Positions 1 through 64,000 of a stretch of 64,000 nucleotides of DNA are shown here, piece by piece (within the stretch, counting starts at the first letter, position 1; every line of letters begins with the position of its first letter). A program made the translations under genes and the position numbers. Under the pieces are notes generated by a model that was given only the letters and a program-made list of their open reading frames with translations, had not been told where the DNA came from and did not search any database. This stretch comes from Rhizobium sp. Q54 (GTDB lineage: Bacteria > Pseudomonadota > Alphaproteobacteria > UBA2966 > CAIVPW01). Where the stretch lies: positions 26,862 through 90,861 of the forward strand of contig CAMEYM010000007.1 of assembly GCA_945947575.1 (NCBI GenBank), written 5' to 3'.

Positions 1-1214
1 GGTGCGGATGCTGTGGTTAGCGCCAACCGCAGGCTCTCCGGCAGGTTCAGGAAGAACCGCCGGGCGAACAGCAGTTGGTGTTTCATGTATCCGTAGAAGA
101 CCTCGTCGGCTCCGACGCCGGCGATGCCGAACGTGCATCCCTGTGCAACGGCGACCGCGCCCATCTGCTCCGCCGCCCCGACGGTGATGTTGTCGCTCGG
201 CTGCCCGAACATCCCAAACTGGTACCTCGCCGGTTCGCGGTACTCGTTGTCGGCAGCGACGACGACGCTGTGCGGCAGTCCAAGGGCGGCGGCAACCCAA
301 CGCGATGCAGCCGCCTCATCGTGGGTGGCTCCGGTCGGAAAGCTTACGGTCAGGCAATCCGGCGTCTGGCCCAGGTCACGCGCCATCATGGCGGCGATCA
401 GCGACGAGTCGACGCCACCCGAAAGAAAGATGCACGACCGTACGTCACCAGCGAGCCGAGCGCGCAGGCTGTCCGCCAACGTCTCCTGGATGCGATCCAG
501 TTGCGATTCGGTCAGCGGATGGATCTTGCCACGACCCGGCTCCCCGCGCGGCGGGGTCCAGTAGCGTTGGCGCGAAACGATGCGGCCCCGCGCAACCTTG
601 AGAATGGTTCCGGGCGGAATACGGGTGATGTTCCGGTATGCGGTGTCAGGTGCGAGCACCGACCCGGTCGAGAGGAACGGAAGCAGCCAACGGTCATTGG
701 TCTCCGGGCCGAGGAGCTTGACGAGAGTCCGAAGCTCCGAGCTGACGTACAACCCGTCGGGGGTGTCCGCCAGGTAGAGCGACTTCTCACCGAACCGATC
801 GACGGCCAGCCACCCGACCTCGCCGTCCCAAAGAGCGAACGCAAACATGCCGTCGATGACATCGAGGGACGCCGGGCCGAAATGGCGCCATGCTTCGAGC
901 AGGACCTCCGTATCGCCCGTCGTCGTGAACCTGGCGCCGAGGCCCTCGAGCCGGGCACGCAGTTCGGGAAAGTTGTAGGCCTCGCCGTTGTACGAGATGA
1001 CGTGGCTGTCGCGCGCCAATGGCTGGTTGCTCGAGGCAGAGAGGTCGATGATCGAGAGCCGCCGGTGTCCGAGGTAGACGCCGGCGCGGCGATCCAGCCA
1101 CTCGCCGCCGTTATTCGGGCCGCGATGCGCGAGGCTCGCAGTTCCTTCGCGGCCAACCACGACATCCCTCTCTGTCAGGGGGCGGCGCAGGAACAACGCG
1201 AAGACACCACACAT
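1..1214 (-). CDS. asnB: Asparagine synthase-like glutamine amidotransferase (WbpS/AsnB type, glycan amidation); runs off the left edge
   Basis: Manual translation from ATG at 1214: MCGVFA (Ntn Cys), HRGP, GHRRLSIIDL, YNGE, DTEV, GMFAFALWD, DRFGEKSLY, LSGGVDSS, GADE. It is absent from the ORF track because the stop lies outside the window. Confidence 0.92.
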   Translation of the reverse strand, partial: MCGVFALFLRRPLTERDVVVGREGTASLAHRGPNNGGEWLDRRAGVYLGHRRLSIIDLSASSNQPLARDSHVISYNGEAYNFPELRARLEGLGARFTTTGDTEVLLEAWRHFGPASLDVIDGMFAFALWDGEVGWLAVDRFGEKSLYLADTPDGLYVSSELRTLVKLLGPETNDRWLLPFLSTGSVLAPDTAYRNITRIPPGTILKVARGRIVSRQRYWTPPRGEPGRGKIHPLTESQLDRIQETLADSLRARLAGDVRSCIFLSGGVDSSLIAAMMARDLGQTPDCLTVSFPTGATHDEAAASRWVAAALGLPHSVVVAADNEYREPARYQFGMFGQPSDNITVGAAEQMGAVAVAQGCTFGIAGVGADEVFYGYMKHQLLFARRFFLNLPESLRLALTTASA

Positions 1215-1245
1215 TTCAGATGCTCAAATCTACAGTGGGTAGGGT

Positions 1246-2115
1246 TTAGGCCGCTCCCGGCGAAACCCAGTCACTCACTGCCAGCCGGCCCGCGGCCGAA
1301 GTGCCCGCCGCAGCGAGGCCGGCGCGCGACGACACGAAGTAGTAGAAGCGGCGGCCGTGGAACCCGAGGTCGTAAGCCTCCACCAACTCATAGCCCGCGC
1401 CGAACTTGCCCTCGTTGAGTTCCTTGATTGCGCGCAGCTCGCCGGACAGCGACGAGAAGTAGTTCAGGTAGGTGTCGTCGAAATAGAAGACGCAGCCGTT
1501 CGGGACGATCGGCAGGATCCGGCGGAAGATGTCCACCGTCGAGGAGTAGTAGTCGCAGTCGACAATGACCAGGAATGGCGGGCGCTTGGCGATTTCGGCA
1601 ATGACGGTGTCGGTCAGGCTCTCGCTGAACAGGCCTTTGAACAGCGTAAAGTTCTGGAAGCCATGTTCCTGGAGGCGCTTACGCACGTCCTCTTCGTTGG
1701 CGGCGAAGCTACCGGTCGTCCAGTCCTGCTGCTTGACGCCAATGCCTTCGAAGACGAAGTCGGCCTTGTCGTTGCTCGCCGGCATGCCTTCGAACGTGTC
1801 GAAGCCGTAGTGCCAGACCTTGTCGGAGCCGTTGGCGACCTCGACGAAGTGCAGCAGCCGCTGACTGAGGGCGCCTGCCGAGGTGCCGAACTCCAGGATC
1901 GACGAGGGCCGATCGAGCTTAGGGACGCGTTTCATGATGACGGCGGCAAGCGTGTACTCGCGCTTGCCGAGCGGGGCCGCCTCACGGTTCCGGACCGGCC
2001 CGTGAATCTTGTACCAGATCTTCGTCTGCAGCTTTGCCGGAAGGAGGCGCAGGATCCATCGGCCGAGCAAGACCGACAGAACGACGCGTATCCAATAGAA
2101 TCGCAAATAGATCAA
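1246..2115 (-). CDS. TylF/MycF/NovP-family O-methyltransferase
   Basis: LEFGTSAG, GFDTFEGMP, KGLFSESL, VDCDYYSST and FDD motifs; TTG start with a purine-rich RBS. Confidence 0.8.
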   Translation of the reverse strand: MIYLRFYWIRVVLSVLLGRWILRLLPAKLQTKIWYKIHGPVRNREAAPLGKREYTLAAVIMKRVPKLDRPSSILEFGTSAGALSQRLLHFVEVANGSDKVWHYGFDTFEGMPASNDKADFVFEGIGVKQQDWTTGSFAANEEDVRKRLQEHGFQNFTLFKGLFSESLTDTVIAEIAKRPPFLVIVDCDYYSSTVDIFRRILPIVPNGCVFYFDDTYLNYFSSLSGELRAIKELNEGKFGAGYELVEAYDLGFHGRRFYYFVSSRAGLAAAGTSAAGRLAVSDWVSPGAA

Positions 2116-2165
2116 GCTAGGCCCCCTTCATTATTCTCATCTGGATCGCGATGGCCGTCCCTGAC

Positions 2166-3056
2166 TCAGGCCGTGCGCCAACGGCGCGGATCGATGAGGG
2201 CCTCGTCGGGCGGCGGTTCGGGCAGGTCGAATTTTGGCGAGTTCGGCCCGGCGGTATCCCAGGCGTCCAGGACCTGCCTGAGTTCCTGCGTCGTCGTGAC
2301 GCCAACCAGCACGGTGTCGACGCCGCCGACGTTGCGCGCAAAGGACAGCGCGGCCGCAAGGGGCGACAGACCCGCGAACTCGCCCGCCTTGCGAAAGGCT
2401 TCCACATAGGGCCGAACGCCCAACAGATGGGCCGGCAACTCCTCGGGGCGCATCAACAGGGCGCCCTGCAGGAACACTGATCGAACGTGAACCGCCACTC
2501 CGATGGAGGCGAGTTTCGCGACGTGACCGCTGCGCACTAGACGCTGATCGAGTGCGCTCAAGGGCAGCTGGACGATGTCGGGTCGGAATCGGCGCAGCAC
2601 GGCGTCGATCTGATTGCCGTCATAGGCCGAGACGCCGATGGCAGAGACGCGTCCGGAAGCTCTGAGCGATTCCAGCGCGCCGACAAAGCGTTCGCCAGAC
2701 GGCTTCAGCAGGTCTGCAACGTGATGAATCAGGACTCCGAAGATCTTCGATTGTCCCAAGCGCGCGAGCGACGCGTCGAGGTCCCTGTGGATATTCTCCA
2801 CTTCCGCATCACCGATGCTGGCCGCGGCCACGCGGCGAGTCTTGGTGACCAGACGAAAGGTGTGCCGTGCCGGCAGGGAACTACCGATGACCGCTTCCGA
2901 ATCGCCGTACTCCGGCGCCGTGTCGATCACTGAGATGTTGCCGGCTGCAGCCGTTGCAAGCATCCGGGCGACGTCGGCCTGCGCCGGCTTGCCGACACGA
3001 TTGGAAACGCCGTAGTTGAGCCCAAACTGGACCGCGCCGAGACCAAGCGACGCCAC
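2166..3056 (-). CDS. Aldo/keto reductase
   Basis: LGLGAVQFG, IDTAPEYGDSE, VTK, LIHH, IGVSAY, SVFLQG motifs. Confidence 0.88.
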   Translation of the reverse strand: MASLGLGAVQFGLNYGVSNRVGKPAQADVARMLATAAAGNISVIDTAPEYGDSEAVIGSSLPARHTFRLVTKTRRVAAASIGDAEVENIHRDLDASLARLGQSKIFGVLIHHVADLLKPSGERFVGALESLRASGRVSAIGVSAYDGNQIDAVLRRFRPDIVQLPLSALDQRLVRSGHVAKLASIGVAVHVRSVFLQGALLMRPEELPAHLLGVRPYVEAFRKAGEFAGLSPLAAALSFARNVGGVDTVLVGVTTTQELRQVLDAWDTAGPNSPKFDLPEPPPDEALIDPRRWRTA

Positions 3057-3058
3057 GG

Positions 3059-3760
3059 TCAGGGCTCGCCGATCCTTCCGACGCGACGCACCGTCACGAA
3101 CGCTTCGGCTGCCTCACGGCCGCACTGGCCGCCGCGCCAGCGTGCCAGGGCCTCGATGCCTTGGGCCGAACGCGGATGCGGCCACTTGCGCAACTCGCCG
3201 CGATAGGCGCGCATTGCGGCCACCTTGGCGGTCAGGGCGTCTTCGAGGTCGAGGAATTCTGTCGGGATGAAGGGGGGCAGCGTGGCGGGCGCCCATTCGG
3301 TGGACGATGGGACTTCGCACGCAAGCACGACGCGATCGGGAACTCCCGGCAGAGGGCGCGCTGCGGTCGCGACGGCTTGGTGGGTGACGCGATGGTCGAC
3401 GTTCAAGTCGCCGCCGTGGTGGGTGTAAATGCGGGTCGCCGGAAAATCTGCGAGGAAGGCTTCGACGCGGGCCACCACCTTCAGGAGCGGAATCGAGTCC
3501 ATCGCGTTGTCGGGGAAGTCGCGTAACTCGACGCTGCGACCGCCCAAGATCGCGCAAGCTTCTTCCGCCTCGCGACGCAAGGCACGGATTGCCGCCGTGC
3601 TGGTCTTGCCGCGCGACGTTAGGCCGGTCGCCAGGATCAGGATGCGAACCTCGTCGCCCCGACGCGCATGCAGGCTGAGTGCGCCGCCACAGCCGAGCAC
3701 CTCGTCGTCTGGATGCGCGAAGATGGCGGCGACGCGCGCTAGCGCGCCGGCCGACGTCAT
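3059..3760 (-). CDS. PIG-L/LmbE-family N-deacetylase
   Basis: AHPDDEVLGCGG metal motif, DFPDN, HHGGDLNVDH, AEAF; start assigned to ATG 3760. Confidence 0.9.
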   Translation of the reverse strand: MTSAGALARVAAIFAHPDDEVLGCGGALSLHARRGDEVRILILATGLTSRGKTSTAAIRALRREAEEACAILGGRSVELRDFPDNAMDSIPLLKVVARVEAFLADFPATRIYTHHGGDLNVDHRVTHQAVATAARPLPGVPDRVVLACEVPSSTEWAPATLPPFIPTEFLDLEDALTAKVAAMRAYRGELRKWPHPRSAQGIEALARWRGGQCGREAAEAFVTVRRVGRIGEP

Positions 3761-3770
3761 GCGCGAGGGC

Positions 3771-4466
3771 TTAGGGTTTGTGGGCACAGACGATGAACTC
3801 GGTGATCTCGCTGTTGAAGTACTTGTGCGAGGTGAAGCCGATGTCGTCGATCACGAATCCTGCGTTCCGCAGCAACGCTGCCAGCTTCTGCCCGTCCGGC
3901 GGGCAGTACGTCGGCACGGGCTCTTCCTTGCCGCTCAGTCCGCGGAACTCGTAGGTGTCCTCGCCGATCACCTTGCAGTTGCGGGCGAAGTCGGCGTTCG
4001 GGCCGTTGATGTCGGCGATGATCTTGGCGCCCGGCTTGGCGACCCGGAAGAATTCGCGCAGCAGAGTCTCGACGCGTTCGCGGGAGGCAAGGAGCGACAG
4101 CACGCCCATGCACACGACGTAGTCGAAATGTGCATCGGGGAACGAAAGGCGCGTGGCGCTGACGTCCACCTGGCTCAGGCGCGCACGCTGCCTCAGGTCA
4201 GGACGCGCGTCGAGCTTGCGCTCGACCATCTTGACCGCGCTGGCCGACGCGTCGAGGCCCTCGACGGTGTAGCCGCGCTCCAAGAGGTGCAGGAGGTTCA
4301 CGCCGGCGCCGAACGCGTACTCAAGCGCCAGGCCGGGCTGGGCGCCGAAGAACCAGCGCTCCAGGCGCACCAGGTCGATGGACGGGTAACGCTTTTCGGC
4401 GATGCCGTCGGCGAATGCCTTGTCCCATTTGGCGGCGACGGCGGGATGGACGAGCGTCAAAGCCAT
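3771..4466 (-). CDS. Class I SAM-dependent methyltransferase
   Basis: LEYAFGAGVN motif I-like, GLDAS, FPDAHFDYV. Confidence 0.82.
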   Translation of the reverse strand: MALTLVHPAVAAKWDKAFADGIAEKRYPSIDLVRLERWFFGAQPGLALEYAFGAGVNLLHLLERGYTVEGLDASASAVKMVERKLDARPDLRQRARLSQVDVSATRLSFPDAHFDYVVCMGVLSLLASRERVETLLREFFRVAKPGAKIIADINGPNADFARNCKVIGEDTYEFRGLSGKEEPVPTYCPPDGQKLAALLRNAGFVIDDIGFTSHKYFNSEITEFIVCAHKP

Positions 4467-4482
4467 GGAATTCTGAAACCCC

Positions 4483-5445
4483 CTAGTATCCGCGCGCCTT
4501 GTCGACAACGTTGTAGAGCGGCTCGTTGCGGACGAACCTCTGAATGTTGGCGCGCATGAGCGTGGCGCTCCGCTCGCGGTTGTAGTCAGAAAGGCCTGCG
4601 ATATGCGGCGTGATGATGACGTTGTCCATCGACCGCAACGGATGATCCGCCGGCAATGGCTCCGGGTCGGTCACGTCGAGGCCCGCGCCGGCGATGGTCT
4701 TCGCCCGCAAAGCGGCAAGCAGCGCCTCGGTATCGGTATTCGCACCGCGCGATACGGAGACGTAGAGCGCCGCCCGCTTCATCGCGGCGAACTGCGGCGT
4801 GGCCATCATGCGCATGGAGCGCGGGGTGTTCGGCGCTGCCATGACGACGACGTCAGACGCAGCCAAGCCCTCGGAAAGCCGATCGAGTGGGATGAATCGC
4901 TCGATGGCACTCACCATCGGGACGTAGTCCTCGTCGGCCGCCAGCACCTTCATCCCGAATGCGCGCGCGCGTTCGGCGACGAGGAGGCCGATGCCGCCCA
5001 CTCCGATGACTAACATCGTCTTGCGATACAACTCGAGCGGCCGCGGCTGCGACGCCGATGCGTTGCGCAGCACGAGGTGGATGTTGCGCGCCAGTGACAG
5101 CAGAAGCGCCAGCGCATGGTCCGCGACTTCGGGTCCCTGAATGATCCGACCGTTGGTGAAGACGATGTCGCTCTCGACGAACTCCGGAATCATGAACTCT
5201 TCGCAGCCGGCGCCGCCGAGGTGAACCCAGCGTAGCGTGTCGCCCGCCAGGCTAAGGATGTCGGGACTGAAGAGTTTGCGCGGACAGTTCAACAGCCCAT
5301 GGATGTCGGGCAGCGCCGCCTGGATGGCCTCCAGGGTATCGGGACAATAGGCAAACTCCGCCCCGTCGATGCCGGCAGTGATCTTGCTTGCGTGCTCGGG
5401 CGGCATGCCCCGGGACGTTACGAACAAGATGCGCGGCTTCTTCAT
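4483..5445 (-). CDS. D-2-hydroxyacid dehydrogenase (NAD-dependent)
   Basis: IGVGGIG Rossmann motif, VSRG, LDVTDPEP, TPHIAG; start MKKPRI at 5445. Confidence 0.88.
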   Translation of the reverse strand: MKKPRILFVTSRGMPPEHASKITAGIDGAEFAYCPDTLEAIQAALPDIHGLLNCPRKLFSPDILSLAGDTLRWVHLGGAGCEEFMIPEFVESDIVFTNGRIIQGPEVADHALALLLSLARNIHLVLRNASASQPRPLELYRKTMLVIGVGGIGLLVAERARAFGMKVLAADEDYVPMVSAIERFIPLDRLSEGLAASDVVVMAAPNTPRSMRMMATPQFAAMKRAALYVSVSRGANTDTEALLAALRAKTIAGAGLDVTDPEPLPADHPLRSMDNVIITPHIAGLSDYNRERSATLMRANIQRFVRNEPLYNVVDKARGY

Positions 5446-6011
5446 CGATTGGCTTCCGTTGGTGCGTGAGGCGAGGAGGGGGATGACGGGGGGGCGAGGC
5501 GCGCCATCTGTAACACGTCGCAGAACGCTCCCTCGAACCAGGCATGGTCCTTGAGAATGGCGTCGTGGAAATACCCCGCCTTCTCGAAGCAGCGGCGGCT
5601 GGCCACGTTGGGCGCAAAGATTCCCGCGCTGAGCTTGTGGAGGCGGAGCGACGCGAAAGCGAAGTCGGTCACAAGCACGACTGCCGCGCTTGCGATTCCG
5701 CGGCCCCAGTGCGGCCTGCTGCCGACGATCAGCGCCACCTCGGCGCGAGCGTGCCGCCGACGGATGTGGGTCAGGCGGATATTGCCGACGTGCGTTCCAT
5801 CGAAATGAATGGCCCACAGTGCGCTATCGGGCGAAGTGACCGTGTTTTCGACATAGGCGCGCGCACTCTGCAGCGTCTGGCCGGCCGATACTTCCGTGAA
5901 GCGTGTGACCACGGGGTCATTGAGCCAGCCAACGTAGGCTTCGGTGACTTGCGCCGGCTCTAGCGGGGCCAGCCGCACCGGACCGTCACCATTGATTGTG
6001 GGAACGCGCAC
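5442..6011 (-). CDS. GNAT N-acetyltransferase (RimJ/PseH-like)
   Basis: HVGNIRL, WGRGIAS, NVASRRCFEKAGY; GTG start at 6011 assumed. Confidence 0.8.
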   Translation of the reverse strand: MRVPTINGDGPVRLAPLEPAQVTEAYVGWLNDPVVTRFTEVSAGQTLQSARAYVENTVTSPDSALWAIHFDGTHVGNIRLTHIRRRHARAEVALIVGSRPHWGRGIASAAVVLVTDFAFASLRLHKLSAGIFAPNVASRRCFEKAGYFHDAILKDHAWFEGAFCDVLQMARLAPPSSPSSPHAPTEANR

Positions 6012-6016
6012 GGAGG

Positions 6017-7324
6017 CTAGTTGGAGCGAACCTGGAACACGGGCTCGATCGGGTGTCCGCGCAGGAAGCGCGCCGGATCGGGAGACTGGATGGCATCGCG
6101 TACCACCGCGGCCGCGCGCTCCCAAGCGGATAGGGTTAGGCGCAGCACTTCGGGATCGTCGTGAGTCAGGGCGATGTTGATGACGCCGCTGCCGAGGACG
6201 CCGTTGGCGACAAGCTCCTGGCGGAGCACGCTCGAGACGATGCGATCCTGGACGCCGCCACCGGTCACCCGGATCACCGGATGCCAGGGCATGCCTTGAA
6301 CCACAATCCTATGCGCAACTGCGGCCCGCGCGAGAATGTCGTTGATCCCAGCGATCAGGCGCTCGCCGACGGCGTGGATGCGAGCGACGGCGTTGGTGCG
6401 CTCCAGCTTGTCGATGGTGGCGAGCGACGCCGCAAGGGACAGCGTTTCGCCACCAAACGTGCCCGAGAAGAAGATGTCCTCCATGCGCCGCATGATCGCG
6501 CCGCGGCCCACGACGGCCGCGATCGGCATGCCGTTGCCCATTGCCTTGCCGAAGGCGGCGAGGTCAGGAGTCACGCCGTAGTACCTCTGTGCGCCGCCGA
6601 GGTCGAGCCGGAAGCCGGTGACGATCTCGTCGAATACCAGTACGACTCCGTAGCGCTCGGTGAGGGACCGCAATCCCTTGAGGAACTCCGCCGAGCCCCC
6701 GAGGCCCCCGACCGGCTCTATGACGATGGCGGCGAAGTCGTTCCGGTTGTGCGCCAGAACGTCTTCAAATACCTGCAGGTCTCCGTAGGGGAGGGAGATC
6801 GATAAGTCGCGCACCGCGTTCGGCACGCCGAGGTGCCGTGTCGTGGTGCCAATGTACCAGTCGTGCCAGCCGTGATAGCCGCACACGATGACGCGGTCGC
6901 GGCCGGTGTGCGCTCGTGCGAGCCGCACCGCCGCCGACGTGGCGTCGGATCCATTCTTGCCGAAACGGACCATCTCGGCGCATGGGATGAGGCGCACCAA
7001 GCGCTCGGCAACTTGCACCTCGAGTTCGGTGGCGAGCGAAAAGATGATGCCTTTTTCCAGCTGCGCCCGAATCGCAGCGTCGACGTCCGGATCGCAATAG
7101 CCGAGGACGATGGGCATCAGGCCGAGCACGTAGTCGATGTACTCGTTGCCGTCGACGTCCCAGACTCGGCATCCCTTGCCACGGTCGAGAAACAGGGGCG
7201 AAGCGCCGCGCACGAAGTTCATCGCCGACTTCGAGAATGTCTGTGAGGCGAGAGGAATCGTCTTGAGCGCGCGCTCATAGAGTGCGTTGGATCGGGCAAA
7301 CGTGGGCGTGCGTGCGTTTGTCAC
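6017..7324 (-). CDS. Class III PLP aminotransferase (GSA-aminomutase/KdnA-like)
   Basis: DVDGNEYIDY, KNGSDATSAAVRLAR, FDEIVTGFR, PDLAAFGKAMGNG, SGTFGG. Confidence 0.9.
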   Translation of the reverse strand: MTNARTPTFARSNALYERALKTIPLASQTFSKSAMNFVRGASPLFLDRGKGCRVWDVDGNEYIDYVLGLMPIVLGYCDPDVDAAIRAQLEKGIIFSLATELEVQVAERLVRLIPCAEMVRFGKNGSDATSAAVRLARAHTGRDRVIVCGYHGWHDWYIGTTTRHLGVPNAVRDLSISLPYGDLQVFEDVLAHNRNDFAAIVIEPVGGLGGSAEFLKGLRSLTERYGVVLVFDEIVTGFRLDLGGAQRYYGVTPDLAAFGKAMGNGMPIAAVVGRGAIMRRMEDIFFSGTFGGETLSLAASLATIDKLERTNAVARIHAVGERLIAGINDILARAAVAHRIVVQGMPWHPVIRVTGGGVQDRIVSSVLRQELVANGVLGSGVINIALTHDDPEVLRLTLSAWERAAAVVRDAIQSPDPARFLRGHPIEPVFQVRSN

Positions 7325-7328
7325 GAGA

Positions 7329-8132
7329 CTACTTGCGTTTGCGGAACCGCATCAGCTTGAGCGGCGCGAAGTCTCCTACCGCGGGCAGGCGGCACGACAG
7401 CTTGTTGATCTCGGCGAGATAGTCGGGATCCTTGTCCGCCGGCGTGACGTAGGCGTTGAACACGCGGCTGATCAAATAGTAGAGGCTGGCGAATCGGTCC
7501 GTCTCGACGTGCTCGAGCTGCTCCGGTAGCCGCGCCAGCACATCGCTCTCGCGCATGTACAGGTTGTGCCACTTGTAAGAGATCGCCGGCAGGCCGACGG
7601 ACTGGCGCAACTCGTTGATGCGCTCCTGACCCTCCTCGAAGTGCTCGATCATCACGATCTCGCCGCCGGGCGGCAGGATCGCGGCGAGATTAGCGAGGGC
7701 CCGCGCTTGGTCATCGCGTGAAGGCAGGTTGATCAAGCACCGCACGGTGAAGATCTGGGGGAACATACCCAGGTGGCGCAAGTCCTCCAGGACGCTGGCG
7801 ACGGCGAACTTCAGCGGGACTCGAGGAGAACGCTCCTTAGCGAGACCGTTGGCGACGGCGATCATCCGATCCGAATAGTCCACGCCCGTTAGCGGTGCTT
7901 CGAACCACTCGGTCATCTGCAGCAAGTTGACGCCGTTGCCACAGCCGACCTCTAGCGCCGGAACCTTGCGATCTAGGTGCTGCTGCAAAGCCGCGACCTC
8001 CAGCTCCTTGGCGAGTGGGTCGTACATCGTTGCCTTGAGGTCGGCGCCGTAGCGTTCGGCCTGGCCGTTCCAGAAGGCGCGGATCTCGTCGACGGAGTGG
8101 CCTGTTTGCATGCGGGTGGCTGCTTCGGTCAT
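7329..8132 (-). CDS. Class I SAM-dependent methyltransferase
   Basis: LEVGCGNG, GVDYS; ATG 8132 overlaps the upstream stop (ATGA). Confidence 0.82.
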   Translation of the reverse strand: MTEAATRMQTGHSVDEIRAFWNGQAERYGADLKATMYDPLAKELEVAALQQHLDRKVPALEVGCGNGVNLLQMTEWFEAPLTGVDYSDRMIAVANGLAKERSPRVPLKFAVASVLEDLRHLGMFPQIFTVRCLINLPSRDDQARALANLAAILPPGGEIVMIEHFEEGQERINELRQSVGLPAISYKWHNLYMRESDVLARLPEQLEHVETDRFASLYYLISRVFNAYVTPADKDPDYLAEINKLSCRLPAVGDFAPLKLMRFRKRK

Positions 8133-8875
8133 GGACGGGCCTGTATGGCTGAGGAAGGGGCTGGCTGCGTGATTCCCAGCAGGTGCGGCGCGCGCATGGC
8201 TGCCGATAGCGCCTGCATCCAGGTGTACCCGGCGGGCAGCAGCGCGATCAATTCGCGGATGCGGGCGAGGTCGGCAGGCGTGTCCAGCGTCCAGCGGACG
8301 AAGCCAAAGTCGGCGGGCGCCAGCAGATTGCCAACGCGGAAGCCGCCCGCGCCATATTGCGGATGCGATCCGCGAATGAAGGGCGTTACATGCTCGCGCA
8401 GGAATGGATGACGCGCTTCCTCGTCGGCGCGGCGCAAGGCGTCGGCGCTGAATACTTCGCAGTCGAGGCCGTCCGGGAAGCTGCGTACATTGGCGTTCGA
8501 GGTGTAGTCGTAGGAGTCGGTGTCGAACAGCGCGAACGTCTGGTCGATCAGCGCAGGATCGATCATCGGGCAATCCGCGGTAAGGCGCACGACGACGCGT
8601 GCGCCGGTGCGGTCTACAACGCCGACGAACCGGCCGAGGACATCGTGCTCGTCGCCGCGAAACGTCTCGACGCCCAGGCGCTCGCAGAGCGCGACCACTG
8701 GATCGTCGGTCGCATTGGCGGTCGTAGCGACGACGACGTGGTCGATGGACGTCGCCTTGCGCACTCGGGCCAGCATGTGCTCCAGGGCGGGCGACCCGCC
8801 GATGTCGACCAGCACCTTGCCAGGCAGGCGCGTCGACGTCATGCGCGCCTGGATGACAGCCACGACGCGCTGCAT
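8129..8875 (-). CDS. SpsF/PseF-like cytidylyltransferase (CTP_transf_3)
   Basis: IQARMTSTRLPGKVL, RGDEHDVLGRF, VRLTADCP, REHVT, WTLDTPAD. Confidence 0.88.
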   Translation of the reverse strand: MQRVVAVIQARMTSTRLPGKVLVDIGGSPALEHMLARVRKATSIDHVVVATTANATDDPVVALCERLGVETFRGDEHDVLGRFVGVVDRTGARVVVRLTADCPMIDPALIDQTFALFDTDSYDYTSNANVRSFPDGLDCEVFSADALRRADEEARHPFLREHVTPFIRGSHPQYGAGGFRVGNLLAPADFGFVRWTLDTPADLARIRELIALLPAGYTWMQALSAAMRAPHLLGITQPAPSSAIQARP

Positions 8876-9843
8876 CAGCGGGCGCGCAGCCGGACGTCCG
8901 CGCTGGCGAGGATCGGCCGCATGCGGTCCGCCAGTTCCAAGGCGATGCGACGCTGGCCCTCGGCGGTGCTGGCGCCGATGTGAGGCGTCACCAAAACGCG
9001 CGGATGGCCGAGGAGGGGGTGCGCATAGGACGTACCGGAGGTCTTGTCGAACGGCGGCTCTGGATACAGGACGTCGACGGCCAGGCGCGCGACGCGGCCG
9101 TCGTTCAGTGCCTCCAGCATGGCGGCGTCATCGACCACGGCGCCGCGACACGTGTTGATCAGCAGCAGGCCTGGCTTCGCCGTGACCAACAGCGGGCGCG
9201 AGACCAATGCTCGCGTTCCCTCTGTCAGCGGCACGTGCAGGGTGATCAGGTCGGCCTGCTTGAATACGTCGTTCAACGAAGCCAGGATGCGCCCGCCCAT
9301 GCGTTCGAACGCCGCCGCGTCGCGCGGCGCCGGATCGTGTCCGAGCAGCTTGCAGCCAAAGCTCTGCAGGCGCTTGGCGACCGCCATACCGGCGCGTCCC
9401 AGGCCGACGATGCCGACTGTCATCTCGGCGATCTCTCGGCCTTCGAACAACTGGCGGCGGAAGTCGCCACGTCTCACGGCGGCTGCTGCATCGACGACGT
9501 TGCGCGCCAGCACGACGACGAGGCCGACAGTGAACTCCGCCACCGCCACCGTGTTCTGGTCCGGCGTCGTAATGAGGGCGATCCGCTGGGCCTCCACCGC
9601 ACGCAGATCGATGTTGTCGGTACCCACCCCGGCGCGGCCAATGCACCGCAGGCGCTGGGCTACCCGAAGGAGGTCGGTATCGACGGACGTCACGCTCTTG
9701 ATTACCGCGGCGTCGAAGCCCGGAATCGTGTCGAGCAGCTCGGCGCGGGAAAGGCCCAGATGGACGTCGACCTCGGCATATGCGCGCATGGACTCGACAC
9801 CGTCAGCATGGATCGATTCGAGGATGACGATGCGCGGAGTCAT
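8875..9843 (-). CDS. D-3-phosphoglycerate dehydrogenase-like 2-hydroxyacid dehydrogenase
   Basis: RAGVGTDNID, GIVGLGRAG, LHVPLT, INTCRG, DVLYPEP, TPHIGAST. Confidence 0.87.
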   Translation of the reverse strand: MTPRIVILESIHADGVESMRAYAEVDVHLGLSRAELLDTIPGFDAAVIKSVTSVDTDLLRVAQRLRCIGRAGVGTDNIDLRAVEAQRIALITTPDQNTVAVAEFTVGLVVVLARNVVDAAAAVRRGDFRRQLFEGREIAEMTVGIVGLGRAGMAVAKRLQSFGCKLLGHDPAPRDAAAFERMGGRILASLNDVFKQADLITLHVPLTEGTRALVSRPLLVTAKPGLLLINTCRGAVVDDAAMLEALNDGRVARLAVDVLYPEPPFDKTSGTSYAHPLLGHPRVLVTPHIGASTAEGQRRIALELADRMRPILASADVRLRAR

Positions 9844-10889
9844 CGCGAGGACGGTTGCAAGGCACGATATGGAACGACGGTGCGCCCGGCGGGAAACGGC
9901 ACTTCGGCGACGGCCTCGCCGCGGGCGAGGGCGACGATGTCGTCGTAGAGCGGTACGCCGGCGCAGATCGTCACGGTGACGCTGCCGCTCGGACGTGGAT
10001 TGATCTCGACGACGTACGGCATGCCGGCCGCGTCGAACATCACGTCGCAGTCGTACAGCCAGCTCAGATTGAAATGCTCGATCAGGCTCCGGCCGAGTTG
10101 CAGGAGTGCCGGACTGTTCACGACAGTATGCCCTTCGTTCGGCTGCTGCGAGTTCAGCCGTCTGCGTGCGACGACGCGAACGGGCTGGCCGTGCCAGCCC
10201 AGCATGTCGATGTCGTGCACGGGCTCTTCGAGACGCTGCATCACGATCGCTGGCAACGAAGACTCGCTGTGCGCCAGCAGGTGTTCGCGGTAGTAGGTGA
10301 CGCCGCAGTGGATCTCCCGCGCCCCCGGCAAAGGGGGCGCAACACCCTCGATATCCTTTTGGATAACCACAGCGCCGCGGCCACCGCGTCCGCCCGATGG
10401 CTTCACCACAGCCTCGCCACGCGCCTGCAGCATCTTGTCGACCGCCACGGTCAGCTGGGCGAGGGTGGTGACCTCGGTCCACTCTGGAACGGCAAGCCCG
10501 GCCCGGGCGATTGCTGCGTGCGTTGCCGCCTTAGAGGAGAACACCCGAATGGTCGCCGCGTCGGTGCACGCCAGCAGGCGGCCGCCCTTCTCGAGTGCCG
10601 CCCGGCCAGCGGACAGTGCGATCGCTTCCTCGTCCGACGAAGGCAGGACGATCTGCACGCCCTCCCGCTCGGCCACCGCGCGAACGGCGTCGACGTAGCC
10701 GGCTTCGGTGCCGCGCGGAACGACATGAAATGCATCGCAGAAGTGCCGTCCCACCGCCGACGGACTGGCATCGACGCCGACGGTTCGGATGCGGTAGCGC
10801 GTCGAGTTGCGCATGTACTGCAACGCCTGCGGCGCAAGCTCGCCGCCGACGCACGTCATCAACAGCGTGGCTTCAGGCTTCGAGGACAT
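9840..10889 (-). CDS. ATP-grasp domain protein (probable amide ligase)
   Basis: PSSDEE, VVKPSGGRGGRG, MQRL, EINPRPSGS. Confidence 0.85.
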   Translation of the reverse strand: MSSKPEATLLMTCVGGELAPQALQYMRNSTRYRIRTVGVDASPSAVGRHFCDAFHVVPRGTEAGYVDAVRAVAEREGVQIVLPSSDEEAIALSAGRAALEKGGRLLACTDAATIRVFSSKAATHAAIARAGLAVPEWTEVTTLAQLTVAVDKMLQARGEAVVKPSGGRGGRGAVVIQKDIEGVAPPLPGAREIHCGVTYYREHLLAHSESSLPAIVMQRLEEPVHDIDMLGWHGQPVRVVARRRLNSQQPNEGHTVVNSPALLQLGRSLIEHFNLSWLYDCDVMFDAAGMPYVVEINPRPSGSVTVTICAGVPLYDDIVALARGEAVAEVPFPAGRTVVPYRALQPSSR

Positions 10890-11925
10890 GCACGGGGACC
10901 GGGTCGTCGCATCGCAAGGCAAGGGGCGCGCGGCGACCGAGCACCTTGCCCCAATCGCGCGGCGCCAGACCGGACATGCCGGGCAGCGGACGCTTCAGGG
11001 CCAGGTTGCTCTCCTCGAAGGTTTCGCCGGCGGCAATGTCGCGCCCGGCGACGATGATCCGTCGGAAGCGTGGTGCCTGGCCGCGCTCTTGCTGCGTCAG
11101 CGTCTTGGCGTAGCTACCAAGCACGACGTGCGCATCGCGGACTCCGCGAACCAACTCCGCCATCCCCGCCTGATCCAGGGAGATGTGATGGTCGAAGCCG
11201 GGCCGCTTGGTGTCGAGGGTGAAGTGCTTCTCGATCATGCAGGCCCCGGCCGCGACGGCAAGCGCCGCTGCCGACGTGCCTACGGAATGGTCCGAGAATC
11301 CCACTGGAGCGCGGTAGCGCGCTTCCATCCAGCGCATTGCGCCGAGGTTGAGGTACTCCCGCGCCGTGGGGTACAGCGAGGTGCATTGGAACAGGCCCAG
11401 CTCCATTGCGCCGGCTTCCCGCGCCGCGGCCACTGCCTCGTCGATCTCGGCAGAATCGGCCATTCCGGTGGACATCAGTATGGTGCGCCCGGTGCGCGCC
11501 GCATGCTGCAGGGCGGGCACGTTCGTCAGGAGGCCGGACGAGATCTTGTGAGCCGCCGGTTCGAGGCGTTCGATCCAATCGATCGTCGGCGCGTCGCCAG
11601 CGGTAGTGAAGGCCTCCATCCCCAGGAAGCGCGCGAAGTCGAACATGGCCGCGGTGTCCTCGCGGCTCAGCACGGCGCGGCTGAACAGAAGGTAGCTCTC
11701 GGACCCACGCATATAGTTCTGGTCGGGATCCATCGTCTGCAGTTTGATCGCATCCGCGCCCGCGCGTGCGGCGGCCTCGATCATGGCCGCGCAGACAGAC
11801 GCGTCGCCTTCGTGATTGATGCCGATCTCGGCGATGACGGCTACAGGCTGGCCGACGCCAATCCGGCGGCGCCCGAAGCGGATTGCGGCCGCACTGCGCA
11901 AGAGATCAGAGGGCGACGATTGCAT
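10873..11925 (-). CDS. NeuB-family nonulosonate synthase (PseI/SpsE-like) with SAF domain
   Basis: IAEIGINHEG, DAIKLQT, KISSG, STGM, CTSLYPT, GFSDH, IEKHFTLD, RRIIVAGRDI. Confidence 0.92.
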   Translation of the reverse strand: MQSSPSDLLRSAAAIRFGRRRIGVGQPVAVIAEIGINHEGDASVCAAMIEAAARAGADAIKLQTMDPDQNYMRGSESYLLFSRAVLSREDTAAMFDFARFLGMEAFTTAGDAPTIDWIERLEPAAHKISSGLLTNVPALQHAARTGRTILMSTGMADSAEIDEAVAAAREAGAMELGLFQCTSLYPTAREYLNLGAMRWMEARYRAPVGFSDHSVGTSAAALAVAAGACMIEKHFTLDTKRPGFDHHISLDQAGMAELVRGVRDAHVVLGSYAKTLTQQERGQAPRFRRIIVAGRDIAAGETFEESNLALKRPLPGMSGLAPRDWGKVLGRRAPLALRCDDPVPVHVLEA

Positions 11926-13726
11926 CCGCGGCTCTCTTGCCCGACCGGCCGTCGACGTGCCCGAAGTAGTGCGCCACCACCTGCGCGCGGCGTGCCGCCT
12001 TGTCGGCCCATCGCCGACGAATCTCGTTTAGGGGAAGCATCAGGAGGGTACGCAATGCCTCATGGAACCCCGGCTGCGCGCGATCGAAGACGAAGAAGGC
12101 CTCGTCGAAGGCGAGCCGCGCATTCGCAAACAACGGCAAGTCGCGGGGATGATCGAGGAATATGAAGGGCCTGCCGGAGACGGCGCCCCAGGCGATGCTG
12201 CTGGTCGCGCGGGAGGAAAGGACGATGTCCGCATCCGGGATCAGGAATGAAACGTCGTCACGGCCGCCATATACCTCGACGTTCTTGTGTCGAGCGGCGG
12301 CCACCAGGATCGGGTCAGGGTCGCAGTAGCGCACCGCGGGGTACGGTTTGAAGACCACGCGGAACGGCACGACACCAAGCACTTGTTCCACCAGCGCGAC
12401 GTCGTTGGCCGCCGCCTCGAGGTCGCTCAGGCCGCGCGAGCCGATCATCTGGCTCTCATGGCCAGCATACAGGGTCGAGGAGATCACCAGTAGGGTCGGC
12501 GCCGTGGCACGCGAGGGACGATAGGTTGCACACCGCGAGAACTCGGCCGGCATGCCGACGGCCACGCACTTGGCGGAGTTGAGCGGGGACCGCTCAGACA
12601 CTTCCGCAGCCGCCGGACTGTAGGTGAAGAAGTAGTCCGCGGTGTTGCCCTCGAAGTACGCTTCGATGCGCTGATTGTTCTGCGAGATTTCGCGCGCGGT
12701 TCCGTGCTGGAAACCGATCACCGGCAAGCCCACGCTGCGGCATACGTGAAAGAGGGCCGGAGTCTCGGGCAGCATCAGCATGTTGGTGAGCACGCCGCGC
12801 AGCGACCGGCGGGGCCGCTGCGCGAGGGCCGTGCGCCACCAATGCAGTGCGCCGGTGTAGCGGTCGGCGGCCTCTAGGAGGTCCTCCAGGATCACAGCGC
12901 GGACGACGCTCCAGACGAACTTCGGTACGAGCGGTTGCAGGTGGTGCTCGATCACCGTGGTTATCAGGCGCCCCAGGCGCTCGCGCTCCGGATCGGCCGC
13001 CATTGTCTGAGATTGACTCAGCCAGGCCAGTCCGTAGCCGCGCATGGCTAGGCTGGTCACGGCCTCGCGCAACAGGGAATTCTCGCGCAGGATCAAGTAG
13101 GTGCCGCGCGGCGAGCGGAAGGAGCGATCGCGCCAGAAGCCGGAAGTCGCCTGGAAACCGAGTTTGGCGCCGCGACCGAGGCGCTGGCGATCCCAGAACC
13201 GGCTCGTCTCCTGTTGCGGGCCGGCAGCTGCGGCGACCGCTGCGGGAACCTCAAACGTCTGCACGTGGGCGACCTGGCGCAACAGGCGCTCCCAATGCGG
13301 GCGCTGGGCGACCGCGTACGGCAGGCCTTCCTTCGCAGGCAGAAGCACGGCCACGCGCCGGCCGGCATCGCCGGCGCGCAGGGTCATCGCGTTGAGCACC
13401 AAGCCGCCGACCCGCAGCACCCTCTGCGCCAGCACGATGCCGTGGCCCTTGATGGCCGTGTCCAGATGGCACCCTGCGTAGAGATCGAGCGAGCACTGGT
13501 GGATCGCTTCGCCCAGGGTATCGTGCAGGATCACTCCGGCGGGCTCGGCCGGACTCGCGCTGCCGGCCAACAGGAGCGCGGGAGCCACGCTGCGTAGCTC
13601 CGCGCTGCTCGGCAGACCGGCACGACGGGCCGCGTCCAACACCTCGCGGCTGTCGACGAAGGCAAGCTCGACATCCTGCAAGCCGAGGGCCGGCGCCGGG
13701 TTTCGGATGGCGCGTGCTGTCTTCAT
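11906..13726 (-). CDS. Uncharacterised 606-aa protein with a GT-B-like C-terminus; candidate nonulosonate transferase
   Basis: Long ORF overlap-coupled to both neighbours; GFQHG, VFKPYP, DIVLSSRATSS motifs. Confidence 0.6.
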   Translation of the reverse strand: MKTARAIRNPAPALGLQDVELAFVDSREVLDAARRAGLPSSAELRSVAPALLLAGSASPAEPAGVILHDTLGEAIHQCSLDLYAGCHLDTAIKGHGIVLAQRVLRVGGLVLNAMTLRAGDAGRRVAVLLPAKEGLPYAVAQRPHWERLLRQVAHVQTFEVPAAVAAAAGPQQETSRFWDRQRLGRGAKLGFQATSGFWRDRSFRSPRGTYLILRENSLLREAVTSLAMRGYGLAWLSQSQTMAADPERERLGRLITTVIEHHLQPLVPKFVWSVVRAVILEDLLEAADRYTGALHWWRTALAQRPRRSLRGVLTNMLMLPETPALFHVCRSVGLPVIGFQHGTAREISQNNQRIEAYFEGNTADYFFTYSPAAAEVSERSPLNSAKCVAVGMPAEFSRCATYRPSRATAPTLLVISSTLYAGHESQMIGSRGLSDLEAAANDVALVEQVLGVVPFRVVFKPYPAVRYCDPDPILVAAARHKNVEVYGGRDDVSFLIPDADIVLSSRATSSIAWGAVSGRPFIFLDHPRDLPLFANARLAFDEAFFVFDRAQPGFHEALRTLLMLPLNEIRRRWADKAARRAQVVAHYFGHVDGRSGKRAADAIVAL

Positions 13727-14733
13727 TCCCGGGATGCAGCAGCGAGCAAGGCGGACGCTGCGCGCTGTGCGCCGCGTCCGTCCACTGCGGCGCGCGCCTT
13801 GGCAGCCATTGTGGTTCGGTGTTGCGGGTCGCGCGCCAGGCGCACGACTGCAGCGGCAATGTTGCTGGGTGTGGCGTCGGCCAGATCCCCGAGCAGCAGC
13901 GTGGCCTCAGCCCGCTCCGCCTCGCGGGCGTTACTCCATTGGTTGTCAGCCGACACGATGGTAATCGTCGGTGTCGCGCACGCCATCCGCTCGAGCAGAC
14001 CGACGCCACCGTTGCCGATCGCCAGATCGGTCTTGAGCAGTAGCGGGCGCAAGTTGGTGAGGGTCGTCACGACTTCGGCGCTACCAGGGAAGGACTTGGC
14101 CAGCTCGGCGCTGACGCGGGCGAGATGAGGCGCGTGCGACCCCAGGACTACCGTAACTCGCGGCGCGACCCCGGCGGCGCGGGCCTGCAGGAGGCCGGCG
14201 ATGGCAGTGGACGTCCCGTCGGCCGAATCGCGCAACCCAAACGCCACGACGACGTGCCGCAGCTCTGTCGTTGGCTCGCGAAGCGGTGCGTCCGCATACT
14301 GGGGTGCGAGGAGGGCGTACGAGATTCCGGCAACGCCCGCCCCATATGCCACACTTGGCGCAGAGGTACGCAGAACGAAGTCAGCGTGGTCGGGAGCGGC
14401 GTCCAGATCGTCGATGACCGCGAGGTAGGCCGCGGCCTGTCGCCAGCGTCGCCTGTCCGCCGCGGTGAAGGTGTAGCCATCCAGGACGCACCCGGCCCAC
14501 GGTCCGGTTTCCGCACCGCTGTCGAACCGTGCGCCAAAGCCAAGCTGCGACAGTTCGCGTTGCCACTCGAACGACCCTGGATCGAGGATGAACTCCACCC
14601 GCACCGAGCGGCGGAGCTCCACGGCGAGGGCCTGGCAACGACGCACGTGTCCGCCACCGACTTCCGCGCGCGAGGCGACGCGGATCGCCCAGGGCAGCGA
14701 CTGCGATTGGAGGGGCACCGGGACCGGGACCAT
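13723..14733 (-). CDS. pseG: PseG-like nucleotide-sugar hydrolase (GT28-like fold)
   Basis: VGGGHVRRCQALA, VLDGY, IDDL, GGVG...ERMACATP, ADNQ. Confidence 0.8.
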   Translation of the reverse strand: MVPVPVPLQSQSLPWAIRVASRAEVGGGHVRRCQALAVELRRSVRVEFILDPGSFEWQRELSQLGFGARFDSGAETGPWAGCVLDGYTFTAADRRRWRQAAAYLAVIDDLDAAPDHADFVLRTSAPSVAYGAGVAGISYALLAPQYADAPLREPTTELRHVVVAFGLRDSADGTSTAIAGLLQARAAGVAPRVTVVLGSHAPHLARVSAELAKSFPGSAEVVTTLTNLRPLLLKTDLAIGNGGVGLLERMACATPTITIVSADNQWSNAREAERAEATLLLGDLADATPSNIAAAVVRLARDPQHRTTMAAKARAAVDGRGAQRAASALLAAASRE

Positions 14734-14736
14734 CGC

Positions 14737-15942
14737 CTAGGCGGACAGAGCTCGCGCCAGCGCCGCAACGGCACGGTCGCAGTCCTCGTCGCGCATTGAA
14801 GCGAACATCGGCAGGGACAATGTGCCGGCGTAGTAGGCCTCTGCGCCCGGCAGCCTCGTTGGGGCGCCGTGCCGCTGGTAGTAAGGGTGGCGATACACCG
14901 GGATGTAGTGGACCTGCGTGCCGACCCCATGCGCACGCATGATGTCGACCACCCGCTGCCGTGAGCGTCCCGCGGCAGCGAAGTCGATATGCACGGCGTA
15001 GAGGTGCCAGCACGGCCGGCAGTTGGGCACGCGCACCGGCGTGCGCACCACCGGCGCCATATGCCGGAGCGCCTGGTCATACCGGTCGGCGAGCGCTGCG
15101 CGGCGGGTGCGCATCTCCGGCAGGCGCTGCAGCTGGTGGACGCCCAGCGCGCACTGAAAGTCGGTGAGGCGATAGTTGAACGCGGGCTCGACCAACTCGT
15201 AGTACCAAGACGGCGCCGAGTTGCGGCCTTCGTCCGTAACGTAGTCGGCGGCGTCCCGCGTCAGCCCGTGGTTGCGCAAGAGTCGCAGGCGCGCCGCGAG
15301 GGTACCGTCGTTGGTACACACGGCGCCGCCTTCGCCGGTTGTGATGTTCTTCACGGCGTGGAACGAGAACGACGCCATGGCGGCGTGACGCGCGCTGCCG
15401 ACAGGGTGCCAAGCGCCGTCGGCCTCGTACGCCGAGCCGACCGCGTGGGCGCTGTCGTCCACCACGGTTATCCCGCGCCGTGTCGCGATCGCGGCGATTT
15501 CGACCTTGGCCGGCGTTTGCCCAGCGAGATCGACTGGTAGCACGACGCGCACTGGCTTCCCTGCCGCGCGCCGCAGCGCGTCCTCGAACGATTCCGGCGT
15601 CATTAAGCCGGTGCGCGCGTCGACGTCGGCGAATACGACTTCCATTCCGACTAGTCGCGCGGCGTTGGCCGTCGCGACAAAGGTGATGGCGGGCACCACG
15701 GCGACCGAACCAGGCTCCACGTCCAAAGCGGTCAGCGCCAGGTGCAAGGCAGCGGTGCCGTTCGCGCAGGCGACGGCCTCCTTGGCGTCTACCGCCTGGG
15801 CGAGCGCGCGCTCGAATGTAGGAACGCCCGGCCCAGTGGTGAGCCAATCGCTGCGCAGCACGTCGATGACGGCTTGCACATCCCCGTCGGTAATGGACTG
15901 GCGGGCGTACGGCAGGAAGGGCGTAGTGGCCGGTTTCGACAT
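14737..15942 (-). CDS. pseC: PseC-like DegT/DnrJ aminotransferase
   Basis: LPYARQSI, WLTTGP, NGTAALHLA, SFHAVKNITTGEGG, FNYRLTD, VHYIPV. Confidence 0.88.
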   Translation of the reverse strand: MSKPATTPFLPYARQSITDGDVQAVIDVLRSDWLTTGPGVPTFERALAQAVDAKEAVACANGTAALHLALTALDVEPGSVAVVPAITFVATANAARLVGMEVVFADVDARTGLMTPESFEDALRRAAGKPVRVVLPVDLAGQTPAKVEIAAIATRRGITVVDDSAHAVGSAYEADGAWHPVGSARHAAMASFSFHAVKNITTGEGGAVCTNDGTLAARLRLLRNHGLTRDAADYVTDEGRNSAPSWYYELVEPAFNYRLTDFQCALGVHQLQRLPEMRTRRAALADRYDQALRHMAPVVRTPVRVPNCRPCWHLYAVHIDFAAAGRSRQRVVDIMRAHGVGTQVHYIPVYRHPYYQRHGAPTRLPGAEAYYAGTLSLPMFASMRDEDCDRAVAALARALSA

Positions 15943-15943
15943 G

Positions 15944-17140
15944 CTAGGCGAATAGGGCCTGTATCTGACGTACGATGTCGCGGCCCTCAGCGATACGGAA
16001 TGACTCGCGGTCCTTGGGCTCCCGTGCAGGCGGCTCACCGTTCGCAAGCAACAAGGCGACGTTTGTCCGCAAGCGCTCCGGATCGCGGAGGTCGGAGAAA
16101 TAGTCCACGAAGGGCGCCAGGAGGGATTTCCCCTCGGCGGCGGCGGCCAGACCGGGCGAGTAGCGGACGTGGTCGATGGTGGGTACGCCGAGCGCAAACG
16201 CGTCGAGCAAGACCGTCGACGAGTAGTAGGCCAGCGCAAAGCGGGCGCCGCGCAGGAGCTGCAGGGGGTGCGCGTAGCTGATCACGTAGTTCGAGTAGCC
16301 GATCTCGTCGATCAGGCGTCGTAGGTGCGCCATGTCGGTCACCGGGTGCGGCTTGAACACGGTGCGAATCTGGTCGCAGAACGGCTTCAGCAGGGTGAGG
16401 ACTTCGCGCACCAGCGCGTCGGTATCCTTGTTGCCTGCGGCGGGATCCGGATTGAGGATGTTCTGCAGGACGAACAGGAAATAAGGGGCCTGAACGTCGG
16501 GTCCCAGCAGCCGCGTCCGCGTGCGATCCAAGAAGCGGAGCCATTCGGGCAGGATGCGCGGATAGCCGATCCAGACAGGCGTCGGGCCCGAGGGCGCGTG
16601 CGCCAGCCGCTCGCTCGTCAAGACGCCGTCGTAGTTGCGCAGGGTCGCGATCTTCTCCGCAATGCTCGGCTCGAGCTCAGCCTTGCGGCCGCGATCTGCC
16701 TGCCATCCCTGATTGGCGGCACGGAAGCGGGCGTCGATGAACTCCGGCATGACGCTCAGCATGGAGTAAACCGAACGGCCGCCATGTATCGCCCGGTTGA
16801 TGCGCGTCAGCACGGCGAAGAGCCCGCCGAATTCGGTCGTGGCGATGGCCACGCACCGGTGCAATAGGAGGACGCGAAGCAGCCAGATCGCCTTCAGCTT
16901 GCGCATCAGGACGTTGCCCGACGGCAGCGCCGTCAGTGTTGCTCCGATCGCTTCAATGCCGGCCATCAACGTGACGTTCTGGCGGATCGGCGACAGGTGC
17001 CGCTGTTGTGCCACGACGATGAGCGGCTTCTCGATCACACCGGCTGCGTGCAGCTCGACCAGCAGCGGCAGGGTGTTGTCGAGGAACTTCACCTTCTGCT
17101 TCAGCAGCACGACGCAACGCACGGGGGCTCTTGTTGGCAT
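15944..17140 (-). CDS. Uncharacterised protein with KPHP motif; candidate nonulosonate transferase
   Basis: Coupled ORF; IGYPR, VFKPHP, YYSSTVLLDAFALGVP, resembling the C-termini of GT-B ulosonate/CDP-glycerol transferases. Confidence 0.6.
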   Translation of the reverse strand: MPTRAPVRCVVLLKQKVKFLDNTLPLLVELHAAGVIEKPLIVVAQQRHLSPIRQNVTLMAGIEAIGATLTALPSGNVLMRKLKAIWLLRVLLLHRCVAIATTEFGGLFAVLTRINRAIHGGRSVYSMLSVMPEFIDARFRAANQGWQADRGRKAELEPSIAEKIATLRNYDGVLTSERLAHAPSGPTPVWIGYPRILPEWLRFLDRTRTRLLGPDVQAPYFLFVLQNILNPDPAAGNKDTDALVREVLTLLKPFCDQIRTVFKPHPVTDMAHLRRLIDEIGYSNYVISYAHPLQLLRGARFALAYYSSTVLLDAFALGVPTIDHVRYSPGLAAAAEGKSLLAPFVDYFSDLRDPERLRTNVALLLANGEPPAREPKDRESFRIAEGRDIVRQIQALFA

Positions 17141-18189
17141 CACTTGGGGTGCCACTGATGAACGTCCAGTTCGGCGCGTCCAAGGTCGTCCGGGCGTCCG
17201 ACGTCGAGCCAATACTCGTGGATAGGAAACAAGCCGACGCGCTTGTTCTGTTGCACCGCGCTACGCAGCAACTCGGGCATATCCAGGCGCACTGCGGGCT
17301 GCGCCAAGCGGTAGATTGAGGGCTCCAGGACATAAAGCCCGGCCGCGATAAAGTTCGAATAGCGGGGCTTTTCGCGGATGCCGACGATGTCGCCGTGGTC
17401 GTCGAGATCGAGGACGCCGAAGGGGACGTCGATCTCGTAGCGTGCCGCTCCCACCGTCGCGTCGCGGCCGCTGGTTTGATGGTGCACCATCATGGCTCCA
17501 TAGTCCGCGCGCGTCAGGATGTCTCCGTTGAGCACCAGTATTGGCCCATCGACGTTGCGGGGCAGAAGCGACAAGCCGCCCGCCGTGCCCATCGGCTGGG
17601 TCTCGGTCAGGACGTCAATCGCGGCGCGAAAGCCGGCTCCGGCGCAGTAGCTGCGAATCTGATCACCGAGGTAGTGCACGGTGACGAACACCCGCTGAAC
17701 GCCCTGTTCTTCAAGGTTGCGGACTAGGTGCCACAGGATGGGTTTGCCGCCAACCGAGAGCATGGGTTTCGGGGTGGCGCGGGTTCGTTCGCCCAGGCGG
17801 CTGCCGAAACCTCCGGCCATGATGACGGCTGTGTGCAGACCGGGCGTCTCCGGCGAATCGCTGACCATGCACACCAATCGATCCCGTGCGTCCAGCACGG
17901 GCACGCAGCGATGGCGGCCGCTGATGGTATCCAGCATGGCAATCGCTGCTGAAACCTCGCGTGCCACGATCGGCTTGCGGTGCATGCAGTCACGGATGGG
18001 TGAATCCAGTCCGACTCCCTGCACCAGTCCGCGCCGGATGTCGCCGTCGGTGGCGATGCCGACGACGCGCCGCTCGCCGTCGACCACGACCTGGACGAGA
18101 TGGGGTGTCGCGTTCAGGCGCGCAAGAGTCTCCCGGACCGTCGACGTCTCTGCCACGGTCAATGGATCGATGTTGTTGTCGACGATCAC
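17140..18189 (-). CDS. CBS-domain nucleotidyltransferase (PtmE-like, GDP-GlcNAc route)
   Basis: TDGDIRRGL (CBS), MAGGFGSRL...PKPM, GTAGGL, NGD, YWLDVG; GTG 18189 overlaps the upstream stop. Confidence 0.88.
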   Translation of the reverse strand: MIVDNNIDPLTVAETSTVRETLARLNATPHLVQVVVDGERRVVGIATDGDIRRGLVQGVGLDSPIRDCMHRKPIVAREVSAAIAMLDTISGRHRCVPVLDARDRLVCMVSDSPETPGLHTAVIMAGGFGSRLGERTRATPKPMLSVGGKPILWHLVRNLEEQGVQRVFVTVHYLGDQIRSYCAGAGFRAAIDVLTETQPMGTAGGLSLLPRNVDGPILVLNGDILTRADYGAMMVHHQTSGRDATVGAARYEIDVPFGVLDLDDHGDIVGIREKPRYSNFIAAGLYVLEPSIYRLAQPAVRLDMPELLRSAVQQNKRVGLFPIHEYWLDVGRPDDLGRAELDVHQWHPK

Positions 18190-18827
18190 AACGAGACGAA
18201 GCGCGAGAGGATCGACAAGCCGCTGCTGCCGCTTTTTTCGGGGTGGAACTGACAACCATAGTGATTGCGATCGTGAATCACGGCCGCGATACGATTGCTG
18301 TGGTAGTCGGCCTCGGCGAGCGAGCTCGCCGCCCGTTCGGGAACGACGGCATAGGAGTGCACGAAGTAGACCGACTCGTCTTCGCTGCAGTCGTGCAGGA
18401 TGGTGCCCCTCCAGTCCGCGCCCTCCGGCCGCCGCAAGGGGGTCCACCCCACGTGCGGCACTTTGTATGCCGGGCCACCAACTGGGGCGTCGGGGATGCG
18501 GCGCACGACGCCACGAATCGCGCCCAGACCCTTGTGGCGGCCGAACTCCTCGCTGTAATCGACCATCATCTGCATGCCCACGCATATGCCGAGGAAGGGG
18601 CGGTCCGTCATCAGGAAGCGTTCGAGGGCGCCGAACAGGCCGAGCGTCTCGAGCGTGTCCACACAATCGCCGAACGCACCGACCCCGGGTACGACAAGAC
18701 GTTCGGCGCGCGCGATCTCCGCTTCCTGCCGGACAATCTCGACCCCGGCACCGACGTGCGCCAGAGCTGCGTGCACCGAACGAAGGTTCCCAATGCCGTA
18801 GTCGAGGAGGGACACTTGGTGCGTCAT
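18186..18827 (-). CDS. HisH-like glutaminase subunit (glycan amidino module)
   Basis: DYGIGN, PGVGAF, GICVGMQ, YFVHSY, QFHPEKS. Confidence 0.9.
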   Translation of the reverse strand: MTHQVSLLDYGIGNLRSVHAALAHVGAGVEIVRQEAEIARAERLVVPGVGAFGDCVDTLETLGLFGALERFLMTDRPFLGICVGMQMMVDYSEEFGRHKGLGAIRGVVRRIPDAPVGGPAYKVPHVGWTPLRRPEGADWRGTILHDCSEDESVYFVHSYAVVPERAASSLAEADYHSNRIAAVIHDRNHYGCQFHPEKSGSSGLSILSRFVSL

Positions 18828-19633
18828 CCGCCGACTGCTCGCTGGTCGTCCGGTTGGACGACAGCGCGCTTGGCGACGCGGCGCACGGGGATCTCCACTG
18901 CGCCCATTTCCCGACGGACGTCGTCTAGGGCTAGGCGCCGATAGTGCAGCACGTCGGCCATCACCACTGCGTTGGCACGCCCGTCGCGGACTGCGCGAAT
19001 CGCGTGCTCGCCGCTGCCCATTCCACCCGAAAGCATCACGGGGATCGAAACCGCATCTGCGATCTGACGAGAGAGCTCCAGGTCAAAGCCGCGGCGCGTT
19101 CCCTCTTGGTCGACGGAAGTCACCAGGATCTCGCCGGCGCCGAGCTCGGCGCCGCGCCGGGCCCACTGCACGGCGTCGACGCCGCTGTGCTCGCGTCCGT
19201 TGTCGGTATATGCCTCCCAGCCGCCCGTGGGCCGCCGCTTGGCCTCGATCGACAGCACCATGCACTGAGAGCCGAAACGCCGAGCAACCTCGGCGATGAA
19301 TTCGGGACGTCGGATCGCCGCGGTATTCACCGCGATCTTGTCTGCACCCTTGCGCAGCAGGCCCTCGACGTCGGCGAGGGTGCGAACGCCGCCACCCGCA
19401 GTGATCGGCACGAACACACGGTCGGCGGTGTATGCGAGAAGGTCTTCAAGGGTGTTGCGTTGATAAAGGGACGCAACGGCATCCATGTAGATGATCTCGT
19501 CGATGCCTTCGTCATAGTAGCGGCGCGCGAACTCGCGCGGATCGCCCACCTTGCGCACGCCCTCGAGGTTGACGCCCTTGATCAGGTACGGCGCCTTGAT
19601 GTCGAGGCGCGCAATGAGACGTACGTTGCTCAC
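18824..19633 (-). CDS. HisF-like cyclase subunit (WbuZ-like)
   Basis: RLIARLDIK, GGGVRT, GADK, GAGEILVTSVDQEGT. Confidence 0.9.
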   Translation of the reverse strand: MSNVRLIARLDIKAPYLIKGVNLEGVRKVGDPREFARRYYDEGIDEIIYMDAVASLYQRNTLEDLLAYTADRVFVPITAGGGVRTLADVEGLLRKGADKIAVNTAAIRRPEFIAEVARRFGSQCMVLSIEAKRRPTGGWEAYTDNGREHSGVDAVQWARRGAELGAGEILVTSVDQEGTRRGFDLELSRQIADAVSIPVMLSGGMGSGEHAIRAVRDGRANAVVMADVLHYRRLALDDVRREMGAVEIPVRRVAKRAVVQPDDQRAVGG

Positions 19634-20974
19634 CTATGGCTGCGAGGCCGTATGGCGCAGGGTCCACTTGCCGTTCTCGTACTTCCATATGTGCGGGGAA
19701 CGGAAGCGATCGCAGAGGTGGTCGAAATACGCACGGTCGAGGACCGGCTGCTCGAACATCTTCGACGCGACCGGGAACTCCTCGACAGGCAACGACAGGT
19801 ACCGCAGCAGCTCATCGAGGAAGCGCTCAGGGTACTCGCCATCGAAGCGCCGCACCAACGCCACGGCCTCGTCGCGCGTGATGTCCTGGTTGCGCGTTTC
19901 TTGCGCGGCATCATAGGTGGCACGGCCGATGCCGAACTTGATGAACGTAGTGTAGTAGTGCAGGTCGTCGAGCTTGTCGTCGATTGAGTTGTACTTGCTG
20001 TAGGTGCCGACCGTCCGCTCGGGGGAGGCCCGGAAGTCGCTGTGCTGCACCGCGTGGTAGTAGGCCGCCTGCGGGTGCCAGCGCTCGTAATAGCCGATGT
20101 AATGGATCTGCACGCCGCACTCGCGCAGCGCATTGGTGTCGGCCGGCAGGTACCAGGCGTAGTCGACAGGCTCCAGGCCGTAGTCCGCCTCCAGCTGCGC
20201 CAGCGGAACGCCTCCCAAGAGGAACTCGGAGCGGCCCTCGGCGCTGAAATAGCGTGCGTCCCGTGAAGCCTGTTCGTTCTCCCGCACGGGGTTGCCGTAC
20301 TCCGCCTCGTTCTCGCCGTAGAAGACGAGCTGCACGTCGTGCAGCAGGGCAACCTTGGGCGCCAAGTTCTTCTGGCCCAGGATGAACGGCTGAAACGGGT
20401 GCAGCAGGTTCTCAACCGCAAGGCGCGTGAGCAGCCGATGCACCCGCGCGTTCGGCGAATGCAGGATATTGTCGTAACCCGCTCGGATCCAGGACTGCTG
20501 GTTGTGCCAGCCCCAGTCCGTGTAGATGTGCGGGGCCCAGGTGATCGTCAGCGGGTGCATGCCGTATTTGTGCTTCAGCAGCCAAGCGGCATAGAAGCTG
20601 TCCTTGCCGCCCGAGCCCGGGGCGATGCAGTCATAGCGACCGTCGTTGCGGCGGTAGCGGTCGCACAGCGCTCGCATTTCCTGGTCGCGGCTGCTCCAGT
20701 CGATGCCAGCCTTCTTTTGGGCGAAGTGACATGCATCGCATACGCCGTGGGCATCGAAGCGGATTGTGGACTTCTTCTCACCCTTGGCGTGCTTGAACTC
20801 GATGGAGGAACTCGGGCGCTGGTTGGAGATGACGCACGACCGGCAGAACTGGACGTCGGGCGGCAGACCGTACAAAGCCTCCGTCTCGTTCAGTCCTGGC
20901 GCAAATCGGCTCGTGTCGACAAGCTGATGGCGTGGATGACGCGCGCGCGATCCCGCGGCCGCTTCGACCTTCAT
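19634..20974 (-). CDS. N-acetyl sugar amidotransferase (PseA/WbuX/WbpG family)
   Basis: CRSCV, CDAC, SGGKDS PP-loop, YGENEAEYG, IDDK..DLHYY, KFGIGRA. Confidence 0.9.
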   Translation of the reverse strand: MKVEAAAGSRARHPRHQLVDTSRFAPGLNETEALYGLPPDVQFCRSCVISNQRPSSSIEFKHAKGEKKSTIRFDAHGVCDACHFAQKKAGIDWSSRDQEMRALCDRYRRNDGRYDCIAPGSGGKDSFYAAWLLKHKYGMHPLTITWAPHIYTDWGWHNQQSWIRAGYDNILHSPNARVHRLLTRLAVENLLHPFQPFILGQKNLAPKVALLHDVQLVFYGENEAEYGNPVRENEQASRDARYFSAEGRSEFLLGGVPLAQLEADYGLEPVDYAWYLPADTNALRECGVQIHYIGYYERWHPQAAYYHAVQHSDFRASPERTVGTYSKYNSIDDKLDDLHYYTTFIKFGIGRATYDAAQETRNQDITRDEAVALVRRFDGEYPERFLDELLRYLSLPVEEFPVASKMFEQPVLDRAYFDHLCDRFRSPHIWKYENGKWTLRHTASQP

Positions 20975-20982
20975 TACTCGTC

Positions 20983-22155
20983 TTACCTCGCGCCTTCGGC
21001 AGGTTGATGGACGTCGACAAAGCGTTTGCGAATCAGCGCCTTCGGGTCGGCGATGTTCTTCAATGCCGAGACGATGCGGGCCGACGTATGACCATCCCCA
21101 TAGGGGTTGACCACCGAGCGGCAATCGAGTTCGAACGCTTGGCGGATTGCTGACTCAATGGCGTCGGCCGCGGCAAGGCAATTGAGGATCGAGGCCGCTT
21201 GCTGCCGGCCGCGCTGGCGCTCACCGATGTTGACGGTGGGCTTCTGCAACGATGGCGCCTCCATGATTCCGCTCGACGAGTTGCCGACGACCGCGTCGAC
21301 TTGCGCCATCACGCTGAGATAGCGCAGTTGGCCGAGCGAGTTCATGAACAGGGCGTTGTCCCGCTCGCGGACGAACGCCTCGATCATCGGGAACAATGTT
21401 CGGCCGTGGGTATCGGCGTTCGGTCCGGTGAGGACGATTCCCACCTCCGGTCCGAGCCGATCCAGGGCGGTCAGCAGCTGCGCAAAGGGCATTGCCGGCG
21501 CCTGGTCCGCCAAGGTCTCCGGATGAAACGTGACGAGCACGTTCCTGGCGCGAAACCGGAATGCCAGATCGCGCTCGAGTTCCCCGCGGTCCAGCAGCTC
21601 GACGCGCCGCAGGTAGTCCAGGCCGGGGCTGCCGACGTCGTGAACCGACGCGGGGTTCTCTCCTAGCTGGCGCACGCGCTGCGCCGACGCGGCATTGGTG
21701 ACGAAGTGCACGTGCGACATCTTGGTGATGCTGTGGCGGATGGCATCATCGAACGCGCCCTCGGTCAGGTCGCCGCCGATCAGGTGTGCCACGGGGAGCT
21801 GCAGGACTAGCGCCGCTTGCGCCGCCGCAAACGTCTCGAAGCGATCACCCAGAAGCAAGACCATGTCGGGGTTCATGCGCGCGAAGGCTTCGGCCATCCC
21901 CATCGTGCCGAGTCCGATCGACTTGGCGATGCTGATCGGTGTATCTCCCGACAGCAGCATCTCGACGCGATCGGCGATCTCGAAGCCGTCCGCCTCGATG
22001 GCCTTCACGGTCAAGCCGAACTCGGGCGAAAGGTGTGTGCCCGTGACGAGCAGCCGGAGCTGCAGGTGCTCGTCGTCGCGGATGGCGCGCAGCACCCAGT
22101 ACAGGAGGCCGTAATCGCTCCTCGCTCCAGTCACCGCGCAAATCGTCCGCCGCAT
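20983..22155 (-). CDS. neuC: Hydrolysing UDP/GDP-GlcNAc 2-epimerase (NeuC/LegG)
   Basis: TGARSDYG, GTHLSPEFG, GDRFE, DDAIRHSITK, VTFHPET, GNSSSG. Confidence 0.92.
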   Translation of the reverse strand: MRRTICAVTGARSDYGLLYWVLRAIRDDEHLQLRLLVTGTHLSPEFGLTVKAIEADGFEIADRVEMLLSGDTPISIAKSIGLGTMGMAEAFARMNPDMVLLLGDRFETFAAAQAALVLQLPVAHLIGGDLTEGAFDDAIRHSITKMSHVHFVTNAASAQRVRQLGENPASVHDVGSPGLDYLRRVELLDRGELERDLAFRFRARNVLVTFHPETLADQAPAMPFAQLLTALDRLGPEVGIVLTGPNADTHGRTLFPMIEAFVRERDNALFMNSLGQLRYLSVMAQVDAVVGNSSSGIMEAPSLQKPTVNIGERQRGRQQAASILNCLAAADAIESAIRQAFELDCRSVVNPYGDGHTSARIVSALKNIADPKALIRKRFVDVHQPAEGAR

Positions 22156-22166
22156 CGTGCCTCGGA

Positions 22167-23168
22167 CTAGACCGCGTAATCCGTACGCGAGTAATGCGCG
22201 AGGTTGGCTGGATCGCGGAACCACTGCGCGGTCTTCGCCAGGCCGCGGCGGAAGCCCTCGATGCCACCGAATTGCGGCGACCAATCGAGCAGGCGCTTGG
22301 CCTTGCTGTTGTCCGCAAGCAGCCGCTCGACCTCGCTCCTGGCGGGGCGCAGGCGATCCATCTCGGTGGCGATTGTCGCCCGGACGCCCATGACATTGGC
22401 GATTTCCTTGGCCGTGTCGCCGATCGAAATTTCGAAGCCGCTGCCCAGGTTGACGACCTCGCCTAGGTTCTTGTCGCTCTTCAGGGCTGCGACAAACCCG
22501 GAAACGGTATCGTCGACGAAGCTGAAGTCGCGCGTCGGCGTCAACGCGCCGAGCTTCAGCTCCGTCATTCCGCGAGCGAGCTGTGAGATGATGGTTGGGA
22601 TCACCGCACGCAGGGACTGCCTGGGGCCGTAGGTATTAAAAGGCCGCAGGATCGTCACCGGCGCGCCGAACGATAGAAAGAACGAGCGGGCAATCTGGTC
22701 AGCGCCGATCTTCGACGCAGCGTACGGAGATTGCCCCACCAGGGCGTGCGCCTCGCTGATCGGCACGGCCTGCGCGGTTCCATACACTTCGCTCGTCGAG
22801 GTGTGAACGATCTTCTCGACCCCGAAGTCATGCGCCGCCTGGACGACGTTAAGTGTGCCGACGACGTTGGTTTGCACGTAGGACGTCGGTGCTCGATAGG
22901 AGTAGGGAATGCCGATCAGCGCCGCAAGGTGCAGCACTGCGGAGGCGCCGCGCACTGCGGAGCGCACGCAGTCTGCATCGCGAATGTCGGCGGGGACAAC
23001 CTCGAGCTTGCCGAGGTCGAGCTTGGTGCGGTCGAGCCAGCCCCACGAGCCGAACGAGTTGTAGTAGACCAGGGCACGCACCGCATGGCCGTCGCGGAGC
23101 AGCCGTTCGACGAGGTGGGAGCCGATAAAGCCGTCGGCGCCGGTGACGAGGATCGGCTTGCTTGTCAT
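22167..23168 (-). CDS. legB: NAD-dependent GDP-GlcNAc 4,6-dehydratase (LegB-like)
   Basis: TGADGFIGSHL, LAALIGIPYSY, TSTSEVYG, QSPYAASK, RPFNTYGPRQS.RAVIP. Confidence 0.88.
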   Translation of the reverse strand: MTSKPILVTGADGFIGSHLVERLLRDGHAVRALVYYNSFGSWGWLDRTKLDLGKLEVVPADIRDADCVRSAVRGASAVLHLAALIGIPYSYRAPTSYVQTNVVGTLNVVQAAHDFGVEKIVHTSTSEVYGTAQAVPISEAHALVGQSPYAASKIGADQIARSFFLSFGAPVTILRPFNTYGPRQSLRAVIPTIISQLARGMTELKLGALTPTRDFSFVDDTVSGFVAALKSDKNLGEVVNLGSGFEISIGDTAKEIANVMGVRATIATEMDRLRPARSEVERLLADNSKAKRLLDWSPQFGGIEGFRRGLAKTAQWFRDPANLAHYSRTDYAV

Positions 23169-24109
23169 GCGATCCTCGAAACAGGTGCGTCCTGAGTCTT
23201 CGCCACCAGCCGCTTGCCGATTGCCAGTGCCGGGGTGCTACCCGGGCCGACGACACCGCCCTCGACCGCCGCCATTTGGGTGACTCGGATGCTGCTCGTG
23301 CCGGTCTTCACGACGATGCTGCCGTGCTGACGTCCCACGACTTCGCCGGGAGTTGCCAGATATGCGGGCGCGCCAGGAATTGCCTCTGCCTGCAGGATGG
23401 CGACGACTTGGTCACCGACCATGGCGCGCGCGCCAGGCGCCGGTGGAGCGATGCCGCGTACGAAGTTGACGACGCGCTCGCTCGGCCACTGCCAATCAAT
23501 CCACTCGTCACCGTCGCGGCGACGTGGGCAGTAGAATCCGACCGGATGGATGCTCGCCTGCGGCGTGCGTTTCGCTGTACCGGCGGCGATATGGAGCACC
23601 GCCTCATGCAAGAGCGTGGCGCAGGCCCCCTCAGCCTTGGTCAGCACGCTCGCGTAGTCGTCGGTCGCGGAGATCGGAATGTGCTGCTGCAGGATGATGT
23701 CGCCCGTGTCTATTCCAGTATCGACATGGTGCACGGTGACCCCAAACGTCCTTTCCCCGTTGATGAGCGCCCAGTTAAGTACGTTGCGGCCGCGGTAGAA
23801 GGGCAGGGCGCCGGCGTGACAGTTGATGGTGGCCGCTGCATCCAGGAACGGAGCGCGGAAGATCTGATCGAATGACATCGACACATGCAAGTCGACCCCG
23901 AAGGGTCGCAACGCAGCCAGTGCCTCGGCCGAGTTGACGTCACGGAGGTGACGCGTCGGGATGCCTAGGCCCTCCGCCTGCTGCATGAGTTCGCGGTCGG
24001 GATTGTGGTAGCGCGGCACGACGACGGCGACCTGGACTCCCGCCGCCGTCGCGATCAGCGGCAGAGCGGATCGCGCCCAGCGGCCATCGCCGAAGTACGC
24101 GATGCGCAT
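23165..24109 (-). CDS. Sugar N-formyltransferase (Fmt-like)
   Basis: INCHAGALPFYRGRN, GVTVH, DTGIDTGDI, C-terminal Fmt_C-like region. Confidence 0.88.
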   Translation of the reverse strand: MRIAYFGDGRWARSALPLIATAAGVQVAVVVPRYHNPDRELMQQAEGLGIPTRHLRDVNSAEALAALRPFGVDLHVSMSFDQIFRAPFLDAAATINCHAGALPFYRGRNVLNWALINGERTFGVTVHHVDTGIDTGDIILQQHIPISATDDYASVLTKAEGACATLLHEAVLHIAAGTAKRTPQASIHPVGFYCPRRRDGDEWIDWQWPSERVVNFVRGIAPPAPGARAMVGDQVVAILQAEAIPGAPAYLATPGEVVGRQHGSIVVKTGTSSIRVTQMAAVEGGVVGPGSTPALAIGKRLVAKTQDAPVSRIA

Positions 24110-25179
24110 CAGATCAGGTCTTCCACCGCATAATCGCGCACCGCGGGCGTTCCCAGGCGCTCGAAGTAGTCCATCGGCGAGATGCCACTGCCCGGCCGCT
24201 TCACTGTTAGGTTGCGCTCGGTCAGGATTTCGCCGCGCGCAATGGACGTCGAAGCAACCAGGCTCTTTCGGGCGATCGCCAGGTTACGCTGCTCGGACCG
24301 CGATGGTTCTTTGATGCCTGAACCCAGCGCGCGCTCGACCTGCCGGATACTGGCGATCATGTCCCCCAGCTCGCGTGGCTCAAGGGAGGCAGCGTGGTCA
24401 GGCCCGGGCAGGGAGCGGCGCAGTGTGAAATGCTTCTCGATCACAGCCGCGCCGCGCGCGACCGCTGCGATCGATGCAACCATACCCGACGTGTGGTCCG
24501 AGTAGCCGACGCGCACCCCGAACGTGTCGCGTATCGTGTCCATTGCGCGCAGGTTGGCGTCCTCGATCGGAGCCGGATACTCCGTCGTGCAGTGCAGGAC
24601 GATGACACGCTCGCCGAGTTCGCGCCGTGCGTCCGGTTGCTCAATCGCCGACCGGAACGCAGCCAGGGACGGACGTGCGGTGGTCCCGCTGAATCCGAAA
24701 GCGAGAACGCCGAGCGCTGTTTCCACTTCCTGCAAGTCGGCCATGCCGGTCGAGAGGATTACCGGGAGCCCGGTCTTTGCCGCTGCCAAGAGCATCAACG
24801 GGTTGGTCACCTCGCCCGACGGGATCTTCAGGAAGGGCATGCGGAAGTTCGACACCAGGAAGCGCATGCTGCCCGGGTCGAACGGAGTGGACATAAAGGC
24901 GATCGACTTTGCGCGGCAGCGCTCGGCAAGCTTGGTGTGGAGGTCGGGGGAAAGCTCGAGGCGCCGCAGCATTGCATGCTGCGACTCCGATTCCCCTGTA
25001 TTGCGCAGCTGGTAGTCGGCCTTGAGTGCCGCGTGCGTCGCAAGGTCGTCTGCACGAAAGGTCTGGAACTTGACCGCATCGGCTCCAGCTGCCGCCGCGA
25101 CGTCGACCAGATCGAGCGCCAGTGCCTCGTCTCCGTTGTGGTTTACTCCCGCTTCGGCGATGACGAAGGTGTCGGTCAT
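24109..25179 (-). CDS. neuB: NeuB-family nonulosonate synthase (LegI-like) with SAF domain
   Basis: IAEAGVNHNG, DAVKFQTF, KIPSGE, LHCTTEYP, GYSDHT, EKHFTL.R.LPGPDH. Confidence 0.93.
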   Translation of the reverse strand: MTDTFVIAEAGVNHNGDEALALDLVDVAAAAGADAVKFQTFRADDLATHAALKADYQLRNTGESESQHAMLRRLELSPDLHTKLAERCRAKSIAFMSTPFDPGSMRFLVSNFRMPFLKIPSGEVTNPLMLLAAAKTGLPVILSTGMADLQEVETALGVLAFGFSGTTARPSLAAFRSAIEQPDARRELGERVIVLHCTTEYPAPIEDANLRAMDTIRDTFGVRVGYSDHTSGMVASIAAVARGAAVIEKHFTLRRSLPGPDHAASLEPRELGDMIASIRQVERALGSGIKEPSRSEQRNLAIARKSLVASTSIARGEILTERNLTVKRPGSGISPMDYFERLGTPAVRDYAVEDLI

Positions 25180-26387
25180 TTTCGTCCAAGCACCGCGCTG
25201 CTGGGCAAATTGATGAGGCGCGCAGCCACGTCCTCCGCCGTGCGGAGATCCATGCGCGGACACTCCTTGTACATTGCCAGGCGGTGCAGCAGGCGCCAAG
25301 CCGGGCGCGCACCATAGCCGGCGGCGGCGCAGGCCTCGAGCAACGGCGGCAGGTCGGCGGCATCCTCGAGCAACAGCGCGTTCAGCCAGTAATTCGAACG
25401 CGCGAAGTTCGCCTCCGTGAAGAGGCGAACACCATGTACGTGAGCGAACGCGCTTGCATAGCGTGTAGCCAGATTGCGCTTGTCTGCGAGAAACCGCTCG
25501 ATCTGCTCGAGCTGCGCGCATCCCAGCGCCGCGTTTATGTTCGGCAGCCGGTAGTTGAAACCGATTTCGTCGTGCACGTACTCCCAGCGGTGTGGGACTT
25601 TGGCGGTTGTGCTGAGATGCTTGGCGCGGCGCGCTAGTTCCGCGTCTTGAGTCAGGATCGCACCGCCGCCACCCGTAGTGATGATCTTGTTGCCGTTGAA
25701 GCTGAGCGCGGCAAGCGGCGCAAGCGTTCCGGTATGCTTGCCCTTGTAGTACGAGCCGAGCGACTCGGCGGCGTCCTCTACCAGCGCAATCCCCCAGGGC
25801 GCGCAGACCGCCTTCAATGCATCGAGATCGGCGGGATGCCCAAACGTGTGCACGCAGACCAGCGCGCGGATGGGCCGCCCGGTCTGCCGATTGAAGCAGA
25901 CGCCGCGCTCGACGCGCGCTACTTCGCGCAGTGCGTGCTCCAGCTGGCCCGCATCAATGCCGAGGGTGGTGGCGTCAATATCCGCGAAATGGCAGGTCGC
26001 GCCGGTATAGGCGACCGCGTTGGCAGTGGCCACGAACGTCAACGCGGGGATGATCACTTCGTCGCCGGCCCGCACGCCCAGTAGGTGGAGGCACAAGTGC
26101 AACGCCGCGGTGCCATTCGTCGTGGCAACGGCGAACGGGCTGCCCGTGAACGCCGCTAGGTCACGCTCGAACCGATCGACGTAGGCGCCGACCGACGAGA
26201 CCCAGCCGGTGTCGATACAGTCAAGAATGTAGGCGCGCTCGCGCCCTGCGAACTCAGGCTCGTGCAGAAATGCAGGATTCGGCACCACCCCGCGAAGCGC
26301 CCGCAGCACCTCCTCCGCGGCCATACCCTGGCGGCCGAGCCGGTTGTCGAGCGCCAGGCGTTGGCTGTCTTTCGTCACGGTGCTCAC
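25176..26387 (-). CDS. legC: LegC-like DegT aminotransferase
   Basis: LHEP, TGWVSSVG, NGTAALH, SFNGNKIITTGGGG, HDEIGFNYRLPNINAALG. Confidence 0.9.
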   Translation of the reverse strand: MSTVTKDSQRLALDNRLGRQGMAAEEVLRALRGVVPNPAFLHEPEFAGRERAYILDCIDTGWVSSVGAYVDRFERDLAAFTGSPFAVATTNGTAALHLCLHLLGVRAGDEVIIPALTFVATANAVAYTGATCHFADIDATTLGIDAGQLEHALREVARVERGVCFNRQTGRPIRALVCVHTFGHPADLDALKAVCAPWGIALVEDAAESLGSYYKGKHTGTLAPLAALSFNGNKIITTGGGGAILTQDAELARRAKHLSTTAKVPHRWEYVHDEIGFNYRLPNINAALGCAQLEQIERFLADKRNLATRYASAFAHVHGVRLFTEANFARSNYWLNALLLEDAADLPPLLEACAAAGYGARPAWRLLHRLAMYKECPRMDLRTAEDVAARLINLPSSAVLGRK

Positions 26388-28132
26388 GCTGCTGCGGCCG
26401 CCAATTCGCGCGCGACGCCATCGCTGATGTGATAGAGGCGGTCCGCGGCTTGTGCGAGCGCTGGCTGATGCGATACCGCGAGGATCGTCGTCTCGCTCGT
26501 TAGCTGGCACAGGGTGGCGCACAGCTGGGCCTCGGTCGCCGGATCGAGCGCGCTGGTCGGCTCGTCCAGCACCAGCAGCCGCGGGCGGCGCACCAGCGCG
26601 CGCGCCAGTGCGATGCGTTGGCGTTGCCCGCCTGAGAAACGCTGTGCGCGCTCGCCGATGCCGGTGTGCAGGCCTTCGGGGAGTTCCTTCACGAAGGAGC
26701 CGGCGCCCGCGAGATCGAGGGCACGCATCGCGTCCGCCTCCGTCAAGGACGGATCCATCAGCGTCACGTTCGCGAACAGCGTATCGTTGAACAGCAGGAC
26801 ATCCTGCGGCACGTAGCCGATTTGGTGGCGCCAGCTCAGCGCGTCGCGCTCGGCGAGCGGCACGCCGTCGATGCGGATCGACCCGCTGGCGGGCTCGTAC
26901 ATGCCGACCAATAGGTCGAGGATCGTCGTCTTGCCGCTGCCCGAGCCGCCGCTCAGTACGGTGAGGCGTTCCTTCTCGACGCGCAGGCTCACACCGCGCA
27001 GGACGGATTGCCCTTCGAAGGCGAACGAGACGTTCTCGACCGTCAGGTCGCGCGTCATCAACGGCGCCGCCGGCTTGCCACTTGGCTCGCGCGCCGCGCG
27101 CGCCTCCTCGAGCTCGCGCAGAATGCCCTGCACGAACCCCTCGCACGACACCAGGCCCTGGTACTGCGCCTGCAGCTTCATCACCGTCGCCGCCATGCGG
27201 TAGAGCGTCATCGCCACGACGAGAAGGGTCGCCAAGTCTCCTTGTCCAAGCACAAGAGTGGCGAACGCGATGCCGGCCATCAGGGTGACGAGCAGCGGCT
27301 CGACGAGTCCCATCAGGAATGCGTTGCTGATGGCGCTCAGGCGCAGACCGTGATGCAGGTTGGCGTTCTCTCGCATCAACATCGGCGTGAACCGATCTTC
27401 GGCCGCCATCGCCTTGATCGGCTTGATGCCGACGAGATGGTCGACCAAACGGCGCGTCACAGCGCTGTATGCGTCGCGTTGCAGGCGTCCCGCCCTGCGC
27501 GCCATGCGCACGAAGTACTGCAGCAGCGACCAAACGACGGTGCTTGCCGCCAATGCGCCCAACGTCAGCTGCCAGTTGATGAGCAAGGCGACGAGGACAT
27601 ACACGGCGATCTGCACCACAGACGCCAGGATGTCGAACGAGCTGGCGAAGGTGGCTGCTGTCTTTGAGGCCTCGGTGGTCAGAGCGTTCGCCAAGTTGCC
27701 GGTGGGCTTCTGCTTGAAGTAGCTCCAGCGCGCGTGCGCCAGTGCGTCGAACAGCTTCGCACGCAGGTCGCTGGCGAACTCGGCGCTCGCGTTACCGACG
27801 CGCACCCGCGCGCCGACAACTGCCAGGGCCTTCAACCAGAATAGGGCGGTGGCGAGCAGCAGCAGCGAGGCGACACCCGGCTCGAACCCGGTCGCGCTGC
27901 TGATCGCCGCGACGAGACCGCCGATTGGCCCGCTGTCGGTGAGCGAGCTTCCCGAAACAGTCGCGAACAGCGGCAGGAACGTCGCCAAGCCGATCCCCTC
28001 GGAAATTCCCGAGAGGATCAAAAGCGCGAGAATGATCGCCGCCTGTCCTCTGCCGATGTGGCGCACCAGGAGGAGGAGGCGCAACCCGCTGGCGTTGTCG
28101 GATTGCAGACGTTCTTTGTAGCCGAACTTCAT
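26384..28132 (-). CDS. ABC half-transporter (TMD+NBD), MsbA/PglK-like lipid-linked glycan flippase
   Basis: Hydrophobic N-half; Walker A GGSGSGKT, signature FSGGQ, Walker B LVLDE. Confidence 0.88.
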   Translation of the reverse strand: MKFGYKERLQSDNASGLRLLLLVRHIGRGQAAIILALLILSGISEGIGLATFLPLFATVSGSSLTDSGPIGGLVAAISSATGFEPGVASLLLLATALFWLKALAVVGARVRVGNASAEFASDLRAKLFDALAHARWSYFKQKPTGNLANALTTEASKTAATFASSFDILASVVQIAVYVLVALLINWQLTLGALAASTVVWSLLQYFVRMARRAGRLQRDAYSAVTRRLVDHLVGIKPIKAMAAEDRFTPMLMRENANLHHGLRLSAISNAFLMGLVEPLLVTLMAGIAFATLVLGQGDLATLLVVAMTLYRMAATVMKLQAQYQGLVSCEGFVQGILRELEEARAAREPSGKPAAPLMTRDLTVENVSFAFEGQSVLRGVSLRVEKERLTVLSGGSGSGKTTILDLLVGMYEPASGSIRIDGVPLAERDALSWRHQIGYVPQDVLLFNDTLFANVTLMDPSLTEADAMRALDLAGAGSFVKELPEGLHTGIGERAQRFSGGQRQRIALARALVRRPRLLVLDEPTSALDPATEAQLCATLCQLTSETTILAVSHQPALAQAADRLYHISDGVARELAAAAA

Positions 28133-28133
28133 G

Positions 28134-29189
28134 TTACGGCGTGGCATGCGCTGTCTCGGCTGCCGACTCCGCCAGCATGTTGCGGAACTCGTGCTCGCCA
28201 ATCCAATGCGAGTTGGTGTTGCTCGCATACTGGAAGTCGTCGGGCACCGCCTTCTCACCGGGGAAGGCGGAGTAGTGGCTGTGGATGTTGGTCCGCACTA
28301 CGTAGCGGTCGGGAAGCTCGCCCGTCGTGCGCGCGTCCTCCGCCGTCAACATCATCTCGTGCAGCTTCTCGCCCGGGCGGATTCCTGTGATGTGGACTGG
28401 CAACTCGGGTGCCAGTGCGCGCGCGAGATCGACGATCTTCATCGACGGGATCTTGGGAATGAATATCTCGCTCCCCTGCATCGTCGCAAGCACCGAGACG
28501 ACAAGGTCGACGCCCTGCCGTAGCGTGATCCAGAAGCGCGTCATGCGTGGATCGGTGATTGGCAGGCTGCTGGCGCCTTCGCGCACCAGACGTTGGAAAA
28601 GCGGTACGACGCTGCCGCGCGAGCCGACCACGTTGCCGTACCGCACTACCGAGAAGATCGGGTTGCCGGAGCCGACGATTGCACGCGCCGCCATGAAGAT
28701 CTTGTCGGCCGCGAGCTTGCTCGCGCCGTAAAGGTTGATGGGGTTAGCCGCTTTGTCGGTGCTCAGCGCTACCACCTTTTCGACGCCGGAGCGGATCGCC
28801 GCGCGCACCACGTTCTCGGCCCCGTGCACATTCGTTCGAATGCATTCGAACGGGTTGTACTCGGCGGTTGGGACTTGCTTCAGCGCCGCCGCGTGGATGA
28901 CGTAGTCGACGCCACGGAACGCCATCTCGAGTCGTTCCGAGTCGCGCACGTCGCCAATGAAGTAGCGAATGTTGGCGGCGCCGCGGAACGGCGCCTTCTC
29001 GTTCATATCGTATTGCTTCAGCTCGTCGCGCGAAAAGACGATCACCTTCTTGGGCCTGTGCCGGGTGATGAGGGTCTCGACGAACTTCTGCCCGAACGAC
29101 CCAGTGCCTCCGGTCACGAGGATGGTGCGGCCGTCCAACTGATTGTTCGCGGTCCCGCCGGCGGGGACGTGTTCAGTTCCAGGTCTCAT
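28134..29189 (-). CDS. pseB: UDP-GlcNAc 4,6-dehydratase (inverting)
   Basis: TGGTGSFG, SRDELKQ, HAAALKQVPTAEYNP, STDKAANP.NLYGASK, GNVVGSRGSV, GIRPGEKLHE. Confidence 0.93.
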   Translation of the reverse strand: MRPGTEHVPAGGTANNQLDGRTILVTGGTGSFGQKFVETLITRHRPKKVIVFSRDELKQYDMNEKAPFRGAANIRYFIGDVRDSERLEMAFRGVDYVIHAAALKQVPTAEYNPFECIRTNVHGAENVVRAAIRSGVEKVVALSTDKAANPINLYGASKLAADKIFMAARAIVGSGNPIFSVVRYGNVVGSRGSVVPLFQRLVREGASSLPITDPRMTRFWITLRQGVDLVVSVLATMQGSEIFIPKIPSMKIVDLARALAPELPVHITGIRPGEKLHEMMLTAEDARTTGELPDRYVVRTNIHSHYSAFPGEKAVPDDFQYASNTNSHWIGEHEFRNMLAESAAETAHATP

Positions 29190-30448
29190 GGCTCATACCT
29201 TGCGGAGATTCCCATTCGTTCGAAGTCGGCGACGGGCACGCGGGCACCGCGTTGCACCGCCGCGACACGCCACACCTCGCGGAGGTCGGACGCGCGGGCG
29301 CGGGCGTCACATACGCGACCGACGTGAGCACGTCCGGCTTCTCCCATGCGCCGTACGGCGCCGCGATCCTTCTCTGCCCACTCTAGGCGATCGGCGCACG
29401 CCACTGGGTCGAATTGTCCGACTAGCCAGCCGCTGACGCAGTCGCGCAGGAAGCCGTCCCACGTCCCGGTCGCGAGCATCGGCAAGCCGGCGGCAAGCGA
29501 CTCGATGACGTCGCGTCCCCACGGGTCGTTACGGCGGGTGAGGCGCGCAGTCATGTCGGCGGCGGCGAGCACCGCCTCCGGGTTCTTCACGTGGCCGAGG
29601 AACAGCACCATGTCGCCGACGCCGCGGTCAGCCGCGTAGTCGGCGAGCGTCCTTCCGGCGCGCGCCAGTTCCCCCAGCGGCGCCGGGTCGCGCGGCGACA
29701 GCGTAGCGTCGCCGCCCACGACGAAGCGGAATTTGTCTCGTCGATGGCGCTTGGCGAGTTCGACGCAAATGTCGATCGCGCGGTCGAGTCCCCGGTCATA
29801 TTGGCCGTTGGCGAGGATGGCCACGTTGAGACGGCCATCGCGCGGGACATCCGGATGCGGGGCCGCGGCCTTTGGCGCTGCGGCAGCGTTGAAGATGATC
29901 GTGCCGCGCGCGGCGTCGCCTCCGACCTCGGCGAAGCGGTCGCGCTCGTTGCTCGTGATGAACACGAAGCGATCCATGACACGGGAAAACGCACGCGCCT
30001 GCGCTGCGACGGCCACGCTCGGGCGCGGACAATGACGCATGTGCAGAACGAATGCGGCATCCGTCTTGCGTCGCAGCCAAGCGGCAAAGAGGAGCAAGGA
30101 CTCATAGTTGAAGTGAATCACGTCGAAGTCGCGCGCCGACCGCGCCAAGCTCTGTAGCGCTCGCCGCCGGCGCAGCAGCTGGGATACACCCTCCAGCAGC
30201 GTCCGCACCGTGTAGCGTAGAGTGTTCTGCGCGCGGAACAACGGGATCTCGGGCGCCACCCGGCACGGAATGCCGATCGCGGCGTAGTCGGCGGTCAGGT
30301 CGCTGGGCCGGCGGCACCAGACCTCGATGTCGAGGTCCCGCCGGTCCATATCGGAGAGCAAGAAGTACAAGCTGCGCGAAGAGCCGCCGTGCCCCCCTTC
30401 ATGGTCGATCGCCAGCACGCGCAATCGCTTGAACGGAGGCGCGCTCAT
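29186..30448 (-). CDS. Glycosyltransferase family 4
   Basis: GGSSRS N-terminus; DPWGRDVIESLAAGLP (ExxxxGxP-like). Confidence 0.8.
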   Translation of the reverse strand: MSAPPFKRLRVLAIDHEGGHGGSSRSLYFLLSDMDRRDLDIEVWCRRPSDLTADYAAIGIPCRVAPEIPLFRAQNTLRYTVRTLLEGVSQLLRRRRALQSLARSARDFDVIHFNYESLLLFAAWLRRKTDAAFVLHMRHCPRPSVAVAAQARAFSRVMDRFVFITSNERDRFAEVGGDAARGTIIFNAAAAPKAAAPHPDVPRDGRLNVAILANGQYDRGLDRAIDICVELAKRHRRDKFRFVVGGDATLSPRDPAPLGELARAGRTLADYAADRGVGDMVLFLGHVKNPEAVLAAADMTARLTRRNDPWGRDVIESLAAGLPMLATGTWDGFLRDCVSGWLVGQFDPVACADRLEWAEKDRGAVRRMGEAGRAHVGRVCDARARASDLREVWRVAAVQRGARVPVADFERMGISARYEP

Positions 30449-31143
30449 CGGTTCGTATGCGTCACCTCGCGCTCGGCGAGGATGGCCCGGGCGAACAAGA
30501 GGTCGAGGTCGGTGTCGATGTCGATGGAGCGCTCCGGCGGCATCATGTAGGCCCGCGTCTCATCGGCAATGAAACGCCGCGTCTTCGCCAGCCAATTGGG
30601 CCGGGCCACGTACACTGCACCGTTGGGCGTGACGACCACGCTCGAGTCCTGACGGCGGGCCGAGTCTCCTGGCATCACCTTGCGGAGCGATCCCCTCGCG
30701 TCCACGGAATAGAACCATTCGAGGGGCTTCGACACCCGGGTCACCGAAACGCAGGCGGGTACATCCTCCGCTATGCAAGTGCGCACGCAGGCGTCGATAT
30801 CGGCACCGGTGCGGAACGGCGAAGTGGCTTGGAGGAGCACGATGTAGTCGTACGGCTCGCTGAGAGCCTCAAGTGCGTGGAACAGGACGTCGTAGATAGA
30901 GGCGGTATCTGTCGCGAGCGTGGCGGGACGCTGAAAAGGCACCTCACAGCCGCAGGATCCTGCCACCGAGGCGATCTCATGGTCGTCCGTCGACAGGATG
31001 ACGCGCGAGAGGGTCGTGGCTTCCGCGGCGGCCGCTACGGACCAGACCACCAGCGGCCGCCCGCCCAGGTCGAGCACGTTCTTCCTCGGCAGGCCCTTCG
31101 AGCCGCCGCGAGCGGCGATGACCGCCAGGGTTCGCGGTTTCAC
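30445..31143 (-). CDS. neuA: Acylneuraminate cytidylyltransferase (NeuA/LegF-like)
   Basis: ARGGSKGLPRKN, STDD, LQATSPFR, PNGAVY, SIDIDT; GTG start at 31143. Confidence 0.92.
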   Translation of the reverse strand: MKPRTLAVIAARGGSKGLPRKNVLDLGGRPLVVWSVAAAAEATTLSRVILSTDDHEIASVAGSCGCEVPFQRPATLATDTASIYDVLFHALEALSEPYDYIVLLQATSPFRTGADIDACVRTCIAEDVPACVSVTRVSKPLEWFYSVDARGSLRKVMPGDSARRQDSSVVVTPNGAVYVARPNWLAKTRRFIADETRAYMMPPERSIDIDTDLDLLFARAILAEREVTHTNR

Positions 31144-31354
31144 AAGAAGACGCCGAGGAGTTAAGAGTATCTGGGCTGGAGGCGGCCCGCAGGGCTTGCC
31201 CACGCTGCCGCAGCGCGGGTGACAGGCACCCGGCGCAAGCTCGGACCCTCTCAGGTCGCCAGGCCCGCTGTCAACCCTGCGCAATCCAGGAGTCGGGCGG
31301 TTTCCTTGCGCGGACCGATGGCGTCCCGCTAGTGTCACCCCCGGGGCCCCTCCT

Positions 31355-32794
31355 GTGGCCCCACGGATACGATCCCCGATGTCTTGGCGGGCCTGGCGCC
31401 CCGCGTCCACCTTTCGCGAGTTGACAGTGTTTCCGGACGCTTCAATTGGGGACCCCGCCCCGTGGGCCACAACTGGCCTTCTCGCCATTCTCTTCCTGGT
31501 CGTCGTGGCCGTCTTGCTCGCGCTCGCCGATGCCGATTGTTACAGGTTGGGCGGCGCCTGCTTTGCCAGCATGGACCGCTATTACGGTAGCTCCGTTGCG
31601 CTAGGTCTCCTGGAACATGGCCGCCTGGTGACGTTGGCGAACCCGGACCAGCCCTATACTGACCATCCCCCCATCTACGGGTTCACCATGGCGGCCGTCA
31701 TCGCCACCTTCGGCACCGCCACCATGGTTCCGATGGCGGTGGTAAACGCCCTCCTGATCTTGGCAGCCGGCTTGCTCCTACGCCGGTTCGCAGTGCACTA
31801 CGCGCCAGGTACGGGCAACCTCGCCCTGGCATTGCTCCTGTTCAATCCGAACGTCCTCGGGCAAGGCCTGCTGCCGCAGACCGAGGCCATGCACATGGCG
31901 GCCGTCGCCGCGGGCATGACGGCAACCGCAGCGGCGGTTGCCCACAGCAATGTGAGGCGCGGCGCCGTAGCTGGAGCGTTGCTGGGATTGTCGGCGCTTG
32001 TGCGCCCGGCGAGCCTCATCCTCGGCTTCATTCTGCCATTGGTTATCCCCGTCGCCGCCCTCGCGCGCTTTGGCCGTCGGAACCTCGGTCTTGCGTTCGC
32101 GGCGGGCGTTGCCGGCGCGGTTGCATGCACGGTAGTGGTTACACCCTGGGCGATGCACCAGTACCGCAGCGGTGAAGGCTGGCGGATTTCCTCCAATGCG
32201 ATCGAAGACCTGCTGCTGGTGATCGGCGTCATGTACCTCGATCCCGCGCGGCCCGGCGAGGTCAACGGCGACATCGCCGAGGAACTCACGGTCGAACGCG
32301 ACGCCGCCCTACGCGCGCGTTACCCCCAGTGGGACGAGATGACGGCGGCGGAGCAAGGCAACGCAAATCGCGACTACGTCGTCGATCACTACCTCGCCGT
32401 CGCTGCCGAACAACCGGGCGTCATGGCCACGGCCGTCGCCAAGTCCTGGGCCCGGTTCCTCTTCGTCGGTGGCGAAGGTGCGCTGCACGACCTGTTCGGT
32501 GTGGCCGGCAGCGATGGCCAGATTGCCGTCGGCATCAAGGTGGTCGCACTGTTGTTCGTCGCGGCGTCGCGCGCGCTCGCTGTGATCGGAATCGTCTGGC
32601 TGATGCGGGCGCGCCGATGGGACGCGCTGCTCTTATGCGGCGGCTTGGTGCTGTGGTTCATGGCAAGCTCTGCCCTGATCGGACAGCCGCGCTATCGTAT
32701 GCCGGCGGAACCGGCCCTCATGCTCTGTGCCGCCGTGGGCCTTGCTCAGGTCACCGATTGGTTCCGGCGACGTCGCCGTCAAGCCATTTCGTAA
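31355..32794 (+). CDS. Polytopic GT-C (ArnT/PMT-like) glycosyltransferase; start uncertain
   Basis: Many hydrophobic segments; DHPPIY, TEA, LVRP, QPRYRMP motifs. Confidence 0.65.
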   Translation: MAPRIRSPMSWRAWRPASTFRELTVFPDASIGDPAPWATTGLLAILFLVVVAVLLALADADCYRLGGACFASMDRYYGSSVALGLLEHGRLVTLANPDQPYTDHPPIYGFTMAAVIATFGTATMVPMAVVNALLILAAGLLLRRFAVHYAPGTGNLALALLLFNPNVLGQGLLPQTEAMHMAAVAAGMTATAAAVAHSNVRRGAVAGALLGLSALVRPASLILGFILPLVIPVAALARFGRRNLGLAFAAGVAGAVACTVVVTPWAMHQYRSGEGWRISSNAIEDLLLVIGVMYLDPARPGEVNGDIAEELTVERDAALRARYPQWDEMTAAEQGNANRDYVVDHYLAVAAEQPGVMATAVAKSWARFLFVGGEGALHDLFGVAGSDGQIAVGIKVVALLFVAASRALAVIGIVWLMRARRWDALLLCGGLVLWFMASSALIGQPRYRMPAEPALMLCAAVGLAQVTDWFRRRRRQAIS

Positions 32795-32822
32795 CCGACA
32801 CTTCATCTTCCTCGGAAGGCCG

Positions 32823-33722
32823 ATGCTCCAAACCGCCGCGCGCCCCCACTGCTGGATCTGCGGCGATCAGGCGCTGGTGCGCGTGAAGCCCTCTGGGCTC
32901 GGCCAACACCGGCTGTCGTCGAGCGACTTCGCCATCACGGACCGTCGGTATGGCCTCACCGCCGCCATCGACCGTTGCAGTGCCTGCGGCTTCCTGCAGT
33001 GCTCGGACATCGCGGACGAGCTGAAGTTCTATTCCGATCTCGATGACACCGAGTACGACGCAGGACGCGCCCAGCGCGCGTTACAGGCGCGCGCCCTCCT
33101 GCGCAAGCTGGACAATCCCGGCGCCCGGTCACTCTTGGACGTGGGCGCCGGCTCCGGAATACTCGTCGAGGAGGCGTTGCGCCTCGGATACCGGGCCGAA
33201 GGCGTCGAGCCGTCCGCCCACCTGGCCGCAGAAGCCACGGCACACGGAGTCGCGGTGCACCGCGGCGCGTTGCCTCATCCCGCTCTGGAGGGACGCGCCT
33301 TTGATATCGTCACGTTGGTCGATGTCATTGAGCACGTCTCCGACCCCATCACGCTCCTGCGGCATATGCGCGCCGCGCTCGCCCCCGACGGGATCGGCAT
33401 AGTAGTGACGCCGGACGTCGAATCGGTCGCCGCGCGCTTGCTTGGCTGGCGCTGGTGGCACTACCGCATCGCCCACATCGGCTATTTCAATCGCAGCACG
33501 CTCGAACTTGCGCTGCGGAAGGCCGGGCTACGCGCTATAATGTTCGGCCGACCCCGATGGTATTTCAGCGGCGACTATCTGGGGGAACGGCTCGTTTCCT
33601 ACCTTCCGGGACCGCTATCGCGAGTTACGTTCAAATGGGCCAGGCGAATCACGGTACCGCTCGACCTCCGCGACTCGATGTTCGTGCTGTTCCAGCCGGC
33701 GGAGAACTGCCCCGAGATGTAG
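32823..33722 (+). CDS. SAM methyltransferase with N-terminal Cys-pair (zinc ribbon)
   Basis: CWIC...CSAC, LLDVGAGSG, GVEPS, DVIEH, HIGYF. Confidence 0.85.
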   Translation: MLQTAARPHCWICGDQALVRVKPSGLGQHRLSSSDFAITDRRYGLTAAIDRCSACGFLQCSDIADELKFYSDLDDTEYDAGRAQRALQARALLRKLDNPGARSLLDVGAGSGILVEEALRLGYRAEGVEPSAHLAAEATAHGVAVHRGALPHPALEGRAFDIVTLVDVIEHVSDPITLLRHMRAALAPDGIGIVVTPDVESVAARLLGWRWWHYRIAHIGYFNRSTLELALRKAGLRAIMFGRPRWYFSGDYLGERLVSYLPGPLSRVTFKWARRITVPLDLRDSMFVLFQPAENCPEM

Positions 33723-33745
33723 TCGAGGTAGGCTTCACCGCGAAG

Positions 33746-34672
33746 GTGAGGCCCTACCTGCGTATTGCGCGCCCGGACCACTGGTTCAAGAACGTGTTCC
33801 TGCTGCCGGGTGTCGCACTCGCTTACGTGTTCTTCCCGAGCAGCGATTGGCAGGGGCTTTTCCTCAGTGGCGTTGGCGCGCTTGCAGCGGCATGCCTGAT
33901 TGCATCCGCGAACTACGTCATCAACGAGTTCCTTGACGCGGAATTCGATCGGCATCATCCGATCAAGAGCGCGCGTCCGGCCGTCTCAGCGCAGGTGCGC
34001 GGCTCGTTCGTGGCCTTGGAGTATTTGCTGCTCGCCGTTGCCGGATTGCTTGTAGCGGCGGCGGTGAACTGGTTGTGCGCCACCGGCGCGGCCGCACTGC
34101 TCGTGATGGGAATCATTTACAACGTGCGTCCCATGCGGTCGAAGGACTACGCGTTCCTTGACGTGGTGTCCGAGTCCGTGAACATGCCGATCCGGCTCGT
34201 TATCGGCTGGTCGGCGGTTACGGCCGGAGCGTTTCCGCCGAGCAGTTTCCTGCTGGCGTTCTGGTTCGGCGGCGCCTACCTGATGGCAGTGAAGCGTTTC
34301 TCCGAGTACCGCCAGATCGGCGATCCCGCGCGTGCAGGACTGTATCGCGCGTCATTCCGCACCTACTCTGACGAGCGTCTCTTGGCTTCCGCGTTCTTCC
34401 ACGGGATGAGCGCCGCGTTCTTCATTGCGATCTTCCTGTTCAAGTACAAGATCGAATTCATCCTCTCGTTCCCCGCGATCGCGGCCCTATTCACTTGGTA
34501 CTTGATGATCGGAATGGGCCAAGACTCAGCGGCGCAGGCTCCTGAGCGGCTCTACCGTGAGGGCGCCTTTGTCACGTTCGCTCTTGTGGTCGTTGCTTGG
34601 ATCGCATTCCTGCTGTGGGTGGAGGTGCCGGCGCTGCATTCCTTCCTCGAGCCGAATGTCTACGCGAAGTAG
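33746..34672 (+). CDS. UbiA-family polyprenyl-phosphate phosphoribosyltransferase (Rv3806c/NoeC-like)
   Basis: RPDHWFKNV, SANYVINEFLDAEFDRHHPIKSARP, YN, KR..E; start uncertain. Confidence 0.82.
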   Translation: MRPYLRIARPDHWFKNVFLLPGVALAYVFFPSSDWQGLFLSGVGALAAACLIASANYVINEFLDAEFDRHHPIKSARPAVSAQVRGSFVALEYLLLAVAGLLVAAAVNWLCATGAAALLVMGIIYNVRPMRSKDYAFLDVVSESVNMPIRLVIGWSAVTAGAFPPSSFLLAFWFGGAYLMAVKRFSEYRQIGDPARAGLYRASFRTYSDERLLASAFFHGMSAAFFIAIFLFKYKIEFILSFPAIAALFTWYLMIGMGQDSAAQAPERLYREGAFVTFALVVVAWIAFLLWVEVPALHSFLEPNVYAK

Positions 34673-35375
34673 ACTTGCGGTCTTCGATGTCGACGGCACG
34701 CTCGTTAGAGGCGATGCGTACCTGCACTATCTGGTGTACGTCTGGCTGCGCCGACCGTCGCGGTGGCCTCGGGGTCCGGCGCTCGGTTGGGGTGTCTTGT
34801 TGTTCGCGACCGGTATACGCGGCAACACCTGGCTGAAGGAATGGTTTCTACGCCATGTGCTCTCGGGCCTCGAATCGGCACGCGAAGCGCGACTGACCCA
34901 GGCCTTCTTGCACGACGTCGTGCAGTGCCGGCTCAAGGGAAAGGGCCTTGCGACCCTGCGGCACCACTTAGCGCATGGCAACCGGGTGGTCCTCCTCAGC
35001 GCGGGAATGGACATCTACCTGCGCTCCTGGGGAGACGCGCTCGGCGTCGACGACATCCTCTGCTCAGTGGCCGAACGCGGCGTGAATGGACGCATAACCG
35101 GCCGCCTCGTCGGGGCCAACTGTCGCGGCGCCGAGAAGGTTCGCCGTCTTGACGAGTATCTTGCGGACTTCGGCGATAGAGGGGAATCGCCGCACATTAC
35201 GGTGTATTCTGATCATCACAGCGACCTGCCGTTGCTGCAGCGAGCGGATGTCGCCGTTGCCGTCGATCCGACGCCGCGCCTTCGGGCCTTGTGCCGTCTC
35301 CACGGCTTCGGCATAGAACGGTGGCTGGACAACGACGGAGGGTCGAGTGCGGAGTCACAATCGGGGCGGCGTTGA
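34656..35375 (+). CDS. HAD-IB family phosphatase
   Basis: FDVDGT motif I, LSAG, K, YSDHHSDLP. Confidence 0.87.
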   Translation: MSTRSRLAVFDVDGTLVRGDAYLHYLVYVWLRRPSRWPRGPALGWGVLLFATGIRGNTWLKEWFLRHVLSGLESAREARLTQAFLHDVVQCRLKGKGLATLRHHLAHGNRVVLLSAGMDIYLRSWGDALGVDDILCSVAERGVNGRITGRLVGANCRGAEKVRRLDEYLADFGDRGESPHITVYSDHHSDLPLLQRADVAVAVDPTPRLRALCRLHGFGIERWLDNDGGSSAESQSGRR

Positions 35376-35667
35376 TCGCCGCGATGCGATAGCATTCTTC
35401 GTGGCCGCTGCAGCGGGGCTGCTGTTTCTGCGGCCCACGCGCGCGAGCTCGGACCTGTCGCAGCCAGAGCGAGAGTTGCGTACGCTGCTCGGGCGAGTGC
35501 CCGAACTCGCGAGCGTGCTGGTGGCCGACGCCATGACACCCCGGTCTCGGGCGGAATACAGCTTCCAGCGGACACACGATTTTGCCGAAGGTAGTGTAAT
35601 CAGGATCAACGGGTGGCAGTTCGCCCACGCCGAACTCCGGTACCTCGCGTTCCTCGCAGCGCGCTGA
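35347..35667 (+). CDS. Small protein with twin-arginine (Tat) signal-like N-terminus
   Basis: VDRRDAIAFFVAAAAGLLFL; C-terminal DFAEG..I.INGW...E.R motif. Confidence 0.65.
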   Translation: MRSHNRGGVDRRDAIAFFVAAAAGLLFLRPTRASSDLSQPERELRTLLGRVPELASVLVADAMTPRSRAEYSFQRTHDFAEGSVIRINGWQFAHAELRYLAFLAAR

Positions 35668-35680
35668 GGACGCTGGCGCC

Positions 35681-37240
35681 GTGATCGAGGACGGGCGCAG
35701 CGTTCCCTCAGGCGCGATCCTAGAGGCGGACGTCTGCGTCGTCGGCGCCGGTGCTGCCGGCATCACCCTTGCGCGCCGGCTCGCGTCCTCGTCGCTCCGG
35801 GTCGTTGTCCTCGAAAGCGGCGGGTACGATCTCGATCCTGACATTCAGTCGCTCTACGCAGGCGATGCGGATGCGCCAAGTCCGTATTACTTGGACGGCA
35901 GCCGGCTCCGATACTTCGGCGGGTCGACCAACCATTGGGCCGGCTTTTGCCGCCCGCTCGACTCCACCGACTTTGAGGCGCGACCTTGGGTTCCGGCGCG
36001 CGGATGGCCCATCGATCCGGCGTCCCTCGTCGGGTATTACCGCGCTGCGCAAGCGGATTGCGAAATTGGGCCGTTCGACTATGACGGCGAATCCTGGGTG
36101 CGCCGAATCGGACGCGACGCATTTCATACGCTCCCACTGGGGGATCACTTCAGCACGTCGATCATCCAGTACAGTCCGCCTACGTTGTTCGGAAAGAGGT
36201 ACGGCGGCGAGCTGGAGCGCGCTTCCAATATCCGCGTTCTGCTCTATTCCAACGCCGTCAACGTGGACGCCGAGGATCGGCTCGTCACTGGAGTCGACGT
36301 CCAAGCATGGCGCGCATCACAGTTCCGGGTCGAAGCCCGAGCGACCGTCTTGGCGTGTGGCGGCGTCGAGAATGCGCGCCTGCTATTGGCGTCGAACGCC
36401 AAGCGTCCGCGCGGGGTCGGCAACGAGCGCGACCTTGTGGGCCGCTACTTTGCGGACCACCCCATCTTGGAAACCGGCGAGATCGCACTGCGAGATGGTC
36501 TCTCGCTCGAGCTGTATGCCGGATGGCGCGCCGGCGAAACTGCCGGGCAGGGAGTCGTGGTGCTTACGCCGAGCGCGATGGCGAAAGGCGGGTTACTGAA
36601 CGGCGGGTTCTTCCTGTTCCCACACTTCACGGACGAGCAGTCCGACGCATTCCAGGCACTGCTCGAGATAGCGCGAAAGACGCGCGCCGGCGAGACGCCG
36701 GAGGACCTCGGCTCGCGTCTCGCGACCATCCTACGCGACCTGGACGATGTCGTCGGCCCGGCCGTGCGTCGCTTGCTCCGGCGCGGACGTCGAGTTTCGT
36801 CGTTGCAGCTGCGGCTGTTCTCAGAACAGGCGCCCAATCCGGACAGCCGGGTGACCCTGGACACTGCGCGCGACGCGCTGGGCATGCCGCGCGCCAAGCT
36901 GGATTGGCGCTTGAGCGAAATTGATCGCCGATCGTTCGAGGAGTCGTTCGCGCTCTTGGGAAGGGCGTTTGGCGCCGCCCAGCTTGGCCGCATCCGCTAC
37001 GACCTCGCGGAAGCGCGAACGGCCGGCGGATTCCATCACATGGGCACGACACGTATGAGCGACGACCCTGCGCAGGGAGTCGTTGATGCGAACTGCCGGG
37101 TACATGGCCTCGGGAACCTGTACGTCGCTGGAAGTTCAGTGTTTCCGACGACGGGCTGCTCCAATCCGACTCTTACCATTGTCGCACTGGCGCGCCGGCT
37201 GGCCGATCACCTCGCGGCCGACCTTGCAATTCTCCGCTAG
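35681..37240 (+). CDS. GMC-family FAD oxidoreductase
   Basis: VVGAGAAG, LESG, GGSTNHWAG, LACGGVENARLLL, HHMGTTRM, GSSVFPT..NPTLTI; no signal peptide. Confidence 0.9.
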   Translation: MIEDGRSVPSGAILEADVCVVGAGAAGITLARRLASSSLRVVVLESGGYDLDPDIQSLYAGDADAPSPYYLDGSRLRYFGGSTNHWAGFCRPLDSTDFEARPWVPARGWPIDPASLVGYYRAAQADCEIGPFDYDGESWVRRIGRDAFHTLPLGDHFSTSIIQYSPPTLFGKRYGGELERASNIRVLLYSNAVNVDAEDRLVTGVDVQAWRASQFRVEARATVLACGGVENARLLLASNAKRPRGVGNERDLVGRYFADHPILETGEIALRDGLSLELYAGWRAGETAGQGVVVLTPSAMAKGGLLNGGFFLFPHFTDEQSDAFQALLEIARKTRAGETPEDLGSRLATILRDLDDVVGPAVRRLLRRGRRVSSLQLRLFSEQAPNPDSRVTLDTARDALGMPRAKLDWRLSEIDRRSFEESFALLGRAFGAAQLGRIRYDLAEARTAGGFHHMGTTRMSDDPAQGVVDANCRVHGLGNLYVAGSSVFPTTGCSNPTLTIVALARRLADHLAADLAILR

Positions 37241-38205
37241 GGTTTGGGTTCGCGGCGCCGGTGCCAGTTCCAGGCGGTGCTGACAATCGTGTCAATGTCC
37301 GAGCGGAGCGGCTTCCAACCTAGTCGTCGTTTTGCGGCTCCGATGTCCGCGACGAGACGTGGCGCGTCGCCGGTCCGGCGGGCTCCTTCCCGGATGGGCA
37401 CGGGCGCGCCGCCGACGCGCCTGACCGCCGCAACCAAACTGCGCACGGACGTGCCCCGACCAGAGCCGACGTTCAGTGCAATGGAAGCGCCGCCGCCGCC
37501 CAAGTACGCAAGCGCACGGGTGTGCGCCGCGGCGAGATCGCTGACGTGGATGTAGTCCCGCACCGCGGTCCCGTCCGGAGTCGCGTAATCCGCGCCGTAA
37601 ATCGTGAAGGCAGGCCCACCTAGAGCCGCCGCTATCGCCAAAGGCACTGCGTGCGTTTCCGGTTCGTGGGCCTCGCCGATCTCACCACTTCCATCAGCGC
37701 CGGCGGCATTGAAGTACCGCAGGGACACCCACTGGACCCCGGCCCCCGCGATCAGCGTTTCCGCTTCGGCTTTCGTGCTGCCATAGGGCGTCAGTGGGGC
37801 GATCGGCGAGTCCTCGACGATCGACGCGGCCGCTGGTGCGCCATAGACGGCCGCACTCGACGAGAACACCAGTGTCCCGACCCCGTGCCGGGCCATTGCC
37901 TCCAGCAGCGTCTTGGTGCCCCCAACGTTGACGCGGCGGTAGCGCTCGCTCTGGCGCACGGAATCGGCAGCGTCGATCAATCCCGCAAGATGGATGACGG
38001 CGTCCGGACTGTGCGCCTGCATCGCGGCGTCCAGTGCGCTCGCGTTGGTCACATCGGCTTCGACCATCGGACCCCAGCGCACGAAGTCTCGCCGGCCGCC
38101 GCTCAAGTCATCGAGGACAACTGGCTGAAACCCGGTCGCGGCAAGCTGCATAGCGGTGTGGCTGCCGATATAGCCAGCGCCGCCGGTGACAAGAATAGTT
38201 TTCAA
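37237..38205 (-). CDS. galE: UDP-glucose 4-epimerase
   Basis: LVTGGAGYIGSH, FSSSAAVYG, PYGSTK, LRYFNAAGA, GTAVRDYIHV; TTG start at 38205. Confidence 0.9.
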   Translation of the reverse strand: MKTILVTGGAGYIGSHTAMQLAATGFQPVVLDDLSGGRRDFVRWGPMVEADVTNASALDAAMQAHSPDAVIHLAGLIDAADSVRQSERYRRVNVGGTKTLLEAMARHGVGTLVFSSSAAVYGAPAAASIVEDSPIAPLTPYGSTKAEAETLIAGAGVQWVSLRYFNAAGADGSGEIGEAHEPETHAVPLAIAAALGGPAFTIYGADYATPDGTAVRDYIHVSDLAAAHTRALAYLGGGGASIALNVGSGRGTSVRSLVAAVRRVGGAPVPIREGARRTGDAPRLVADIGAAKRRLGWKPLRSDIDTIVSTAWNWHRRREPKP

Positions 38206-38310
38206 GCTTCGCTGCCGCTCCAAGAACTGTTTGCCATTTCTGCCGCCCGGCTGCAATGAAGTCGTGGTCCAACAGTGGCGCGAGCAATACAGGAACCTTC
38301 GCCTTTGGCA

Positions 38311-39135
38311 ATGCGCTGGCCCGATTTCATATACATTGGCGTGTCGCGTGCCGGTTCGACGTGGCTCTACCAAGTTCTCTCTGAGCATCCCGGCATAACG
38401 ATGCCGCGCGCGAAGGAAATCCAGTTCTTCGACAAGAACTACGAGCGGGGGGCCGCGTGGTACGGAACGTTCTTCGCCGGAATAGGCGCGGGCCAGATCA
38501 CGGGCGAAGTTTGGCACGACTACTTCATAGACCCGCTCGTCGCCGCTCGGATGAACGAGCACTGTCCCAACATTCGTCTGCTGGTCACCTTGCGTGAGCC
38601 CATCGACTGGACGCGATCCCGTCTGGCCTGGGCGCGCGAGGTCGAGGGCGTTGGCGCACTGACGCTCGAAGCGTACTTGGCGCGGCCCGCCGTCGCTCGC
38701 GAGCTGGACTACTACCGGAACTTGCTGCCGTTCTACGAACGCTTTTCGCCGGACCGCGTCTTGGTTCAGTTTTATGACGATCTCCGGACAGACCCCGCCG
38801 CGTTCGCTCGCAACGTGTACCGCTTCCTCGGGGTGGCCTCTGACGTGCGCGTGCCGTCCATGGACGTGCGCGCGAATCCAGCTCGCCGCGCCAGATTCCG
38901 CGCGGCAAATCGTGCGGCACTTGCCGGAGTGCGCGTGCTGCGCGCCGTCGGTGCGGCGGGAGTCGTCGGGAGGCTCAAACAGAGCGCGGCGGTCCAGCGC
39001 ATACTGTTTCGCGACACGCAGCCCGAGTCGCCGGCTGCAAACGAGCGCATCCAGTTGCGCTATGCAGCTTCGTTCGACGATCTCGAACGCTTGATCGGAC
39101 GGCCCGTGCCAGCCTCCTGGCGACCCTCCGGCTGA
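38311..39135 (+). CDS. PAPS-dependent sulfotransferase
   Basis: 5'-PSB-like IGVSRAGSTWL, KEIQFF, 3'-PB-like LREP.D...S, FYDDL. Confidence 0.85.
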   Translation: MRWPDFIYIGVSRAGSTWLYQVLSEHPGITMPRAKEIQFFDKNYERGAAWYGTFFAGIGAGQITGEVWHDYFIDPLVAARMNEHCPNIRLLVTLREPIDWTRSRLAWAREVEGVGALTLEAYLARPAVARELDYYRNLLPFYERFSPDRVLVQFYDDLRTDPAAFARNVYRFLGVASDVRVPSMDVRANPARRARFRAANRAALAGVRVLRAVGAAGVVGRLKQSAAVQRILFRDTQPESPAANERIQLRYAASFDDLERLIGRPVPASWRPSG

Positions 39136-40361
39136 GTTAATCGGAGGCGGGCCGCGTGCAAGATCTGGTCCGCGCCGAGGCCGGCGAGAAAGATCAGCAA
39201 GGGGTACATGGGCGCGCGGTAGCGCCAGTCGAAATCGAGGATCGTCATGGCGTGAAAGCTAGCCACGCAGAAAACGTAGGTGGCCGCCGACAGGGCGGCA
39301 ACTCGAAGCGCCGGAGGCAACTCGACACGGAGGCGCAGGGCAAGAACCAGGCCCGCGAGGGCGAGGATGTACAGCGGCACGTGTCCCACCCAGTTGATCA
39401 GCTGATGGGAGCCGCTGAATCCGTCGGCGCGAATCTCGAAGAAGTAGGGCAGGCGGACGAGGCACGTCCGCACGAACCCCCAGTAGGAGTCCGTGTCCTG
39501 GAGGTATGTCTCCGGCCGCGAAATGACGACGACACCTTGTTCGAGGAACGGGCGCCAGCGCGCGACCGCCCCCGATAAGAGGTCTCCGGGGAGGAGTGTG
39601 GGGTTCCACATAATCGCTGCTGAGAGCAGTGTAGCGCCGAATGCGAGGACCGCAGCCAGTGCCATGAGCCGTGTCCAGTCGCCGACGATACGCCCCGGAG
39701 AAGCTTGTGCGCGCAGCGAGAGCCAAGCGGTAGCGGCGGCGGCGGCGGCCAAGGGTGGCCACGTCGGTCGCACGAACGCACCCACAGCAATCAGGGCACA
39801 GCACCCCATCAACAGCGCGAACCTCCAGCGCGGTGAATCCCCGGACGTCGCTATCCACGACAGCGCCCAGGTTCCGGCGACGATCGGTACGAACAAGGCG
39901 TCCGATTGCGACATCGCCACCCATTGGTAGCCCTCGAAGCACGCGAAACTAAGGGCAACCGCGACGGCAATGCCAATCCCGCCGACGCCGGCGAGACGCA
40001 GCAACCACGCAGTCAGCACAACTGCGACCGTCTGCGCGAACGCATTCAACACAACCAGAGCCGATAGCCAAAGCGATCCGAGCGCCTGCTGGAGGAACGC
40101 GAGCAGGGCGATGAAAATCAGGTAGCCGGCGAGTGAAATGGGATGGTTGTGGCCGGTGGCCTCTTCCGCACCAGCCAAGTAGGCAAAGGGGTCGTAACCG
40201 ACCGCCGACATGTAGCGGGCGTACGCCGCGTCACGGGCGCCGTCGGCCGTCAGCATCGGCCCGTAGGTAAAGGCGAACAGCAAGAAGAATGCCGCGCTGG
40301 CAACCGTGAGGGCAAACCAAGCGACCGGCCCGATTCGTGACCCGCCCTGGCCGCCACTCAC
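39060..40361 (-). CDS. Polytopic membrane protein, GT-C-like
   Basis: Many TM segments; SDALF, FVRP, DFDWRYRAP; GTG 40361 overlaps the upstream stop. Confidence 0.6.
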   Translation of the reverse strand: MSGGQGGSRIGPVAWFALTVASAAFFLLFAFTYGPMLTADGARDAAYARYMSAVGYDPFAYLAGAEEATGHNHPISLAGYLIFIALLAFLQQALGSLWLSALVVLNAFAQTVAVVLTAWLLRLAGVGGIGIAVAVALSFACFEGYQWVAMSQSDALFVPIVAGTWALSWIATSGDSPRWRFALLMGCCALIAVGAFVRPTWPPLAAAAAATAWLSLRAQASPGRIVGDWTRLMALAAVLAFGATLLSAAIMWNPTLLPGDLLSGAVARWRPFLEQGVVVISRPETYLQDTDSYWGFVRTCLVRLPYFFEIRADGFSGSHQLINWVGHVPLYILALAGLVLALRLRVELPPALRVAALSAATYVFCVASFHAMTILDFDWRYRAPMYPLLIFLAGLGADQILHAARLRLTQPEGRQEAGTGRPIKRSRSSNEAA

Positions 40362-41080
40362 GAGATCTTCTCCGCCACCGCGATCACGGAGAGTCCGAAG
40401 GGAGCGGGCACCAGGTTCTCGACCCTCCGCATCAGCGGAATGACCGCATTCATCACCGTGTAGTGCGATCCTTGGTGTGACCGCACGCGGCGAATCCGTC
40501 CGGCGACCAGCCAGCCCGCCGCTCCAACCATGTTGAAGTACTTGAGCCGGTGTACTCGCAGCGCCTGTGTACCCAGCAGCGCGCGCACGCTTGCCGTCGT
40601 GTAGCGGCGGAAGTGGCCATCCAACGTGTCGAGTGTGCCATAGAGCGCGGGATGTGCTGGCAGAAGAAGACACAGCCGCCCGCCGTGGGGCAGGGCGGCG
40701 ACCAGATTGGCAAGCGCCAAGCCGTCGTCGTGCACGTGCTCAAGCAGGTTGGCGCAGACCACGGTGTCGATGGTCCGCTCCAGCAGGGCCCTCGCGAGGG
40801 CTGGATCCGTTACGTCGGCGGCCAACGTATCGATGTTGGTTCGCGGGCCGAACTCCGCCTGCAGGGCGGTGAGCATCTCTGGATCTTGGTCGATCCCGAC
40901 GTAGAGCTCTCGGTCGAGCATGCAGGTGGTGAGGTTACCCGGCCCGCAGCCGACGTCCGCGACGCGCGTCCCAACCCACGGTGCGAACTGCTCGAACTGC
41001 CAGCGGAAGTAGGGCAGGGCGAGGGTATGCCAGTCGCGGTAGCGGTCGAGCCTCCCTTCTGCGGCGCGATCCTCGGTCAT
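40358..41080 (-). CDS. Class I SAM-dependent methyltransferase
   Basis: VADVGCGPGN, GIDQD, NLLEHV, PAHPALYG..D...GHFRRY. Confidence 0.85.
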   Translation of the reverse strand: MTEDRAAEGRLDRYRDWHTLALPYFRWQFEQFAPWVGTRVADVGCGPGNLTTCMLDRELYVGIDQDPEMLTALQAEFGPRTNIDTLAADVTDPALARALLERTIDTVVCANLLEHVHDDGLALANLVAALPHGGRLCLLLPAHPALYGTLDTLDGHFRRYTTASVRALLGTQALRVHRLKYFNMVGAAGWLVAGRIRRVRSHQGSHYTVMNAVIPLMRRVENLVPAPFGLSVIAVAEKIS

Positions 41081-42093
41081 CGCTCGCCGAGGCGCGGCAA
41101 TCGAAGCACGCCGAACAGGAACGCGGTCGAGACGAACTCGACTCCGAGCATGACGAGCGTCGTGCCTAGAATCACGAGCCGGGTCGCGCCCGTGCCTGCC
41201 AAGCCGCCGAATCCCAACTGCTGCCATTGCGCGAACGCCCAGCCCACCAGTCCGATGCCGATGATCAGCGCAATCGCGCCGACGGCAATTCCGTATTCGA
41301 ACGGCGAAGGCGTGCGCTGGGTCGGCGCCGGCAGAAGGTTCTCCTCGGCGACGAACGTGTGGGCGAGCAGGCCCAACAGCGTCACCTGCACGCCAGTCAG
41401 GAACGCCATCGCCCCGACCAGCATTGTGTTTGTGTCGAAGGTCGTAGGCCCGATCTGCAGGGGTCCACGCGCAAGCGCCAGCAGCGTGACGCCGCCGGCA
41501 GCCGCCAGAACCACGCCCGGCAGGCCGAACAACCATTTCGGCGAGTACAGCAGCATCATCCGCAGGTGCCGCCATCCGTCGCGCCATGTTCGTAGGTGCG
41601 CGACGCGAGTTCGCGGCGAGCGCCGTAGCGTCACCGGCACCTCGTTCGTGCGCAGGCGTAACAGTGCCGCCTTAAGTACCATCTCACTGGCGAGTTCCAT
41701 CCCGATCATGCGCAGCTGCATGCGCGCCAACGCGTCGCGGCGAATGGCTCGAAACCCGCAATTCACGTCGCTGGCGGTCGTGCCGAACAACAGGCGCGCA
41801 AGTGCGGTTAGCACCGGCGTGCCGAGCCAGCGATGCAGCGGCGGCATTGCGCCGGGATGAATGATGCCGCCGGCGCCAGGAAATCGCGTGCCCATGACGA
41901 AGTCGGCGCCCCTGGCCGCCTCAATGAAGCGCGGGAGTTCATCGAGGCAGTAGGTCGCATCGGCATCGGCCATGACCAGTAGATCGCCACGCGCTTCGGC
42001 AAATCCGCCGCGCACCGCCGCACCGTAGCCACGCCGGGTCACCGGCACGACGCGTGCGCCGGCCGCCGCCGCGATCTGCTGCGAGCCATCCGT
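41077..42093 (-). pseudogene. GT2 polyprenyl-phosphate glycosyltransferase (DPM1-like with C-terminal TMs), 5'-truncated
   Basis: TDGSQ...GARVV, RGYGAA, MADADATY, DVNCGFR, EMVLKA. Homology stops at TDGS (about 42093). Upstream the frame reaches a TAG with no plausible N-terminus. Confidence 0.75.
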
Positions 42094-42151
42094 ATAGCAG
42101 TGGCGCTGTACCTGCCGTACGCCCGCCTCCTTCCAGCCCGCCGACAGTAGA

Positions 42152-43083
42152 CTGGTGGGCGCATTTGCGTTCGCGCTGTGGGACCCGCGCCAGAACTTGC
42201 TGTTGCTCTGCCGCGATCGCGTCGGCGAGCGTCCCTTGTTCTATTGCCAACGCGGCGCCGACGTGCCCAGCGCGCGGCATCGGAGGGCCTCCGGTTCGTG
42301 CTGTCGGGCGAAGGAGCAGACGAGCTCTTCGGCGGCTATCCGTCCTACATCGGCGCCCAGGTTGCCGACGTTTACGTCCGACAACCTCGGTTCGTACGCG
42401 GTGCCATCGGCGCGGCGGTTCGGGCGATGCCGCAGAGCGAGCGCAAAGTGCCGCTGCGATTTTTGGCTCAGCGCTTTTTGTCGGCGGTGGACCTGCCCGG
42501 TCTGGAACGCCACCGCGAGTGGACGTCGTCGATCTCGTCGCCCGTGATGGGCCGTCTCGGGATAGCTGTCGAGCGGTCGCCGGAGGCCGACGCCGGTGCC
42601 ATCCTGGATGTGGTGCAGCGTTTCGATCTCGAGGTGACTTTGGCGGAGGGGCTTCTGACGAAGTCCGATCGCGGAGGCATGAGCTCGGCGATCGAGATCC
42701 GCTCGCCCTTCCTGGATCGTGACGTGCTCGAATTTGCCGCGTCGCTGCGACGTGAGGATCGGGTCGGCCGCTTGATGACCAAGCGATTCCTGAAGCGCTA
42801 CGCGGAGCGCTATCTGCCTGGTGCCATCGTGCATCGCCGCAAACGCGGCCTTTCGGTGCCGCTTGCCCGTTGGCTGCGGGGTCCGCTCGAAGCGTGGGCT
42901 CGGAAGCGCCTCCGCGCCGGCCGACTCGCCGAGACAGGCCTGGACTCGGCTAGCGTGCTCGGCCTGTTCGATGAGCATCAGGCCGCCCGTGCCGACCACG
43001 CCCGTGCGCTGTGGACGCTATTGGTGCTCGATGTGTGGCTCGAGTGGGCGTCGCAGCTCGGGCGAGAAGCGTCGCGCGCCTAG
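42152..43083 (+). pseudogene. asnB: AsnB-like amidotransferase remnant (N-terminus lost, internal deletion with frameshift)
   Basis: [23 protein letters not shown] in one frame joins [12 protein letters not shown]...TKSDR..M...E.RSPFLD...RKRG in another frame. Confidence 0.85.
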
Positions 43084-43466
43084 GTCGGCTGCCCGCGGGC
43101 GGGTGCAAAGGTCCAGTGTTTCTGGAACAGAAACACGAGGGGTGGGGTCACGACGATGCTGCCCGCGATTCCCCACCAATAGGAAAGGCCGAGCGCCTTC
43201 GTGGCGAGGAACATCAGGCCGGCATTCAGTCCCAGACCGGCGAGCTGTCCCACGAAATACTTCGGTACCTGCTCGACATGGCTACCCATTGCGGCAAATG
43301 TCCACCATCGATTGAGTCCATAGGAAACCGCGAACGCCGGCACGAATGCCGCGACGACGGCGAGGGTTGCGTTCATATCGGCGAATTCGATAAGCAGGAC
43401 CAGGGCGAGGCTATTGACGGCCGTCGCTAGTCCCCCGATGACCACAAACTTCGCATACTGCATCAT
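43080..43466 (-). CDS. gtrA: GtrA-family small flippase
   Basis: KFVVIGGLATAVN, SYGLNRWWTF, four TM segments, 128 aa. Confidence 0.85.
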   Translation of the reverse strand: MMQYAKFVVIGGLATAVNSLALVLLIEFADMNATLAVVAAFVPAFAVSYGLNRWWTFAAMGSHVEQVPKYFVGQLAGLGLNAGLMFLATKALGLSYWWGIAGSIVVTPPLVFLFQKHWTFAPARGQPT

Positions 43467-44472
43467 GTCCGGGGCCGACCTTCTTCCATGCTTGCTCCGC
43501 TTCGTTGATCGCCGGTATGGCGGATTCGACCAGATAGAGAGGGCGCTGCTTCACCTCCTGGAAGATCCGGCCCACGTATTCCCCAAGAATGCCGAGCGAC
43601 AGGAGTTGGATTCCTCCCAGAAAGAGTATCAGTACGACGACCGTCGCGAACCCGGGCACGTCTCGCCCAAGGAGTAGCGTCTGGGTGACGATCACTAGCG
43701 CGTAGAGGATCGACGCCGCGGCGACGAGCGATCCGACGTACATCCACGCTCGCAATGGCACGGTGCTGAACGACGTGATGCCGTCTAGGGCGAAGTTCCA
43801 TAGCCGCCACAAGCTCCACGACGAGCTGGCATGCAGGCGATCGCGTACGTCGTACTCGATGCCCACACTCCGAAAGCCGGCGACAGCGAAAATCCCCTTC
43901 ATGAATCGATTCCGCTCGCGGTATTGGCGGAGGGCGGCGACCACCTTACGGTCGAGAAGGCGGAAGTCGCCAGCGTTCGCCGGAAGACGCACGTCGACCA
44001 TCCAATTGAGCAGGTCGTAGTACCAGGTCGATAACCAGCCACGTAGCGCTGATTGGTCCGGGCGCGCCCGGCGCTGGGCGTAGACGACGTCGAATCCCTC
44101 GCTCCACTTTGCTAGCATCGCCTTGATCAGCAGCGGATCGTGCTGGAGGTCCGCGTCCATCAACGCGACGACGTCGCCACTCGCGTAATCGAGTCCAACG
44201 GTTAGCGCGATTTCTTTGCCGAAGTTGCGCGATAGATTGAGGAGACGAAAGCGCCGATCGCGCACACACACGGCGGCAAGGGCGGAGGCCGTGTTGTCAA
44301 CGCTGCCATCGTTGATGCAAAGCACCTCGACCTGAGAAGGCAGTTGCGCGGCAAGGCTGCCCACTTCTTCAACCAGGCGCGGAACGTTCCGCTCCTCGTT
44401 AAATAGGGGGATGACGATCGAAAGCAGCGACGCCCTCCGGTCCGAGGCGCCACTCGTCATTCCAATAGCCAT
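43411..44472 (-). CDS. gtrB: GtrB/YfdH-like bactoprenol glycosyltransferase (GT2)
   Basis: VIPLFNEE, NDGS.D, SRNFGKE, DADLQH, GDFRL.DR, RNRFMKG, GEYVGRIF.EVK.RP.Y. Confidence 0.9.
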   Translation of the reverse strand: MAIGMTSGASDRRASLLSIVIPLFNEERNVPRLVEEVGSLAAQLPSQVEVLCINDGSVDNTASALAAVCVRDRRFRLLNLSRNFGKEIALTVGLDYASGDVVALMDADLQHDPLLIKAMLAKWSEGFDVVYAQRRARPDQSALRGWLSTWYYDLLNWMVDVRLPANAGDFRLLDRKVVAALRQYRERNRFMKGIFAVAGFRSVGIEYDVRDRLHASSSWSLWRLWNFALDGITSFSTVPLRAWMYVGSLVAAASILYALVIVTQTLLLGRDVPGFATVVVLILFLGGIQLLSLGILGEYVGRIFQEVKQRPLYLVESAIPAINEAEQAWKKVGPGHDAVCEVCGHRGTSDGRQ

Positions 44473-44532
44473 TGCCGTGAACTCCGCACCGCTTCGGAAC
44501 CAACCATAGACGTTGTTGCGAGCAACAGGATA

Positions 44533-45759
44533 GTGTCGGGCCTCCCCTCCGTGACGCCCCCGCCCTCGAAATCATTGCTGCTCCGCGCCGCAGGGTCCCC
44601 CCTGCTGCCCGTGATAGCGTTGGGGCTGATCTACGCGTGGAGCCTAACGTTTGGTTACTTGTGGGACGACATTTTCGAGGTGCGCCGAGACTTCCCCGAC
44701 TCGTTGTCCCGACTCCAGGAGCACTTCCGGCCCCTCTACTACCTCTCGTTCGCGCTCACCAACCCGCTGTTCGATTCGGCATTCGAGCACCGGTTAGTCA
44801 ACTACGTGCTTCTGCTGGCAACCGCGGGCATCGGCGCGCTGTGGGCCGCGCGCCTGGGCGTGCCTGTCGCGGGGCTGGTCATCCTCGCGACGTTCCTGCA
44901 CCCGACGTTCGTTTATCCGGCGACGTGGATATCGCAGCGCAACGACCTACTCTTGCTGCTGCTCCTGTTCCTGGCCCTTTTGCACCTCAGGGAAGTCCGG
45001 GGCTTTTGGTATCTCCTCCTGTCCGATCTTTCGAAGTCGCCGTTCGTCCTGCATACGCTTTGGTTCGCCGGCCGGTTCTGGCTCGATGGTCATCGCGTTC
45101 GCGCCCTCATGGCGTTCGCCATCGTGCCGTTGCTGATCGCCCACATGTTGCTGTTTTGGCAGGGCGTCTCGGAAACCGCGAGCAGCCCGATGGGTGGCTT
45201 CGAACGCGAGGGAATCGTCGGTCTCGCGGTGATGCTCCTGGTGCGTGGCGCCAAAGTCGCGGAAGGAGTCTTTCTCGCTCTGGCCCCGATCGCCGCCTTC
45301 TATGAGGCGGTGCCGCACGCGATGCTGGCCTTGATCGTCGCTGTGTACGCAGGTGCGTGGGGCGCGCTGCTGTGGTCGGCGCGGGGCTCGCAATGGCCGA
45401 TGCGGCCCGTCACCTACGTCGTGCTTGCTCTGCTGAACGCGCTGCCGTTTGCAATCAACAGCGACCCGAGGGTCATAGGGCCCGTCATCGCTCTACTTTG
45501 GCCGGCGCTCTTCATGTTTGCGCGGAAGGGCAGCGGACTTGCGCCCACCGCAGCGGTCGTGCTTCTTGCGCTCAATCTGTGGGGGACGATGCTGAACTAT
45601 GGCATCTCCGACACGGGGGCGTATCGGCCGGACGAAGCACCGGACTATGTCCTATGCGCCGAGCGGGAGGTGCAGTATCCGATGGAGCGTTGGCGCTGCG
45701 AGCGAAACGCCTTCGCCCACCAGATCATTCAGGGGGTAAATCGTACTTTCCAGCACTAG
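44533..45759 (+). CDS. GtrC-like polytopic GT-C glycosyltransferase
   Basis: YLWDD, HFRPLY, ATWISQRND motifs, many TMs; divergent from gtrBA. Confidence 0.7.
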   Translation: MSGLPSVTPPPSKSLLLRAAGSPLLPVIALGLIYAWSLTFGYLWDDIFEVRRDFPDSLSRLQEHFRPLYYLSFALTNPLFDSAFEHRLVNYVLLLATAGIGALWAARLGVPVAGLVILATFLHPTFVYPATWISQRNDLLLLLLLFLALLHLREVRGFWYLLLSDLSKSPFVLHTLWFAGRFWLDGHRVRALMAFAIVPLLIAHMLLFWQGVSETASSPMGGFEREGIVGLAVMLLVRGAKVAEGVFLALAPIAAFYEAVPHAMLALIVAVYAGAWGALLWSARGSQWPMRPVTYVVLALLNALPFAINSDPRVIGPVIALLWPALFMFARKGSGLAPTAAVVLLALNLWGTMLNYGISDTGAYRPDEAPDYVLCAEREVQYPMERWRCERNAFAHQIIQGVNRTFQH

Positions 45760-45945
45760 CCGGCACCGCGGCGCGGTCGCGTGTTTCGGCGCAGGGCTTG
45801 CCCCGTCCGACTAGGCTTCGTCGGAAGGGCGTGACCTGTCTTCGGTCCCTGCATGGGGAATTGGCGCCACGGCCCATCGGATAGCCGAGTGGGCGGTAGC
45901 GCGGTCATGCCTCGCCGACGGGGGGGCCGGCGGCGCCGGCGCGGC

Positions 45946-46641
45946 CTACGTCTTTAGCTGGCGATGGCTGTGTCTAGCGAGGGCATCTTGCACCCGGCGC
46001 GGCACGAGTCGAACCGCGCATCGTCTAAGACGGTACAGTGGTGGCGCTAGGTCGGCCACGGGAGCATGCCGCTCGACTTTCGTAGCAGCAATTCTTGCCG
46101 GCACGTCGCCACGCACGAACAGCAAGATGTTATAGCGGTACCAAGGGGCAATTGTGGCTTGCGCGATGCGCGGTCGTACGAAGTCGTACAGCTGGAAGCC
46201 CCTGTCAGCGAACAGGTCGCGCCAGAACCCGTAGGGGCGCTCATTTACATGCCGCATTCCTCCCTGTCCCGGCGGGGCGGCGGAAAACAGCACGGCAGGC
46301 GCGTGGGACGTAAGCGTCTCTACGAACTGTGCCGACGACTCGCAGGGCAGATGTTCGGCCACTTCCAGGCTTTGCGCCATGTCGAACGTGCGGTCCAGCC
46401 TAACAGGCGCGGACAGGTCGGCAGCGGTCAGATGCTCGCTGGCCGGAAGCCATGGCCCGTCGATGCCATGCGTATCTCGCGCACCGTTTACTCTCCACGC
46501 TGCGAGCCAAGCGCCTCTGCCGCAGCCGAAGTCCGCAACCGAACGAATAGGAAATTCGCGAGCGAGCAGCGGCACCACGACACGCGCCCCGCGTACAGCG
46601 TGGCGGTCTGTGTATCCGTAAAAGGCCGAATCGTATGTCAA
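45946..46641 (-). CDS. Class I SAM-dependent methyltransferase
   Basis: VADFGCGRG, DLSAP, SLEVAEHL, GQGG..HVNE. Confidence 0.85.
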   Translation of the reverse strand: MTYDSAFYGYTDRHAVRGARVVVPLLAREFPIRSVADFGCGRGAWLAAWRVNGARDTHGIDGPWLPASEHLTAADLSAPVRLDRTFDMAQSLEVAEHLPCESSAQFVETLTSHAPAVLFSAAPPGQGGMRHVNERPYGFWRDLFADRGFQLYDFVRPRIAQATIAPWYRYNILLFVRGDVPARIAATKVERHAPVADLAPPLYRLRRCAVRLVPRRVQDALARHSHRQLKT

Positions 46642-46942
46642 CCCAATCGCTCATGTCGGTGACGGGTGATGCGCAATCCAATGCGGCATCTAACCCGATC
46701 GATCTCCCGGCCATTGGACTGCAAACGCCGCGAAAAAGGAATGGCAAACACCTGCTGGTGCTTCCCTCGCGGATCTCCTCGACCCCCGTCGCTCGATGCC
46801 TCCATTGCCGTGTGGCAAGCTAGAGATGGTCCGCGTCGATGCCCTGCTGACAGGTGAAGCGCGGTACTGGGCGGAAGTGGCGGTGAGCGAAGTGTGGGAA
46901 GTCGCTCGTGGGCGTGGCAAAGCTGATCGATAGGCGCGCTGC

Positions 46943-47320
46943 TCATCGCGCGGCGCGGCCCTCGCAACGACCGAGCTCGCTCACGAATGCTGCAACCGCA
47001 TCCCCCATGACCGCGCATCCCGCGGCGTTGAAGTGATTCGCCTTCCGGCCGGGGAAGAACGCCAGAGGGTCATCGTCGGCGTGCATAATCGGCGTCAGGT
47101 CGAGCCACGGGACTTCCAGTCGCGTCACCGCGTTGCTTACGACCTTATCGGGCGGCTCGCGAATTGGAGCGACACGGCTTGGACCGTGCGCCAATACAAT
47201 CCCGCCGAAGGGTATGATTTGCCCCGCAAGCAGTGGCAGCGCGCCCATGTAGTAGTGGGCCGCTTCAATCGGCGCTAAGCCGCGCTCCGCGTAGCTCCTT
47301 GAGAGCGCGCTTTCGACCTC
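46943..47320 (-). pseudogene. C-terminal fragment of an SGNH/GDSL-like hydrolase
   Basis: PWLDLTP...DPLAFF....NHFNAAG (block V DxxH-like); catalytic GDS block absent; frame begins directly after the TAG at 47321-47323. Confidence 0.5.
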
Positions 47321-48100
47321 CTAGCGCTGACTGAGCGCTTTGAGCGGATCGTCTGAGTTGTGCGCAGTATGTCGGTGCTCCGCGATGATTTCCCGGGCAC
47401 GATCCACGGTCGCGTCGCGCGGACCACGAGTGAGCCGCGGATCGTAGAGCGTGCGCAGTAGCACAAGGTCGTTCCTCGTCAGCCGGCGCTCTGCCAACAG
47501 CGCTGAGTCGATGCCGACCGGATGCGCTTGGAAACCGAACACGTGCATCAGCTCATGCCAGATGCATGCCTCTATCTCGTAGTGAGGCGACTCGTCCGGA
47601 ATCACGATCGTGGCGCGCCGGGCGCGCAGGTTTTGCAGCTGCGTGACCGTGTAGCAGAGGGTGTGTTCCGACAGATAGTCGGCACCCTCCTGCGTTGCAC
47701 CAAGGCGCCCCGCCATCAGGCCGTACTCCCTCGGCGGCACCAGCTCAATGAGCACATTGAACGACTCAGCACCCTGCGGAGCGAGTTGGGCGTCTATGCC
47801 CGTCAACATCGTAAAGCGCGCCGCAGCCTCCGCAACTTGAGGCGTGTATTGCTCCGAGCCTTTGCCCGTCAGCGCGATGCGCAGGGGCATTTCCCATGTA
47901 CGCAAGCCGGCGCCACGCAACGCCATGCGTTCGAAGTTGTCGGAGAGCACTTCGGCAGAGGCGAGGTTATCAACGCTAGGGGCACGCGCCAGCCAGACCA
48001 GCAATACGGTTAGCATCACGAAGAACGACAGCAGCCCAGGCCACAGCGCAAAGCGCCGTGGTGGTGGCTCTGGTCCCAATTCCTCAATGTCAATGAACAC
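47321..48100 (-). CDS. DUF2927-like membrane-anchored protein with HExxH zinc motif
   Basis: N-terminal TM; CIWHELMHVFG; D...LRTLYDPRL. Confidence 0.65.
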   Translation of the reverse strand: MFIDIEELGPEPPPRRFALWPGLLSFFVMLTVLLVWLARAPSVDNLASAEVLSDNFERMALRGAGLRTWEMPLRIALTGKGSEQYTPQVAEAAARFTMLTGIDAQLAPQGAESFNVLIELVPPREYGLMAGRLGATQEGADYLSEHTLCYTVTQLQNLRARRATIVIPDESPHYEIEACIWHELMHVFGFQAHPVGIDSALLAERRLTRNDLVLLRTLYDPRLTRGPRDATVDRAREIIAEHRHTAHNSDDPLKALSQR

Positions 48101-48140
48101 GCCGACAGCCTAGCTCCGGCTATGCGCCCAGCGTAAGCAG

Positions 48141-49547
48141 ATGGGGAGAGCGGTCTCGGCAATCCAGTTGAAAAGTCCCGAAGCGAGGGCTCAATTGCCG
48201 CCCCGCGATTGGCCCTATTGGTTCCGCATCGGCCGGGCGCGTTTCTTGGGATATTTCAGGCCCAGGGCAGGGTCGGGCACTTGGCAGGTTCAGTTCGGGT
48301 ATGTGTCCGAGGGTCGCACCAAGTATCGGCAGGAGCGACTTGGTTCCGCGGACGACTCCGTACCCTCGAACGGCGACCACGTCCTCGACTTCGACCAAGC
48401 ACTTGGTGCCGCGAAGCACGTCATCGCCGTCAACGGTCAAAAGGTCGTTCGGGCCAACTTCGGCGCGTCGCCCGACCGCCTACTGTATTGGCCCATTGGG
48501 GACACCTACACGGTCGGGCACGCCGTCCACGACTACTTGCGGTACATCCTCCTCTATCGCAGGTCGGGAGCATCGGTCATCTACCAAGCGAACCGATACA
48601 TTCTGCCGGACCTCGGCACGATCGCCGTATCCGAGCTTTCGCCGGACCGTTTGCGCGACTGGTTCGAGATCCTATCGCGCATCCCCGCTGCGCGCGGCAC
48701 CGGCCAACCCCTTCTGAACCCAAGCGCAGACGATATGCGTCGCCGTAAGGTCGCGGCAAATCGCATCCTGTCCGTGCTTACGTCCGCACTCAACCTTGCC
48801 TTTCGCGATGGCAAGGCGAACGACGATCGCGCTTGGCGCCGGGTGCGCCAACACAAGGTGCCCAGTATTCGCCTCCGCTACCTCACTGAGGACGAGGCAC
48901 GCGACTTCCTGCGGGAGTCGCCAGCGGATTTTCGCGACCTTGTGCTCGCAGCTCTTTGCACGGGCTGTCGGCAGGGGGAGCTGATACGCATGAAGGTGGA
49001 TGCCTTCGATAGCGCCCACAGTCGCGTCTACGTGGCGCCAAGCAAGAATGGCCGAGACAGGTGGCTTGCTCTGCCACCGGAAGGGGCAGACTTGTTTGCG
49101 CGCCTCGTGCGGCGTCGTGCCTCCACGGAACCTATGTTCCTAGGAGAGAGCGGCCAACCCTGGACGAACGGGCTTGCCGGCGATCAGATGCGCGCAACTA
49201 GGACGCGCTTGCGCCTTGGGCGCGACGTAGTGTTCCACACGCTGCGCCACACGTACGCCAGCTATCTGGTAATGGCCGGTGCGCCGCTGCTGGCGGTGAT
49301 GAAGTTGCTCGGACATTCGAGTTTGGACCAGGTGATCCGCTACGCGCACCTAAGCCCGGACTTTCTCACGGAGTCCGTTCTTCAACACTTTCCCCCAATG
49401 CTGCAGGGGGCGCCCGATGCAGCACCGGTGGTCAGTAACGCGACAGCAGCGCGCCGCGATTGGGATGCGTTTCAAGGCCATCCCGTTCAGAGGGCTCGGG
49501 AGTGGAGGGGTTGGCGCAACTCACTGCCAGCCTGGGCACGGGCCTAG
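48141..49547 (+). CDS. Tyrosine recombinase/integrase with arm-binding-type N-terminus
   Basis: Catalytic residues TGCR(QGEL), FHTLRH, LLGHS, RYAHL; N-terminal PYW..LGY..GTW. Confidence 0.93.
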   Translation: MGRAVSAIQLKSPEARAQLPPRDWPYWFRIGRARFLGYFRPRAGSGTWQVQFGYVSEGRTKYRQERLGSADDSVPSNGDHVLDFDQALGAAKHVIAVNGQKVVRANFGASPDRLLYWPIGDTYTVGHAVHDYLRYILLYRRSGASVIYQANRYILPDLGTIAVSELSPDRLRDWFEILSRIPAARGTGQPLLNPSADDMRRRKVAANRILSVLTSALNLAFRDGKANDDRAWRRVRQHKVPSIRLRYLTEDEARDFLRESPADFRDLVLAALCTGCRQGELIRMKVDAFDSAHSRVYVAPSKNGRDRWLALPPEGADLFARLVRRRASTEPMFLGESGQPWTNGLAGDQMRATRTRLRLGRDVVFHTLRHTYASYLVMAGAPLLAVMKLLGHSSLDQVIRYAHLSPDFLTESVLQHFPPMLQGAPDAAPVVSNATAARRDWDAFQGHPVQRAREWRGWRNSLPAWARA

Positions 49548-49747
49548 CGCACGACCAGCTTGGGCATGGCTGCGCCTCTCACTGCGGCGTGGAGGCAGGT
49601 CTCAATACGCTTGCGCCGATTGTTTGTAGGTGCGGCTGCTTCGGCACAACGGCACCGGGTGCTCGCGACTGCTCCAGATGCTTGCGCGCCCAGGCCCGCC
49701 CCCTGGCGCCAACAAAGCAAGTGCGAGCGCCGTTCCAGCGCGCCCGC

Positions 49748-50026
49748 TTAGCGTTTGGGGCGCGCTCGGTTGGTCCGGGCACTTCGGTGGCTAGCAAACC
49801 GAACGCCTTCGCCGCTCCCGTTCTCAGCAAGGAAGGAGAGGCCGGCGCGTTCGAGGGCTCGACGAATATCTGCGAGGGTTCGTGAGTACGGTTTTCGCCG
49901 TCCCCCCTCAAAGTCGGCAATGGTCTTGATCGCGACTTCCGCCGCCAGGGCCAAGTGACCTTGGGTCCAGCCCAACAGTCCGCGGCCGGCCCGGCATTGC
50001 TCAGGGGTCAAATCAGGCTCACTCAT
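49748..50026 (-). CDS. XRE/Cro-family HTH transcriptional regulator
   Basis: LTPEQCRAGRGLLGWTQ.HLA....V...TI.DFE.G, typical of small alphaproteobacterial XRE proteins. Confidence 0.88.
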   Translation of the reverse strand: MSEPDLTPEQCRAGRGLLGWTQGHLALAAEVAIKTIADFEGGRRKPYSRTLADIRRALERAGLSFLAENGSGEGVRFASHRSARTNRARPKR

Positions 50027-50058
50027 AGGATTACTTCTATACGATAACCTTACCGATT

Positions 50059-50070
50059 TCAAGTTGACTT
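50059..50070. promoter_or_regulatory. Overlapping palindromes in the xre/gp157 divergent spacer (candidate operator)
   Basis: TCAA-G-TTGA (50059-50067) and AAGT-TG-ACTT (50061-50070) in an AT-rich 100-bp spacer. Confidence 0.35.
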
Positions 50071-50126
50071 GCGGTCGGGGTGGAGCGTCATTGCGGCCGT
50101 AGACCACTTCAAACCTGCGAGGACCG

Positions 50127-50627
50127 ATGACCCACTTGACCCAAGAACTCGGCATTCACCTCCGGCTGCGGCAGCGGATTCAGGAGCTCTTTCCAAACAC
50201 GGATGAGGAAACTCTGGCAGACACCGTCGAGGGCTTAACCCGGCTAGACGACGTGCTGGCCGAGGTCGTGCGCTCGACGCTGCATGATGAAGCGCTCGCC
50301 GAGGCGCTGAAGGCCCGCATCAGCGGGATGCGTGCCCGCCTAGATCGGCTCGAAGCGGCGGCGGAAACAAAGCGCGCGGCTGTGGCGGCCGCGATGTCGG
50401 ATGCACAAATGCGCATCTTCATGATGCCGGAGGCAACGGTGTCGCTACGCGACCTGCCGCCGAAGTTGGTTGTGACCGACGAGGAAGCGATTCCCGATGC
50501 CTACTGGAAGCCGCAGCCGCCGAAGCTTGATCGCCGAGAGCTGGGCGATGCTCTCAAGGCAGGCGCGAACCTGCCCGGCGCGGTATTGGGAAATGGCGGT
50601 GTGACCCTGGCGGTGAGGGTGAAATGA
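50127..50627 (+). CDS. Siphovirus Gp157-family protein
   Basis: DEETLADTVEG, coiled-coil, IPDAYWK...KLDR..L.DALKAG..LPGA.L; GTGA-coupled to the Rad52 gene. Confidence 0.82.
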   Translation: MTHLTQELGIHLRLRQRIQELFPNTDEETLADTVEGLTRLDDVLAEVVRSTLHDEALAEALKARISGMRARLDRLEAAAETKRAAVAAAMSDAQMRIFMMPEATVSLRDLPPKLVVTDEEAIPDAYWKPQPPKLDRRELGDALKAGANLPGAVLGNGGVTLAVRVK

Positions 50628-51514
50628 CCGGCTTCTCCGCAAAACAGACTGTCACCCTTCGAGGCAAGCTCGATGGGGCACGGATACGCACCAGGGAGTG
50701 CAATGGCTCAACGCGGTCGTATCTTGAGGGTTGGTACGTCATCGCTGAGGCCAATCGGATCTTTGGCTTCGACGGCTGGGGTAGGGAGACCGTCGATGCG
50801 CGATGCATCTGGCAGGGGCGGGACGGGAGCAGCCTTGGATGCTCCTACATCGCCAGAGTCCGGATCATCGTCTACGCGGGTGATCGTGTCCTGACCCGAG
50901 AAGGGTCCGGCGCGGGTCACGGACGAGCTGATTCAGCGGGCGAGGCACACGCCAACGCCGTCAAGGAGGCTGAGACAGACGCTACCAAGCGCGCCCTGGC
51001 GACCTTTGGCAATCGCTTCGGATTGGCCCTCTATGATCCGAAACAGAACGGAGTCCGACAGCCATCACCAGCACGCGAGCGTACTGTCCGACACGAGCCG
51101 CGGGCGCTGCGAGCCGACGAGAGGTCGGGCGCGCAAATCGAGCGAAGCCTCGCGGAAATCGCTCCCATGCTTGTCCGTCCAATTCGTAGACGTGACAAAC
51201 AACATCTTCAGTTCGTCGGCAGCCAACCGTGCCTCGTGTGCGGCCGAACGCCGTCCCACGCGCATCATGTGAACTTCCTGCAACCGCGCGGTATGGGTCA
51301 AAAGGCCAGCGATGAATTCACCGTACCGCTATGTGCGATTCACCACCGCGCACTGCATGACTCAGGAAAGGAGCAGGACTGGTGGACGGCCACAAACATT
51401 GATCCGGCGCCGCATGCACTCAGCCTCTGGCAAATGAGCCAGCGAACGCTAGTCGACGAATCTCATTCGACCGCACCAGCCTTGCCACCGCTTAGCCAAG
51501 AACCAAGGACCTGA
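50624..51514 (+). CDS. Rad52/Rad22 (Sak-like) single-strand annealing protein with C-terminal DUF968/HNH-like domain
   Basis: YLEGWYVIAEANRIFGFDGW, KEAETDATKRAL.TFGN.FGLALYD; C-terminal CLVCG..HAHH..SDEFTVPLCAIHH..LH. Confidence 0.85.
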   Translation: MTGFSAKQTVTLRGKLDGARIRTRECNGSTRSYLEGWYVIAEANRIFGFDGWGRETVDARCIWQGRDGSSLGCSYIARVRIIVYAGDRVLTREGSGAGHGRADSAGEAHANAVKEAETDATKRALATFGNRFGLALYDPKQNGVRQPSPARERTVRHEPRALRADERSGAQIERSLAEIAPMLVRPIRRRDKQHLQFVGSQPCLVCGRTPSHAHHVNFLQPRGMGQKASDEFTVPLCAIHHRALHDSGKEQDWWTATNIDPAPHALSLWQMSQRTLVDESHSTAPALPPLSQEPRT

Positions 51515-51517
51515 CCC

Positions 51518-51543
51518 CCTTGGCGGTCGGGTTAGCGCCAAGG
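51518..51543. terminator. Hairpin between the convergent recombination and packaging operons
   Basis: CCTTGGCG-10 nt-CGCCAAGG; no clear U-tract. Confidence 0.4.
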
Positions 51544-52968
51544 CCGACGAACGTATCCCATTGCAGCCTCAAGGACGGGATCGCGGTCCCAGTACACGTC
51601 AAAGCGATTCTGGGCGCGCTGGTCAGCCCACTTTAGGAACTGCGACACGCTATCGACCTGATCGTCGTGCCGGCTGCTTGGGAATGCCAACAGCTCCTCG
51701 AGGAAAGCAGACAACCAAGGCGCGTCCTCGGGGATGTGGACCCTGCCCGCCTCAATCATAGTGGCTTGAACGTCAAGGCGGGAAACCTTGTCGCTTCCGG
51801 GCTCAATGGCGATGACCGAGATGCCTCCCTGCTTCCGCAGTTCTTGCAATAGGGCGATGCCCGACCCCTTGTCTTCGATGAGGACCGCGTTCGCAGAGAA
51901 CTTCTTGTGTAGCCGGAGAGCCGCGGTTCTGAGGGCCGGATACTCGAGGCGCTCCCGGTAGACGTCTACCAGAAAGTAGTTCTCGCCCGCCTCGAACCAC
52001 GTCGTGCAGACCGAATAATCGTTGCCCGCGTTTCCCTTCATCGCGGTATCCCAACTCTGCACAATGCGACTTGGTTGAGGTGCGATTGCGTAGGGTTGGA
52101 GCCACTCTCGCTTGACGAGATTGCCGGCATCCGGCACGGGGCGCTGCAGGTATTGCGCCGAAAAGTTGGACGACCCCATCGTCTTCTGCAGCTCGTCCAA
52201 CACGCTCTTTGGTTCGCGTGCCGGATGAAGGAGTTCGCCGCGGCGCATGTGGTGCACCACGCCCGGGCCCGTCGGAACCGATAGGTCCTCAGCAGCGATC
52301 GCGGGTAGGCAGAGATGGTGCCAACCACCGTCGAGAAGTAGGTGGCCAATGAGGTCCTCCACGTGCAGGCGCTGCATGACGACAATGATCGCCCCCGTGC
52401 GCTTGCTATTCAGGCGGGTCGAGAGCGTCGAGCGATACCAATTGATGACCTTATCGCGTGCCACCTTCGACATCCGCTCTTCAGGCTTCATGGGATCGTC
52501 GACAATGAGAACGTCGGCGCCACGCCCGGTAAGCGTTCCGTCAACGGACGTGGCGTAGCGCGAGCCTCCCTGCGTGGTTTTGTACTCCGACGCAGTATCG
52601 CTGGCCGCCGCCGTCGCCGGAAACGTGTCGCGGTACCAGTCAGCCTTCATCGTCAGGCGCGCCTTCCCCGCCAGATCGTTGGCGAGATCCTGGGAATAGC
52701 TCGCGCATGTGACGTGCTTGCGGGGATCGCGGCCCAGGATCCAGGCCGGCAACGCCACGGACGCGCAAATGGACTTGAGGTTACGTGGGGGCATCGAAAT
52801 CAGCAGACGCCGCTGGGCCCCATTGGCGCAACGTGCCAGTTGGTGACAGATGGCGTCGATATGCCAGTTCCGCTCGAATTGCGCTCCGGTGACCGTCTGG
52901 AACGTTCGCTCCACGAAGGCGCCGAAGTCGTTACGCAGGACAGCTTGCAGTTCGGCCTTAGTCGACAT
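51532..52968 (-). CDS. terL: Phage terminase large subunit
   Basis: Walker A-like MPPRNLKS, Walker B LIVDDP, nuclease SWDTA, IEDKGSG, HDDQVDS; reading frame intact. Confidence 0.9.
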   Translation of the reverse strand: MSTKAELQAVLRNDFGAFVERTFQTVTGAQFERNWHIDAICHQLARCANGAQRRLLISMPPRNLKSICASVALPAWILGRDPRKHVTCASYSQDLANDLAGKARLTMKADWYRDTFPATAAASDTASEYKTTQGGSRYATSVDGTLTGRGADVLIVDDPMKPEERMSKVARDKVINWYRSTLSTRLNSKRTGAIIVVMQRLHVEDLIGHLLLDGGWHHLCLPAIAAEDLSVPTGPGVVHHMRRGELLHPAREPKSVLDELQKTMGSSNFSAQYLQRPVPDAGNLVKREWLQPYAIAPQPSRIVQSWDTAMKGNAGNDYSVCTTWFEAGENYFLVDVYRERLEYPALRTAALRLHKKFSANAVLIEDKGSGIALLQELRKQGGISVIAIEPGSDKVSRLDVQATMIEAGRVHIPEDAPWLSAFLEELLAFPSSRHDDQVDSVSQFLKWADQRAQNRFDVYWDRDPVLEAAMGYVRRPWR

Positions 52969-53440
52969 CGGGGCGCTCCGTCGTTGCCTCGTTTGCGATC
53001 TCCTCGGAAGTAGCCTGAGCCGCCTCACCCTCCGCTGGTGTGCGGCCACCCGCCGCCTGGGCCTTCGCTTGTGCGCGCCGCAGCGCGCGTTCCTCGAAGT
53101 GCGCCAAGATCGCGGCCTCATCGTCGCTAAGCGTTGCTGCCTCCATCTGTTCGATCTCCGGCCCCATTAGACGGGCCATGATGTTGAACAAGGTGGCCTG
53201 AGCGCGTCCGTCACCTTTGATTGCATTGTTGAGAAGGCTCTTCACAACAGCACGCTGCTTGCTGATCTTTCGCTGGATCGGTCCCTCTCGGACGGCGATC
53301 CGCTCGCTCAGCTCCTCTGCTAGGTCCGTCTTCAGGTTCTTCGTTCCGCGCGGGCGCCCCTTCGGGTTGCCCGACTGGCCCTTCTTGAAGCGGTGTTCGC
53401 GCGGGGGCTTGCCATAGCCGACGTCGTCTGCGTCAGTCAT
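52958..53440 (-). CDS. DUF5681 protein (probable terminase small subunit)
   Basis: VGYGKPP..HRFKKGQSGNPKGRP signature; directly upstream of and overlapping terL. Confidence 0.82.
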   Translation of the reverse strand: MTDADDVGYGKPPREHRFKKGQSGNPKGRPRGTKNLKTDLAEELSERIAVREGPIQRKISKQRAVVKSLLNNAIKGDGRAQATLFNIMARLMGPEIEQMEAATLSDDEAAILAHFEERALRRAQAKAQAAGGRTPAEGEAAQATSEEIANEATTERPDVD

Positions 53441-54797
53441 GATCAACTCCGTCGGCCGGCAGCTGATCGCCATGCGCCGCATTGCGATCACCAGCCACCT
53501 GCGAGAACGTGCGGTGCGACGTGGCGTGATTTGCCTCTGTCCGGCTGTAGCGCTCCCAGCGACGCACAGCAGAGTCAACGTAGTAGGGATCAAGCTCGAC
53601 AAGGCGCGCGCGACGCCCGGTCATCTCGGCAGCAATCAATGTGGTGCCACTGCCGCCGAATGGATCCAGAACAACAGCGCCGCGCGTCGAGCAGTCCTTG
53701 ATCGCGTCAGCCACAAGGGCTGCCGGTTTGACGGTGGGGTGCATTGCAAGCGCCTCGGCACGGTTGATGTCGGGCGCGTCCGCCGCCGAGTACTCCCAGA
53801 CATTGGTGCGGGTACGGCCGTGCTGACCCAGCTCAAAGTTGTTGATGTGAGGTGCGTCGCCGTTCTTTAGGACGAAGACAAGCTCGTGTTGCGAGCGATA
53901 GAACGTTCCCATCCCGATCGCCGCCTTCTTCCAGACGCAGAGGTTCTTCCAGGTGAGGCGGGCCCCATGAGCGGCGTGGAGAATCTCGGGCGTGTGACGC
54001 CAGTCCATGCAGACAAAGTGGATCGAGCCGCTTGCGCTGTGTGCAGCCGCCAGGCGCAGAAAAATGCCCAGGAACGCGCTGTACTCATCCGACGACATCT
54101 CGCCGGATGCCATCGCGAACTCGCGGTGCTGGATCGCACCGAGACCTCCGGCGTGCCCGGCAATGCGGACGTTGTAGGGCGGATCGGTAAACACCATCTG
54201 GGCGAGCTCGCCGCCGAGGAGCACGTCGTAGCTCTCGCCCGCACACGCATCGCCGCACACAATTCGATGCGGGCCGCATTCCCACATGTCGCCCGGTCGG
54301 CTCACCGCCGGACCGGCACGTTCGACCGCCGCGACGACGTCTGCCTTCGGGTCAGCTTTTCCGCGTGCGGCCCCCTCGATGATCAAGTCGATCTCGGGCG
54401 CACTGAAACCTGTTACCGTGGTGTCGAATGAGACGGCGGTAAGGTTCTCGAGCTCAGCCGCGAGAATCTCCATGTTCCAGCTGGCGTTTTCTGCGATCTT
54501 GTTGTCGGCGAGACGTAGGGCCGACTTCTGGCGGTCAGTAAGGCCAAAGACCCGCATGACCGGGAAAGACTGAAGCCCGATCTGCTGTGCAGCAAGCCAA
54601 CGGCCATGCCCGGCGATGATCTCGCCCGTCGGATCTGCCACGATCGGATTGGTGGCGCCAAACTCGCGGATGCTGCGGGAAATTTGTCGAATCTGACCCT
54701 TTGAATGCGTGCGCGCATTGCTCGGGGACGGTCGTAGTGAGTTTAAGGGTGCAATCTCTGCCCGAACCCACTTGGTAATATCGGTCGGCAACGCCAT
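53433..54797 (-). CDS. ParB-like N-domain fused to a beta-class N6A/N4C DNA methyltransferase
   Basis: NARTHS..QI..SI.EFG.TNPI, IIAGHGR; motif IV FTDPPYN precedes motif I DPFGGSGTT; HPTVKP. Confidence 0.9.
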   Translation of the reverse strand: MALPTDITKWVRAEIAPLNSLRPSPSNARTHSKGQIRQISRSIREFGATNPIVADPTGEIIAGHGRWLAAQQIGLQSFPVMRVFGLTDRQKSALRLADNKIAENASWNMEILAAELENLTAVSFDTTVTGFSAPEIDLIIEGAARGKADPKADVVAAVERAGPAVSRPGDMWECGPHRIVCGDACAGESYDVLLGGELAQMVFTDPPYNVRIAGHAGGLGAIQHREFAMASGEMSSDEYSAFLGIFLRLAAAHSASGSIHFVCMDWRHTPEILHAAHGARLTWKNLCVWKKAAIGMGTFYRSQHELVFVLKNGDAPHINNFELGQHGRTRTNVWEYSAADAPDINRAEALAMHPTVKPAALVADAIKDCSTRGAVVLDPFGGSGTTLIAAEMTGRRARLVELDPYYVDSAVRRWERYSRTEANHATSHRTFSQVAGDRNAAHGDQLPADGVDHD

Positions 54798-55300
54798 GTG
54801 CACGCTCCTGCCTTCGGGAGCGCAGAATGCGATCTCCCTACAAGCACCGTTTTGCAAAGGCGTTAGCAGGATCGGTCGATTGTTCGACCCTAGACGCATC
54901 GCGGAGGGTCGGAAGCCTCTCGGCGCTCATTCTGATCTGTTAGATCTTCAATCGGATTTGCAGATCTATTCGGCGCAGCTCTATCGATCCTCGCGGGTCG
55001 AGGCGCGGATGACCGGTTCGAGCTCCGGGTTGACCATACCTCTCGCTCAAGCTGAGGGCGCAGACTCGGGGCTGTTCCGATCCTGTCGGGCCCTCAATTA
55101 ATTGGATTTGCAAGCACGGTCGATGGGACCCAGCATCCGTCGAGGCGCGCGGCGCGGCCGACCGGTTATTGCCTCTCCGACATTGTTAAGACGTGGCGAT
55201 CCTGCAGATCCGCATCTGGGTTTGCGGCACGTCGCCGGCGCGCAACTCACCCGCTGTTGCGCCCCCTGGCGTCATCGCCCCTCATCCTTGTTGTTCGCGA

Positions 55301-55471
55301 ATGAGTCGTATTCGTTTCCCTGTTCCGCCGCTCAGCGAACAGGCGACGGAGGCCGCAGCGCTTGGCGAACTCGCCCGCGAGGTCGAACTGTTCCCTCTAT
55401 TTTCCCTCAGGATCAGGGAATGCGTACGAGCTCGACCCGACCGTTGGTCGTTCAACGGTCACCGGAATTGA
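55301..55471 (+). pseudogene. Possible type I restriction specificity subunit (HsdS) fragment
   Basis: IRFPVPPLSEQ matches the conserved HsdS spacer motif PxPPLxEQ; the rest is not recognisable. Confidence 0.35.
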
Positions 55472-55677
55472 CGGACTTCTTGTGACCAAAACGGGGGCAC
55501 CGCGCCGTGCACCTGATGGCGCGGCTTACGCTTTTGTGGGGTGTCGCTGAGCGTCGTCCGCGACCTACGCCGGGTGCGTCGACCTGCTTTGTTGCCCCTG
55601 TTGGGAATCGGCACGGTCGTATGAACTGTTACACCGGGCCGACTGGGTGCCAGATTCTGCCAGCCAGCGCTGGGTGC

Positions 55678-55878
55678 CTAGCCGGAGCTTCGCCCGAGAC
55701 GCGAGTTGAAGTTCGCTATGCGTTCGGCCTCGAGGGTACTCGCGCGGTCGTCCAACTCCCTTGCGTGTTCGAGGAGCCCGGCCCGGTCAGCGGCGTCCTC
55801 GGTAGATTCAGCGCGACTACGCATTACCTCCGCCAACATCCTTAGTTTTCGGCTGACGCCGGTGCGATCTTCACCCAT
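55678..55878 (-). CDS. Small hypothetical protein (66 aa, helical and charged)
   Basis: ATG-started ORF with protein-like composition; no motif recognised. Confidence 0.4.
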   Translation of the reverse strand: MGEDRTGVSRKLRMLAEVMRSRAESTEDAADRAGLLEHARELDDRASTLEAERIANFNSRLGRSSG

Positions 55879-55988
55879 TTACATCCAGCACTTTAGGCCA
55901 ATAAACGAAGTGACGAAGTCGGTCCGCCGGCCCTGCTCCGGCAGCTAACCAGGGCGTTGCGACAAGATCGCCGCCGGGCGCAATAGGC

Positions 55989-56153
55989 ATGCGCAAACGC
56001 TGCAGGCACTTCGATGCGGGTCCGACGTTGGCACCGCGTTACTACCACAACGTGTCGCCCAAGCAACATTTGCTGACCTACCAACAAGCGTCTCTCCGGT
56101 GGATGGGCGGGCGGTTGGAACTTCGTATTCGACAAGCGCGGCTCAGCGTGTGA
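55989..56153 (+). pseudogene. Possible IS1595-family transposase C-terminal remnant
   Basis: Manual translation MRKR...RYYHNVSPKQHLLTYQQASLRW resembles the IS1595 C-terminal YHxVSxKHLxxY..F.R motif. Confidence 0.3.
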
Positions 56154-56169
56154 GTCGCGGCGGCAGGCT

Positions 56170-57123
56170 CTACCGCGGGCTTTGTGGCACGCGCAGCCCC
56201 AGCCAGATGATCAGTCCAGGCAACCCGGCGACGAACACCACCACACCAAACAGAACCGACGTGACTAGGGCCTGTTCCGGCGGCAGTCCCATCAGCCCAT
56301 AGAGGCCGATCATCACCACCTCACGCACGCCCCAACCGGCCATGGAGATTGGGATCGAGACGGCCAGCACCAGAGGGCCGGCGATCGCGATCGCCCGTGA
56401 CAAATCGAGGTCGTCGCAGCCGCACGTCGCGGCGTTCAGGAGAAACAGCGTTATTCCGACGAGGACAACAATCGGCACCGACGCAACGATCGCGAAGAGG
56501 ACGGCGCGCAGCTTGATGCGCACGCCCAACAGCGGCGCTAGCAACCTCGACGCTCGCGATCGCAATCCTCGTGACGACGGGTCAATCCAGGCATCCGGCC
56601 GCGGAATCAGGTTCACCAGGTAGAGGACGAGGAGTCCTCCTGGAACCGCGAGCGCTAGCAGCAGCAGGACCGCACTCCACACCGCCGGAAAAATCAGGCC
56701 AAACGGCTGAAAAAGGACGACTGCCGCAGCGTACAGGATGACGCTGCTGTACCCCGCGAAGCGATCGAGGACCGTGGCAGTCAGGACGTTGGGGGCGGGT
56801 GCACCTTGGCGGACGGCGTAGACGATGCGGGCCGCGTCGCCGCCCAGCGTCGAGGGCAGACCGGAATTGAAGAATTGGGTGACAAAGAGGAGGGCCGTTG
56901 CCTGACGAAGGCTGAGCGGCGCGACGTGCGCCACCATCAGGCGCCGCCATCGGAACGCGTTGACGGTGGTTGCAGCCATCATGGTAGCCGGCGCCAGCAG
57001 AAGGCGAAGGGGGTCGACTGAGTCAACGGAGGCGAAGGCGGCGCCGAAGTCGATGCCCCGGGTCGCCAGCCACAGCAGGCCCACGGACGCAGCGACCTTG
57101 ATGGCGAAGAGCGCCACGGTCAT
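56170..57123 (-). CDS. Lysylphosphatidylglycerol synthase TM / UPF0104 flippase-like protein
   Basis: RWRRL, FFNSGLPSTLGGD..R, DR, PISMAGWGVRE. Confidence 0.85.
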   Translation of the reverse strand: MTVALFAIKVAASVGLLWLATRGIDFGAAFASVDSVDPLRLLLAPATMMAATTVNAFRWRRLMVAHVAPLSLRQATALLFVTQFFNSGLPSTLGGDAARIVYAVRQGAPAPNVLTATVLDRFAGYSSVILYAAAVVLFQPFGLIFPAVWSAVLLLLALAVPGGLLVLYLVNLIPRPDAWIDPSSRGLRSRASRLLAPLLGVRIKLRAVLFAIVASVPIVVLVGITLFLLNAATCGCDDLDLSRAIAIAGPLVLAVSIPISMAGWGVREVVMIGLYGLMGLPPEQALVTSVLFGVVVFVAGLPGLIIWLGLRVPQSPR

Positions 57124-57351
57124 TCCCGAGCGGCGCTGCGGCGCACCACCGGCGATCTCTGACGTGCCCATCAGGGGTTCATTCGTCCGTGTCGGCGGCG
57201 AGTAGCGGGGGGTGCGACAGCAGCGTCGGCGTTGACGTCACGCCCAATGCGCCGGCGCGGCCCCGAAGGTAGTTCCGTGATGGCCAAACGTCCACCGCGG
57301 CATGCGCCGTCGCACGGGAGCGCCCTTGCGGTCGTGCGGTGGACCGCATAG

Positions 57352-59019
<1,668 letters not shown>

Positions 59020-59085
59020 TTGGCTGGGCGAGCCGCGGTTGACACCGGCGGCCGATGCCCATACACGATGCGCTCCCCAGCGCGC

Positions 59086-60357
59086 ATGTCAGCTCCTTCG
59101 GCACCTCAACAGATCGCTGTAATTGGCCTCGGCTACGTGGGCTTGCCGCTCGCAGTCGCGTTGGCGCGCAAGTACCGCGTGGTCGGCTACGACCTCAGCG
59201 AACGCCGCGTGGCCTCCCTGCGCACGGGCCACGATTGGACGCACGAGGTCGCCGACGCGGACGTCGCGGCCACCACCTGCCGCTTCGAGTCCTCCGCTAA
59301 GGCGATGGCGGGCAGCGACATCTTCATCGTCGCGGTGCCGACCCCGGTTGACGACAAGCGCAAGCCCGACTTCGGACCGATCGTCGGCGCCTGCGAGGCG
59401 GTCGGCCCATTGCTGAAGCCCGGCAACATCGTGTGCTTCGAGAGCACCGTGTACCCCGGTGCCACCGAGGAGATTTGCGCGCCGCTGCTCGAGCGCACCT
59501 CGGGCCTGAAATGCGGCAAGGATTTCTGGCTGGGCTACTCGCCGGAGCGCATCAATCCGGGCGACCCGGTCCACACGCTCTCCAGCATCGTCAAGGTCGT
59601 CGCCGGACAGACTCCGGAAGTCGGCAAGGTGCTTGCCGAGGTCTACGGCGCCATCACCAAGGCGGGGGTGTTCATGGCGCGCGACATCGCCACCGCCGAG
59701 GCCGCCAAGGTCATCGAGAACGCGCAGCGCGACATCAACATCGCGTTCATCAACGAGGTGACGCAGATCTTCAATCGCCTCGGCCTGTCGATTTACGACG
59801 TGCTCGACGCCGCCAACACCAAGTGGAACTTTCTGAATTTCCGCCCGGGCTTGGTCGGCGGCCACTGCATCGGCGTCGATCCGTATTACCTGGCCGACCG
59901 CGCCATCCAGGTCGGCTACGACCCGACGGTGGTGCTCGCCGGCCGGCGCACCAACGACGGCATGGGTGCGTGGCTCGCCGAGTGCATCGCCAAGCAGCTG
60001 GCGCCGGGCGCCAAGGTCCTGGTGCTTGGGCTGACCTTCAAAGAGAACGTCCCCGATCTGCGCAATTCCGGCGTCGCCGGCGTGGTCGAGGGCCTGCGCG
60101 CCGCCGGCCATCTGGTCTCGGTGCACGACGCGTTTGCCGATGCGGCCGAGGCGAAGCACGAGTACGGTATCGACTTGCTGCCGAAGCTCGACGGCGCCTA
60201 CGACGCCGTCGTCGCCGCCGTCGCGCACAAGCCGTACGTCGAGTTCGACGCCAAGCGCCTGGCGGCGCTCATGCCGCGCGGTGGCCTCGTCGCCGACATC
60301 AAGGGCATCTGGCGCCACGTCAAGTTCGCCGAGCCGCTACGGGTCTGGCGTCCCTGA
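59086..60357 (+). CDS. UDP-HexNAc 6-dehydrogenase (WbpO/TviB family)
   Basis: GLGYVG, ESTVYPG, SPERINPG, GGHCIGVDP, FKENVPDLRNS. Confidence 0.92.
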   Translation: MSAPSAPQQIAVIGLGYVGLPLAVALARKYRVVGYDLSERRVASLRTGHDWTHEVADADVAATTCRFESSAKAMAGSDIFIVAVPTPVDDKRKPDFGPIVGACEAVGPLLKPGNIVCFESTVYPGATEEICAPLLERTSGLKCGKDFWLGYSPERINPGDPVHTLSSIVKVVAGQTPEVGKVLAEVYGAITKAGVFMARDIATAEAAKVIENAQRDINIAFINEVTQIFNRLGLSIYDVLDAANTKWNFLNFRPGLVGGHCIGVDPYYLADRAIQVGYDPTVVLAGRRTNDGMGAWLAECIAKQLAPGAKVLVLGLTFKENVPDLRNSGVAGVVEGLRAAGHLVSVHDAFADAAEAKHEYGIDLLPKLDGAYDAVVAAVAHKPYVEFDAKRLAALMPRGGLVADIKGIWRHVKFAEPLRVWRP

Positions 60358-61679
60358 GCGGCCGGCGGCCGCAACACTTCGCGCTCGCCCTCTATGCGGC
60401 CGCGGCGACTATCGCCGCACCGCTCCTCGCCCGCCACCTCCGCCGCCGTGCCGCCGAGGGCAAGGAGGATGCCGCCCGCCTCGGCGAGCGTCTCGGCCGC
60501 GCCTCGGCGCTTCGCCCGCCCGGGCCGCTGGTCTGGGTCCACGCCGCCAGCGTCGGCGAATCCCTCTCCGTGCTGCCCCTCCTGGCCGAGATCCGCCGGC
60601 GCTGGCCCGCGCTCGCGATCGTCGTCACCAGCGGCACGCCGACCTCGGCCGCGGCCCTGGCCGCACGCATGCCGCCCGGCGTTGCGCATCAGTACGCGCC
60701 GATCGACACGCCTGCCGCGGTGCGCGCGTTCCTGGCGCATTGGCGCCCCAGCGTTGCCTTGTGGGTGGAGTCCGAGCTGTGGCCAAACACCCTCGGCGCG
60801 CTCCGCCGCGCCGGCGTGCCGGTCATCCTGGTCAACGCGCGCCTCTCGGATCGTTCCTTCCGGCGCTGGCAGCGCATTCCCGCCGTCGCGCGCACAGTGC
60901 TCGACGCGTTCGCCGCCGTACTTGCGCAGTCTGCGGCCGACGCCACACGCTTCCAGGCGCTCGGTGCGTCGAACGTGCAAACCGCCGGCAACCTCAAGCT
61001 CGCCGGCGAGGACCTGCCTGCCGACCCGGCGCTTCTGCACGCGGCGCGCGCCTTGCTGGGCGAGCGTCCGCGGTGGCTTGCCGCGAGCACGCATCCCGGC
61101 GAGGAGGACATCGTTGCCGCGGCGCACGCGCAGCTGGCGTCGCTACATCCCGCTCTGCTCACGGTGATCGTGCCGCGACATCCCGCGCGCGGAGCCGAGA
61201 TCGCGGCAACGCTCACGGCGCGCGGCCTCGGCGTCGCGCTGCGCTCCCGCCAGGAAGTGCCCGGCCCGCGCACTGCCGCCTACGTCGCCGACACGCTCGG
61301 CGAGCTCGGTTTATGGTACCGGCTGTGTCCGATCAGCCTGGTGGGCGGGTCGCTCGTCGCGCACGGCGGCCACAACCCGATCGAACCGGCTCGGCTCGGC
61401 TGCGCCGTGCTCGCCGGCCGTCACGTACACAATTTCCAGTCGGTGACCGAGGATCTGGTCCAGGCCGGTGCCGCCACCCTGGTCGAGGCCCCGTCTCAGC
61501 TCGCCGAGGTAGTCGGGGGCCTTCTGGCCGACCCCGGCCGCGTCGCGCGGATGGGCGAGGCAGGGCGCCGCTTTGCCGCAAGCCAGGGCGACGTGCTGCC
61601 CCGGGCCGTAGCGGCGCTGGAGGCTTGGCTCGCCCCGGCAGCGACGGGAAACGGGGCGGGCCCGCTTTCTTTGCGATGA
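60354..61679 (+). CDS. waaA: 3-deoxy-D-manno-octulosonate (Kdo) transferase
   Basis: ERLG, WVHAASVGE, ESELWPN, NARLS, GNLK, ASTHPGEE, PRHP, GGHNPIEP; start probably CTG 60354. Confidence 0.92.
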   Translation: MSGRRPQHFALALYAAAATIAAPLLARHLRRRAAEGKEDAARLGERLGRASALRPPGPLVWVHAASVGESLSVLPLLAEIRRRWPALAIVVTSGTPTSAAALAARMPPGVAHQYAPIDTPAAVRAFLAHWRPSVALWVESELWPNTLGALRRAGVPVILVNARLSDRSFRRWQRIPAVARTVLDAFAAVLAQSAADATRFQALGASNVQTAGNLKLAGEDLPADPALLHAARALLGERPRWLAASTHPGEEDIVAAAHAQLASLHPALLTVIVPRHPARGAEIAATLTARGLGVALRSRQEVPGPRTAAYVADTLGELGLWYRLCPISLVGGSLVAHGGHNPIEPARLGCAVLAGRHVHNFQSVTEDLVQAGAATLVEAPSQLAEVVGGLLADPGRVARMGEAGRRFAASQGDVLPRAVAALEAWLAPAATGNGAGPLSLR

Positions 61680-61766
61680 GGCGCCGCGTCCGGCCGATCC
61701 CGCGGGAGAGCGTTGGTCGCCAAGATGGGTTTGGCGTATGGTGGCCGCGGGGGACCTGACGCACGC

Positions 61767-62807
61767 ATGCTCGTAAGCTTGTTCTTCGCCGCAGCGGCGG
61801 CGCTCGCCATTTGCCTGGCAGCCCACCCGATTGCGCGCGCCCTCGGCGTCATGGACATCCCGGATGGCCGGCGCAAGCTGCACGCCCGTCCAACGCCCGA
61901 GGTGGGGGGCATCGCCGTCGGCGTGCCGCTGCTCGCGGTGCTGCTTTGGCTCGCGTTCTCGACCATGCTGCAACCGCTATTCCTCGCCCTCACGGCCGCC
62001 ATCGCCGCGTTCCTCCTGTTGGGGTTCGTCGACGACCGCAGCCACGTGCGCCCGATGTACCGCCTGATCGCCGCAGTCGGTGTCAGCGGCCTGCTGCTGT
62101 GGTGGATGCCTGCCGAGCGCATCGCGTTCTTCCGTTTCACCTTCCTCGACGTAGCGCTGTTTCCCGAGCCGCTGATTGCATCGGCGTTCACCGTGCTGTG
62201 CATCGTTGGGCTGCAGAACGCCCTCAACATGGCGGACGGCAAGAACGGTCTCGCGGTCGGGCTGCTGTTAACCTGGACCGTGCTGTTGCTTGGCTACGCG
62301 CCGCCCGACATCGTGCCGGCCCTCACCGCCCTGATCGGGGCGCTCGCCGTGGTGCTCGCCTTCAACCTGCGCGGCGCAGTCTTCCTCGGCGACGCCGGCA
62401 CCTACGGCCTCAGTGTCGCCGTCGCCCTATTTGCGCTCTACACCTACGGGGTGAGCTTCCCCGAACTGCATGCCGACGTCGTCGCGCTGTGGTTCCTGAT
62501 TCCGGTTGTCGATGCGCTGCGCCTCATCGCCACGCGCATCATGAGCGGCCTGTCGCCATTCTCCGCCGACCGCCGCCACTTCCATCACGTCCTGCAGGCG
62601 ACCTTGCCGGGTTTGCCTTCTGGGGGACGGCTCGGGCTGTACCTCGGCCTCGTCGCCGTGCCGGGCGCCCTGGCGATCTCGTATCCCGAGTTCACCCTGT
62701 TGTGGGGCCTGCTGGCGCTCTCGGCCTACGGCACCCTGCTGGTGTTGGCGCGCCTGCCCGTCGCGCGCGCCAGCAACGCCCACCTCGGATCGCAGTCCCA
62801 CACCTAG
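61767..62807 (+). CDS. MraY/WecA-family polyprenyl-phosphate HexNAc-1-P transferase
   Basis: D.P..RKLH..PTP..GG, GFVDD, NALNMADGKNG, FLGDAG, ADRRHFHH. Confidence 0.9.
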   Translation: MLVSLFFAAAAALAICLAAHPIARALGVMDIPDGRRKLHARPTPEVGGIAVGVPLLAVLLWLAFSTMLQPLFLALTAAIAAFLLLGFVDDRSHVRPMYRLIAAVGVSGLLLWWMPAERIAFFRFTFLDVALFPEPLIASAFTVLCIVGLQNALNMADGKNGLAVGLLLTWTVLLLGYAPPDIVPALTALIGALAVVLAFNLRGAVFLGDAGTYGLSVAVALFALYTYGVSFPELHADVVALWFLIPVVDALRLIATRIMSGLSPFSADRRHFHHVLQATLPGLPSGGRLGLYLGLVAVPGALAISYPEFTLLWGLLALSAYGTLLVLARLPVARASNAHLGSQSHT

Positions 62808-62844
62808 CGGCGGTACTCTCCCCGGGTGCCTGCTACAGGCAGCG

Positions 62845-62881
62845 TTGCCGCCCGCGCCGCGCTCGGCCTAAAGTGCGCCGC
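62845..62881 (+). promoter_or_regulatory. Sigma70-like promoter of tRNA-Gln with GC-rich discriminator
   Basis: TTGCCG-18 nt-TAAAGT followed by GCGCCGC. Confidence 0.45.
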
Positions 62882-62900
62882 TCTTTCACCACACGAGTCT

Positions 62901-62975
62901 TGGGGCGTAGCCAAGCGGTAAGGCACCGGATTTTGATTCCGGCATTCCGAGGTTCGAATCCTCGCGCCCCAGCCA
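62901..62975 (+). tRNA. tRNA-Gln (anticodon TTG), encoded CCA
   Basis: TGGGGCG acceptor stem, AGCCAAGCGGTAAGGC D-arm, CCGGA-ttTTGat-TCCGG, GGTTCGAATCC T-arm, CCA end. Confidence 0.97.
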
Positions 62976-62991
62976 CTCCACAGGCAAGCTA

Positions 62992-63624
62992 TCACGCGCA
63001 CGACGCCGTGGGCCCGCCCGTCGGTGCGGCTCCAACCTCGTGGAAAGCTTGCGCGCTCGCGCGCCAGCCGAAGAATCGGAACAGGTCCGCGGCGCCGAAA
63101 GTTTCCTTCTCGCCGACCGCGACCCACAGCTTGCCTGGGCGCGCATCCGGATCCCAGGCGACGATGTAGCCGCTGCCCGATGAGGGCAGCGTCAGCGTGC
63201 GCTCGACAACAATCCACGAATCGGTGCCGGTAAATGGCTCGTGGAAGGCTCGAGATATTTCAGCGCTCAGCACCTCAACGCCCATTCCCACCGGGATGGC
63301 GAACGGGAACTGGCGCTGCGGAGGCGGCAGGCCGGGGGCGACAACGGCGAGGGTGGGACGATATCGCTCCAGCCGATCGATCTTGGGAACGCCGAGTTGC
63401 ACGAACAACCCCTTGCCAGGTTCCGGTGCGTTGAAGCGCAGCCAGAGCTGGCGATCGTCGCACGTGATCTCGTGGTAGACGACGATGGAGTGATCGATGT
63501 TCTGCACGGGATAGGCCCGGTCCGGCCCGCCGTACTGTCCATTGCTGAACGAAGGCTTGTGCGCACTGGCGGGCGACGCGACAGAGGCCGCCAAAGCCAG
63601 AGCAAACACGTGCCAAATGCGCAT
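62992..63624 (-). CDS. Hypothetical secreted/periplasmic protein
   Basis: Sec-type signal MRIWHVFALALAASVASPASA-H; 210-aa ORF. Confidence 0.7.
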   Translation of the reverse strand: MRIWHVFALALAASVASPASAHKPSFSNGQYGGPDRAYPVQNIDHSIVVYHEITCDDRQLWLRFNAPEPGKGLFVQLGVPKIDRLERYRPTLAVVAPGLPPPQRQFPFAIPVGMGVEVLSAEISRAFHEPFTGTDSWIVVERTLTLPSSGSGYIVAWDPDARPGKLWVAVGEKETFGAADLFRFFGWRASAQAFHEVGAAPTGGPTASCA

Positions 63625-63639
63625 GAGATCGTCCTTCCG

Positions 63640-64000
63640 CTAGGGGTTCACGATGAGCGCGAGCTGGTGCAGGTCGATGCTGCGTGCCCGGAATCCGCCC
63701 TCGCAGTAGGCGAGGTAGAAGTCCCACAGGCGACGGAAGCGGGCGTCGAAGCCGAGTGCCCCGACGCGCGGGAGCGCTGCTCGATATCGCGTCCGCCACT
63801 CCGCGAGGGTGCGCGCGTAGTCGCCGCCGTGTCGCGTGTTGGCGGTGATGGCAAAGCCGGCCTCTGCCGCGTGGTGGGCTAGCTTGGAGGGCGAAGGCAA
63901 CATCCCGCCGGGGAAGACTCGAGTCTGGATGAAATCCGGGTCGCGCCGATATTCGTCGAACAGGGCGTCATCGATGGTGATGACTTGAAGGGCTGCTCGG
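63640..64000 (-). CDS. cfa: Cyclopropane-fatty-acyl-phospholipid synthase, 3' part; runs off the right edge
   Basis: LQVITI, DFIQ..VFPGGMLPS, DYARTLAEW, RLWDFYLAYCEGGF. Confidence 0.9.
   Translation of the reverse strand, partial: RAALQVITIDDALFDEYRRDPDFIQTRVFPGGMLPSPSKLAHHAAEAGFAITANTRHGGDYARTLAEWRTRYRAALPRVGALGFDARFRRLWDFYLAYCEGGFRARSIDLHQLALIVNP

Follow-up and report, generated by a model that had tools for sequence, protein, structure and literature searches.

A class III aminotransferase–SpsF–oxidoreductase cassette in a pseudaminic-acid-type operon and its probable role in adding a third amino group

Analysis of a 64,000-nt stretch of DNA from a lake alphaproteobacterium (this whole stretch is hereafter the window) placed positions 2166-8875 within an operon for a sialic-acid-like surface sugar of the pseudaminic acid (Pse) type. 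The region is best explained as the tailoring and activation half of that operon. Within it lie an aldo/keto reductase (AKR), an SpsF-type cytidylyltransferase and a class III PLP aminotransferase (AT3). Together, AT3, SpsF and an oxidoreductase make up a cassette that is spread over many phyla, and that probably puts a third amino group in the place of one of the sugar's hydroxyls. Region 2166-8875 is on the minus strand throughout and belongs to one operon with the PseB, PseC, PseG-like and NeuB-like genes; neighbouring operon genes, all on this strand, overlap or are separated by gaps of a few bases. The features are listed here.

3..1214, minus strand: asparagine-synthase-like glutamine amidotransferase (PF13537, PF00733; truncated by the window edge)
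1246..2115, minus strand: TylF-like O-methyltransferase (PF05711, 35 bits)
2166..3056, minus strand: aldo/keto reductase, AKR (PF00248, 104 bits)
3059..3787, minus strand: PIG-L family N-deacetylase (PF02585, 86 bits)
3771..4508, minus strand: class I SAM-dependent methyltransferase (PF08241/PF13649)
4483..~5442 (start approximate), minus strand: D-isomer-specific 2-hydroxyacid dehydrogenase (PF02826, 155.6 bits after trimming to 319 aa)
5442..6011, minus strand: GNAT (Acetyltransf_3) N-acetyltransferase (PF13302, 80.4 bits)
6017..7324, minus strand: class III (GSAM-like) PLP aminotransferase, AT3 (PF00202, 194 bits)
7329..8126, minus strand: class I SAM-dependent methyltransferase separating SpsF from AT3 (PF13649, 53 bits after trimming to 265 aa)
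8129..8875, minus strand: SpsF/COG1861-type cytidylyltransferase (PF02348, 104 bits)
8875..~9840 (start approximate), minus strand: PGDH-like D-2-hydroxyacid dehydrogenase (PF02826, 168 bits; PF00389, 93 bits)
9840..10922, minus strand: ATP-grasp ligase (PF15632, 63.6 bits; PF21360, 41.7 bits)
10873..11925, minus strand: NeuB-family nonulosonate synthase, divergent (PF03102, 220 bits)
13723..14733, minus strand: PseG-like UDP-sugar hydrolase (TIGR03590, 116 bits; PF04101)
14737..15900, minus strand: PseC (DegT-type) aminotransferase (TIGR03588, 426.7 bits, cut-off 423.5)
25176-26378: LegC (DegT) aminotransferase (TIGR04181, 528, cut-off 420)
28134..29189, minus strand: PseB, inverting UDP-GlcNAc 4,6-dehydratase (TIGR03589, 491 bits, cut-off 407.75)
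30445-31200: second cytidylyltransferase (136 bits, PseF cut-off 205.7)
about 60.4-61.7 kb, plus strand: waaA

An earlier note on this DNA had described a GSA-like aminotransferase beside a GNAT and SpsF, with an AKR and a hydroxyacid dehydrogenase nearby, and Pfam matches confirmed all of these on the minus strand. Not named in it were the PIG-L deacetylase, the two SAM methyltransferases, the ATP-grasp ligase and the PGDH-like dehydrogenase. Its assignment of the usual Pse/Leg amines to two DegT enzymes also held, these being PseC and LegC, both above their NCBIfam cut-offs. AT3 ends 5 nt before the start of the GNAT gene and is split from SpsF by one methyltransferase gene. The interval between AT3 and the AKR holds the GNAT, a dehydrogenase, a methyltransferase and PIG-L, and in two relatives of the locus (G007 and G014) the gene order is AT3-PIG-L-AKR.

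PseB, which catalyses the first step of the Pse route, and PseC both scored above equivalog cut-offs, and PseC is predicted to supply the C7 amine. The PseG-like hydrolase fell below the TIGR03590 cut-off of 153.55, and the NeuB-like synthase below those of both PseI (245 against 340.25) and NeuB (270 against 400). The operon shares with the canonical CMP-Pse pathway (PseB, C, H, G, I, F) its PseB, PseC, PseG-like and NeuB-family members, but carries SpsF instead of PseF and adds about ten extra tailoring genes. For the PseH step of the canonical pathway the candidate is the window's one GNAT (PF13302), among whose PDB matches there was no PseH, the best being SpeG/RimL-like.

AT3 has at least 599 relatives in genome_contigs, and the neighbourhood of AT3 was compared in 58 loci. 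Window AT3 was 40-55% identical to the cassette aminotransferases of other genomes. SpsF was found near AT3 in 55 of the 58 loci, as was NeuB within 10 kb, and an oxidoreductase belonging to one of three unrelated folds (AKR, SDR or a fused Gfo/Idh/MocA) accompanied AT3 in at least 45. SpsF and AT3 were fused in 12 loci, and fusion with PF00202, the AT3 domain, was seen in 112 of the 120 best SpsF relatives of greater length. One locus (L009) encoded Gfo/Idh/MocA, SpsF and AT3 as a single 1028-aa protein. All eight longer relatives of the window AKR, 32-43% identical to it, were fusions of AKR with SpsF (AKR plus CTP_transf_3), and in L157 such a fusion adjoins AT3 inside a PseB-PseC-NeuB locus. 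Along its entire length, window SpsF shared 43% identity with the cytidylyltransferase (CT) domain of one AKR-SpsF fusion; its best PDB match was 6oew ('cytidylyltransferase'), and it gave no match to the PseF model at E <= 1e-3. The AKR was 25-41% identical to AKRs beside AT3 elsewhere. Because this set recurs in many phyla, and often in fused form, the grouping of AT3, SpsF and oxidoreductase is not a product of chance.

AT3 shares with HemL a common fold and PLP-binding core, at 33-34% identity to proteobacterial HemLs, and its best NCBIfam model was PRK06209 ('GSA aminomutase'), at 368 bits, below the cut-off of 486. Against hemL TIGR00713 (cut-off 527.3) it scored 275.7 bits, compared with 568-649 bits for true HemLs of the same phylum. 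Alignment to 5i92 and 2cfb showed that the PLP lysine and aspartate were retained, that the lid loop was shortened by two deletions in the lid region (9 residues), and that the N-terminal 'NSPVRAF' stretch of HemL was replaced. The C-terminal third of AT3 was unaligned in the PDB HemL matches. We take the lid loop and the N-terminal motif to be active-site or substrate-binding features of HemL, with residue roles drawn from the GSAM literature. In a quick tree search with SH-aLRT support, AT3 fell inside a 90-row family clade (99), and the 12 HemLs formed a separate clade (100). HemL requires the GluTR of the C5 pathway, whereas the host genome has an ALA synthase instead (652 bits, cut-off 338); GluTR was not found in this genome (95.7% complete), where the best match reached 34 bits and the cut-off is 209. 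With a sub-cut-off score, an ALA synthase without GluTR and a place in a separate clade, AT3 is, as judged by profile and phylogeny, not a true HemL, the outcome that the earlier note had named as a refutation of its proposal. Precedent for another role is found among the PDB matches of AT3, where the class III C-6' aminotransferases 7lm0 and 7lld aminate oxidised sugars.

In Shewanella, KdnA and KdnB make 8-amino-Kdo, and KdnB is an iron alcohol dehydrogenase. KdnA had been taken for a class III aminotransferase. This proved incorrect: KdnA is DegT-type, and its structure (5k8b) was matched by the window's PseC (E 8e-22) and was absent from the 60 entries listed out of the 90 PDB matches of the class III enzyme (E <= 1e-20). 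The likeness to KdnA/KdnB thus lies in the chemistry and does not extend to the protein families. The proposed logic is the same, in that a ulosonic-acid hydroxyl would be oxidised, transaminated and then CMP-activated, but the Shewanella substrate is Kdo, whereas that in the window would be a nonulosonate handled by other enzyme families. A KdnB-type Fe-ADH was not found among the window ORFs scanned. waaA does occur in the same window, as had been pointed out, but its use as an argument for Kdo as substrate was not sustained: it lies about 52 kb off on the opposite strand, past integrase, terminase and Rad52-like genes (a prophage remnant), and the neighbours that AT3 keeps from locus to locus are NeuB and Pse genes.

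The AKR-SpsF-AT3 cassette is already present, without characterised function, in papers on Aeromonas and Legionella. Polar-flagellin glycosylation islands of Aeromonas group I contain an insert of AKR, PseF (SpsF-type) and class III aminotransferase (PMC7874193), and A. hydrophila AH-1 (subgroup IA) has a minimal pseB-pseC-AKR-pseF-AT3-pseG-pseI island (PMC7874193, Supplementary Table 1). The Sg6 and Sg12 LPS loci of Legionella pneumophila carry the AKR-SpsF-AT3 set (PMC3694923). As in the window, the three families of Aeromonas group I lie inside a pseB/pseC/pseG/pseI operon, with PIG-L deacetylase and methyltransferases as optional members, and the AT3s of Aeromonas-order loci (L012, L014, L019 and L022) were 48-50% identical to that of the window. 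The Aeromonas genes are contiguous, however, whereas the window trio is dispersed among tailoring genes, and the window has no PseG-GNAT fusion. No product structure was found in the literature for any cassette-bearing strain. AH-1 flagellin bears a 403-Da Pse-like sugar, for which a nitrogen-free formula was proposed by its authors, and some of its fragments were one m/z unit off those of acetylated Pse (PMC4691044). By calculation, a Pse5Ac7Ac residue has a mass of 316 Da, which makes the AH-1 sugar 87 Da heavier. These data weigh towards an altered, additionally aminated Pse, though the 403-Da mass could be explained in other ways, for instance by amidino or aminoacyl ester groups.

The only tested relative of the cassette is the EpaA/EpaB pair of Acinetobacter baumannii prophages, in which EpaA (CTP_transf_3 plus AKR) and the SDR EpaB convert Pse5Ac7Ac to 8-epi-Pse5Ac7Ac (PMC12053666). 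A pair of this architecture thus works at C8 through redox chemistry. EpaA couples a cytidylyltransferase to an AKR and acts on Pse; the likeness to the window is one of domain make-up, the two domains being fused in EpaA but encoded by separate genes in the window. The slot of EpaB is taken in the window by AT3, and an adh_short_C2-type (EpaB-like) SDR was not found among the ORFs scanned at 1-31.5 kb. Since a PLP aminotransferase replaces the SDR, an amine rather than an epimer would be expected. A 5,7,8-triamino nonulosonate is known in the O-antigen of Tenacibaculum maritimum (PMC3210612), with no genes known for its biosynthesis (PMC9796276); in two scans, the cassette was not found in T. 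maritimum among the matches listed.

Given the gene fusions and the action of EpaA/EpaB at C8 of Pse, these data are best fitted by a nonulosonate that receives an extra amine. To this extent the earlier proposal, that an oxidoreductase and an aminotransferase introduce the amine, was upheld, while its Kdo alternative found no support. We infer the substrate, the position, the redox direction and every tailoring step from the genes, and judge the chances to be evenly divided on whether a hydroxyl, probably that at C8, is oxidised and transaminated and the sugar CMP-activated. In such a route, PseB, PseC, an N-acyltransferase step, the PseG-like hydrolase and the NeuB-like synthase would produce a 5,7-diamino nonulosonate. 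A Pse-type sugar has free hydroxyls at C4 and C8 only. The AKR, acting as a dehydrogenase, would convert a free secondary hydroxyl, C8 being favoured, to a ketone, and AT3 would convert the ketone to an amine with PLP. SpsF would then activate the aminated product as its CMP derivative, or may instead supply the CMP-sugar on which the AKR and AT3 act. The GNAT, PIG-L, ATP-grasp ligase, two 2-hydroxyacid dehydrogenases, three methyltransferases and AsnB-like amidotransferase would remodel the N-acyl groups. AKRs usually act as reductases, and if the window AKR runs in that direction, the cassette is left with no obvious oxidant.

The GNAT belongs to a stand-alone group of ~180-200 aa seen in 10 of the 58 AT3 loci, at 31-35% identity. 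The Pse block has no other GNAT, so it may simply perform the PseH step; it would be either a PseH equivalent or the enzyme that acylates the new amine. Two GNATs occurred in 5 of 23 PseB/PseC/AT3 loci, so that a third N-acetylation would not be constant. Homologues of PIG-L (33-46% identical) were present in 7-8 of the 58 loci, immediately after AT3 in G007 and G014, and the enzyme is proposed to remove an N-acetyl group ahead of re-acylation. In the window the 2-hydroxyacid dehydrogenase gene at 4483..5442 stands between AT3/GNAT and PIG-L, genes that are contiguous in G007 and G014. The PGDH-like dehydrogenase scored 283 bits against TIGR01327, below the cut-off of 454; its long ORF runs into the ATP-grasp gene with a 5′ part that contains no domain. 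The ATP-grasp enzyme, kept beside NeuB in G007 (48%), G014 (35%) and G025 (26%), is proposed to be an amide-forming acyl ligase, and one protein (P0003) is an SpsF-ATP-grasp-GNAT fusion. A tailoring role in amide formation is predicted for the AsnB-like amidotransferase, which is kept downstream of the AKR in G007 (55%) and G014 (48%). For methyltransferase 7329..8126 a single homologue was seen, in an AT3 locus of Leptospirales, and 3771..4508 had none in the 58 comparison loci and is predicted to be a lineage-specific tailoring gene. The TylF-like O-methyltransferase (1246..2115) is a predicted tailoring enzyme, and one of this type also lies near the SpsF-AT3 fusion of L024.

The alternative that survives best, though unlikely, is that AT3 and the 2-hydroxyacid dehydrogenases interconvert the 2-hydroxy, 2-oxo and 2-amino forms of a side-chain acid, by serine-pathway logic, and that the ATP-grasp enzyme or the GNAT attaches this acid as an N-acyl group. 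The operon does contain an ATP-grasp ligase and a pair of D-2-hydroxyacid dehydrogenases, of which one is PGDH-like, and the calculated 87-Da excess of the AH-1 sugar fits an added aminoacyl unit (PMC4691044). The minimal cassette of Aeromonas subgroup IA (PMC7874193) and of most loci, however, is without a hydroxyacid dehydrogenase or ATP-grasp. Moreover, the fusions of AT3 with the sugar activator and with sugar-type oxidoreductases are hard to square with free-acid metabolism.

It is improbable, likewise, that the AKR and SpsF make and activate an 8-epi or 4-epi nonulosonate, with AT3 a PLP epimerase/racemase or an accessory and no third amine formed. Some class III members, including PDB matches of AT3 (9au3 and isoleucine 2-epimerase), are of the epimerase/racemase type, but we know of no PLP route for epimerising a carbinol carbon. 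In favour of this reading, 4-epi-legionaminic acid is a reported product of L. pneumophila non-Sg1 serogroups. Non-Sg1 loci of this species carry the cassette (PMC3694923), and EpaA, with the same CTP_transf_3 and AKR make-up, yields 8-epi-Pse (PMC12053666). EpaA nevertheless requires a second redox enzyme, EpaB, and the cassette slot is filled by an aminotransferase whose transaminase core is intact.

Much harder to sustain is a role for AT3 as an early aminotransferase, replacing or doubling PseC on the UDP-4-keto sugar or making an amino-sugar precursor: no DegT lies within 10 kb in 33 of the 58 loci, but a PseC above the equivalog cut-off is encoded in the same operon, as also in canonical Aeromonas-type loci. 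That AT3 is a true HemL, or aminates Kdo like KdnA/KdnB for a waaA-dependent LPS core, is scarcely credible and is refuted as far as sequence can tell. In its favour, GSA aminomutases are the best named matches of AT3 in the PDB and NCBIfam and waaA is in the window, but the profile score, phylogeny, haem genes, DegT-type KdnA, Fe-ADH search and distance of waaA given above all stand against it.

If a third amine is indeed placed on a nonulosonate, a wider reading can be offered, tentatively: AKR-SpsF may be a general platform for making and activating an 8-keto nonulosonate, with a partner that decides the product, EpaB giving the 8-epimer and AT3 the 8-amino sugar. Were this so, the two dehydrogenases of the window would provide a methylated hydroxy acid, which the ATP-grasp enzyme would join by an amide bond to the new amine, or to N5 after the action of PIG-L. 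AT3 would then be the gene hitherto missing from the biosynthesis of T. maritimum-type 5,7,8-triamino nonulosonates, and triamino nonulosonates would occur in very many bacteria, SAR11, Leptospira, Legionella and Aeromonas among them, and in some archaea.

The minus strand carried a single long gene array for two nonulosonic acids between 3 and 31488. The enzyme set that the earlier note had placed at 2166-8875 was present there, all on the minus strand and with the GNAT included. Genes relevant to the analysis, in transcription order, were as follows:

28134-29189, minus strand: PseB
9840-10922, minus strand: ATP-grasp ligase, upstream in the array
8129-8875, minus strand: SpsF-type cytidylyltransferase, first in transcription order within 2166-8875
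7329-8126, minus strand: SAM methyltransferase, between SpsF and AT3
6017-7324, minus strand: class III aminotransferase (AT3)
5442-6011, minus strand: GNAT, found by reading the DNA past the AT3 stop and confirmed by Pfam
4483-~5442, minus strand: D-2-hydroxyacid dehydrogenase
3771-4508, minus strand: SAM methyltransferase
3059-3787, minus strand: PIG-L deacetylase
2166-3056, minus strand: aldo/keto reductase (AKR), last in transcription order within 2166-8875

Upstream of 2166-8875, the same array contained PseC, a PseG-like gene, a 606-aa orphan, a divergent NeuB, the ATP-grasp ligase and a PGDH-like dehydrogenase; a TylF-like methyltransferase and an AsnB-like amidotransferase lay downstream. 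A separate legionaminic acid (Leg) set occupied 17-26.4 kb, with LegB, LegC, NeuC, an above-cut-off NeuB, and PtmE-like and amidino genes. The NeuB-family synthase of the pseudaminic acid (Pse) block (10873-11925, minus strand) scored 245 for PseI (cut-off 340) and 270 for NeuB (cut-off 400), and the Leg-block synthase exceeded the NeuB cut-off (459 versus 400). The 606-aa protein (11906-13726, minus strand) had no Pfam match and was located between the PseG-like gene and NeuB; it was kept beside NeuB in the related genomes G007 (48%), G014 (37%) and G025 (38%). The window DNA is 65% GC. In the mechanical ORF list for this high-GC DNA, over-long minus-strand frames at 4483-5817 and 8875-10482 masked genes in other frames, namely the GNAT and the ATP-grasp ligase, and the N-terminal "extensions" of both window dehydrogenases were artefacts of ORF calling.

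The genome_contigs collection yielded at least 599 AT3 relatives (35-70% identity), of which the 58 loci with sufficient flanking sequence were analysed. SpsF and NeuB were each found nearby in 55 of these, and PseB or DegT in only about 25, counts that are descriptive only, as the loci were picked by AT3 similarity and are mutually related. The most frequent proteobacterial and acidobacterial order was PseB-PseC-AKR-SpsF-AT3-PseG(-GNAT)-NeuB. SpsF and AT3 formed a single protein in 12 of the 58 loci, and in one (L009) a Gfo/Idh/MocA oxidoreductase, SpsF and AT3 were joined in one protein of 1028 aa. Among the best 120 longer relatives of the window SpsF in the large protein collection, 112 contained PF00202; others carried Gfo, GNAT, PseG or ATP-grasp domains. 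Longer relatives of the window AKR were AKR+CTP_transf_3 fusions in all eight cases, one in a PseB-PseC-NeuB-AT3-[AKR-SpsF] locus and another in an SDR-ATP-grasp-NeuB-[SpsF-AKR] locus. Along its entire length the window SpsF shared 43% identity with the fused cytidylyltransferase domain of such a protein, versus only 49 residues aligned with the window's NeuA/PseF-type enzyme. These data indicate that AKR, SpsF and AT3 very probably form one functional unit acting on a nonulosonate.

An extra N-acetyltransferase did not always accompany the cassette: the 23 loci with PseB, PseC and AT3 contained one GNAT in 13 cases, two in 5 and none in 5. The only GNAT of the window's Pse block belonged to a stand-alone group found in 10 of the 58 AT3 loci, and may perform the PseH step. 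A separate 754-aa protein (P0003) combined an SpsF-type cytidylyltransferase, an ATP-grasp ligase and a GNAT, a fusion that, judged from its domains, would place the ATP-grasp reaction in one pathway with SpsF.

The cassette adds to an established pathway and is itself already known, though uncharacterised. Published maps of the Aeromonas group I flagellin glycosylation islands (PMC7874193) and of the Legionella pneumophila Sg6/Sg12 LPS loci (PMC3694923) show it without a function, and a Vibrio Pse cluster was reported to contain an SpsF-AKR fusion (PMC7371886). In Acinetobacter baumannii, EpaA (CTP_transf_3+AKR) and the SDR EpaB convert Pse5Ac7Ac to 8-epi-Pse5Ac7Ac (PMC12053666). EpaA/EpaB is the only tested relative of the cassette, and no characterised member of the AT3 family was found in the literature. 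When EpaA was sought in the phage collection with the window SpsF, only weak N-terminal matches were returned.

A 5,7,8-triamino nonulosonate, a candidate product of such a cassette, occurs in the O-antigen of Tenacibaculum maritimum (PMC3210612), and of its genes it was written that "Nothing is known" (PMC9796276). Tenacibaculum was absent among the matches listed by a profile scan and by a low-GC codon pattern. By the nitrogen rule, an odd nominal mass denotes an odd nitrogen count. Aeromonas hydrophila AH-1 is in subgroup IA, which has the pse genes plus AKR and AT3 only (PMC7874193). Its flagellin bears a single 403-Da Pse-like sugar, some fragments of which lie one m/z unit from those of acetylated Pse (PMC4691044). 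The odd mass of this sugar therefore implies an odd number of nitrogens, which fits a third nitrogen, though other explanations exist.

Pse-type sugars have free hydroxyls at C4 and C8 only. AT3 and the activating cytidylyltransferase are accompanied by, or fused with, an oxidoreductase of any one of three folds. Because EpaA/EpaB acts at C8, these observations together lead to a proposal of C8 amination. The AKR would oxidise the C8 hydroxyl to a ketone, AT3 would transaminate this ketone, and SpsF would activate the aminated product with CMP. Alternatively, SpsF would supply the CMP-sugar on which AKR and AT3 then act. Which product forms would depend on the partner enzyme, an SDR yielding an epimer and AT3 an amine. 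Both parts of the proposal reach beyond the gene-level facts: the chances that the cassette adds an amine appear evenly balanced, and the assignment of that amine to C8 is tentative.

Other roles for AT3 were considered. That AT3 itself makes an aminoacyl side chain is unlikely; it is the cytidylyltransferase with which AT3 is repeatedly fused. Epimerisation as the sole outcome has its precedent in EpaA/EpaB and is slightly less likely still. Replacement of PseC by AT3 is very unlikely, and the two enzymes occur together in the window as well as in the most frequent gene order. Finally, a HemL or a Kdo8N-type enzyme can be dismissed almost entirely.

The earlier note had allowed that AT3 might be a true HemL (glutamate-1-semialdehyde 2,1-aminomutase, GSAM). 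This was ruled out by model score, pathway context, motifs and phylogeny. AT3 scored 275 bits against the hemL model (cut-off 527) and 368 against PRK06209 (cut-off 486), and was the top hemL-like match in the entire 2.49-Mb genome (95.7% complete); true HemLs from other Pseudomonadota genomes scored 568-649 bits on the hemL model. Glutamyl-tRNA reductase was not found in this genome, at that completeness (best match 34 bits), and ALA synthase was present (652 bits), so ALA would be made by the C4 route and HemL is not needed. Alignment to solved GSAMs, which ended after residue ~330, placed two deletions in the lid region of AT3 and showed that the N-terminal HemL motif is not retained, whereas the PLP lysine and aspartate are. 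In the tree, the HemL clade (SH-aLRT 100) was separate from the 90-row AT3 family clade (99).

The analogy with KdnA did not hold either. KdnA had been taken for a class III enzyme; its structure (PDB 5k8b) was matched by the window's DegT-type PseC (E 8e-22) and was missing among the class III PDB matches listed for AT3. KdnA is thus DegT-type, and homology with AT3 was rejected. A Kdo route through waaA was rejected because of how far away this gene lies and because prophage genes come in between: waaA is in the window, but ~52 kb away and on the opposite strand. Phage-derived integrase, Rad52-like recombinase, large terminase and ParB-DNA methylase genes (48141-54899) stand between the glycan island and the waaA/ugd/pgm region.

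In the window, the AKR, SpsF and AT3 genes are dispersed among tailoring genes. Of these, the PIG-L deacetylase, ATP-grasp ligase and hydroxyacid dehydrogenases suggest that an acetyl group may be swapped for a hydroxyacyl group, possibly methylated. An orf606-NeuB-ATP-grasp-SpsF...AT3-PIG-L-AKR...AsnB backbone was common to three related alphaproteobacteria, G007, G014 and G025 (AT3 identities of 69%, 62% and 62%, respectively), among which the slots between backbone genes differed. The decoration set on the shared backbone is modular. In the closest relative, G007, the slots (L153 6433-9880 and 12777-14870) held an epimerase-type SDR, a metallophosphoesterase, an ATP-grasp-methyltransferase fusion, a sulfotransferase and a GT4. 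None of the four genomes of the same genus gave an AT3 match, as against 4 of 9 genomes of the family, a scatter that variable surface-glycan islands typically show.

Another setting, from which PseB and PseC were absent, characterised a derived clade of 43 sequences (L055, L070 and 41 other loci), mostly from Bacteroidota and Ignavibacteriota. Here AT3 and SpsF neighboured an SDR, a KdsC-like HAD phosphatase, a split transketolase, a fatty-acid-hydroxylase-like protein, a short NeuB without the SAF domain and a 353-aa protein without a Pfam hit. These genes appear to form a separate pathway to an aminated ulosonic acid, starting from a sugar phosphate. A 37%-identical GSAM-like aminotransferase occurred on the Shinella sumterensis plasmid CP132317.1 (L142) and on S. 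fredii NGR234 pNGR234b (L141), beside an SDR, DUF4910, RfbC, a methyltransferase, glucose-1-phosphate cytidylyltransferase and PIG-L, without NeuB or SpsF. The wider family thus has a second sugar context, again with a cytidylyl-linked sugar. The Sinorhizobium K-antigen, whose Pse structure is known, was rejected as a natural test of the cassette, since the megaplasmid homologue lies in this CDP-hexose context. The AT3 signature YHGWHDWY, in low-GC codons, was found among the matches listed (L171-L249) in many single-cell genomes of SAR11 (Pelagibacteraceae), Prochlorococcus and Synechococcus, and in Leptospira, Methanobrevibacter and Promethearchaeota. Judged by these motif matches, plankton and archaea seem to carry the family very widely.

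As coats of flagella, capsules and LPS, nonulosonic acids influence immune and phage recognition. If the cassette does install a third amine, a common class of surface sugar has so far escaped notice. The T. maritimum-type 8-amino sugar would then have its genes assigned, and a family annotated in many genomes as "glutamate-1-semialdehyde aminomutase" would gain its correct name.

Follow-up and report, generated by a model that had tools for sequence, protein, structure and literature searches.

A co-travelling gene cassette in a pseudaminic-acid-type operon of Rhizobium sp. Q54 probably exchanges a sugar acetyl group for another acid

Organization of the Operon

The window studied here, a stretch of 64,000 nucleotides from Rhizobium sp. 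Q54, contains a series of minus-strand genes that is best explained as the tailoring half of a pseudaminic-acid-type nonulosonate operon for a surface sugar. A Pse-type set, i.e., a PseB-type dehydratase, a DegT aminotransferase, a GNAT, a PseG-like hydrolase, a NeuB-family synthase and a cytidylyltransferase, is present in the window and in most related loci. It provides equivalents for the canonical CMP-pseudaminic acid pathway of C. jejuni and H. pylori (PseB, PseC, PseH, PseG, PseI, PseF), although the synthase and the cytidylyltransferase of the window fall under the PseI and PseF equivalog cutoffs. Relative to that pathway, the operon additionally encodes a PIG-L deacetylase, an ATP-grasp ligase, two 2-hydroxyacid dehydrogenases (2-HADHs), a class III aminotransferase, an AKR, three methyltransferases and an AsnB-like protein. 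The deacetylase, the ligase and the two dehydrogenases were placed together in the operon by an earlier note. Pfam matches and reading of the sequence confirm this: all four are genuine minus-strand genes that show translational coupling within one nonulosonic-acid (NulO) operon.

Read in the direction of transcription, the NeuB/PseI-like nonulosonate synthase (NeuB_1; 10873..11925; PF03102, 220 bits; TIGR03586 PseI, 245 bits, and TIGR03569, 270 bits, both below their cutoffs) is followed by an ATP-grasp carboxylate-amine ligase of 349 aa and of the PylC-like_N/ATPgrasp_Ter type (9840..10889; PF15632, 64 bits; PF21360, 42 bits). Next come PGDHl, a short (type III-like) phosphoglycerate-dehydrogenase-like D-2-hydroxyacid dehydrogenase (8875..9843; PF02826 and PF00389), and an SpsF/KdsB-like CTP_transf_3 cytidylyltransferase (8129..8875; PF02348, 104 bits), the presumed CMP-NulO synthetase of the Pse branch, for which a profile search gave no PseF equivalog match. 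The class I SAM methyltransferase MT_b (7329..8132; PF13649 and PF08241), of which the true start, MTEAATRMQ, overlaps the upstream stop, precedes the class III (GSA-aminomutase-like) aminotransferase AT3 (6017..7324; PF00202, 194 bits; NF004856, 368 bits against a cutoff of 486). The only GNAT N-acetyltransferase of the Pse branch, a likely PseH equivalent (5442..6011; PF13302, 80 bits), is followed by the second D-2-hydroxyacid dehydrogenase, HADH2 (4483..5445; PF02826, 155 bits; best NCBIfam match NF041369 (Dhydh_Halo), 171 bits, below cutoff), and by a further class I SAM methyltransferase, MT_a (3771..4508; PF08241 and PF13649). The PIG-L/LmbE-family de-N-acetylase (3059..3787; PF02585, 86 bits, cutoff 28), the proposed amine-freeing enzyme, carries AHPDDE and VDH motifs and reaches neither the BshB nor the MshB equivalog cutoff. 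An AsnB-type glutamine amidotransferase (3..1214; GATase_7 and Asn_synthase), also on the minus strand, is cut by the window edge.

The coupling can be read directly at several junctions. The NeuB stop TGA at 10875-10873 lies downstream of the ligase ATG at 10889, giving an overlap of 17 nt; an ATGA at 9843-9840 combines the ligase stop with the PGDHl start, and a TGATG at 8875 combines the PGDHl stop with the cytidylyltransferase start. The overlap-coupling of ligase and PGDH-like gene directly after neuB had been described correctly, as had the boundary at 10889, which is the actual ligase start within an ORF spanning 9840-10922 (Pfam match). The coordinates place further ATGA overlaps between the cytidylyltransferase and MT_b (8132-8129) and between the GNAT and HADH2 (5445-5442). 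Both dehydrogenase ORFs as originally delimited (4483-5817 and 8875-10482, with 2-Hacid_dh_C at 155 and 168 bits, respectively) are too long at the upstream end, their Pfam matches starting at ORF residues 156 and 218. The true starts are ATG 5445 for HADH2 (N-terminus MKKPRILF; gene 4483-5445) and ATG 9843 for PGDHl (MTPRIV; gene 8875-9843), each protein having about 320 aa.

Distribution of the Cassette

For the synteny survey, 106 loci with the ATP-grasp clade were reduced to 87 clusters at 90% identity. A well-flanked subset comprised 27 loci in which the ATP-grasp gene has 5 kb or more on either side, and 17 AT3-anchored related Pse-type loci without ATP-grasp served as controls. The ligase clade is nearly always set into an operon directly behind a NeuB/PseI-like synthase, NeuB being the upstream neighbor in 60 of 74 loci. 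Immediately downstream, a 2-HADH is found in 32/68 loci (PGDHl in 30, HADH2 in two). PIG-L occurs in 25/27 well-flanked loci compared to 3/17 controls (Fisher p = 6e-7) and any 2-HADH in 17/27 compared to 0/17 (Fisher p = 1.5e-5), with relatives in both comparisons not being independent. The co-occurrence analysis that had been suggested as a check on the module thus recovers the association elsewhere, with linkage in Alpha-, Beta- and Gammaproteobacteria, Bdellovibrionota, Planctomycetota and Verrucomicrobia MAGs. Altogether, the cassette genes co-travel in some 90 other uncultured bacteria, where an acetyl group of the sugar is probably swapped for another acid.

CTP_transf_3 is present in 24 and AT3 in 23 of the 27 well-flanked loci. 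A PseH-like GNAT or a PseG-GNAT fusion is kept in 19 of them; since the acetylating enzyme is retained, a deacetylase would be required to expose the amine. In control loci that do have PIG-L, a formyltransferase or WbqC-like gene adjoins it, which suggests that PIG-L is the first half of an exchange with interchangeable second halves. PIG-L is absent from one well-flanked locus, L005, where ligase and PGDHl are both present. The AsnB-type gene, found in 11/27 loci and frequently just upstream of NeuB, is an occasional companion of the cassette. Operon co-occurrence as such yields neither the order of the reactions nor their substrates.

The ATP-grasp Ligase

The ligase is the proposed re-acylating enzyme. 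Its AF2 model (pLDDT 93.9) best matches the fold of 2pn1, an uncharacterised protein with no assigned function, followed by PurK, RizA and PylC; fold and sequence matches gave no characterised close relative of the ligase or of any other cassette enzyme. Residues K163, R168-G-G-R171 and E295-x-N297-x-R299 are invariant. Natural fusions with PseG-like, CTP_transf_3 and GNAT domains exist, e.g., P0123 (ATP-grasp and CTP_transf_3) and P0195 (ATP-grasp-GNAT), and these tie the ligase physically to the sugar pathway. In a clade without 2-HADH, GNAT genes directly follow the ligase gene. The NeuB-family synthases of ATP-grasp loci fall in one clade, which is weakly supported.

The 2-HADH is scattered across the ligase tree, with at least 12 changes needed to explain its presence. 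When ligases preceding PGDHl are compared with those of loci without 2-HADH, just two conservative positions differ (V/A 224 and F/L 273), and no charge-changing residue separating loci with and without 2-HADH was found in the ligase. The acid used is therefore not visibly dependent on the dehydrogenase.

The Dehydrogenases and AT3

PGDHl scores 283 bits against TIGR01327 (cutoff 454) and has human PHGDH as its best PDB match (6plf, 4.9e-55). Like type III (short) D-3-phosphoglycerate dehydrogenases and the human PHGDH catalytic domains (6plf, 1wwk, 2ekl), it has about 320 aa without ACT or ASB domains. Across 34 orthologues, K47, S48, R68, R127, R128, R231, E260 and H286 are conserved, so PGDHl retains the Arg/Glu/His of the active site and, as in true PGDH, a cationic distal pocket, with residues that align with human R54, R75 and R135. 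It differs from these enzymes in being encoded in a glycan operon, in scoring under the TIGR01327 cutoff and in having Lys at the position of human R54 in 31/34 orthologues. Judged from its conserved residues, this anion-binding pocket would favor a phosphorylated or dicarboxylic substrate and disfavor lactate or hydroxybutyrate, and it points to substrates of the 3-phosphoglycerate or 2-oxoglutarate type. PGDHl is a dedicated paralogue, distinct from the long SerA-like gene that the genome also carries (35% identity).

HADH2 (R233, E262 and H281 conserved in 13 orthologues) adjoins MT_a in 13 of its 16 occurrences, while MT_a without HADH2 was encountered in none of the 87 loci. The two form a separable pair in which MT_a is the obligate partner of HADH2, and the idea that both dehydrogenases belong to one module is not borne out. 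The 2-HADH as such is dispensable to the cassette. AT3, with orthologues in 19 of 401 genomes of the phylum, mostly without ATP-grasp, is part of a commoner conserved core and not swap-specific.

Comparison with Known Systems

N-glyceroyl and 2,3-di-O-methylglyceroyl Pse exist (PMC5378307; PMC5420450; bioRxiv 10.64898/2026.04.20.719630). According to these papers the enzymes that install such groups are unassigned, in line with the earlier note, and we found no paper that assigns the cassette reactions. Free-amine CMP-NulOs together with a deacetylase in a Leg-type cluster are described for Ca. Kuenenia stuttgartiensis (bioRxiv 10.64898/2026.04.20.719630). In that deacetylase and formyltransferase cluster, as in locus L070 (PIG-L and formyltransferase), a folate-dependent transferase supplies a formyl group, whereas the ligase partner in the window implies a free acid. 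ATP-grasp genes in flagellin-glycan or NulO operons are required for full flagellin glycans in Shewanella (SfmE, SO_3265; PMC3765264) and C. difficile (CDR20291_0245; PMC5207246), where their loss truncates or lightens the glycan. However, these proteins, implicated by genetics, fall into different ATP-grasp subfamilies (Pfam 13535, ATP-grasp_4), and no PIG-L or 2-HADH partners are reported for them.

The adjacent, coupled D-2-hydroxyacid dehydrogenase and ATP-grasp ligase resemble VanH/VanA, in which the dehydrogenase supplies an unusual ligase substrate. VanA, however, is an ester-forming Ddl-family enzyme with a hydroxyacid nucleophile, whereas the PylC-like/ATPgrasp_Ter ligase of the window belongs to a sugar pathway; in profile searches it had no Ddl Pfam match, and VanH scored far below cutoff. 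The C-terminal domain of C. jejuni Cj1438, with Cj1437, Cj1436 and Cj1435, likewise makes an ATP-dependent sugar amide using a small phosphorylated metabolite from dedicated enzymes, with later dephosphorylation (PMC11800397). There the sugar is the carboxylate source and the amide is formed on the polymer, and among the top matches no sequence or fold relationship between Cj1438 and the window ligase was found.

Proposed Pathway and Alternatives

In the proposed pathway, the standard steps (PseB, PseC, PseH-like GNAT, PseG) would yield a di-N-acetylated sugar, from which PIG-L would remove one N-acetyl, most likely the GlcNAc-derived one at the future N5. The ligase would then convert a free carboxylic acid to an acyl-phosphate and transfer it to the freed amine, without CoA or ACP; the swap could take place on the hexose, the free NulO or the CMP-NulO. 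The acid would most likely be an anionic D-2-hydroxyacid on which the PGDH-like paralogue acts, candidates being 3-phospho-D-glycerate or D-glycerate, or else D-2-hydroxyglutarate. With either of the former two, the result would be an N-glyceroyl group open to O-methylation by the operon methyltransferases. The dehydrogenase would be an optional supply or tailoring enzyme rather than an obligate partner, and HADH2 and MT_a a second, separable accessory pair. Of the original scheme (deacetylation, reduction of a 2-oxoacid, ligation), the linkage of the four gene kinds beyond the window and a deacetylase as the first half of a swap are supported; lactyl or hydroxybutyryl donors fit poorly with the PGDHl pocket, and the 2-HADH is dispensable. 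Taken as a whole, the swap with such an anionic donor is tentatively preferred, at somewhat less than an even chance. Arguing against it, 3-phosphoglycerate is plentiful and a dedicated PGDH is not obviously required for its supply, and the ATP-grasp-GNAT fusion and the GNATs right behind the ligase agree with an aminoacyl group and its subsequent capping.

The same swap logic could indeed serve an amino acid (e.g., Ala, Gly, Ser or Glu), ligated to the PIG-L-freed amine, with the 2-HADHs, AT3, GNAT and methyltransferases making or capping the aminoacyl group; a possible route would be from 3-phosphoglycerate via phosphohydroxypyruvate to phosphoserine. Aminoacyl NulOs are known, e.g., N-methyl-glutamyl-Leg. 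RizA, an L-amino-acid ligase, and PylC are among the closest characterised fold matches, AT3 is present in 23/27 loci, and P0195, the GNATs of the 2-HADH-less clade and the lack of a specificity switch between ligases with and without 2-HADH all agree with this idea, as does the requirement of CDR20291_0245, annotated as a carbamoyl-phosphate synthetase, for the flagellin peptidylamido sugar (PMC5207246). Yet the gene most commonly coupled directly to the ligase is a 2-HADH (32/68) and no amino-acid-forming enzyme, the AT3 core, roughly tenfold more frequent than the ligase, mostly occurs without it, and common amino acids require no dedicated supply enzymes. An amino-acid donor is considered less likely than the hydroxyacid but is a serious competitor.

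The preferred swap also has to be weighed against two more distant explanations. The ligase might work on the alpha-keto-acid end of the NeuB product, activating the NulO C1 carboxylate, or on another sugar carboxylate, and so form an amide or ester in the manner of Cj1438 with glucuronate. The 2-HADH would then have the 2-oxo group as its target or provide the nucleophile, by analogy with VanH/VanA, where the hydroxyacid has this role, and the PIG-L-freed amine would stay free or be formylated. The order NeuB, ATP-grasp, 2-HADH is the most conserved feature of the loci; Cj1438 joins a sugar carboxylate to a phosphorylated amine with ATP, followed by a phosphatase (PMC11800397), and CMP-NulOs with a free amine exist (bioRxiv 10.64898/2026.04.20.719630). 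Against these stands the cytidylyltransferase in 24/27 loci, as CMP activation requires an intact 2-keto acid, and the association with PIG-L (25/27) would be unaccounted for. We know of no C1-amidated or C2-reduced NulO, and activation of the sugar carboxylate is considered improbable. More improbable still is that the four genes are functionally unconnected, each a tailoring or housekeeping-like gene that happens to lie in a large, mosaic glycan operon, with no pathway step in common. NulO islands are mosaic, 2-HADH gain and loss is frequent on the ligase tree and PIG-L is missing from L005, but the linkage recurs across the bacterial groups listed above, contrasts sharply with the control loci, and is accompanied by start/stop codon overlaps and domain fusions.

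Organization of the Operon

The genes considered here lie in a long minus-strand glycan operon which, according to Pfam and NCBIfam annotation, runs from approximately 31.5 kb down to position 1 of the window; G+C is 64–68% across positions 1–30000. In transcription order, the operon starts with a block encoding a CTP_transf_3 protein, a GT4 glycosyltransferase, a PseB-type dehydratase (28134–29189) and an ABC exporter. This is followed by a Leg-type block (DegT, NeuB_2, a formyltransferase, a dehydratase and a hydrolysing epimerase), by HisF, HisH and a CBS-nucleotidyltransferase, and by an orphan ORF, DegT_1, a PseG-like gene and a second orphan ORF of 606 aa, all on the minus strand.

The cassette stretch begins with the synthase gene NeuB_1 (10873–11925) and continues, on the same strand, with an ATP-grasp ligase (9840–10889), a PGDH-like 2-hydroxyacid dehydrogenase (PGDHl, 8875–9843), CTP_transf_3 (8129–8875), the methyltransferase MT_b (7329–8132), the class III aminotransferase AT3 (6017–7324), a GNAT (5442–6011), a second 2-hydroxyacid dehydrogenase (HADH2, 4483–5445), the methyltransferase MT_a (3771–4508), a PIG-L deacetylase (3059–3787), an aldo-keto reductase (AKR, 2166–3056), a TylF-like methyltransferase (1246–2115) and an AsnB-like amidotransferase (3–1214). 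The two dehydrogenase-bearing ORFs, of 535 and 444 aa, are over-extended: their domain matches begin at residues 218 and 156, and in-frame ATG codons yield proteins of approximately 320 aa for both. Read from the sequence, the junctions show an overlap of 17 nt between NeuB and the ligase, of ATGA between the ligase and PGDHl, and of TGATG between PGDHl and the cytidylyltransferase. Together with the corrected ORFs and the domain annotation, these overlaps therefore confirm the gene content and the coupling behind neuB that were described in an earlier note, in which PIG-L, the ATP-grasp ligase and both dehydrogenases were proposed to form an acyl-swap module.

Two CTP_transf_3 genes (30445–31488 and 8129–8875, both minus strand) and two NeuB genes are present, which is consistent with the production of two nonulosonates, one of the Leg type and one of the Pse type, from one transcript region. 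The 606-aa ORF (11906–13726, minus strand) lies between the PseG-like gene and NeuB_1, to which it is coupled, and has no match in Pfam or NCBIfam; 24 of the 87 ligase loci contain weak homologs (18–39% identity), mostly immediately upstream of NeuB. Between HisF and the hydrolysing epimerase, approximately 1.3 kb (19634–20983, minus strand) holds long ORFs with no Pfam match. By position, the amidotransferase partner of HisH and HisF should lie there.

Association of PIG-L and the Dehydrogenases with the Ligase

Related loci were collected from a one-genome-per-species scan (26 loci) and a metagenome scan (80 loci); the window proteins were placed on them by tblastn, and collapsing the ligases at 90% identity left 87 clusters. 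A NeuB_1-type synthase lies directly upstream of the ligase in 60 of the 74 loci with enough sequence. Directly downstream, PGDHl is found in 30 of 68 loci and HADH2 in two of 68. Where the ligase is flanked by 5 kb or more on both sides (27 loci), PIG-L occurs 25 times, CTP_transf_3 24 times, AT3 23 times, a 2-hydroxyacid dehydrogenase of either kind 17 times and the AsnB-like protein 11 times. One locus that carries the ligase and PGDHl and lacks PIG-L (L005) has no alternative deacetylase recognizable by Pfam.

As a control, 401 genomes of the phylum were searched. Besides the window's own genome, only one (G152) has a strong match to the ligase, too few for a co-occurrence analysis, and AT3, with orthologs in 19 of the 401 genomes, was taken as the anchor instead. 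The 17 AT3-anchored loci that lack the ligase keep a core of PseB, DegT, AKR, CTP_transf_3 and AT3, whereas PIG-L is present in three of them and a 2-hydroxyacid dehydrogenase in none. The contrast with the ligase loci gives Fisher p-values of 6e-7 for PIG-L and 1.5e-5 for the dehydrogenases, values that overstate the case since the genomes are related and not independent. The genome co-occurrence that the earlier note had named as a check is thus borne out: PIG-L and the dehydrogenases belong with the ligase, and AT3, AKR and the cytidylyltransferase are part of a more common backbone. This backbone of PseB, DegT, AKR, an SpsF-like cytidylyltransferase and the glutamate-1-semialdehyde-aminomutase-like AT3 (2166–3056 and 6017–8875 in the window; L058–L074 among the related loci) recurs in 19 of the 401 genomes and mostly occurs without an ATP-grasp gene. 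A similar gene set is found in the O-antigen clusters of L. pneumophila Sg6/Sg12 (PMC3694923).

In the three control loci that have PIG-L (L066:4363–5073, minus strand; L069:16386–17075, plus strand; L070:12104–12805, plus strand), its neighbor is a formyltransferase in L070 and a WbqC-like protein in L066 and L069. The latter belongs to PF08889, a family without an assigned function, and is also accompanied by a DegT gene; WbqC may be one more partner that completes an acyl swap.

The synthases from the ligase loci (67 encoded next to the ligase, six not) cluster apart from the control-locus NeuB proteins, at a node with weak support (0.23).

The ATP-Grasp Ligase

The ligase is a single-module enzyme of 349 aa of the PylC-like_N/ATPgrasp_Ter type. 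It belongs to the ATP-grasp superfamily, with 63.6 bits for PF15632 (cutoff 29.1) and 41.7 bits for PF21360 (cutoff 27), and its AF2 model (pLDDT 93.9, pTM 0.91) has the three-domain ATP-grasp fold. Structurally it is closest to 2pn1, a structural-genomics entry with no function assigned, and then to PurK, the L-amino-acid ligase RizA, biotin carboxylases and PylC, all with a Foldseek probability of 1.00. K163, R168-G169-G170-R171, E295, N297 and R299 are conserved in all or nearly all of 28 homologs; we take K163 to be the ATP-binding lysine, R168–R171 the glycine-rich loop, and E295-x-N297, with R299 following, the Mg ligands. Because of these kept residues and the nearest fold relatives, homology predicts a carboxylate-activating ligase, and nothing more specific.

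A word-indexed search returned 73 relatives, nearly all metagenomic. The named ones are mostly called 'carbamoylphosphate synthase large subunit' and otherwise 'ATP-grasp domain-containing protein' or 'hypothetical protein.' The first of these names does not apply to the ligase, as PRK12767-type models score 66–76 bits against cutoffs of 218–390, the enzyme has one module of 349 aa instead of the duplicated 1073-aa architecture, and PDB matches to carbamoyl-phosphate synthase span residues 272–340 only. At E ≤ 1e-30 an exhaustive profile search collected 553 representative clusters, a number that rose to 4,689 with the limit at E ≤ 1e-10. No characterized near relative came up in the PDB sequence and fold searches, and the ESM Atlas search gave unnamed ATPgrasp_Ter clusters only. 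Natural fusions of this ligase type are rare and join it to further pathway enzymes, namely CTP_transf_3 (P0123), a PseG-like GT28 domain (P0180) or a GNAT (P0195).

The Deacetylase and the Two Dehydrogenases

PIG-L is a member of the PIG-L/LmbE family (PF02585, 86.1 bits, cutoff 28.2), and its translation contains AHPDDE and VDH, i.e., the HPDD and DH metal/base motifs. BshB and MshB were rejected as identities, with 38, 33 and 20 bits for the NCBIfam equivalogs against cutoffs of 182–224.

Both dehydrogenases are D-isomer-specific 2-hydroxyacid dehydrogenases (PF02826, 168 bits for PGDHl and 155 bits for HADH2), and their orthologs keep the catalytic Arg-Glu-His set, being R231/E260/H286 in PGDHl and R233/E262/H281 in HADH2. 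In the 34 orthologs of PGDHl this set is invariant, and the positions that match human R54, S55, R75 and R135 vary little or not at all: K47, the R54 equivalent, is K in 31 and R in three, and R68 and R127/R128 are conserved. In human PHGDH, the distal phosphate is bound by the cationic side chains of R54, R75 and R135, with K47, R68 and R127/R128 as their equivalents. Because this pocket and the catalytic set are conserved, PGDHl probably acts on a 2-hydroxy or 2-oxo acid with a distal anion, the candidates being 3-phosphoglycerate/phosphohydroxypyruvate and 2-oxoglutarate/2-hydroxyglutarate. Lactate and hydroxybutyrate would be less likely substrates, and with the anion pocket conserved the production of plain lactate or glycerate was judged less likely as well.

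The closest matches of PGDHl are the catalytic domains of human and mycobacterial PGDH (4.9e-55). PGDHl is not a SerA equivalog: TIGR01327 gives 283 bits where 454 are required and covers profile positions 1–304 of 525 only. The regulatory ASB/ACT domains are absent, and a separate long SerA-like gene, 35% identical to PGDHl, lies elsewhere in the same genome (G000:C22).

HADH2 follows a different pattern; in the ligase loci it is found together with MT_a 13 times and alone three times, and MT_a is never found alone. The reading proposed in the earlier note is partly supported: the four-gene module is real, but its two dehydrogenases do not behave as one unit and the hydroxyacid donor stays a proposal.

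Proposed Reaction and Alternatives

The cassette belongs to nonulosonate tailoring, which is an already known kind of system. The operon combines a PseB-type dehydratase, a DegT aminotransferase, a GNAT and a PseG-like hydrolase, a set that recurs in the related loci. The synthase stays below the PseI equivalog cutoff (TIGR03586, 245 against 340), and the cytidylyltransferase has no match to PseF (TIGR03584).

The best-supported reading is an N-acyl exchange on a Pse-type sugar by PIG-L and the ATP-grasp ligase. PseH and the GlcNAc origin would leave the Pse-type intermediate fully acetylated, PIG-L would free an amine on it, and the ligase would re-acylate this amine from a free acid via an acyl-phosphate, a route that would require just ATP and the free acid. 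An anionic D-2-hydroxyacid is a plausible donor. The existence of N-glyceroyl and O-methylated glyceroyl Pse, together with the three to four methyltransferases of the operon, makes a glycerate-type acid an attractive choice. In its most complete form, which we consider doubtful, the exchange would be independent of CoA and ACP: after PIG-L, the NeuB-coupled ligase would add a (phospho)glyceroyl or other anionic D-2-hydroxyacyl group, the dedicated PGDH paralog would feed or tailor it, and the methyltransferases would finish the product.

The distribution of the dehydrogenases bears on the donor. Their presence is scattered on the ligase tree, with at least 12 changes, and close relatives differ. 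When 35 ligases with PGDHl as the next gene (34 loci and the window) were compared with eight from loci without any 2-hydroxyacid dehydrogenase, the only consistent differences were V/A at 224 and F/L at 273, and this search of specificity positions gave no evidence for a donor switch. The donor acid is for this reason probably the same across the family, and the role left to the dehydrogenase would be optional supply or later tailoring. Chief among the rivals is an amino-acid donor. Ligases of the clade that has no 2-hydroxyacid dehydrogenase are often directly followed by a GNAT gene, and this order, as well as the ATP-grasp-GNAT fusion, fits an aminoacyl group that is later N-acetylated. 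A smaller rival is that the ligase acts on the NulO carboxylate. A general replacement of PseH by the ligase was rejected, as a GNAT or a PseG-GNAT fusion is kept in 19 of the 27 well-flanked loci.

Relation to Known Systems and Significance

Tannerella forsythia makes Pse5Am7Gra, and the literature on it describes the enzymes of its modification as unknown (PMC5378307; PMC5420450); C. jejuni makes 2,3-di-O-methylglyceroyl NulOs (bioRxiv 10.64898/2026.04.20.719630). In the CMP-NulOs of Ca. Kuenenia one amine is free and one formyl group is present, and the cluster contains a deacetylase and a formyltransferase (bioRxiv 10.64898/2026.04.20.719630). Complete flagellin glycans require an ATP-grasp gene in Shewanella (sfmE; PMC3765264) and in C. 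difficile (CDR20291_0245; PMC5207246), and Cj1438C uses ATP to form an amide between a sugar and a phosphorylated small molecule (PMC11800397). The likeness to VanH/VanA is limited to the logic of a dehydrogenase-ligase gene pair: the ligase has no Ddl-family (Dala_Dala_lig) Pfam match, and VanH models reach at most 130 bits against cutoffs of 540–750.

In bacterial sialic-acid-like sugars, the N-acyl groups determine surface charge and reportedly influence recognition by phages and by the immune system. In the literature searched, no installing enzymes are assigned beyond those for acetyl, acetimidoyl and formyl groups. No paper was found that assigns a reaction to a PIG-L and ATP-grasp pair in NulO clusters, and searches on ATP-grasp, LmbE/N-deacetylase or glutamate-1-semialdehyde in a pseudaminic or other nonulosonate context found no assignment of these reactions either. 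The cassette is a concrete and widely recurring candidate installer, present in 87 non-redundant loci. If the complete route were true, it would supply the genes so far missing for the synthesis of N-glyceroyl and di-O-methylglyceroyl nonulosonates, and the family so defined would comprise 553 representative clusters (E ≤ 1e-30). The proposed exchange would also offer tools for making modified pseudaminic acids chemoenzymatically.

Additional Genes in the Ligase Loci

The commonest extra gene of the ligase loci encodes a PseG-like/GNAT fused protein of approximately 475 aa (L008:3267–4691 and 24 other loci), which often adjoins PIG-L; in the window, the two parts are separate genes. A second, divergent ATP-grasp paralog (23–26% identity) is found in some loci (L003:7984–8901; L009:5709–6611; L122:15092 onward), and a metallophosphoesterase and an SDR epimerase in L001, L003, L085 and L122. 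These genes hint at two successive ligations and a dephosphorylation. Lastly, an APS-kinase gene occurs in six ligase loci (L012:10386–10880 and five others) and KAS III and SDR genes in five each, which suggests sulfated or fatty-acyl-type variants of the sugar.

Follow-up and report, generated by a model that had tools for sequence, protein, structure and literature searches.

Legionaminic acid (Leg) is a bacterial sialic-acid-like sugar, and its pathway of the Campylobacter jejuni/Legionella type involves LegB, LegC, LegH, LegG, LegI and LegF, with PtmE and, for Leg5Am7Ac, PtmG. The N-terminal domain of ArnA is the UDP-Ara4N formyltransferase, which acts on a nucleotide-linked 4-amino sugar. 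In the pseudaminic acid (Pse) series, the Anoxybacillus formyltransferase PseJ (PDB 6ci2) replaces PseH and leads to Pse5Ac7Fo (cited in PMC11040635). The leg cluster of Halorubrum sp. PV6 carries a predicted formyltransferase beside a NeuD-type LbH protein, and the glycan of this strain contains a 5-N-formyl-Leg assigned by NMR (PMC6137143), the only formyl-Leg with an NMR assignment that we found in the literature. Finally, a leg-type cluster with a deacetylase and a formyltransferase is present in Ca. Kuenenia stuttgartiensis, in which CMP-NulOs with a formylated amine were detected by MS (SugarBase preprint, bioRxiv 10.64898/2026.04.20.719630).

The window analyzed here, a stretch of 64,000 nt from the lake-water bacterium Rhizobium sp. 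Q54, resembles the C. jejuni/Legionella system in having LegB, LegC, a hydrolysing 2-epimerase, a NeuB-type synthase, a CBS-nucleotidyltransferase and a CMP synthetase, as well as a WbuX/PtmG-type amidotransferase with HisH/HisF partners. It differs by the lack of an LbH-type LegH in the window and by the occurrence of a formyltransferase directly after NeuB, which is the LbH position in three canonical Leg clusters (L086, L087, and L089). From this gene context, we propose that the formyltransferase may stand in for LegH and formylate the C4 amine (future N7).

Organization of the legionaminic acid genes

The Leg genes described in the earlier note at 18186-26387 were all recovered by NCBIfam and Pfam searches, on the minus strand and in the order given there: legC, neuB (legI), the formyltransferase gene, legB, neuC (legG), wbuX, and hisF-like and hisH-like genes. 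LegB, LegC, NeuC, NeuB, and WbuX all score above curated NCBIfam cutoffs. The legC gene (25176..26387, minus strand) starts with a GTG at 26387 or an ATG at 26324, is overlapped by 4 nt by an upstream ABC gene, and encodes the PLP aminotransferase that forms the C4 amine of the NDP-6-deoxy-hexose (TIGR04181 LegC family, 528 bits for a cutoff of 420; Pfam DegT_DnrJ_EryC1 at 2e-89). On the same strand are found neuB/legI (24109..25179), encoding the nonulosonic acid synthase responsible for PEP condensation (TIGR03569, 459 bits for a cutoff of 400; Pfam NeuB and SAF), legB (22167..23168), encoding the NAD-dependent NDP-GlcNAc 4,6-dehydratase (TIGR04180, 481.6 bits for a cutoff of 475), and neuC/legG (20983..22155), encoding the hydrolysing NDP-sugar 2-epimerase (TIGR03568, 443 bits for a cutoff of 236; Pfam Epimerase_2). 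The NeuB protein shares 45-61% identity with those of Leg clusters elsewhere.

Most junctions within the block are 4-nt ATGA/GTGA overlaps, and the genes are tightly coupled. Directly downstream of the hisH-like gene, and absent from the earlier note, a minus-strand gene (17140..18189) encodes a PtmE/LegX-like protein with Pfam CBS and NTP_transferase domains, presumed to supply a GDP-linked hexosamine; the concept of LegX as a marker comes from a previous study (bioRxiv 10.1101/2022.03.25.485807). The first gene of the array (30445..31143, minus strand) encodes a LegF/PseF-like CMP-nonulosonate synthetase (Pfam CTP_transf_3) whose top NCBIfam match, PseF, lies below the cutoff (136 bits for 206), and homologs of this synthetase come after PtmE in formyl-type clusters. 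These gene identities and this operon structure are read directly from the searches, and in our best reading the block forms the legionaminic acid branch of a translationally coupled surface-glycan gene array of about 29 kb. A PIG-L deacetylase gene and two CMP-sugar synthetase genes are part of this array and did not appear in the earlier note.

An ArnA/Fmt-type formyltransferase and the absence of an LbH-type LegH from the window

The gene located between neuB and legB (23165..24109, minus strand), with overlaps of 1 nt and 4 nt, respectively, encodes a 314-residue two-domain N-formyltransferase of the ArnA/Fmt type (Pfam Formyl_trans_N and Formyl_trans_C). Its catalytic Asn-His-Asp triad (N96, H98, and D134) is invariant in 29 homologs and aligns with that of the ArnA formyltransferase core. 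Among solved structures, the ArnA N-terminal domain is its nearest relative in sequence (E 2.7e-25, about 26% identity) as well as in fold, being the top Foldseek match of the AF2 model (pLDDT 91; E 2.5e-26, TM 0.78-0.83), and shares with the window enzyme both the triad and the two-domain architecture. On the other hand, the identity is limited to that value, the fused decarboxylase domain of ArnA has no counterpart in the window enzyme, and the two differ in pathway and in nucleotide sugar.

Most source annotations call the relatives of this protein "methionyl-tRNA formyltransferase," and the protein itself has the same fold as Fmt (TM 0.80-0.84). A housekeeping role is nevertheless extremely improbable, as the protein reaches 107.7 bits against an fmt equivalog cutoff of 201.5 (it also scores below the ArnA cutoff), the gene overlaps neuB and legB inside a glycan operon, and the synteny with Leg genes is kept across many phyla.

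The claim that no hexapeptide-repeat acetyltransferase is encoded in the window holds. A tblastn search of the 64 kb with a PglD-type LbH domain gave no match stronger than E 0.16, scanning the six frames for hexapeptide periodicity revealed nothing that compared with the positive control, and Pfam scans of selected main ORFs across the window yielded no Hexapep match.

Formyltransferase-type Leg clusters are widespread

At least 295 species representatives in GTDB, belonging to many phyla, carry a relative of the formyltransferase, and gene neighborhoods were counted at the loci of the best 80 relatives, all from other genomes. NeuB is encoded at 73 of the 80 loci, PtmE at 69, a CMP synthetase at 65, NeuC at 64, and LegC at 62; LegB occurs at 50 and a PglF/PseB-like dehydratase at 17 more. 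The most frequent position of the formyltransferase is the NeuB-[X]-PtmE slot, with NeuB directly upstream in 46/80 loci and PtmE directly downstream in 43/80, and the commonest order is LegB (or PglF-like)-LegC-NeuC-NeuB-Fmt-PtmE-CMP synthetase. In the three canonical clusters used for comparison, a PglD/NeuD-type LbH directly follows NeuB in every case and PtmE comes next in two (L086 and L089), the NeuB and LegB proteins of these two being 53-61% and 52-61% identical to those of the window. Just 13-16 of the 80 loci encode a PglD-type LbH no more than 10 kb from the formyltransferase. This comparative synteny supports the earlier suggestion that the formyltransferase replaces LegH, and its placement in the LegH slot across the family is, like the fold and the conservation of the catalytic residues, a direct observation. 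The formyltransferase-type Leg cluster is a widespread, uncharacterized cluster type and no one-off oddity, and the family distribution suggests that the replacement of LegH by a formyltransferase occurs in hundreds of bacterial species.

Ordinary Leg5Am7Ac could still be made by means of an unlinked LegH, the formyltransferase acting on another glycan sugar or giving a minor variant by side activity. The window represents 64 kb of a 216-kb contig, the legH gene of C. jejuni is separate from the leg block and close to the locus for pseudaminic acid (SugarBase preprint, bioRxiv 10.64898/2026.04.20.719630), and the island encodes other aminotransferases, such as a GSA-like one (6017-7324), and many tailoring enzymes. 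We consider this scenario quite unlikely, since another sugar substrate is difficult to reconcile with the tight synteny with the Leg core observed throughout the family and with compact operons devoid of other 4-amino-sugar pathways. One of these (L084) reads LegB-LegC-NeuC-NeuB-Fmt-PtmE-CMPs-WbuX-HisF-HisH, with neither LbH nor GNAT within 10 kb, and another (L085) is arranged in pathway order, LegB-LegC-Fmt-NeuC-NeuB.

Position of the formyl group

Formylation could also concern the C2 amine (future N5), either on GDP-GlcN provided by PtmE or after the action of a PIG-L deacetylase, giving 5-N-formyl-Leg with N7 free or acetylated by an unlinked LegH or the GNAT at 5442. The Halorubrum glycan is a precedent for such a product, from a leg cluster in which, as here, a formyltransferase is predicted, but there an LbH protein is present and the formyl group is on N5, whereas the window has no LbH and has an amidino module (PMC6137143). 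Likewise, a formyltransferase belongs to the leg-like cluster of Kuenenia, whose NulO bears one formyl group and one free amine (bioRxiv 10.64898/2026.04.20.719630); however, the deacetylase is in the cluster itself, while the window has the amidino module and its PIG-L gene (3059-3787), which could permit re-acylation of N5, lies at a distance of 15 kb, in the array's Pse-tailoring region. A member of the window's formyltransferase family (47% identity) is found in another anammox bacterium, Ca. Jettenia. The frequent placement of PtmE directly after the formyltransferase is in line with N5 formylation, and so is the minority of related loci in which the formyltransferase and an LbH are adjacent (about eight) or fused (P0041), which indicates that the two are not strictly alternatives.

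We nonetheless judge N5 formylation rather unlikely. In most clusters, including the compact L084, there is no deacetylase or other N-acyltransferase, and N7 would be left bare; WbuX would have no acetamido group to amidinate; the enzyme occupies the LegH slot of canonical clusters; and ArnA acts on a 4-amino sugar. Furthermore, the LbH-adjacent formyltransferases belong to a clade separate from that of the window enzyme. PIG-L is encoded at 12 loci, and a second, divergent formyltransferase adjoins it in 7 of them, which points to N5 editing as a module of its own and would leave the main enzyme for N7.

The pseudaminic acid branch and the GNAT

A pseudaminic acid set, missed by the earlier note, is interleaved in the same array. 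It consists, all on the minus strand, of pseB (28134..29189; TIGR03589, 491 bits for a cutoff of 408), encoding the first enzyme of the pathway, pseC (14737-15942; 438 bits for 423), a pseG-like gene (13723-14733; 116 bits, short of the 153-bit cutoff), and a gene for a second NeuB-family synthase with Pfam NeuB and SAF domains (10873..11925), a PseI candidate that matches NeuB_NnaB at 269 bits and PseI at 245 bits, each below its cutoff. No PseH above the NCBIfam threshold was found for this branch in the window. Between ptmE and pseC, an orphan gene (15944..17140, minus strand) encodes a 398-residue protein without matches in Pfam, NCBIfam, or PDB sequences, for which a search of representatives gave 302 relatives; its AF2 model (pLDDT 91) has a GT-B fold resembling GT1 glycosyltransferases and UDP-GlcNAc 2-epimerases in Foldseek (E ~1e-9, TM 0.44-0.55), making it a candidate glycosyltransferase.

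The GNAT that the earlier note had put forward as an alternative acetylating enzyme is real (5442..6125, minus strand; Pfam Acetyltransf_3 at 4.5e-22), its start being probably near 6008. Its top NCBIfam match is PseH (43.7 bits, short of the 93-bit cutoff), and it is the leading candidate for the PseH of the Pse branch; a role in Leg acetylation is less likely because it is the sole candidate for this Pse step.

Service of the formyltransferase to the Pse branch, yielding Pse5Ac7Fo and leaving the acetylation of Leg, to give Leg5Am7Ac, to the GNAT or an unlinked LegH, would follow the precedent of PseJ and would agree with the presence of PseB, PseC, PseG-like, and PseI-like proteins and with the lack of a PseH above threshold. 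In its logic the PseJ pathway (PMC11040635) resembles the one proposed for the window: the C4 amine produced by a DegT-type aminotransferase is acylated not by an N-acetyltransferase (PseH in the one case, LegH in the other) but by a formyltransferase of the N10-formyl-THF type, toward a 7-N-formyl nonulosonic acid. The two differ in sugar series (Pse there, Leg in the window), and PseJ has a single domain and about 190-220 residues, against two domains and 314 residues for the window enzyme. The similarity between both enzymes is marginal (E 1e-7) and limited to the catalytic core. This role appears very unlikely in view of the overlaps with neuB and legB, of the association with Leg genes in the 80 related loci, only two of which have PseB-like matches of at least 40% identity, and of the PseH match of the GNAT. 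Furthermore, the window has two NulO pathways, which call for two N-acyltransferases, and exactly two candidates for these, and the GNAT resembling PseH and the formyltransferase being syntenic with Leg genes count in favor of Leg formylation.

The amidino module and the proposed pathway

The amidino module comprises, on the minus strand, wbuX (19634..20974), encoding an N-acetyl-sugar amidotransferase that converts acetamido into acetamidino groups (TIGR03573, 335 bits for a cutoff of 203), a gene for a WbuZ-like HisF paralog (18824..19633; Pfam His_biosynth), the ammonia-channelling partner, and a gene for a WbuY-like HisH-type glutaminase (18186..18827; TIGR01855, 187.5 bits for a cutoff of 105; Pfam GATase). 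The hisF-like gene has a 0-nt gap to wbuX and a 4-nt overlap with hisH, and its product matches hisF (271.9 bits) and WbuZ (264.5 bits) slightly below the respective cutoffs. WbuX orthologs with 55-64% identity occur in the Leg clusters L007/L084, L034, L044, L074, L029, and L087, the last being of the LbH type. More generally, orthologs of the three proteins (55-68% identity) are found with formyl-type and acetyl-type Leg clusters alike, which fits an action on N5 whatever acyl group N7 bears. Since the module needs an acetamido group, which N5 alone would offer here, its presence counts for a formyl group on N7.

We infer the substrate of the formyltransferase, the site that is formylated, the stage at which amidination occurs, and the end product as follows. 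The PtmE/LegX-type nucleotidyltransferase would supply NDP-GlcNAc, probably GDP-linked, which LegB would dehydrate and LegC aminate at C4. Taking over from LegH, an acetyltransferase of the LbH type, the ArnA/Fmt-type enzyme, dependent on N10-formyl-tetrahydrofolate, would then formylate the C4 amine, NeuC (LegG) would free 2-acetamido-4-formamido-2,4,6-trideoxy-mannose, and condensation with PEP by NeuB (LegI) would give Leg5Ac7Fo. WbuX, with ammonia from the HisH/HisF paralogs, would turn the N5 acetamido group into an acetamidino group, and the CTP_transf_3 enzyme would activate the sugar to CMP-5-acetamidino-7-formamido-legionaminic acid. We hold this route, formylation of the LegC-made C4 amine followed by amidination of N5 by WbuX/HisFH toward CMP-Leg5Am7Fo, to be slightly better than an even prospect. 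Formyltransferase-type clusters probably yield a formylated sugar that has not yet been described.

Organization of the legionaminic acid block

The genes called from about position 31143 to the left edge of the window (G+C content about 65%) all lie on the minus strand and are densely packed. Their junctions are mostly 4-nt overlaps (ATGA or GTGA), which points to a single translationally coupled array. Gene limits were set by ORF translation together with HMM coordinates, GC3-based gene finders being too crude. Within the array, the legionaminic acid (Leg) block at 18186-26387 comprises legC (25176-26387; TIGR04181, 528 bits for a cutoff of 420), the neuB gene of the LegI synthase (24109-25179; TIGR03569, 459 for 400), the gene of a 314-residue formyltransferase (23165-24109; Pfam Formyl_trans_N and Formyl_trans_C), legB for the NAD-dependent 4,6-dehydratase (22167-23168; TIGR04180, 481.6 for 475) and the neuC gene of the hydrolysing 2-epimerase LegG (20983-22155; TIGR03568, 443 for 236), the scores on TIGR03568 and TIGR03569 being ones from which Leg and Neu specificity cannot be told apart. 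They are followed on the same strand by the gene of a WbuX-family amidotransferase (19634-20974; 335 bits for a cutoff of 203), a HisF paralogue (18824-19633; hisF 272 and WbuZ 264.5 bits, both slightly below their cutoffs, 299.7 for WbuZ) and hisH (18186-18827; 187.5 for 105). ORF translation and HMM scans agree on this gene list, which is exactly the one put forward in the earlier note. Immediately 3' of hisH lies a PtmE/LegX-type gene (17140-18189, minus strand) with a CBS plus NTP_transferase architecture.

The WbuX-, HisF- and HisH-type genes are contiguous or overlapping, and the amidation module is thus present, with its HisF subunit near threshold. An assignment of hisH and hisF to the histidine pathway was discarded: the two genes adjoin or overlap with wbuX and ptmE, and HisF scores below its equivalog cutoff. 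Between pseB and legC, with a 4-nt overlap into legC, is found an MsbA/PglK-like ABC exporter with fused permease and ATPase (26384-28132, minus strand), which may serve as a glycan flippase or exporter.

The hexapeptide acetyltransferase (LbH) that would act as LegH had been described as missing from the window, and this holds by three approaches. A tblastn search of the 64-kb window with a PglD/NeuD-type LbH domain, taken from the natural formyltransferase::LbH fusion P0041, gave a best E value of 0.16; a six-frame scan of the window for hexapeptide periodicity returned nothing approaching the positive control; and Pfam Hexapep had zero matches in the selected main ORFs across the 64 kb. Compared with the GDP-type Leg cluster as defined in C. 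jejuni, the window therefore has LegB, LegC, LegG and LegI but, within 64 kb, no LegH of the LbH type.

Relationship of the formyltransferase to ArnA and Fmt

The closest solved relative of the formyltransferase by sequence is the formyltransferase domain of ArnA (E 2.7e-25). Residues N96, H98 and D134, invariant in an alignment of 29 homologues, lie within the motif NCHAGALPFYRGRN...GIDTGDI, of which NCHAGALPFYRGRN constitutes the folate motif of the HxxxLPxxRG type, and the ArnA core aligns with it; the three residues correspond to the Asn-His-Asp triad that ArnA and Fmt share. Pfam and the AlphaFold2 model (pLDDT 91.2), searched with Foldseek, concur in a two-domain fold with an N-terminal Rossmann-like and a C-terminal OB-like domain. 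The best match of the model is ArnA 5j63 (E 2.5e-26, TM 0.78-0.83), and its superpositions with the ArnA formyltransferase domain and with Fmt both give a TM of about 0.8. Taken together, the intact triad, the similarity to ArnA and the modelled fold argue that the protein is very probably an active N10-formyl-THF-dependent enzyme of the two-domain ArnA/Fmt type, and the predicted transfer of its formyl group to an NDP-amino sugar draws its support from gene context.

That the gene is simply the housekeeping fmt is scarcely credible: the protein obtains 107.7 bits on the fmt equivalog TIGR00460, for which the cutoff is 201.5, and an identity as methionyl-tRNA formyltransferase was rejected. 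The ArnA cutoff is not reached either. PseJ is an established case of a formyltransferase standing in place of PseH, leading to Pse5Ac7Fo (PMC11040635). If the reading developed below is right, the window enzyme works alike, but it is no sequence member of the PseJ type, which is single-domain and about 200 residues long; PseJ (PDB 6ci2/6ci4) matches it with an E value of 1e-7 over the catalytic core alone (residues 72-158).

A family conserved in legionaminic acid clusters

Homologues of the formyltransferase number in the thousands in the protein database, the nearest being 50-58% identical, and a family-motif scan over one genome per GTDB species identified at least 295 relatives across many phyla. 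A tblastn search with the formyltransferase against the plasmid collection gave no match. Among the protein hits P0010-P0119, those that a source names are nearly always called 'methionyl-tRNA formyltransferase', a label that is probably a systematic misannotation because the Leg-cluster context of the family is so constant. When the window proteins were mapped onto the best 80 loci of the 295 relatives, NeuB was found in 73, PtmE in 69, the CMP synthetase in 65, NeuC in 64, LegC in 62 and LegB in 50, with 17 more loci carrying a PglF/PseB-like dehydratase. The commonest order among these 80 loci is LegB-LegC-NeuC-NeuB-Fmt-PtmE-CMP synthetase (Fmt denoting the formyltransferase in gene orders), and the immediate neighbors of the formyltransferase are NeuB upstream (46 of 80) and PtmE downstream (43 of 80). 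A PglD-type LbH occurs at most 10 kb from the formyltransferase in only 13-16 of the 80. An alphaproteobacterial MAG locus (L084) presents the compact operon LegB-LegC-NeuC-NeuB-Fmt-PtmE-CMPs-WbuX-HisF-HisH, with neither LbH nor GNAT within 10 kb, and the order in Geomesophilobacter, LegB-LegC-Fmt-NeuC-NeuB, is the order of the pathway, with the formyltransferase at the LegH step.

Canonical Leg clusters, collected starting from LbH homologues, offer the comparison on which the argument from position rests. A Rhodospirillales MAG (L086) has the order LegB-LegC-NeuC-NeuB-LbH-PtmE-GFO-DegT-CMPs and Anaeroarcus (L089) ...NeuC-PIG-L-NeuB-LbH-PtmE-GFO-CMPs, with NeuB 53-61% and LegB 52-61% identical to the window proteins. 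The NeuB-[X]-PtmE position is thus the one where the formyltransferase most often stands and where L086 and L089 carry a LegH-type acetyltransferase. Nothing else in the analysis argues as strongly for functional replacement of LegH as this shared slot. The proposal of the earlier note that the formyltransferase takes LegH's place is supported, and it is the best reading at hand. The alternative that an unlinked LegH adds the acyl group while the formyltransferase acts elsewhere is in our view decidedly unlikely.

A pseudaminic acid gene set in the same array

HMM scans of the array also revealed pseudaminic acid (Pse) genes, which were absent from the earlier note. These are pseB (28134-29189; 491 bits for a cutoff of 408), pseC (14737-15942; 438 for 423), a pseG-like gene (13723-14733) and a second NeuB/PseI-like synthase gene (10873-11925), all on the minus strand, as are two CTP_transf_3 cytidylyltransferase genes (30445-31143 and 8129-8875), neither of which scores above an equivalog cutoff. 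The Leg and Pse pathways are interleaved in one array, apparently a single operon for two different nonulosonic acids. Each of these pathways uses one N-acyltransferase for the C4 amine, so that two are needed, and exactly two candidates are available: the formyltransferase in the Leg block and a GNAT (5442-6125, minus strand) whose top NCBIfam match is PseH, at 43.7 bits and below cutoff. That it is the Pse branch which the formyltransferase serves, a reading made conceivable by the interleaving, is very unlikely beside this pairing.

Several further genes of the array were noted. The tailoring set (3-10922, minus strand) contains an AsnB-type amidotransferase gene incomplete at the window edge (3-1223), a PIG-L deacetylase gene (3059-3787), the second of the cytidylyltransferase genes (8129-8875), and genes for three methyltransferases (one of them TylF-like), an aldo-keto reductase, an ATP-grasp enzyme, two 2-hydroxyacid dehydrogenases and a GSA-type aminotransferase, which suggests that one of the sugars receives additional N-acyl or O-methyl groups. 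An orphan protein of 398 residues (15944-17140, minus strand) has no Pfam, NCBIfam or PDB sequence match; a word-index homologue search for it was empty, and an exhaustive search among 1.8 billion representatives found about 300 relatives. In its confident AF2 model the fold is of the GT-B type, and Foldseek links it distantly to GT1 glycosyltransferases and UDP-GlcNAc 2-epimerases. The protein is a candidate nonulosonate transferase. A further gene (11906-13726, minus strand), flanked by the pseG-like gene and the second neuB, has a strong coding signal, and its 606-residue product has no match in Pfam, NCBIfam or PDB sequences.

Divergent from the array, genes at 31223-37240 (plus strand) encode a GT-C-like membrane protein (weak PMT_2/GT87 matches), a methyltransferase, a UbiA prenyltransferase, a HAD hydrolase and a GMC oxidoreductase, a combination reminiscent of polyprenyl-phospho-sugar donor pathways. 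A sulfotransferase-domain protein (38260-39135, plus strand) amid glycosyltransferases hints at a sulfated glycan. On the right flank, further glycan genes and a prophage remnant are followed by pgm, ugd, waaA and a WecA-like gene, by virtue of which the island, whose DNA comes from a lake-water metagenome, looks related to LPS or a surface polysaccharide. The prophage remnant (48114-54926) has a slightly lower G+C content (0.61-0.63) and encodes a phage integrase, a Gp157-like protein, a terminase large subunit and a ParB-N DNA methylase; a tRNA-Gln lies at 62901-62975.

Probable position of the formyl group

Four lines of evidence speak for formylation at N7, the nitrogen that LegC introduces as the C4 amine. 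The formyltransferase takes the LegH slot, and the formyl acceptor of ArnA, the nearest characterized relative, is a 4-amino sugar nucleotide. Furthermore, a PIG-L deacetylase occurs in 12 of the 80 loci and in 7 of these 12 has beside it a second, divergent formyltransferase, which implies that these two form an N5-editing pair of their own and that N7 is left to the main enzyme. Finally, the WbuX/HisF/HisH module requires an acetamido group, and in clusters without an acetyltransferase the GlcNAc-derived N5-acetyl is the sole one on offer. Orthologues of the module (55-68% identity) are found in formyl-type clusters (L007/L084, L034, L044, L074 and L029) and also in an LbH-type cluster (L087), the pattern expected for action on N5 whatever the N7 acyl group; the module would accordingly amidinate N5 regardless of what N7 carries.

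Formylation of N5 has its own precedent, as the only NMR-assigned formyl-Leg in the literature searched is the 5-N-formyl-Leg of Halorubrum, in whose cluster a predicted formyltransferase adjoins neuD (PMC6137143). Likewise, the formyltransferase and LbH stand side by side in about 8 related loci and are fused in P0041. In a neighbor-joining tree, however, a single clade (Firmicutes, Helicobacter and others) takes in all of the LbH-adjacent enzymes and stands apart from the alphaproteobacterial clade with the window enzyme, and N5 formylation is to us unlikely. We thus give slightly better than even chances to a Leg branch that leads to CMP-5-acetamidino-7-formamido-legionaminic acid (CMP-Leg5Am7Fo), with an ArnA/Fmt-type formyltransferase doing the job of LegH.

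Some relatives have the natural formyltransferase::PglD-LbH fusion, and in many the PIG-L gene and the second formyltransferase gene lie between NeuC and NeuB. The loci behind the fusion and PIG-L-pair observations are P0041, L034, L037, L039, L050, L056, L072 and L080, and such clusters suggest di-N-formyl or N5-free legionaminic acids as products.

Significance

Flagella, LPS, capsules and S-layers carry nonulosonic acids, whose N-acyl groups set charge, antigenicity and recognition by phages and lectins. Searches of the open-access literature for Leg5Ac7Fo, Leg5Am7Fo, Leg5Fo7Ac and 7-formamido returned Pse derivatives only, namely Pse5Ac7Fo structures, and CMP-Leg5Am7Fo is absent from the literature searched. 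A 2026 preprint (bioRxiv 10.64898/2026.04.20.719630) detects in Ca. Kuenenia CMP-nonulosonic acids in which one amine is formylated and the other free, and draws attention to a leg-like cluster that includes deacetylase and formyltransferase genes. No biochemical characterization of the present formyltransferase family was found in the open-access literature searched.

The window is not unique: it is a particular, amidino-bearing variant within a widespread, mislabelled and uncharacterized type of cluster. Cultured carriers of this type include Bradyrhizobium lupini BA2, Geomesophilobacter sediminis Red875, Vibrio hepatarius DSM 19134, Pseudoalteromonas citrea DSM 8771 and Helicobacter cinaedi CCUG 18818. 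The broader proposal, that the family is a general LegH-replacing N7-formyltransferase, that 7-N-formyl-Leg is widespread and overlooked and that the window leads to CMP-Leg5Am7Fo, is in our estimate evenly balanced. If it is true, one recognizable gene would mark many bacteria that make 7-N-formyl legionaminic acids, among them Bradyrhizobium, Vibrio, Pseudoalteromonas, Helicobacter cinaedi, anammox bacteria and SAR86. A systematic misannotation as fmt would be corrected, and a candidate enzyme for the chemo-enzymatic synthesis of formyl-Leg donors would be at hand. Likewise, if true, N7 (acetyl or formyl) and N5 (acetyl, amidino, deacetylated or re-acylated) would be edited by separable gene modules.
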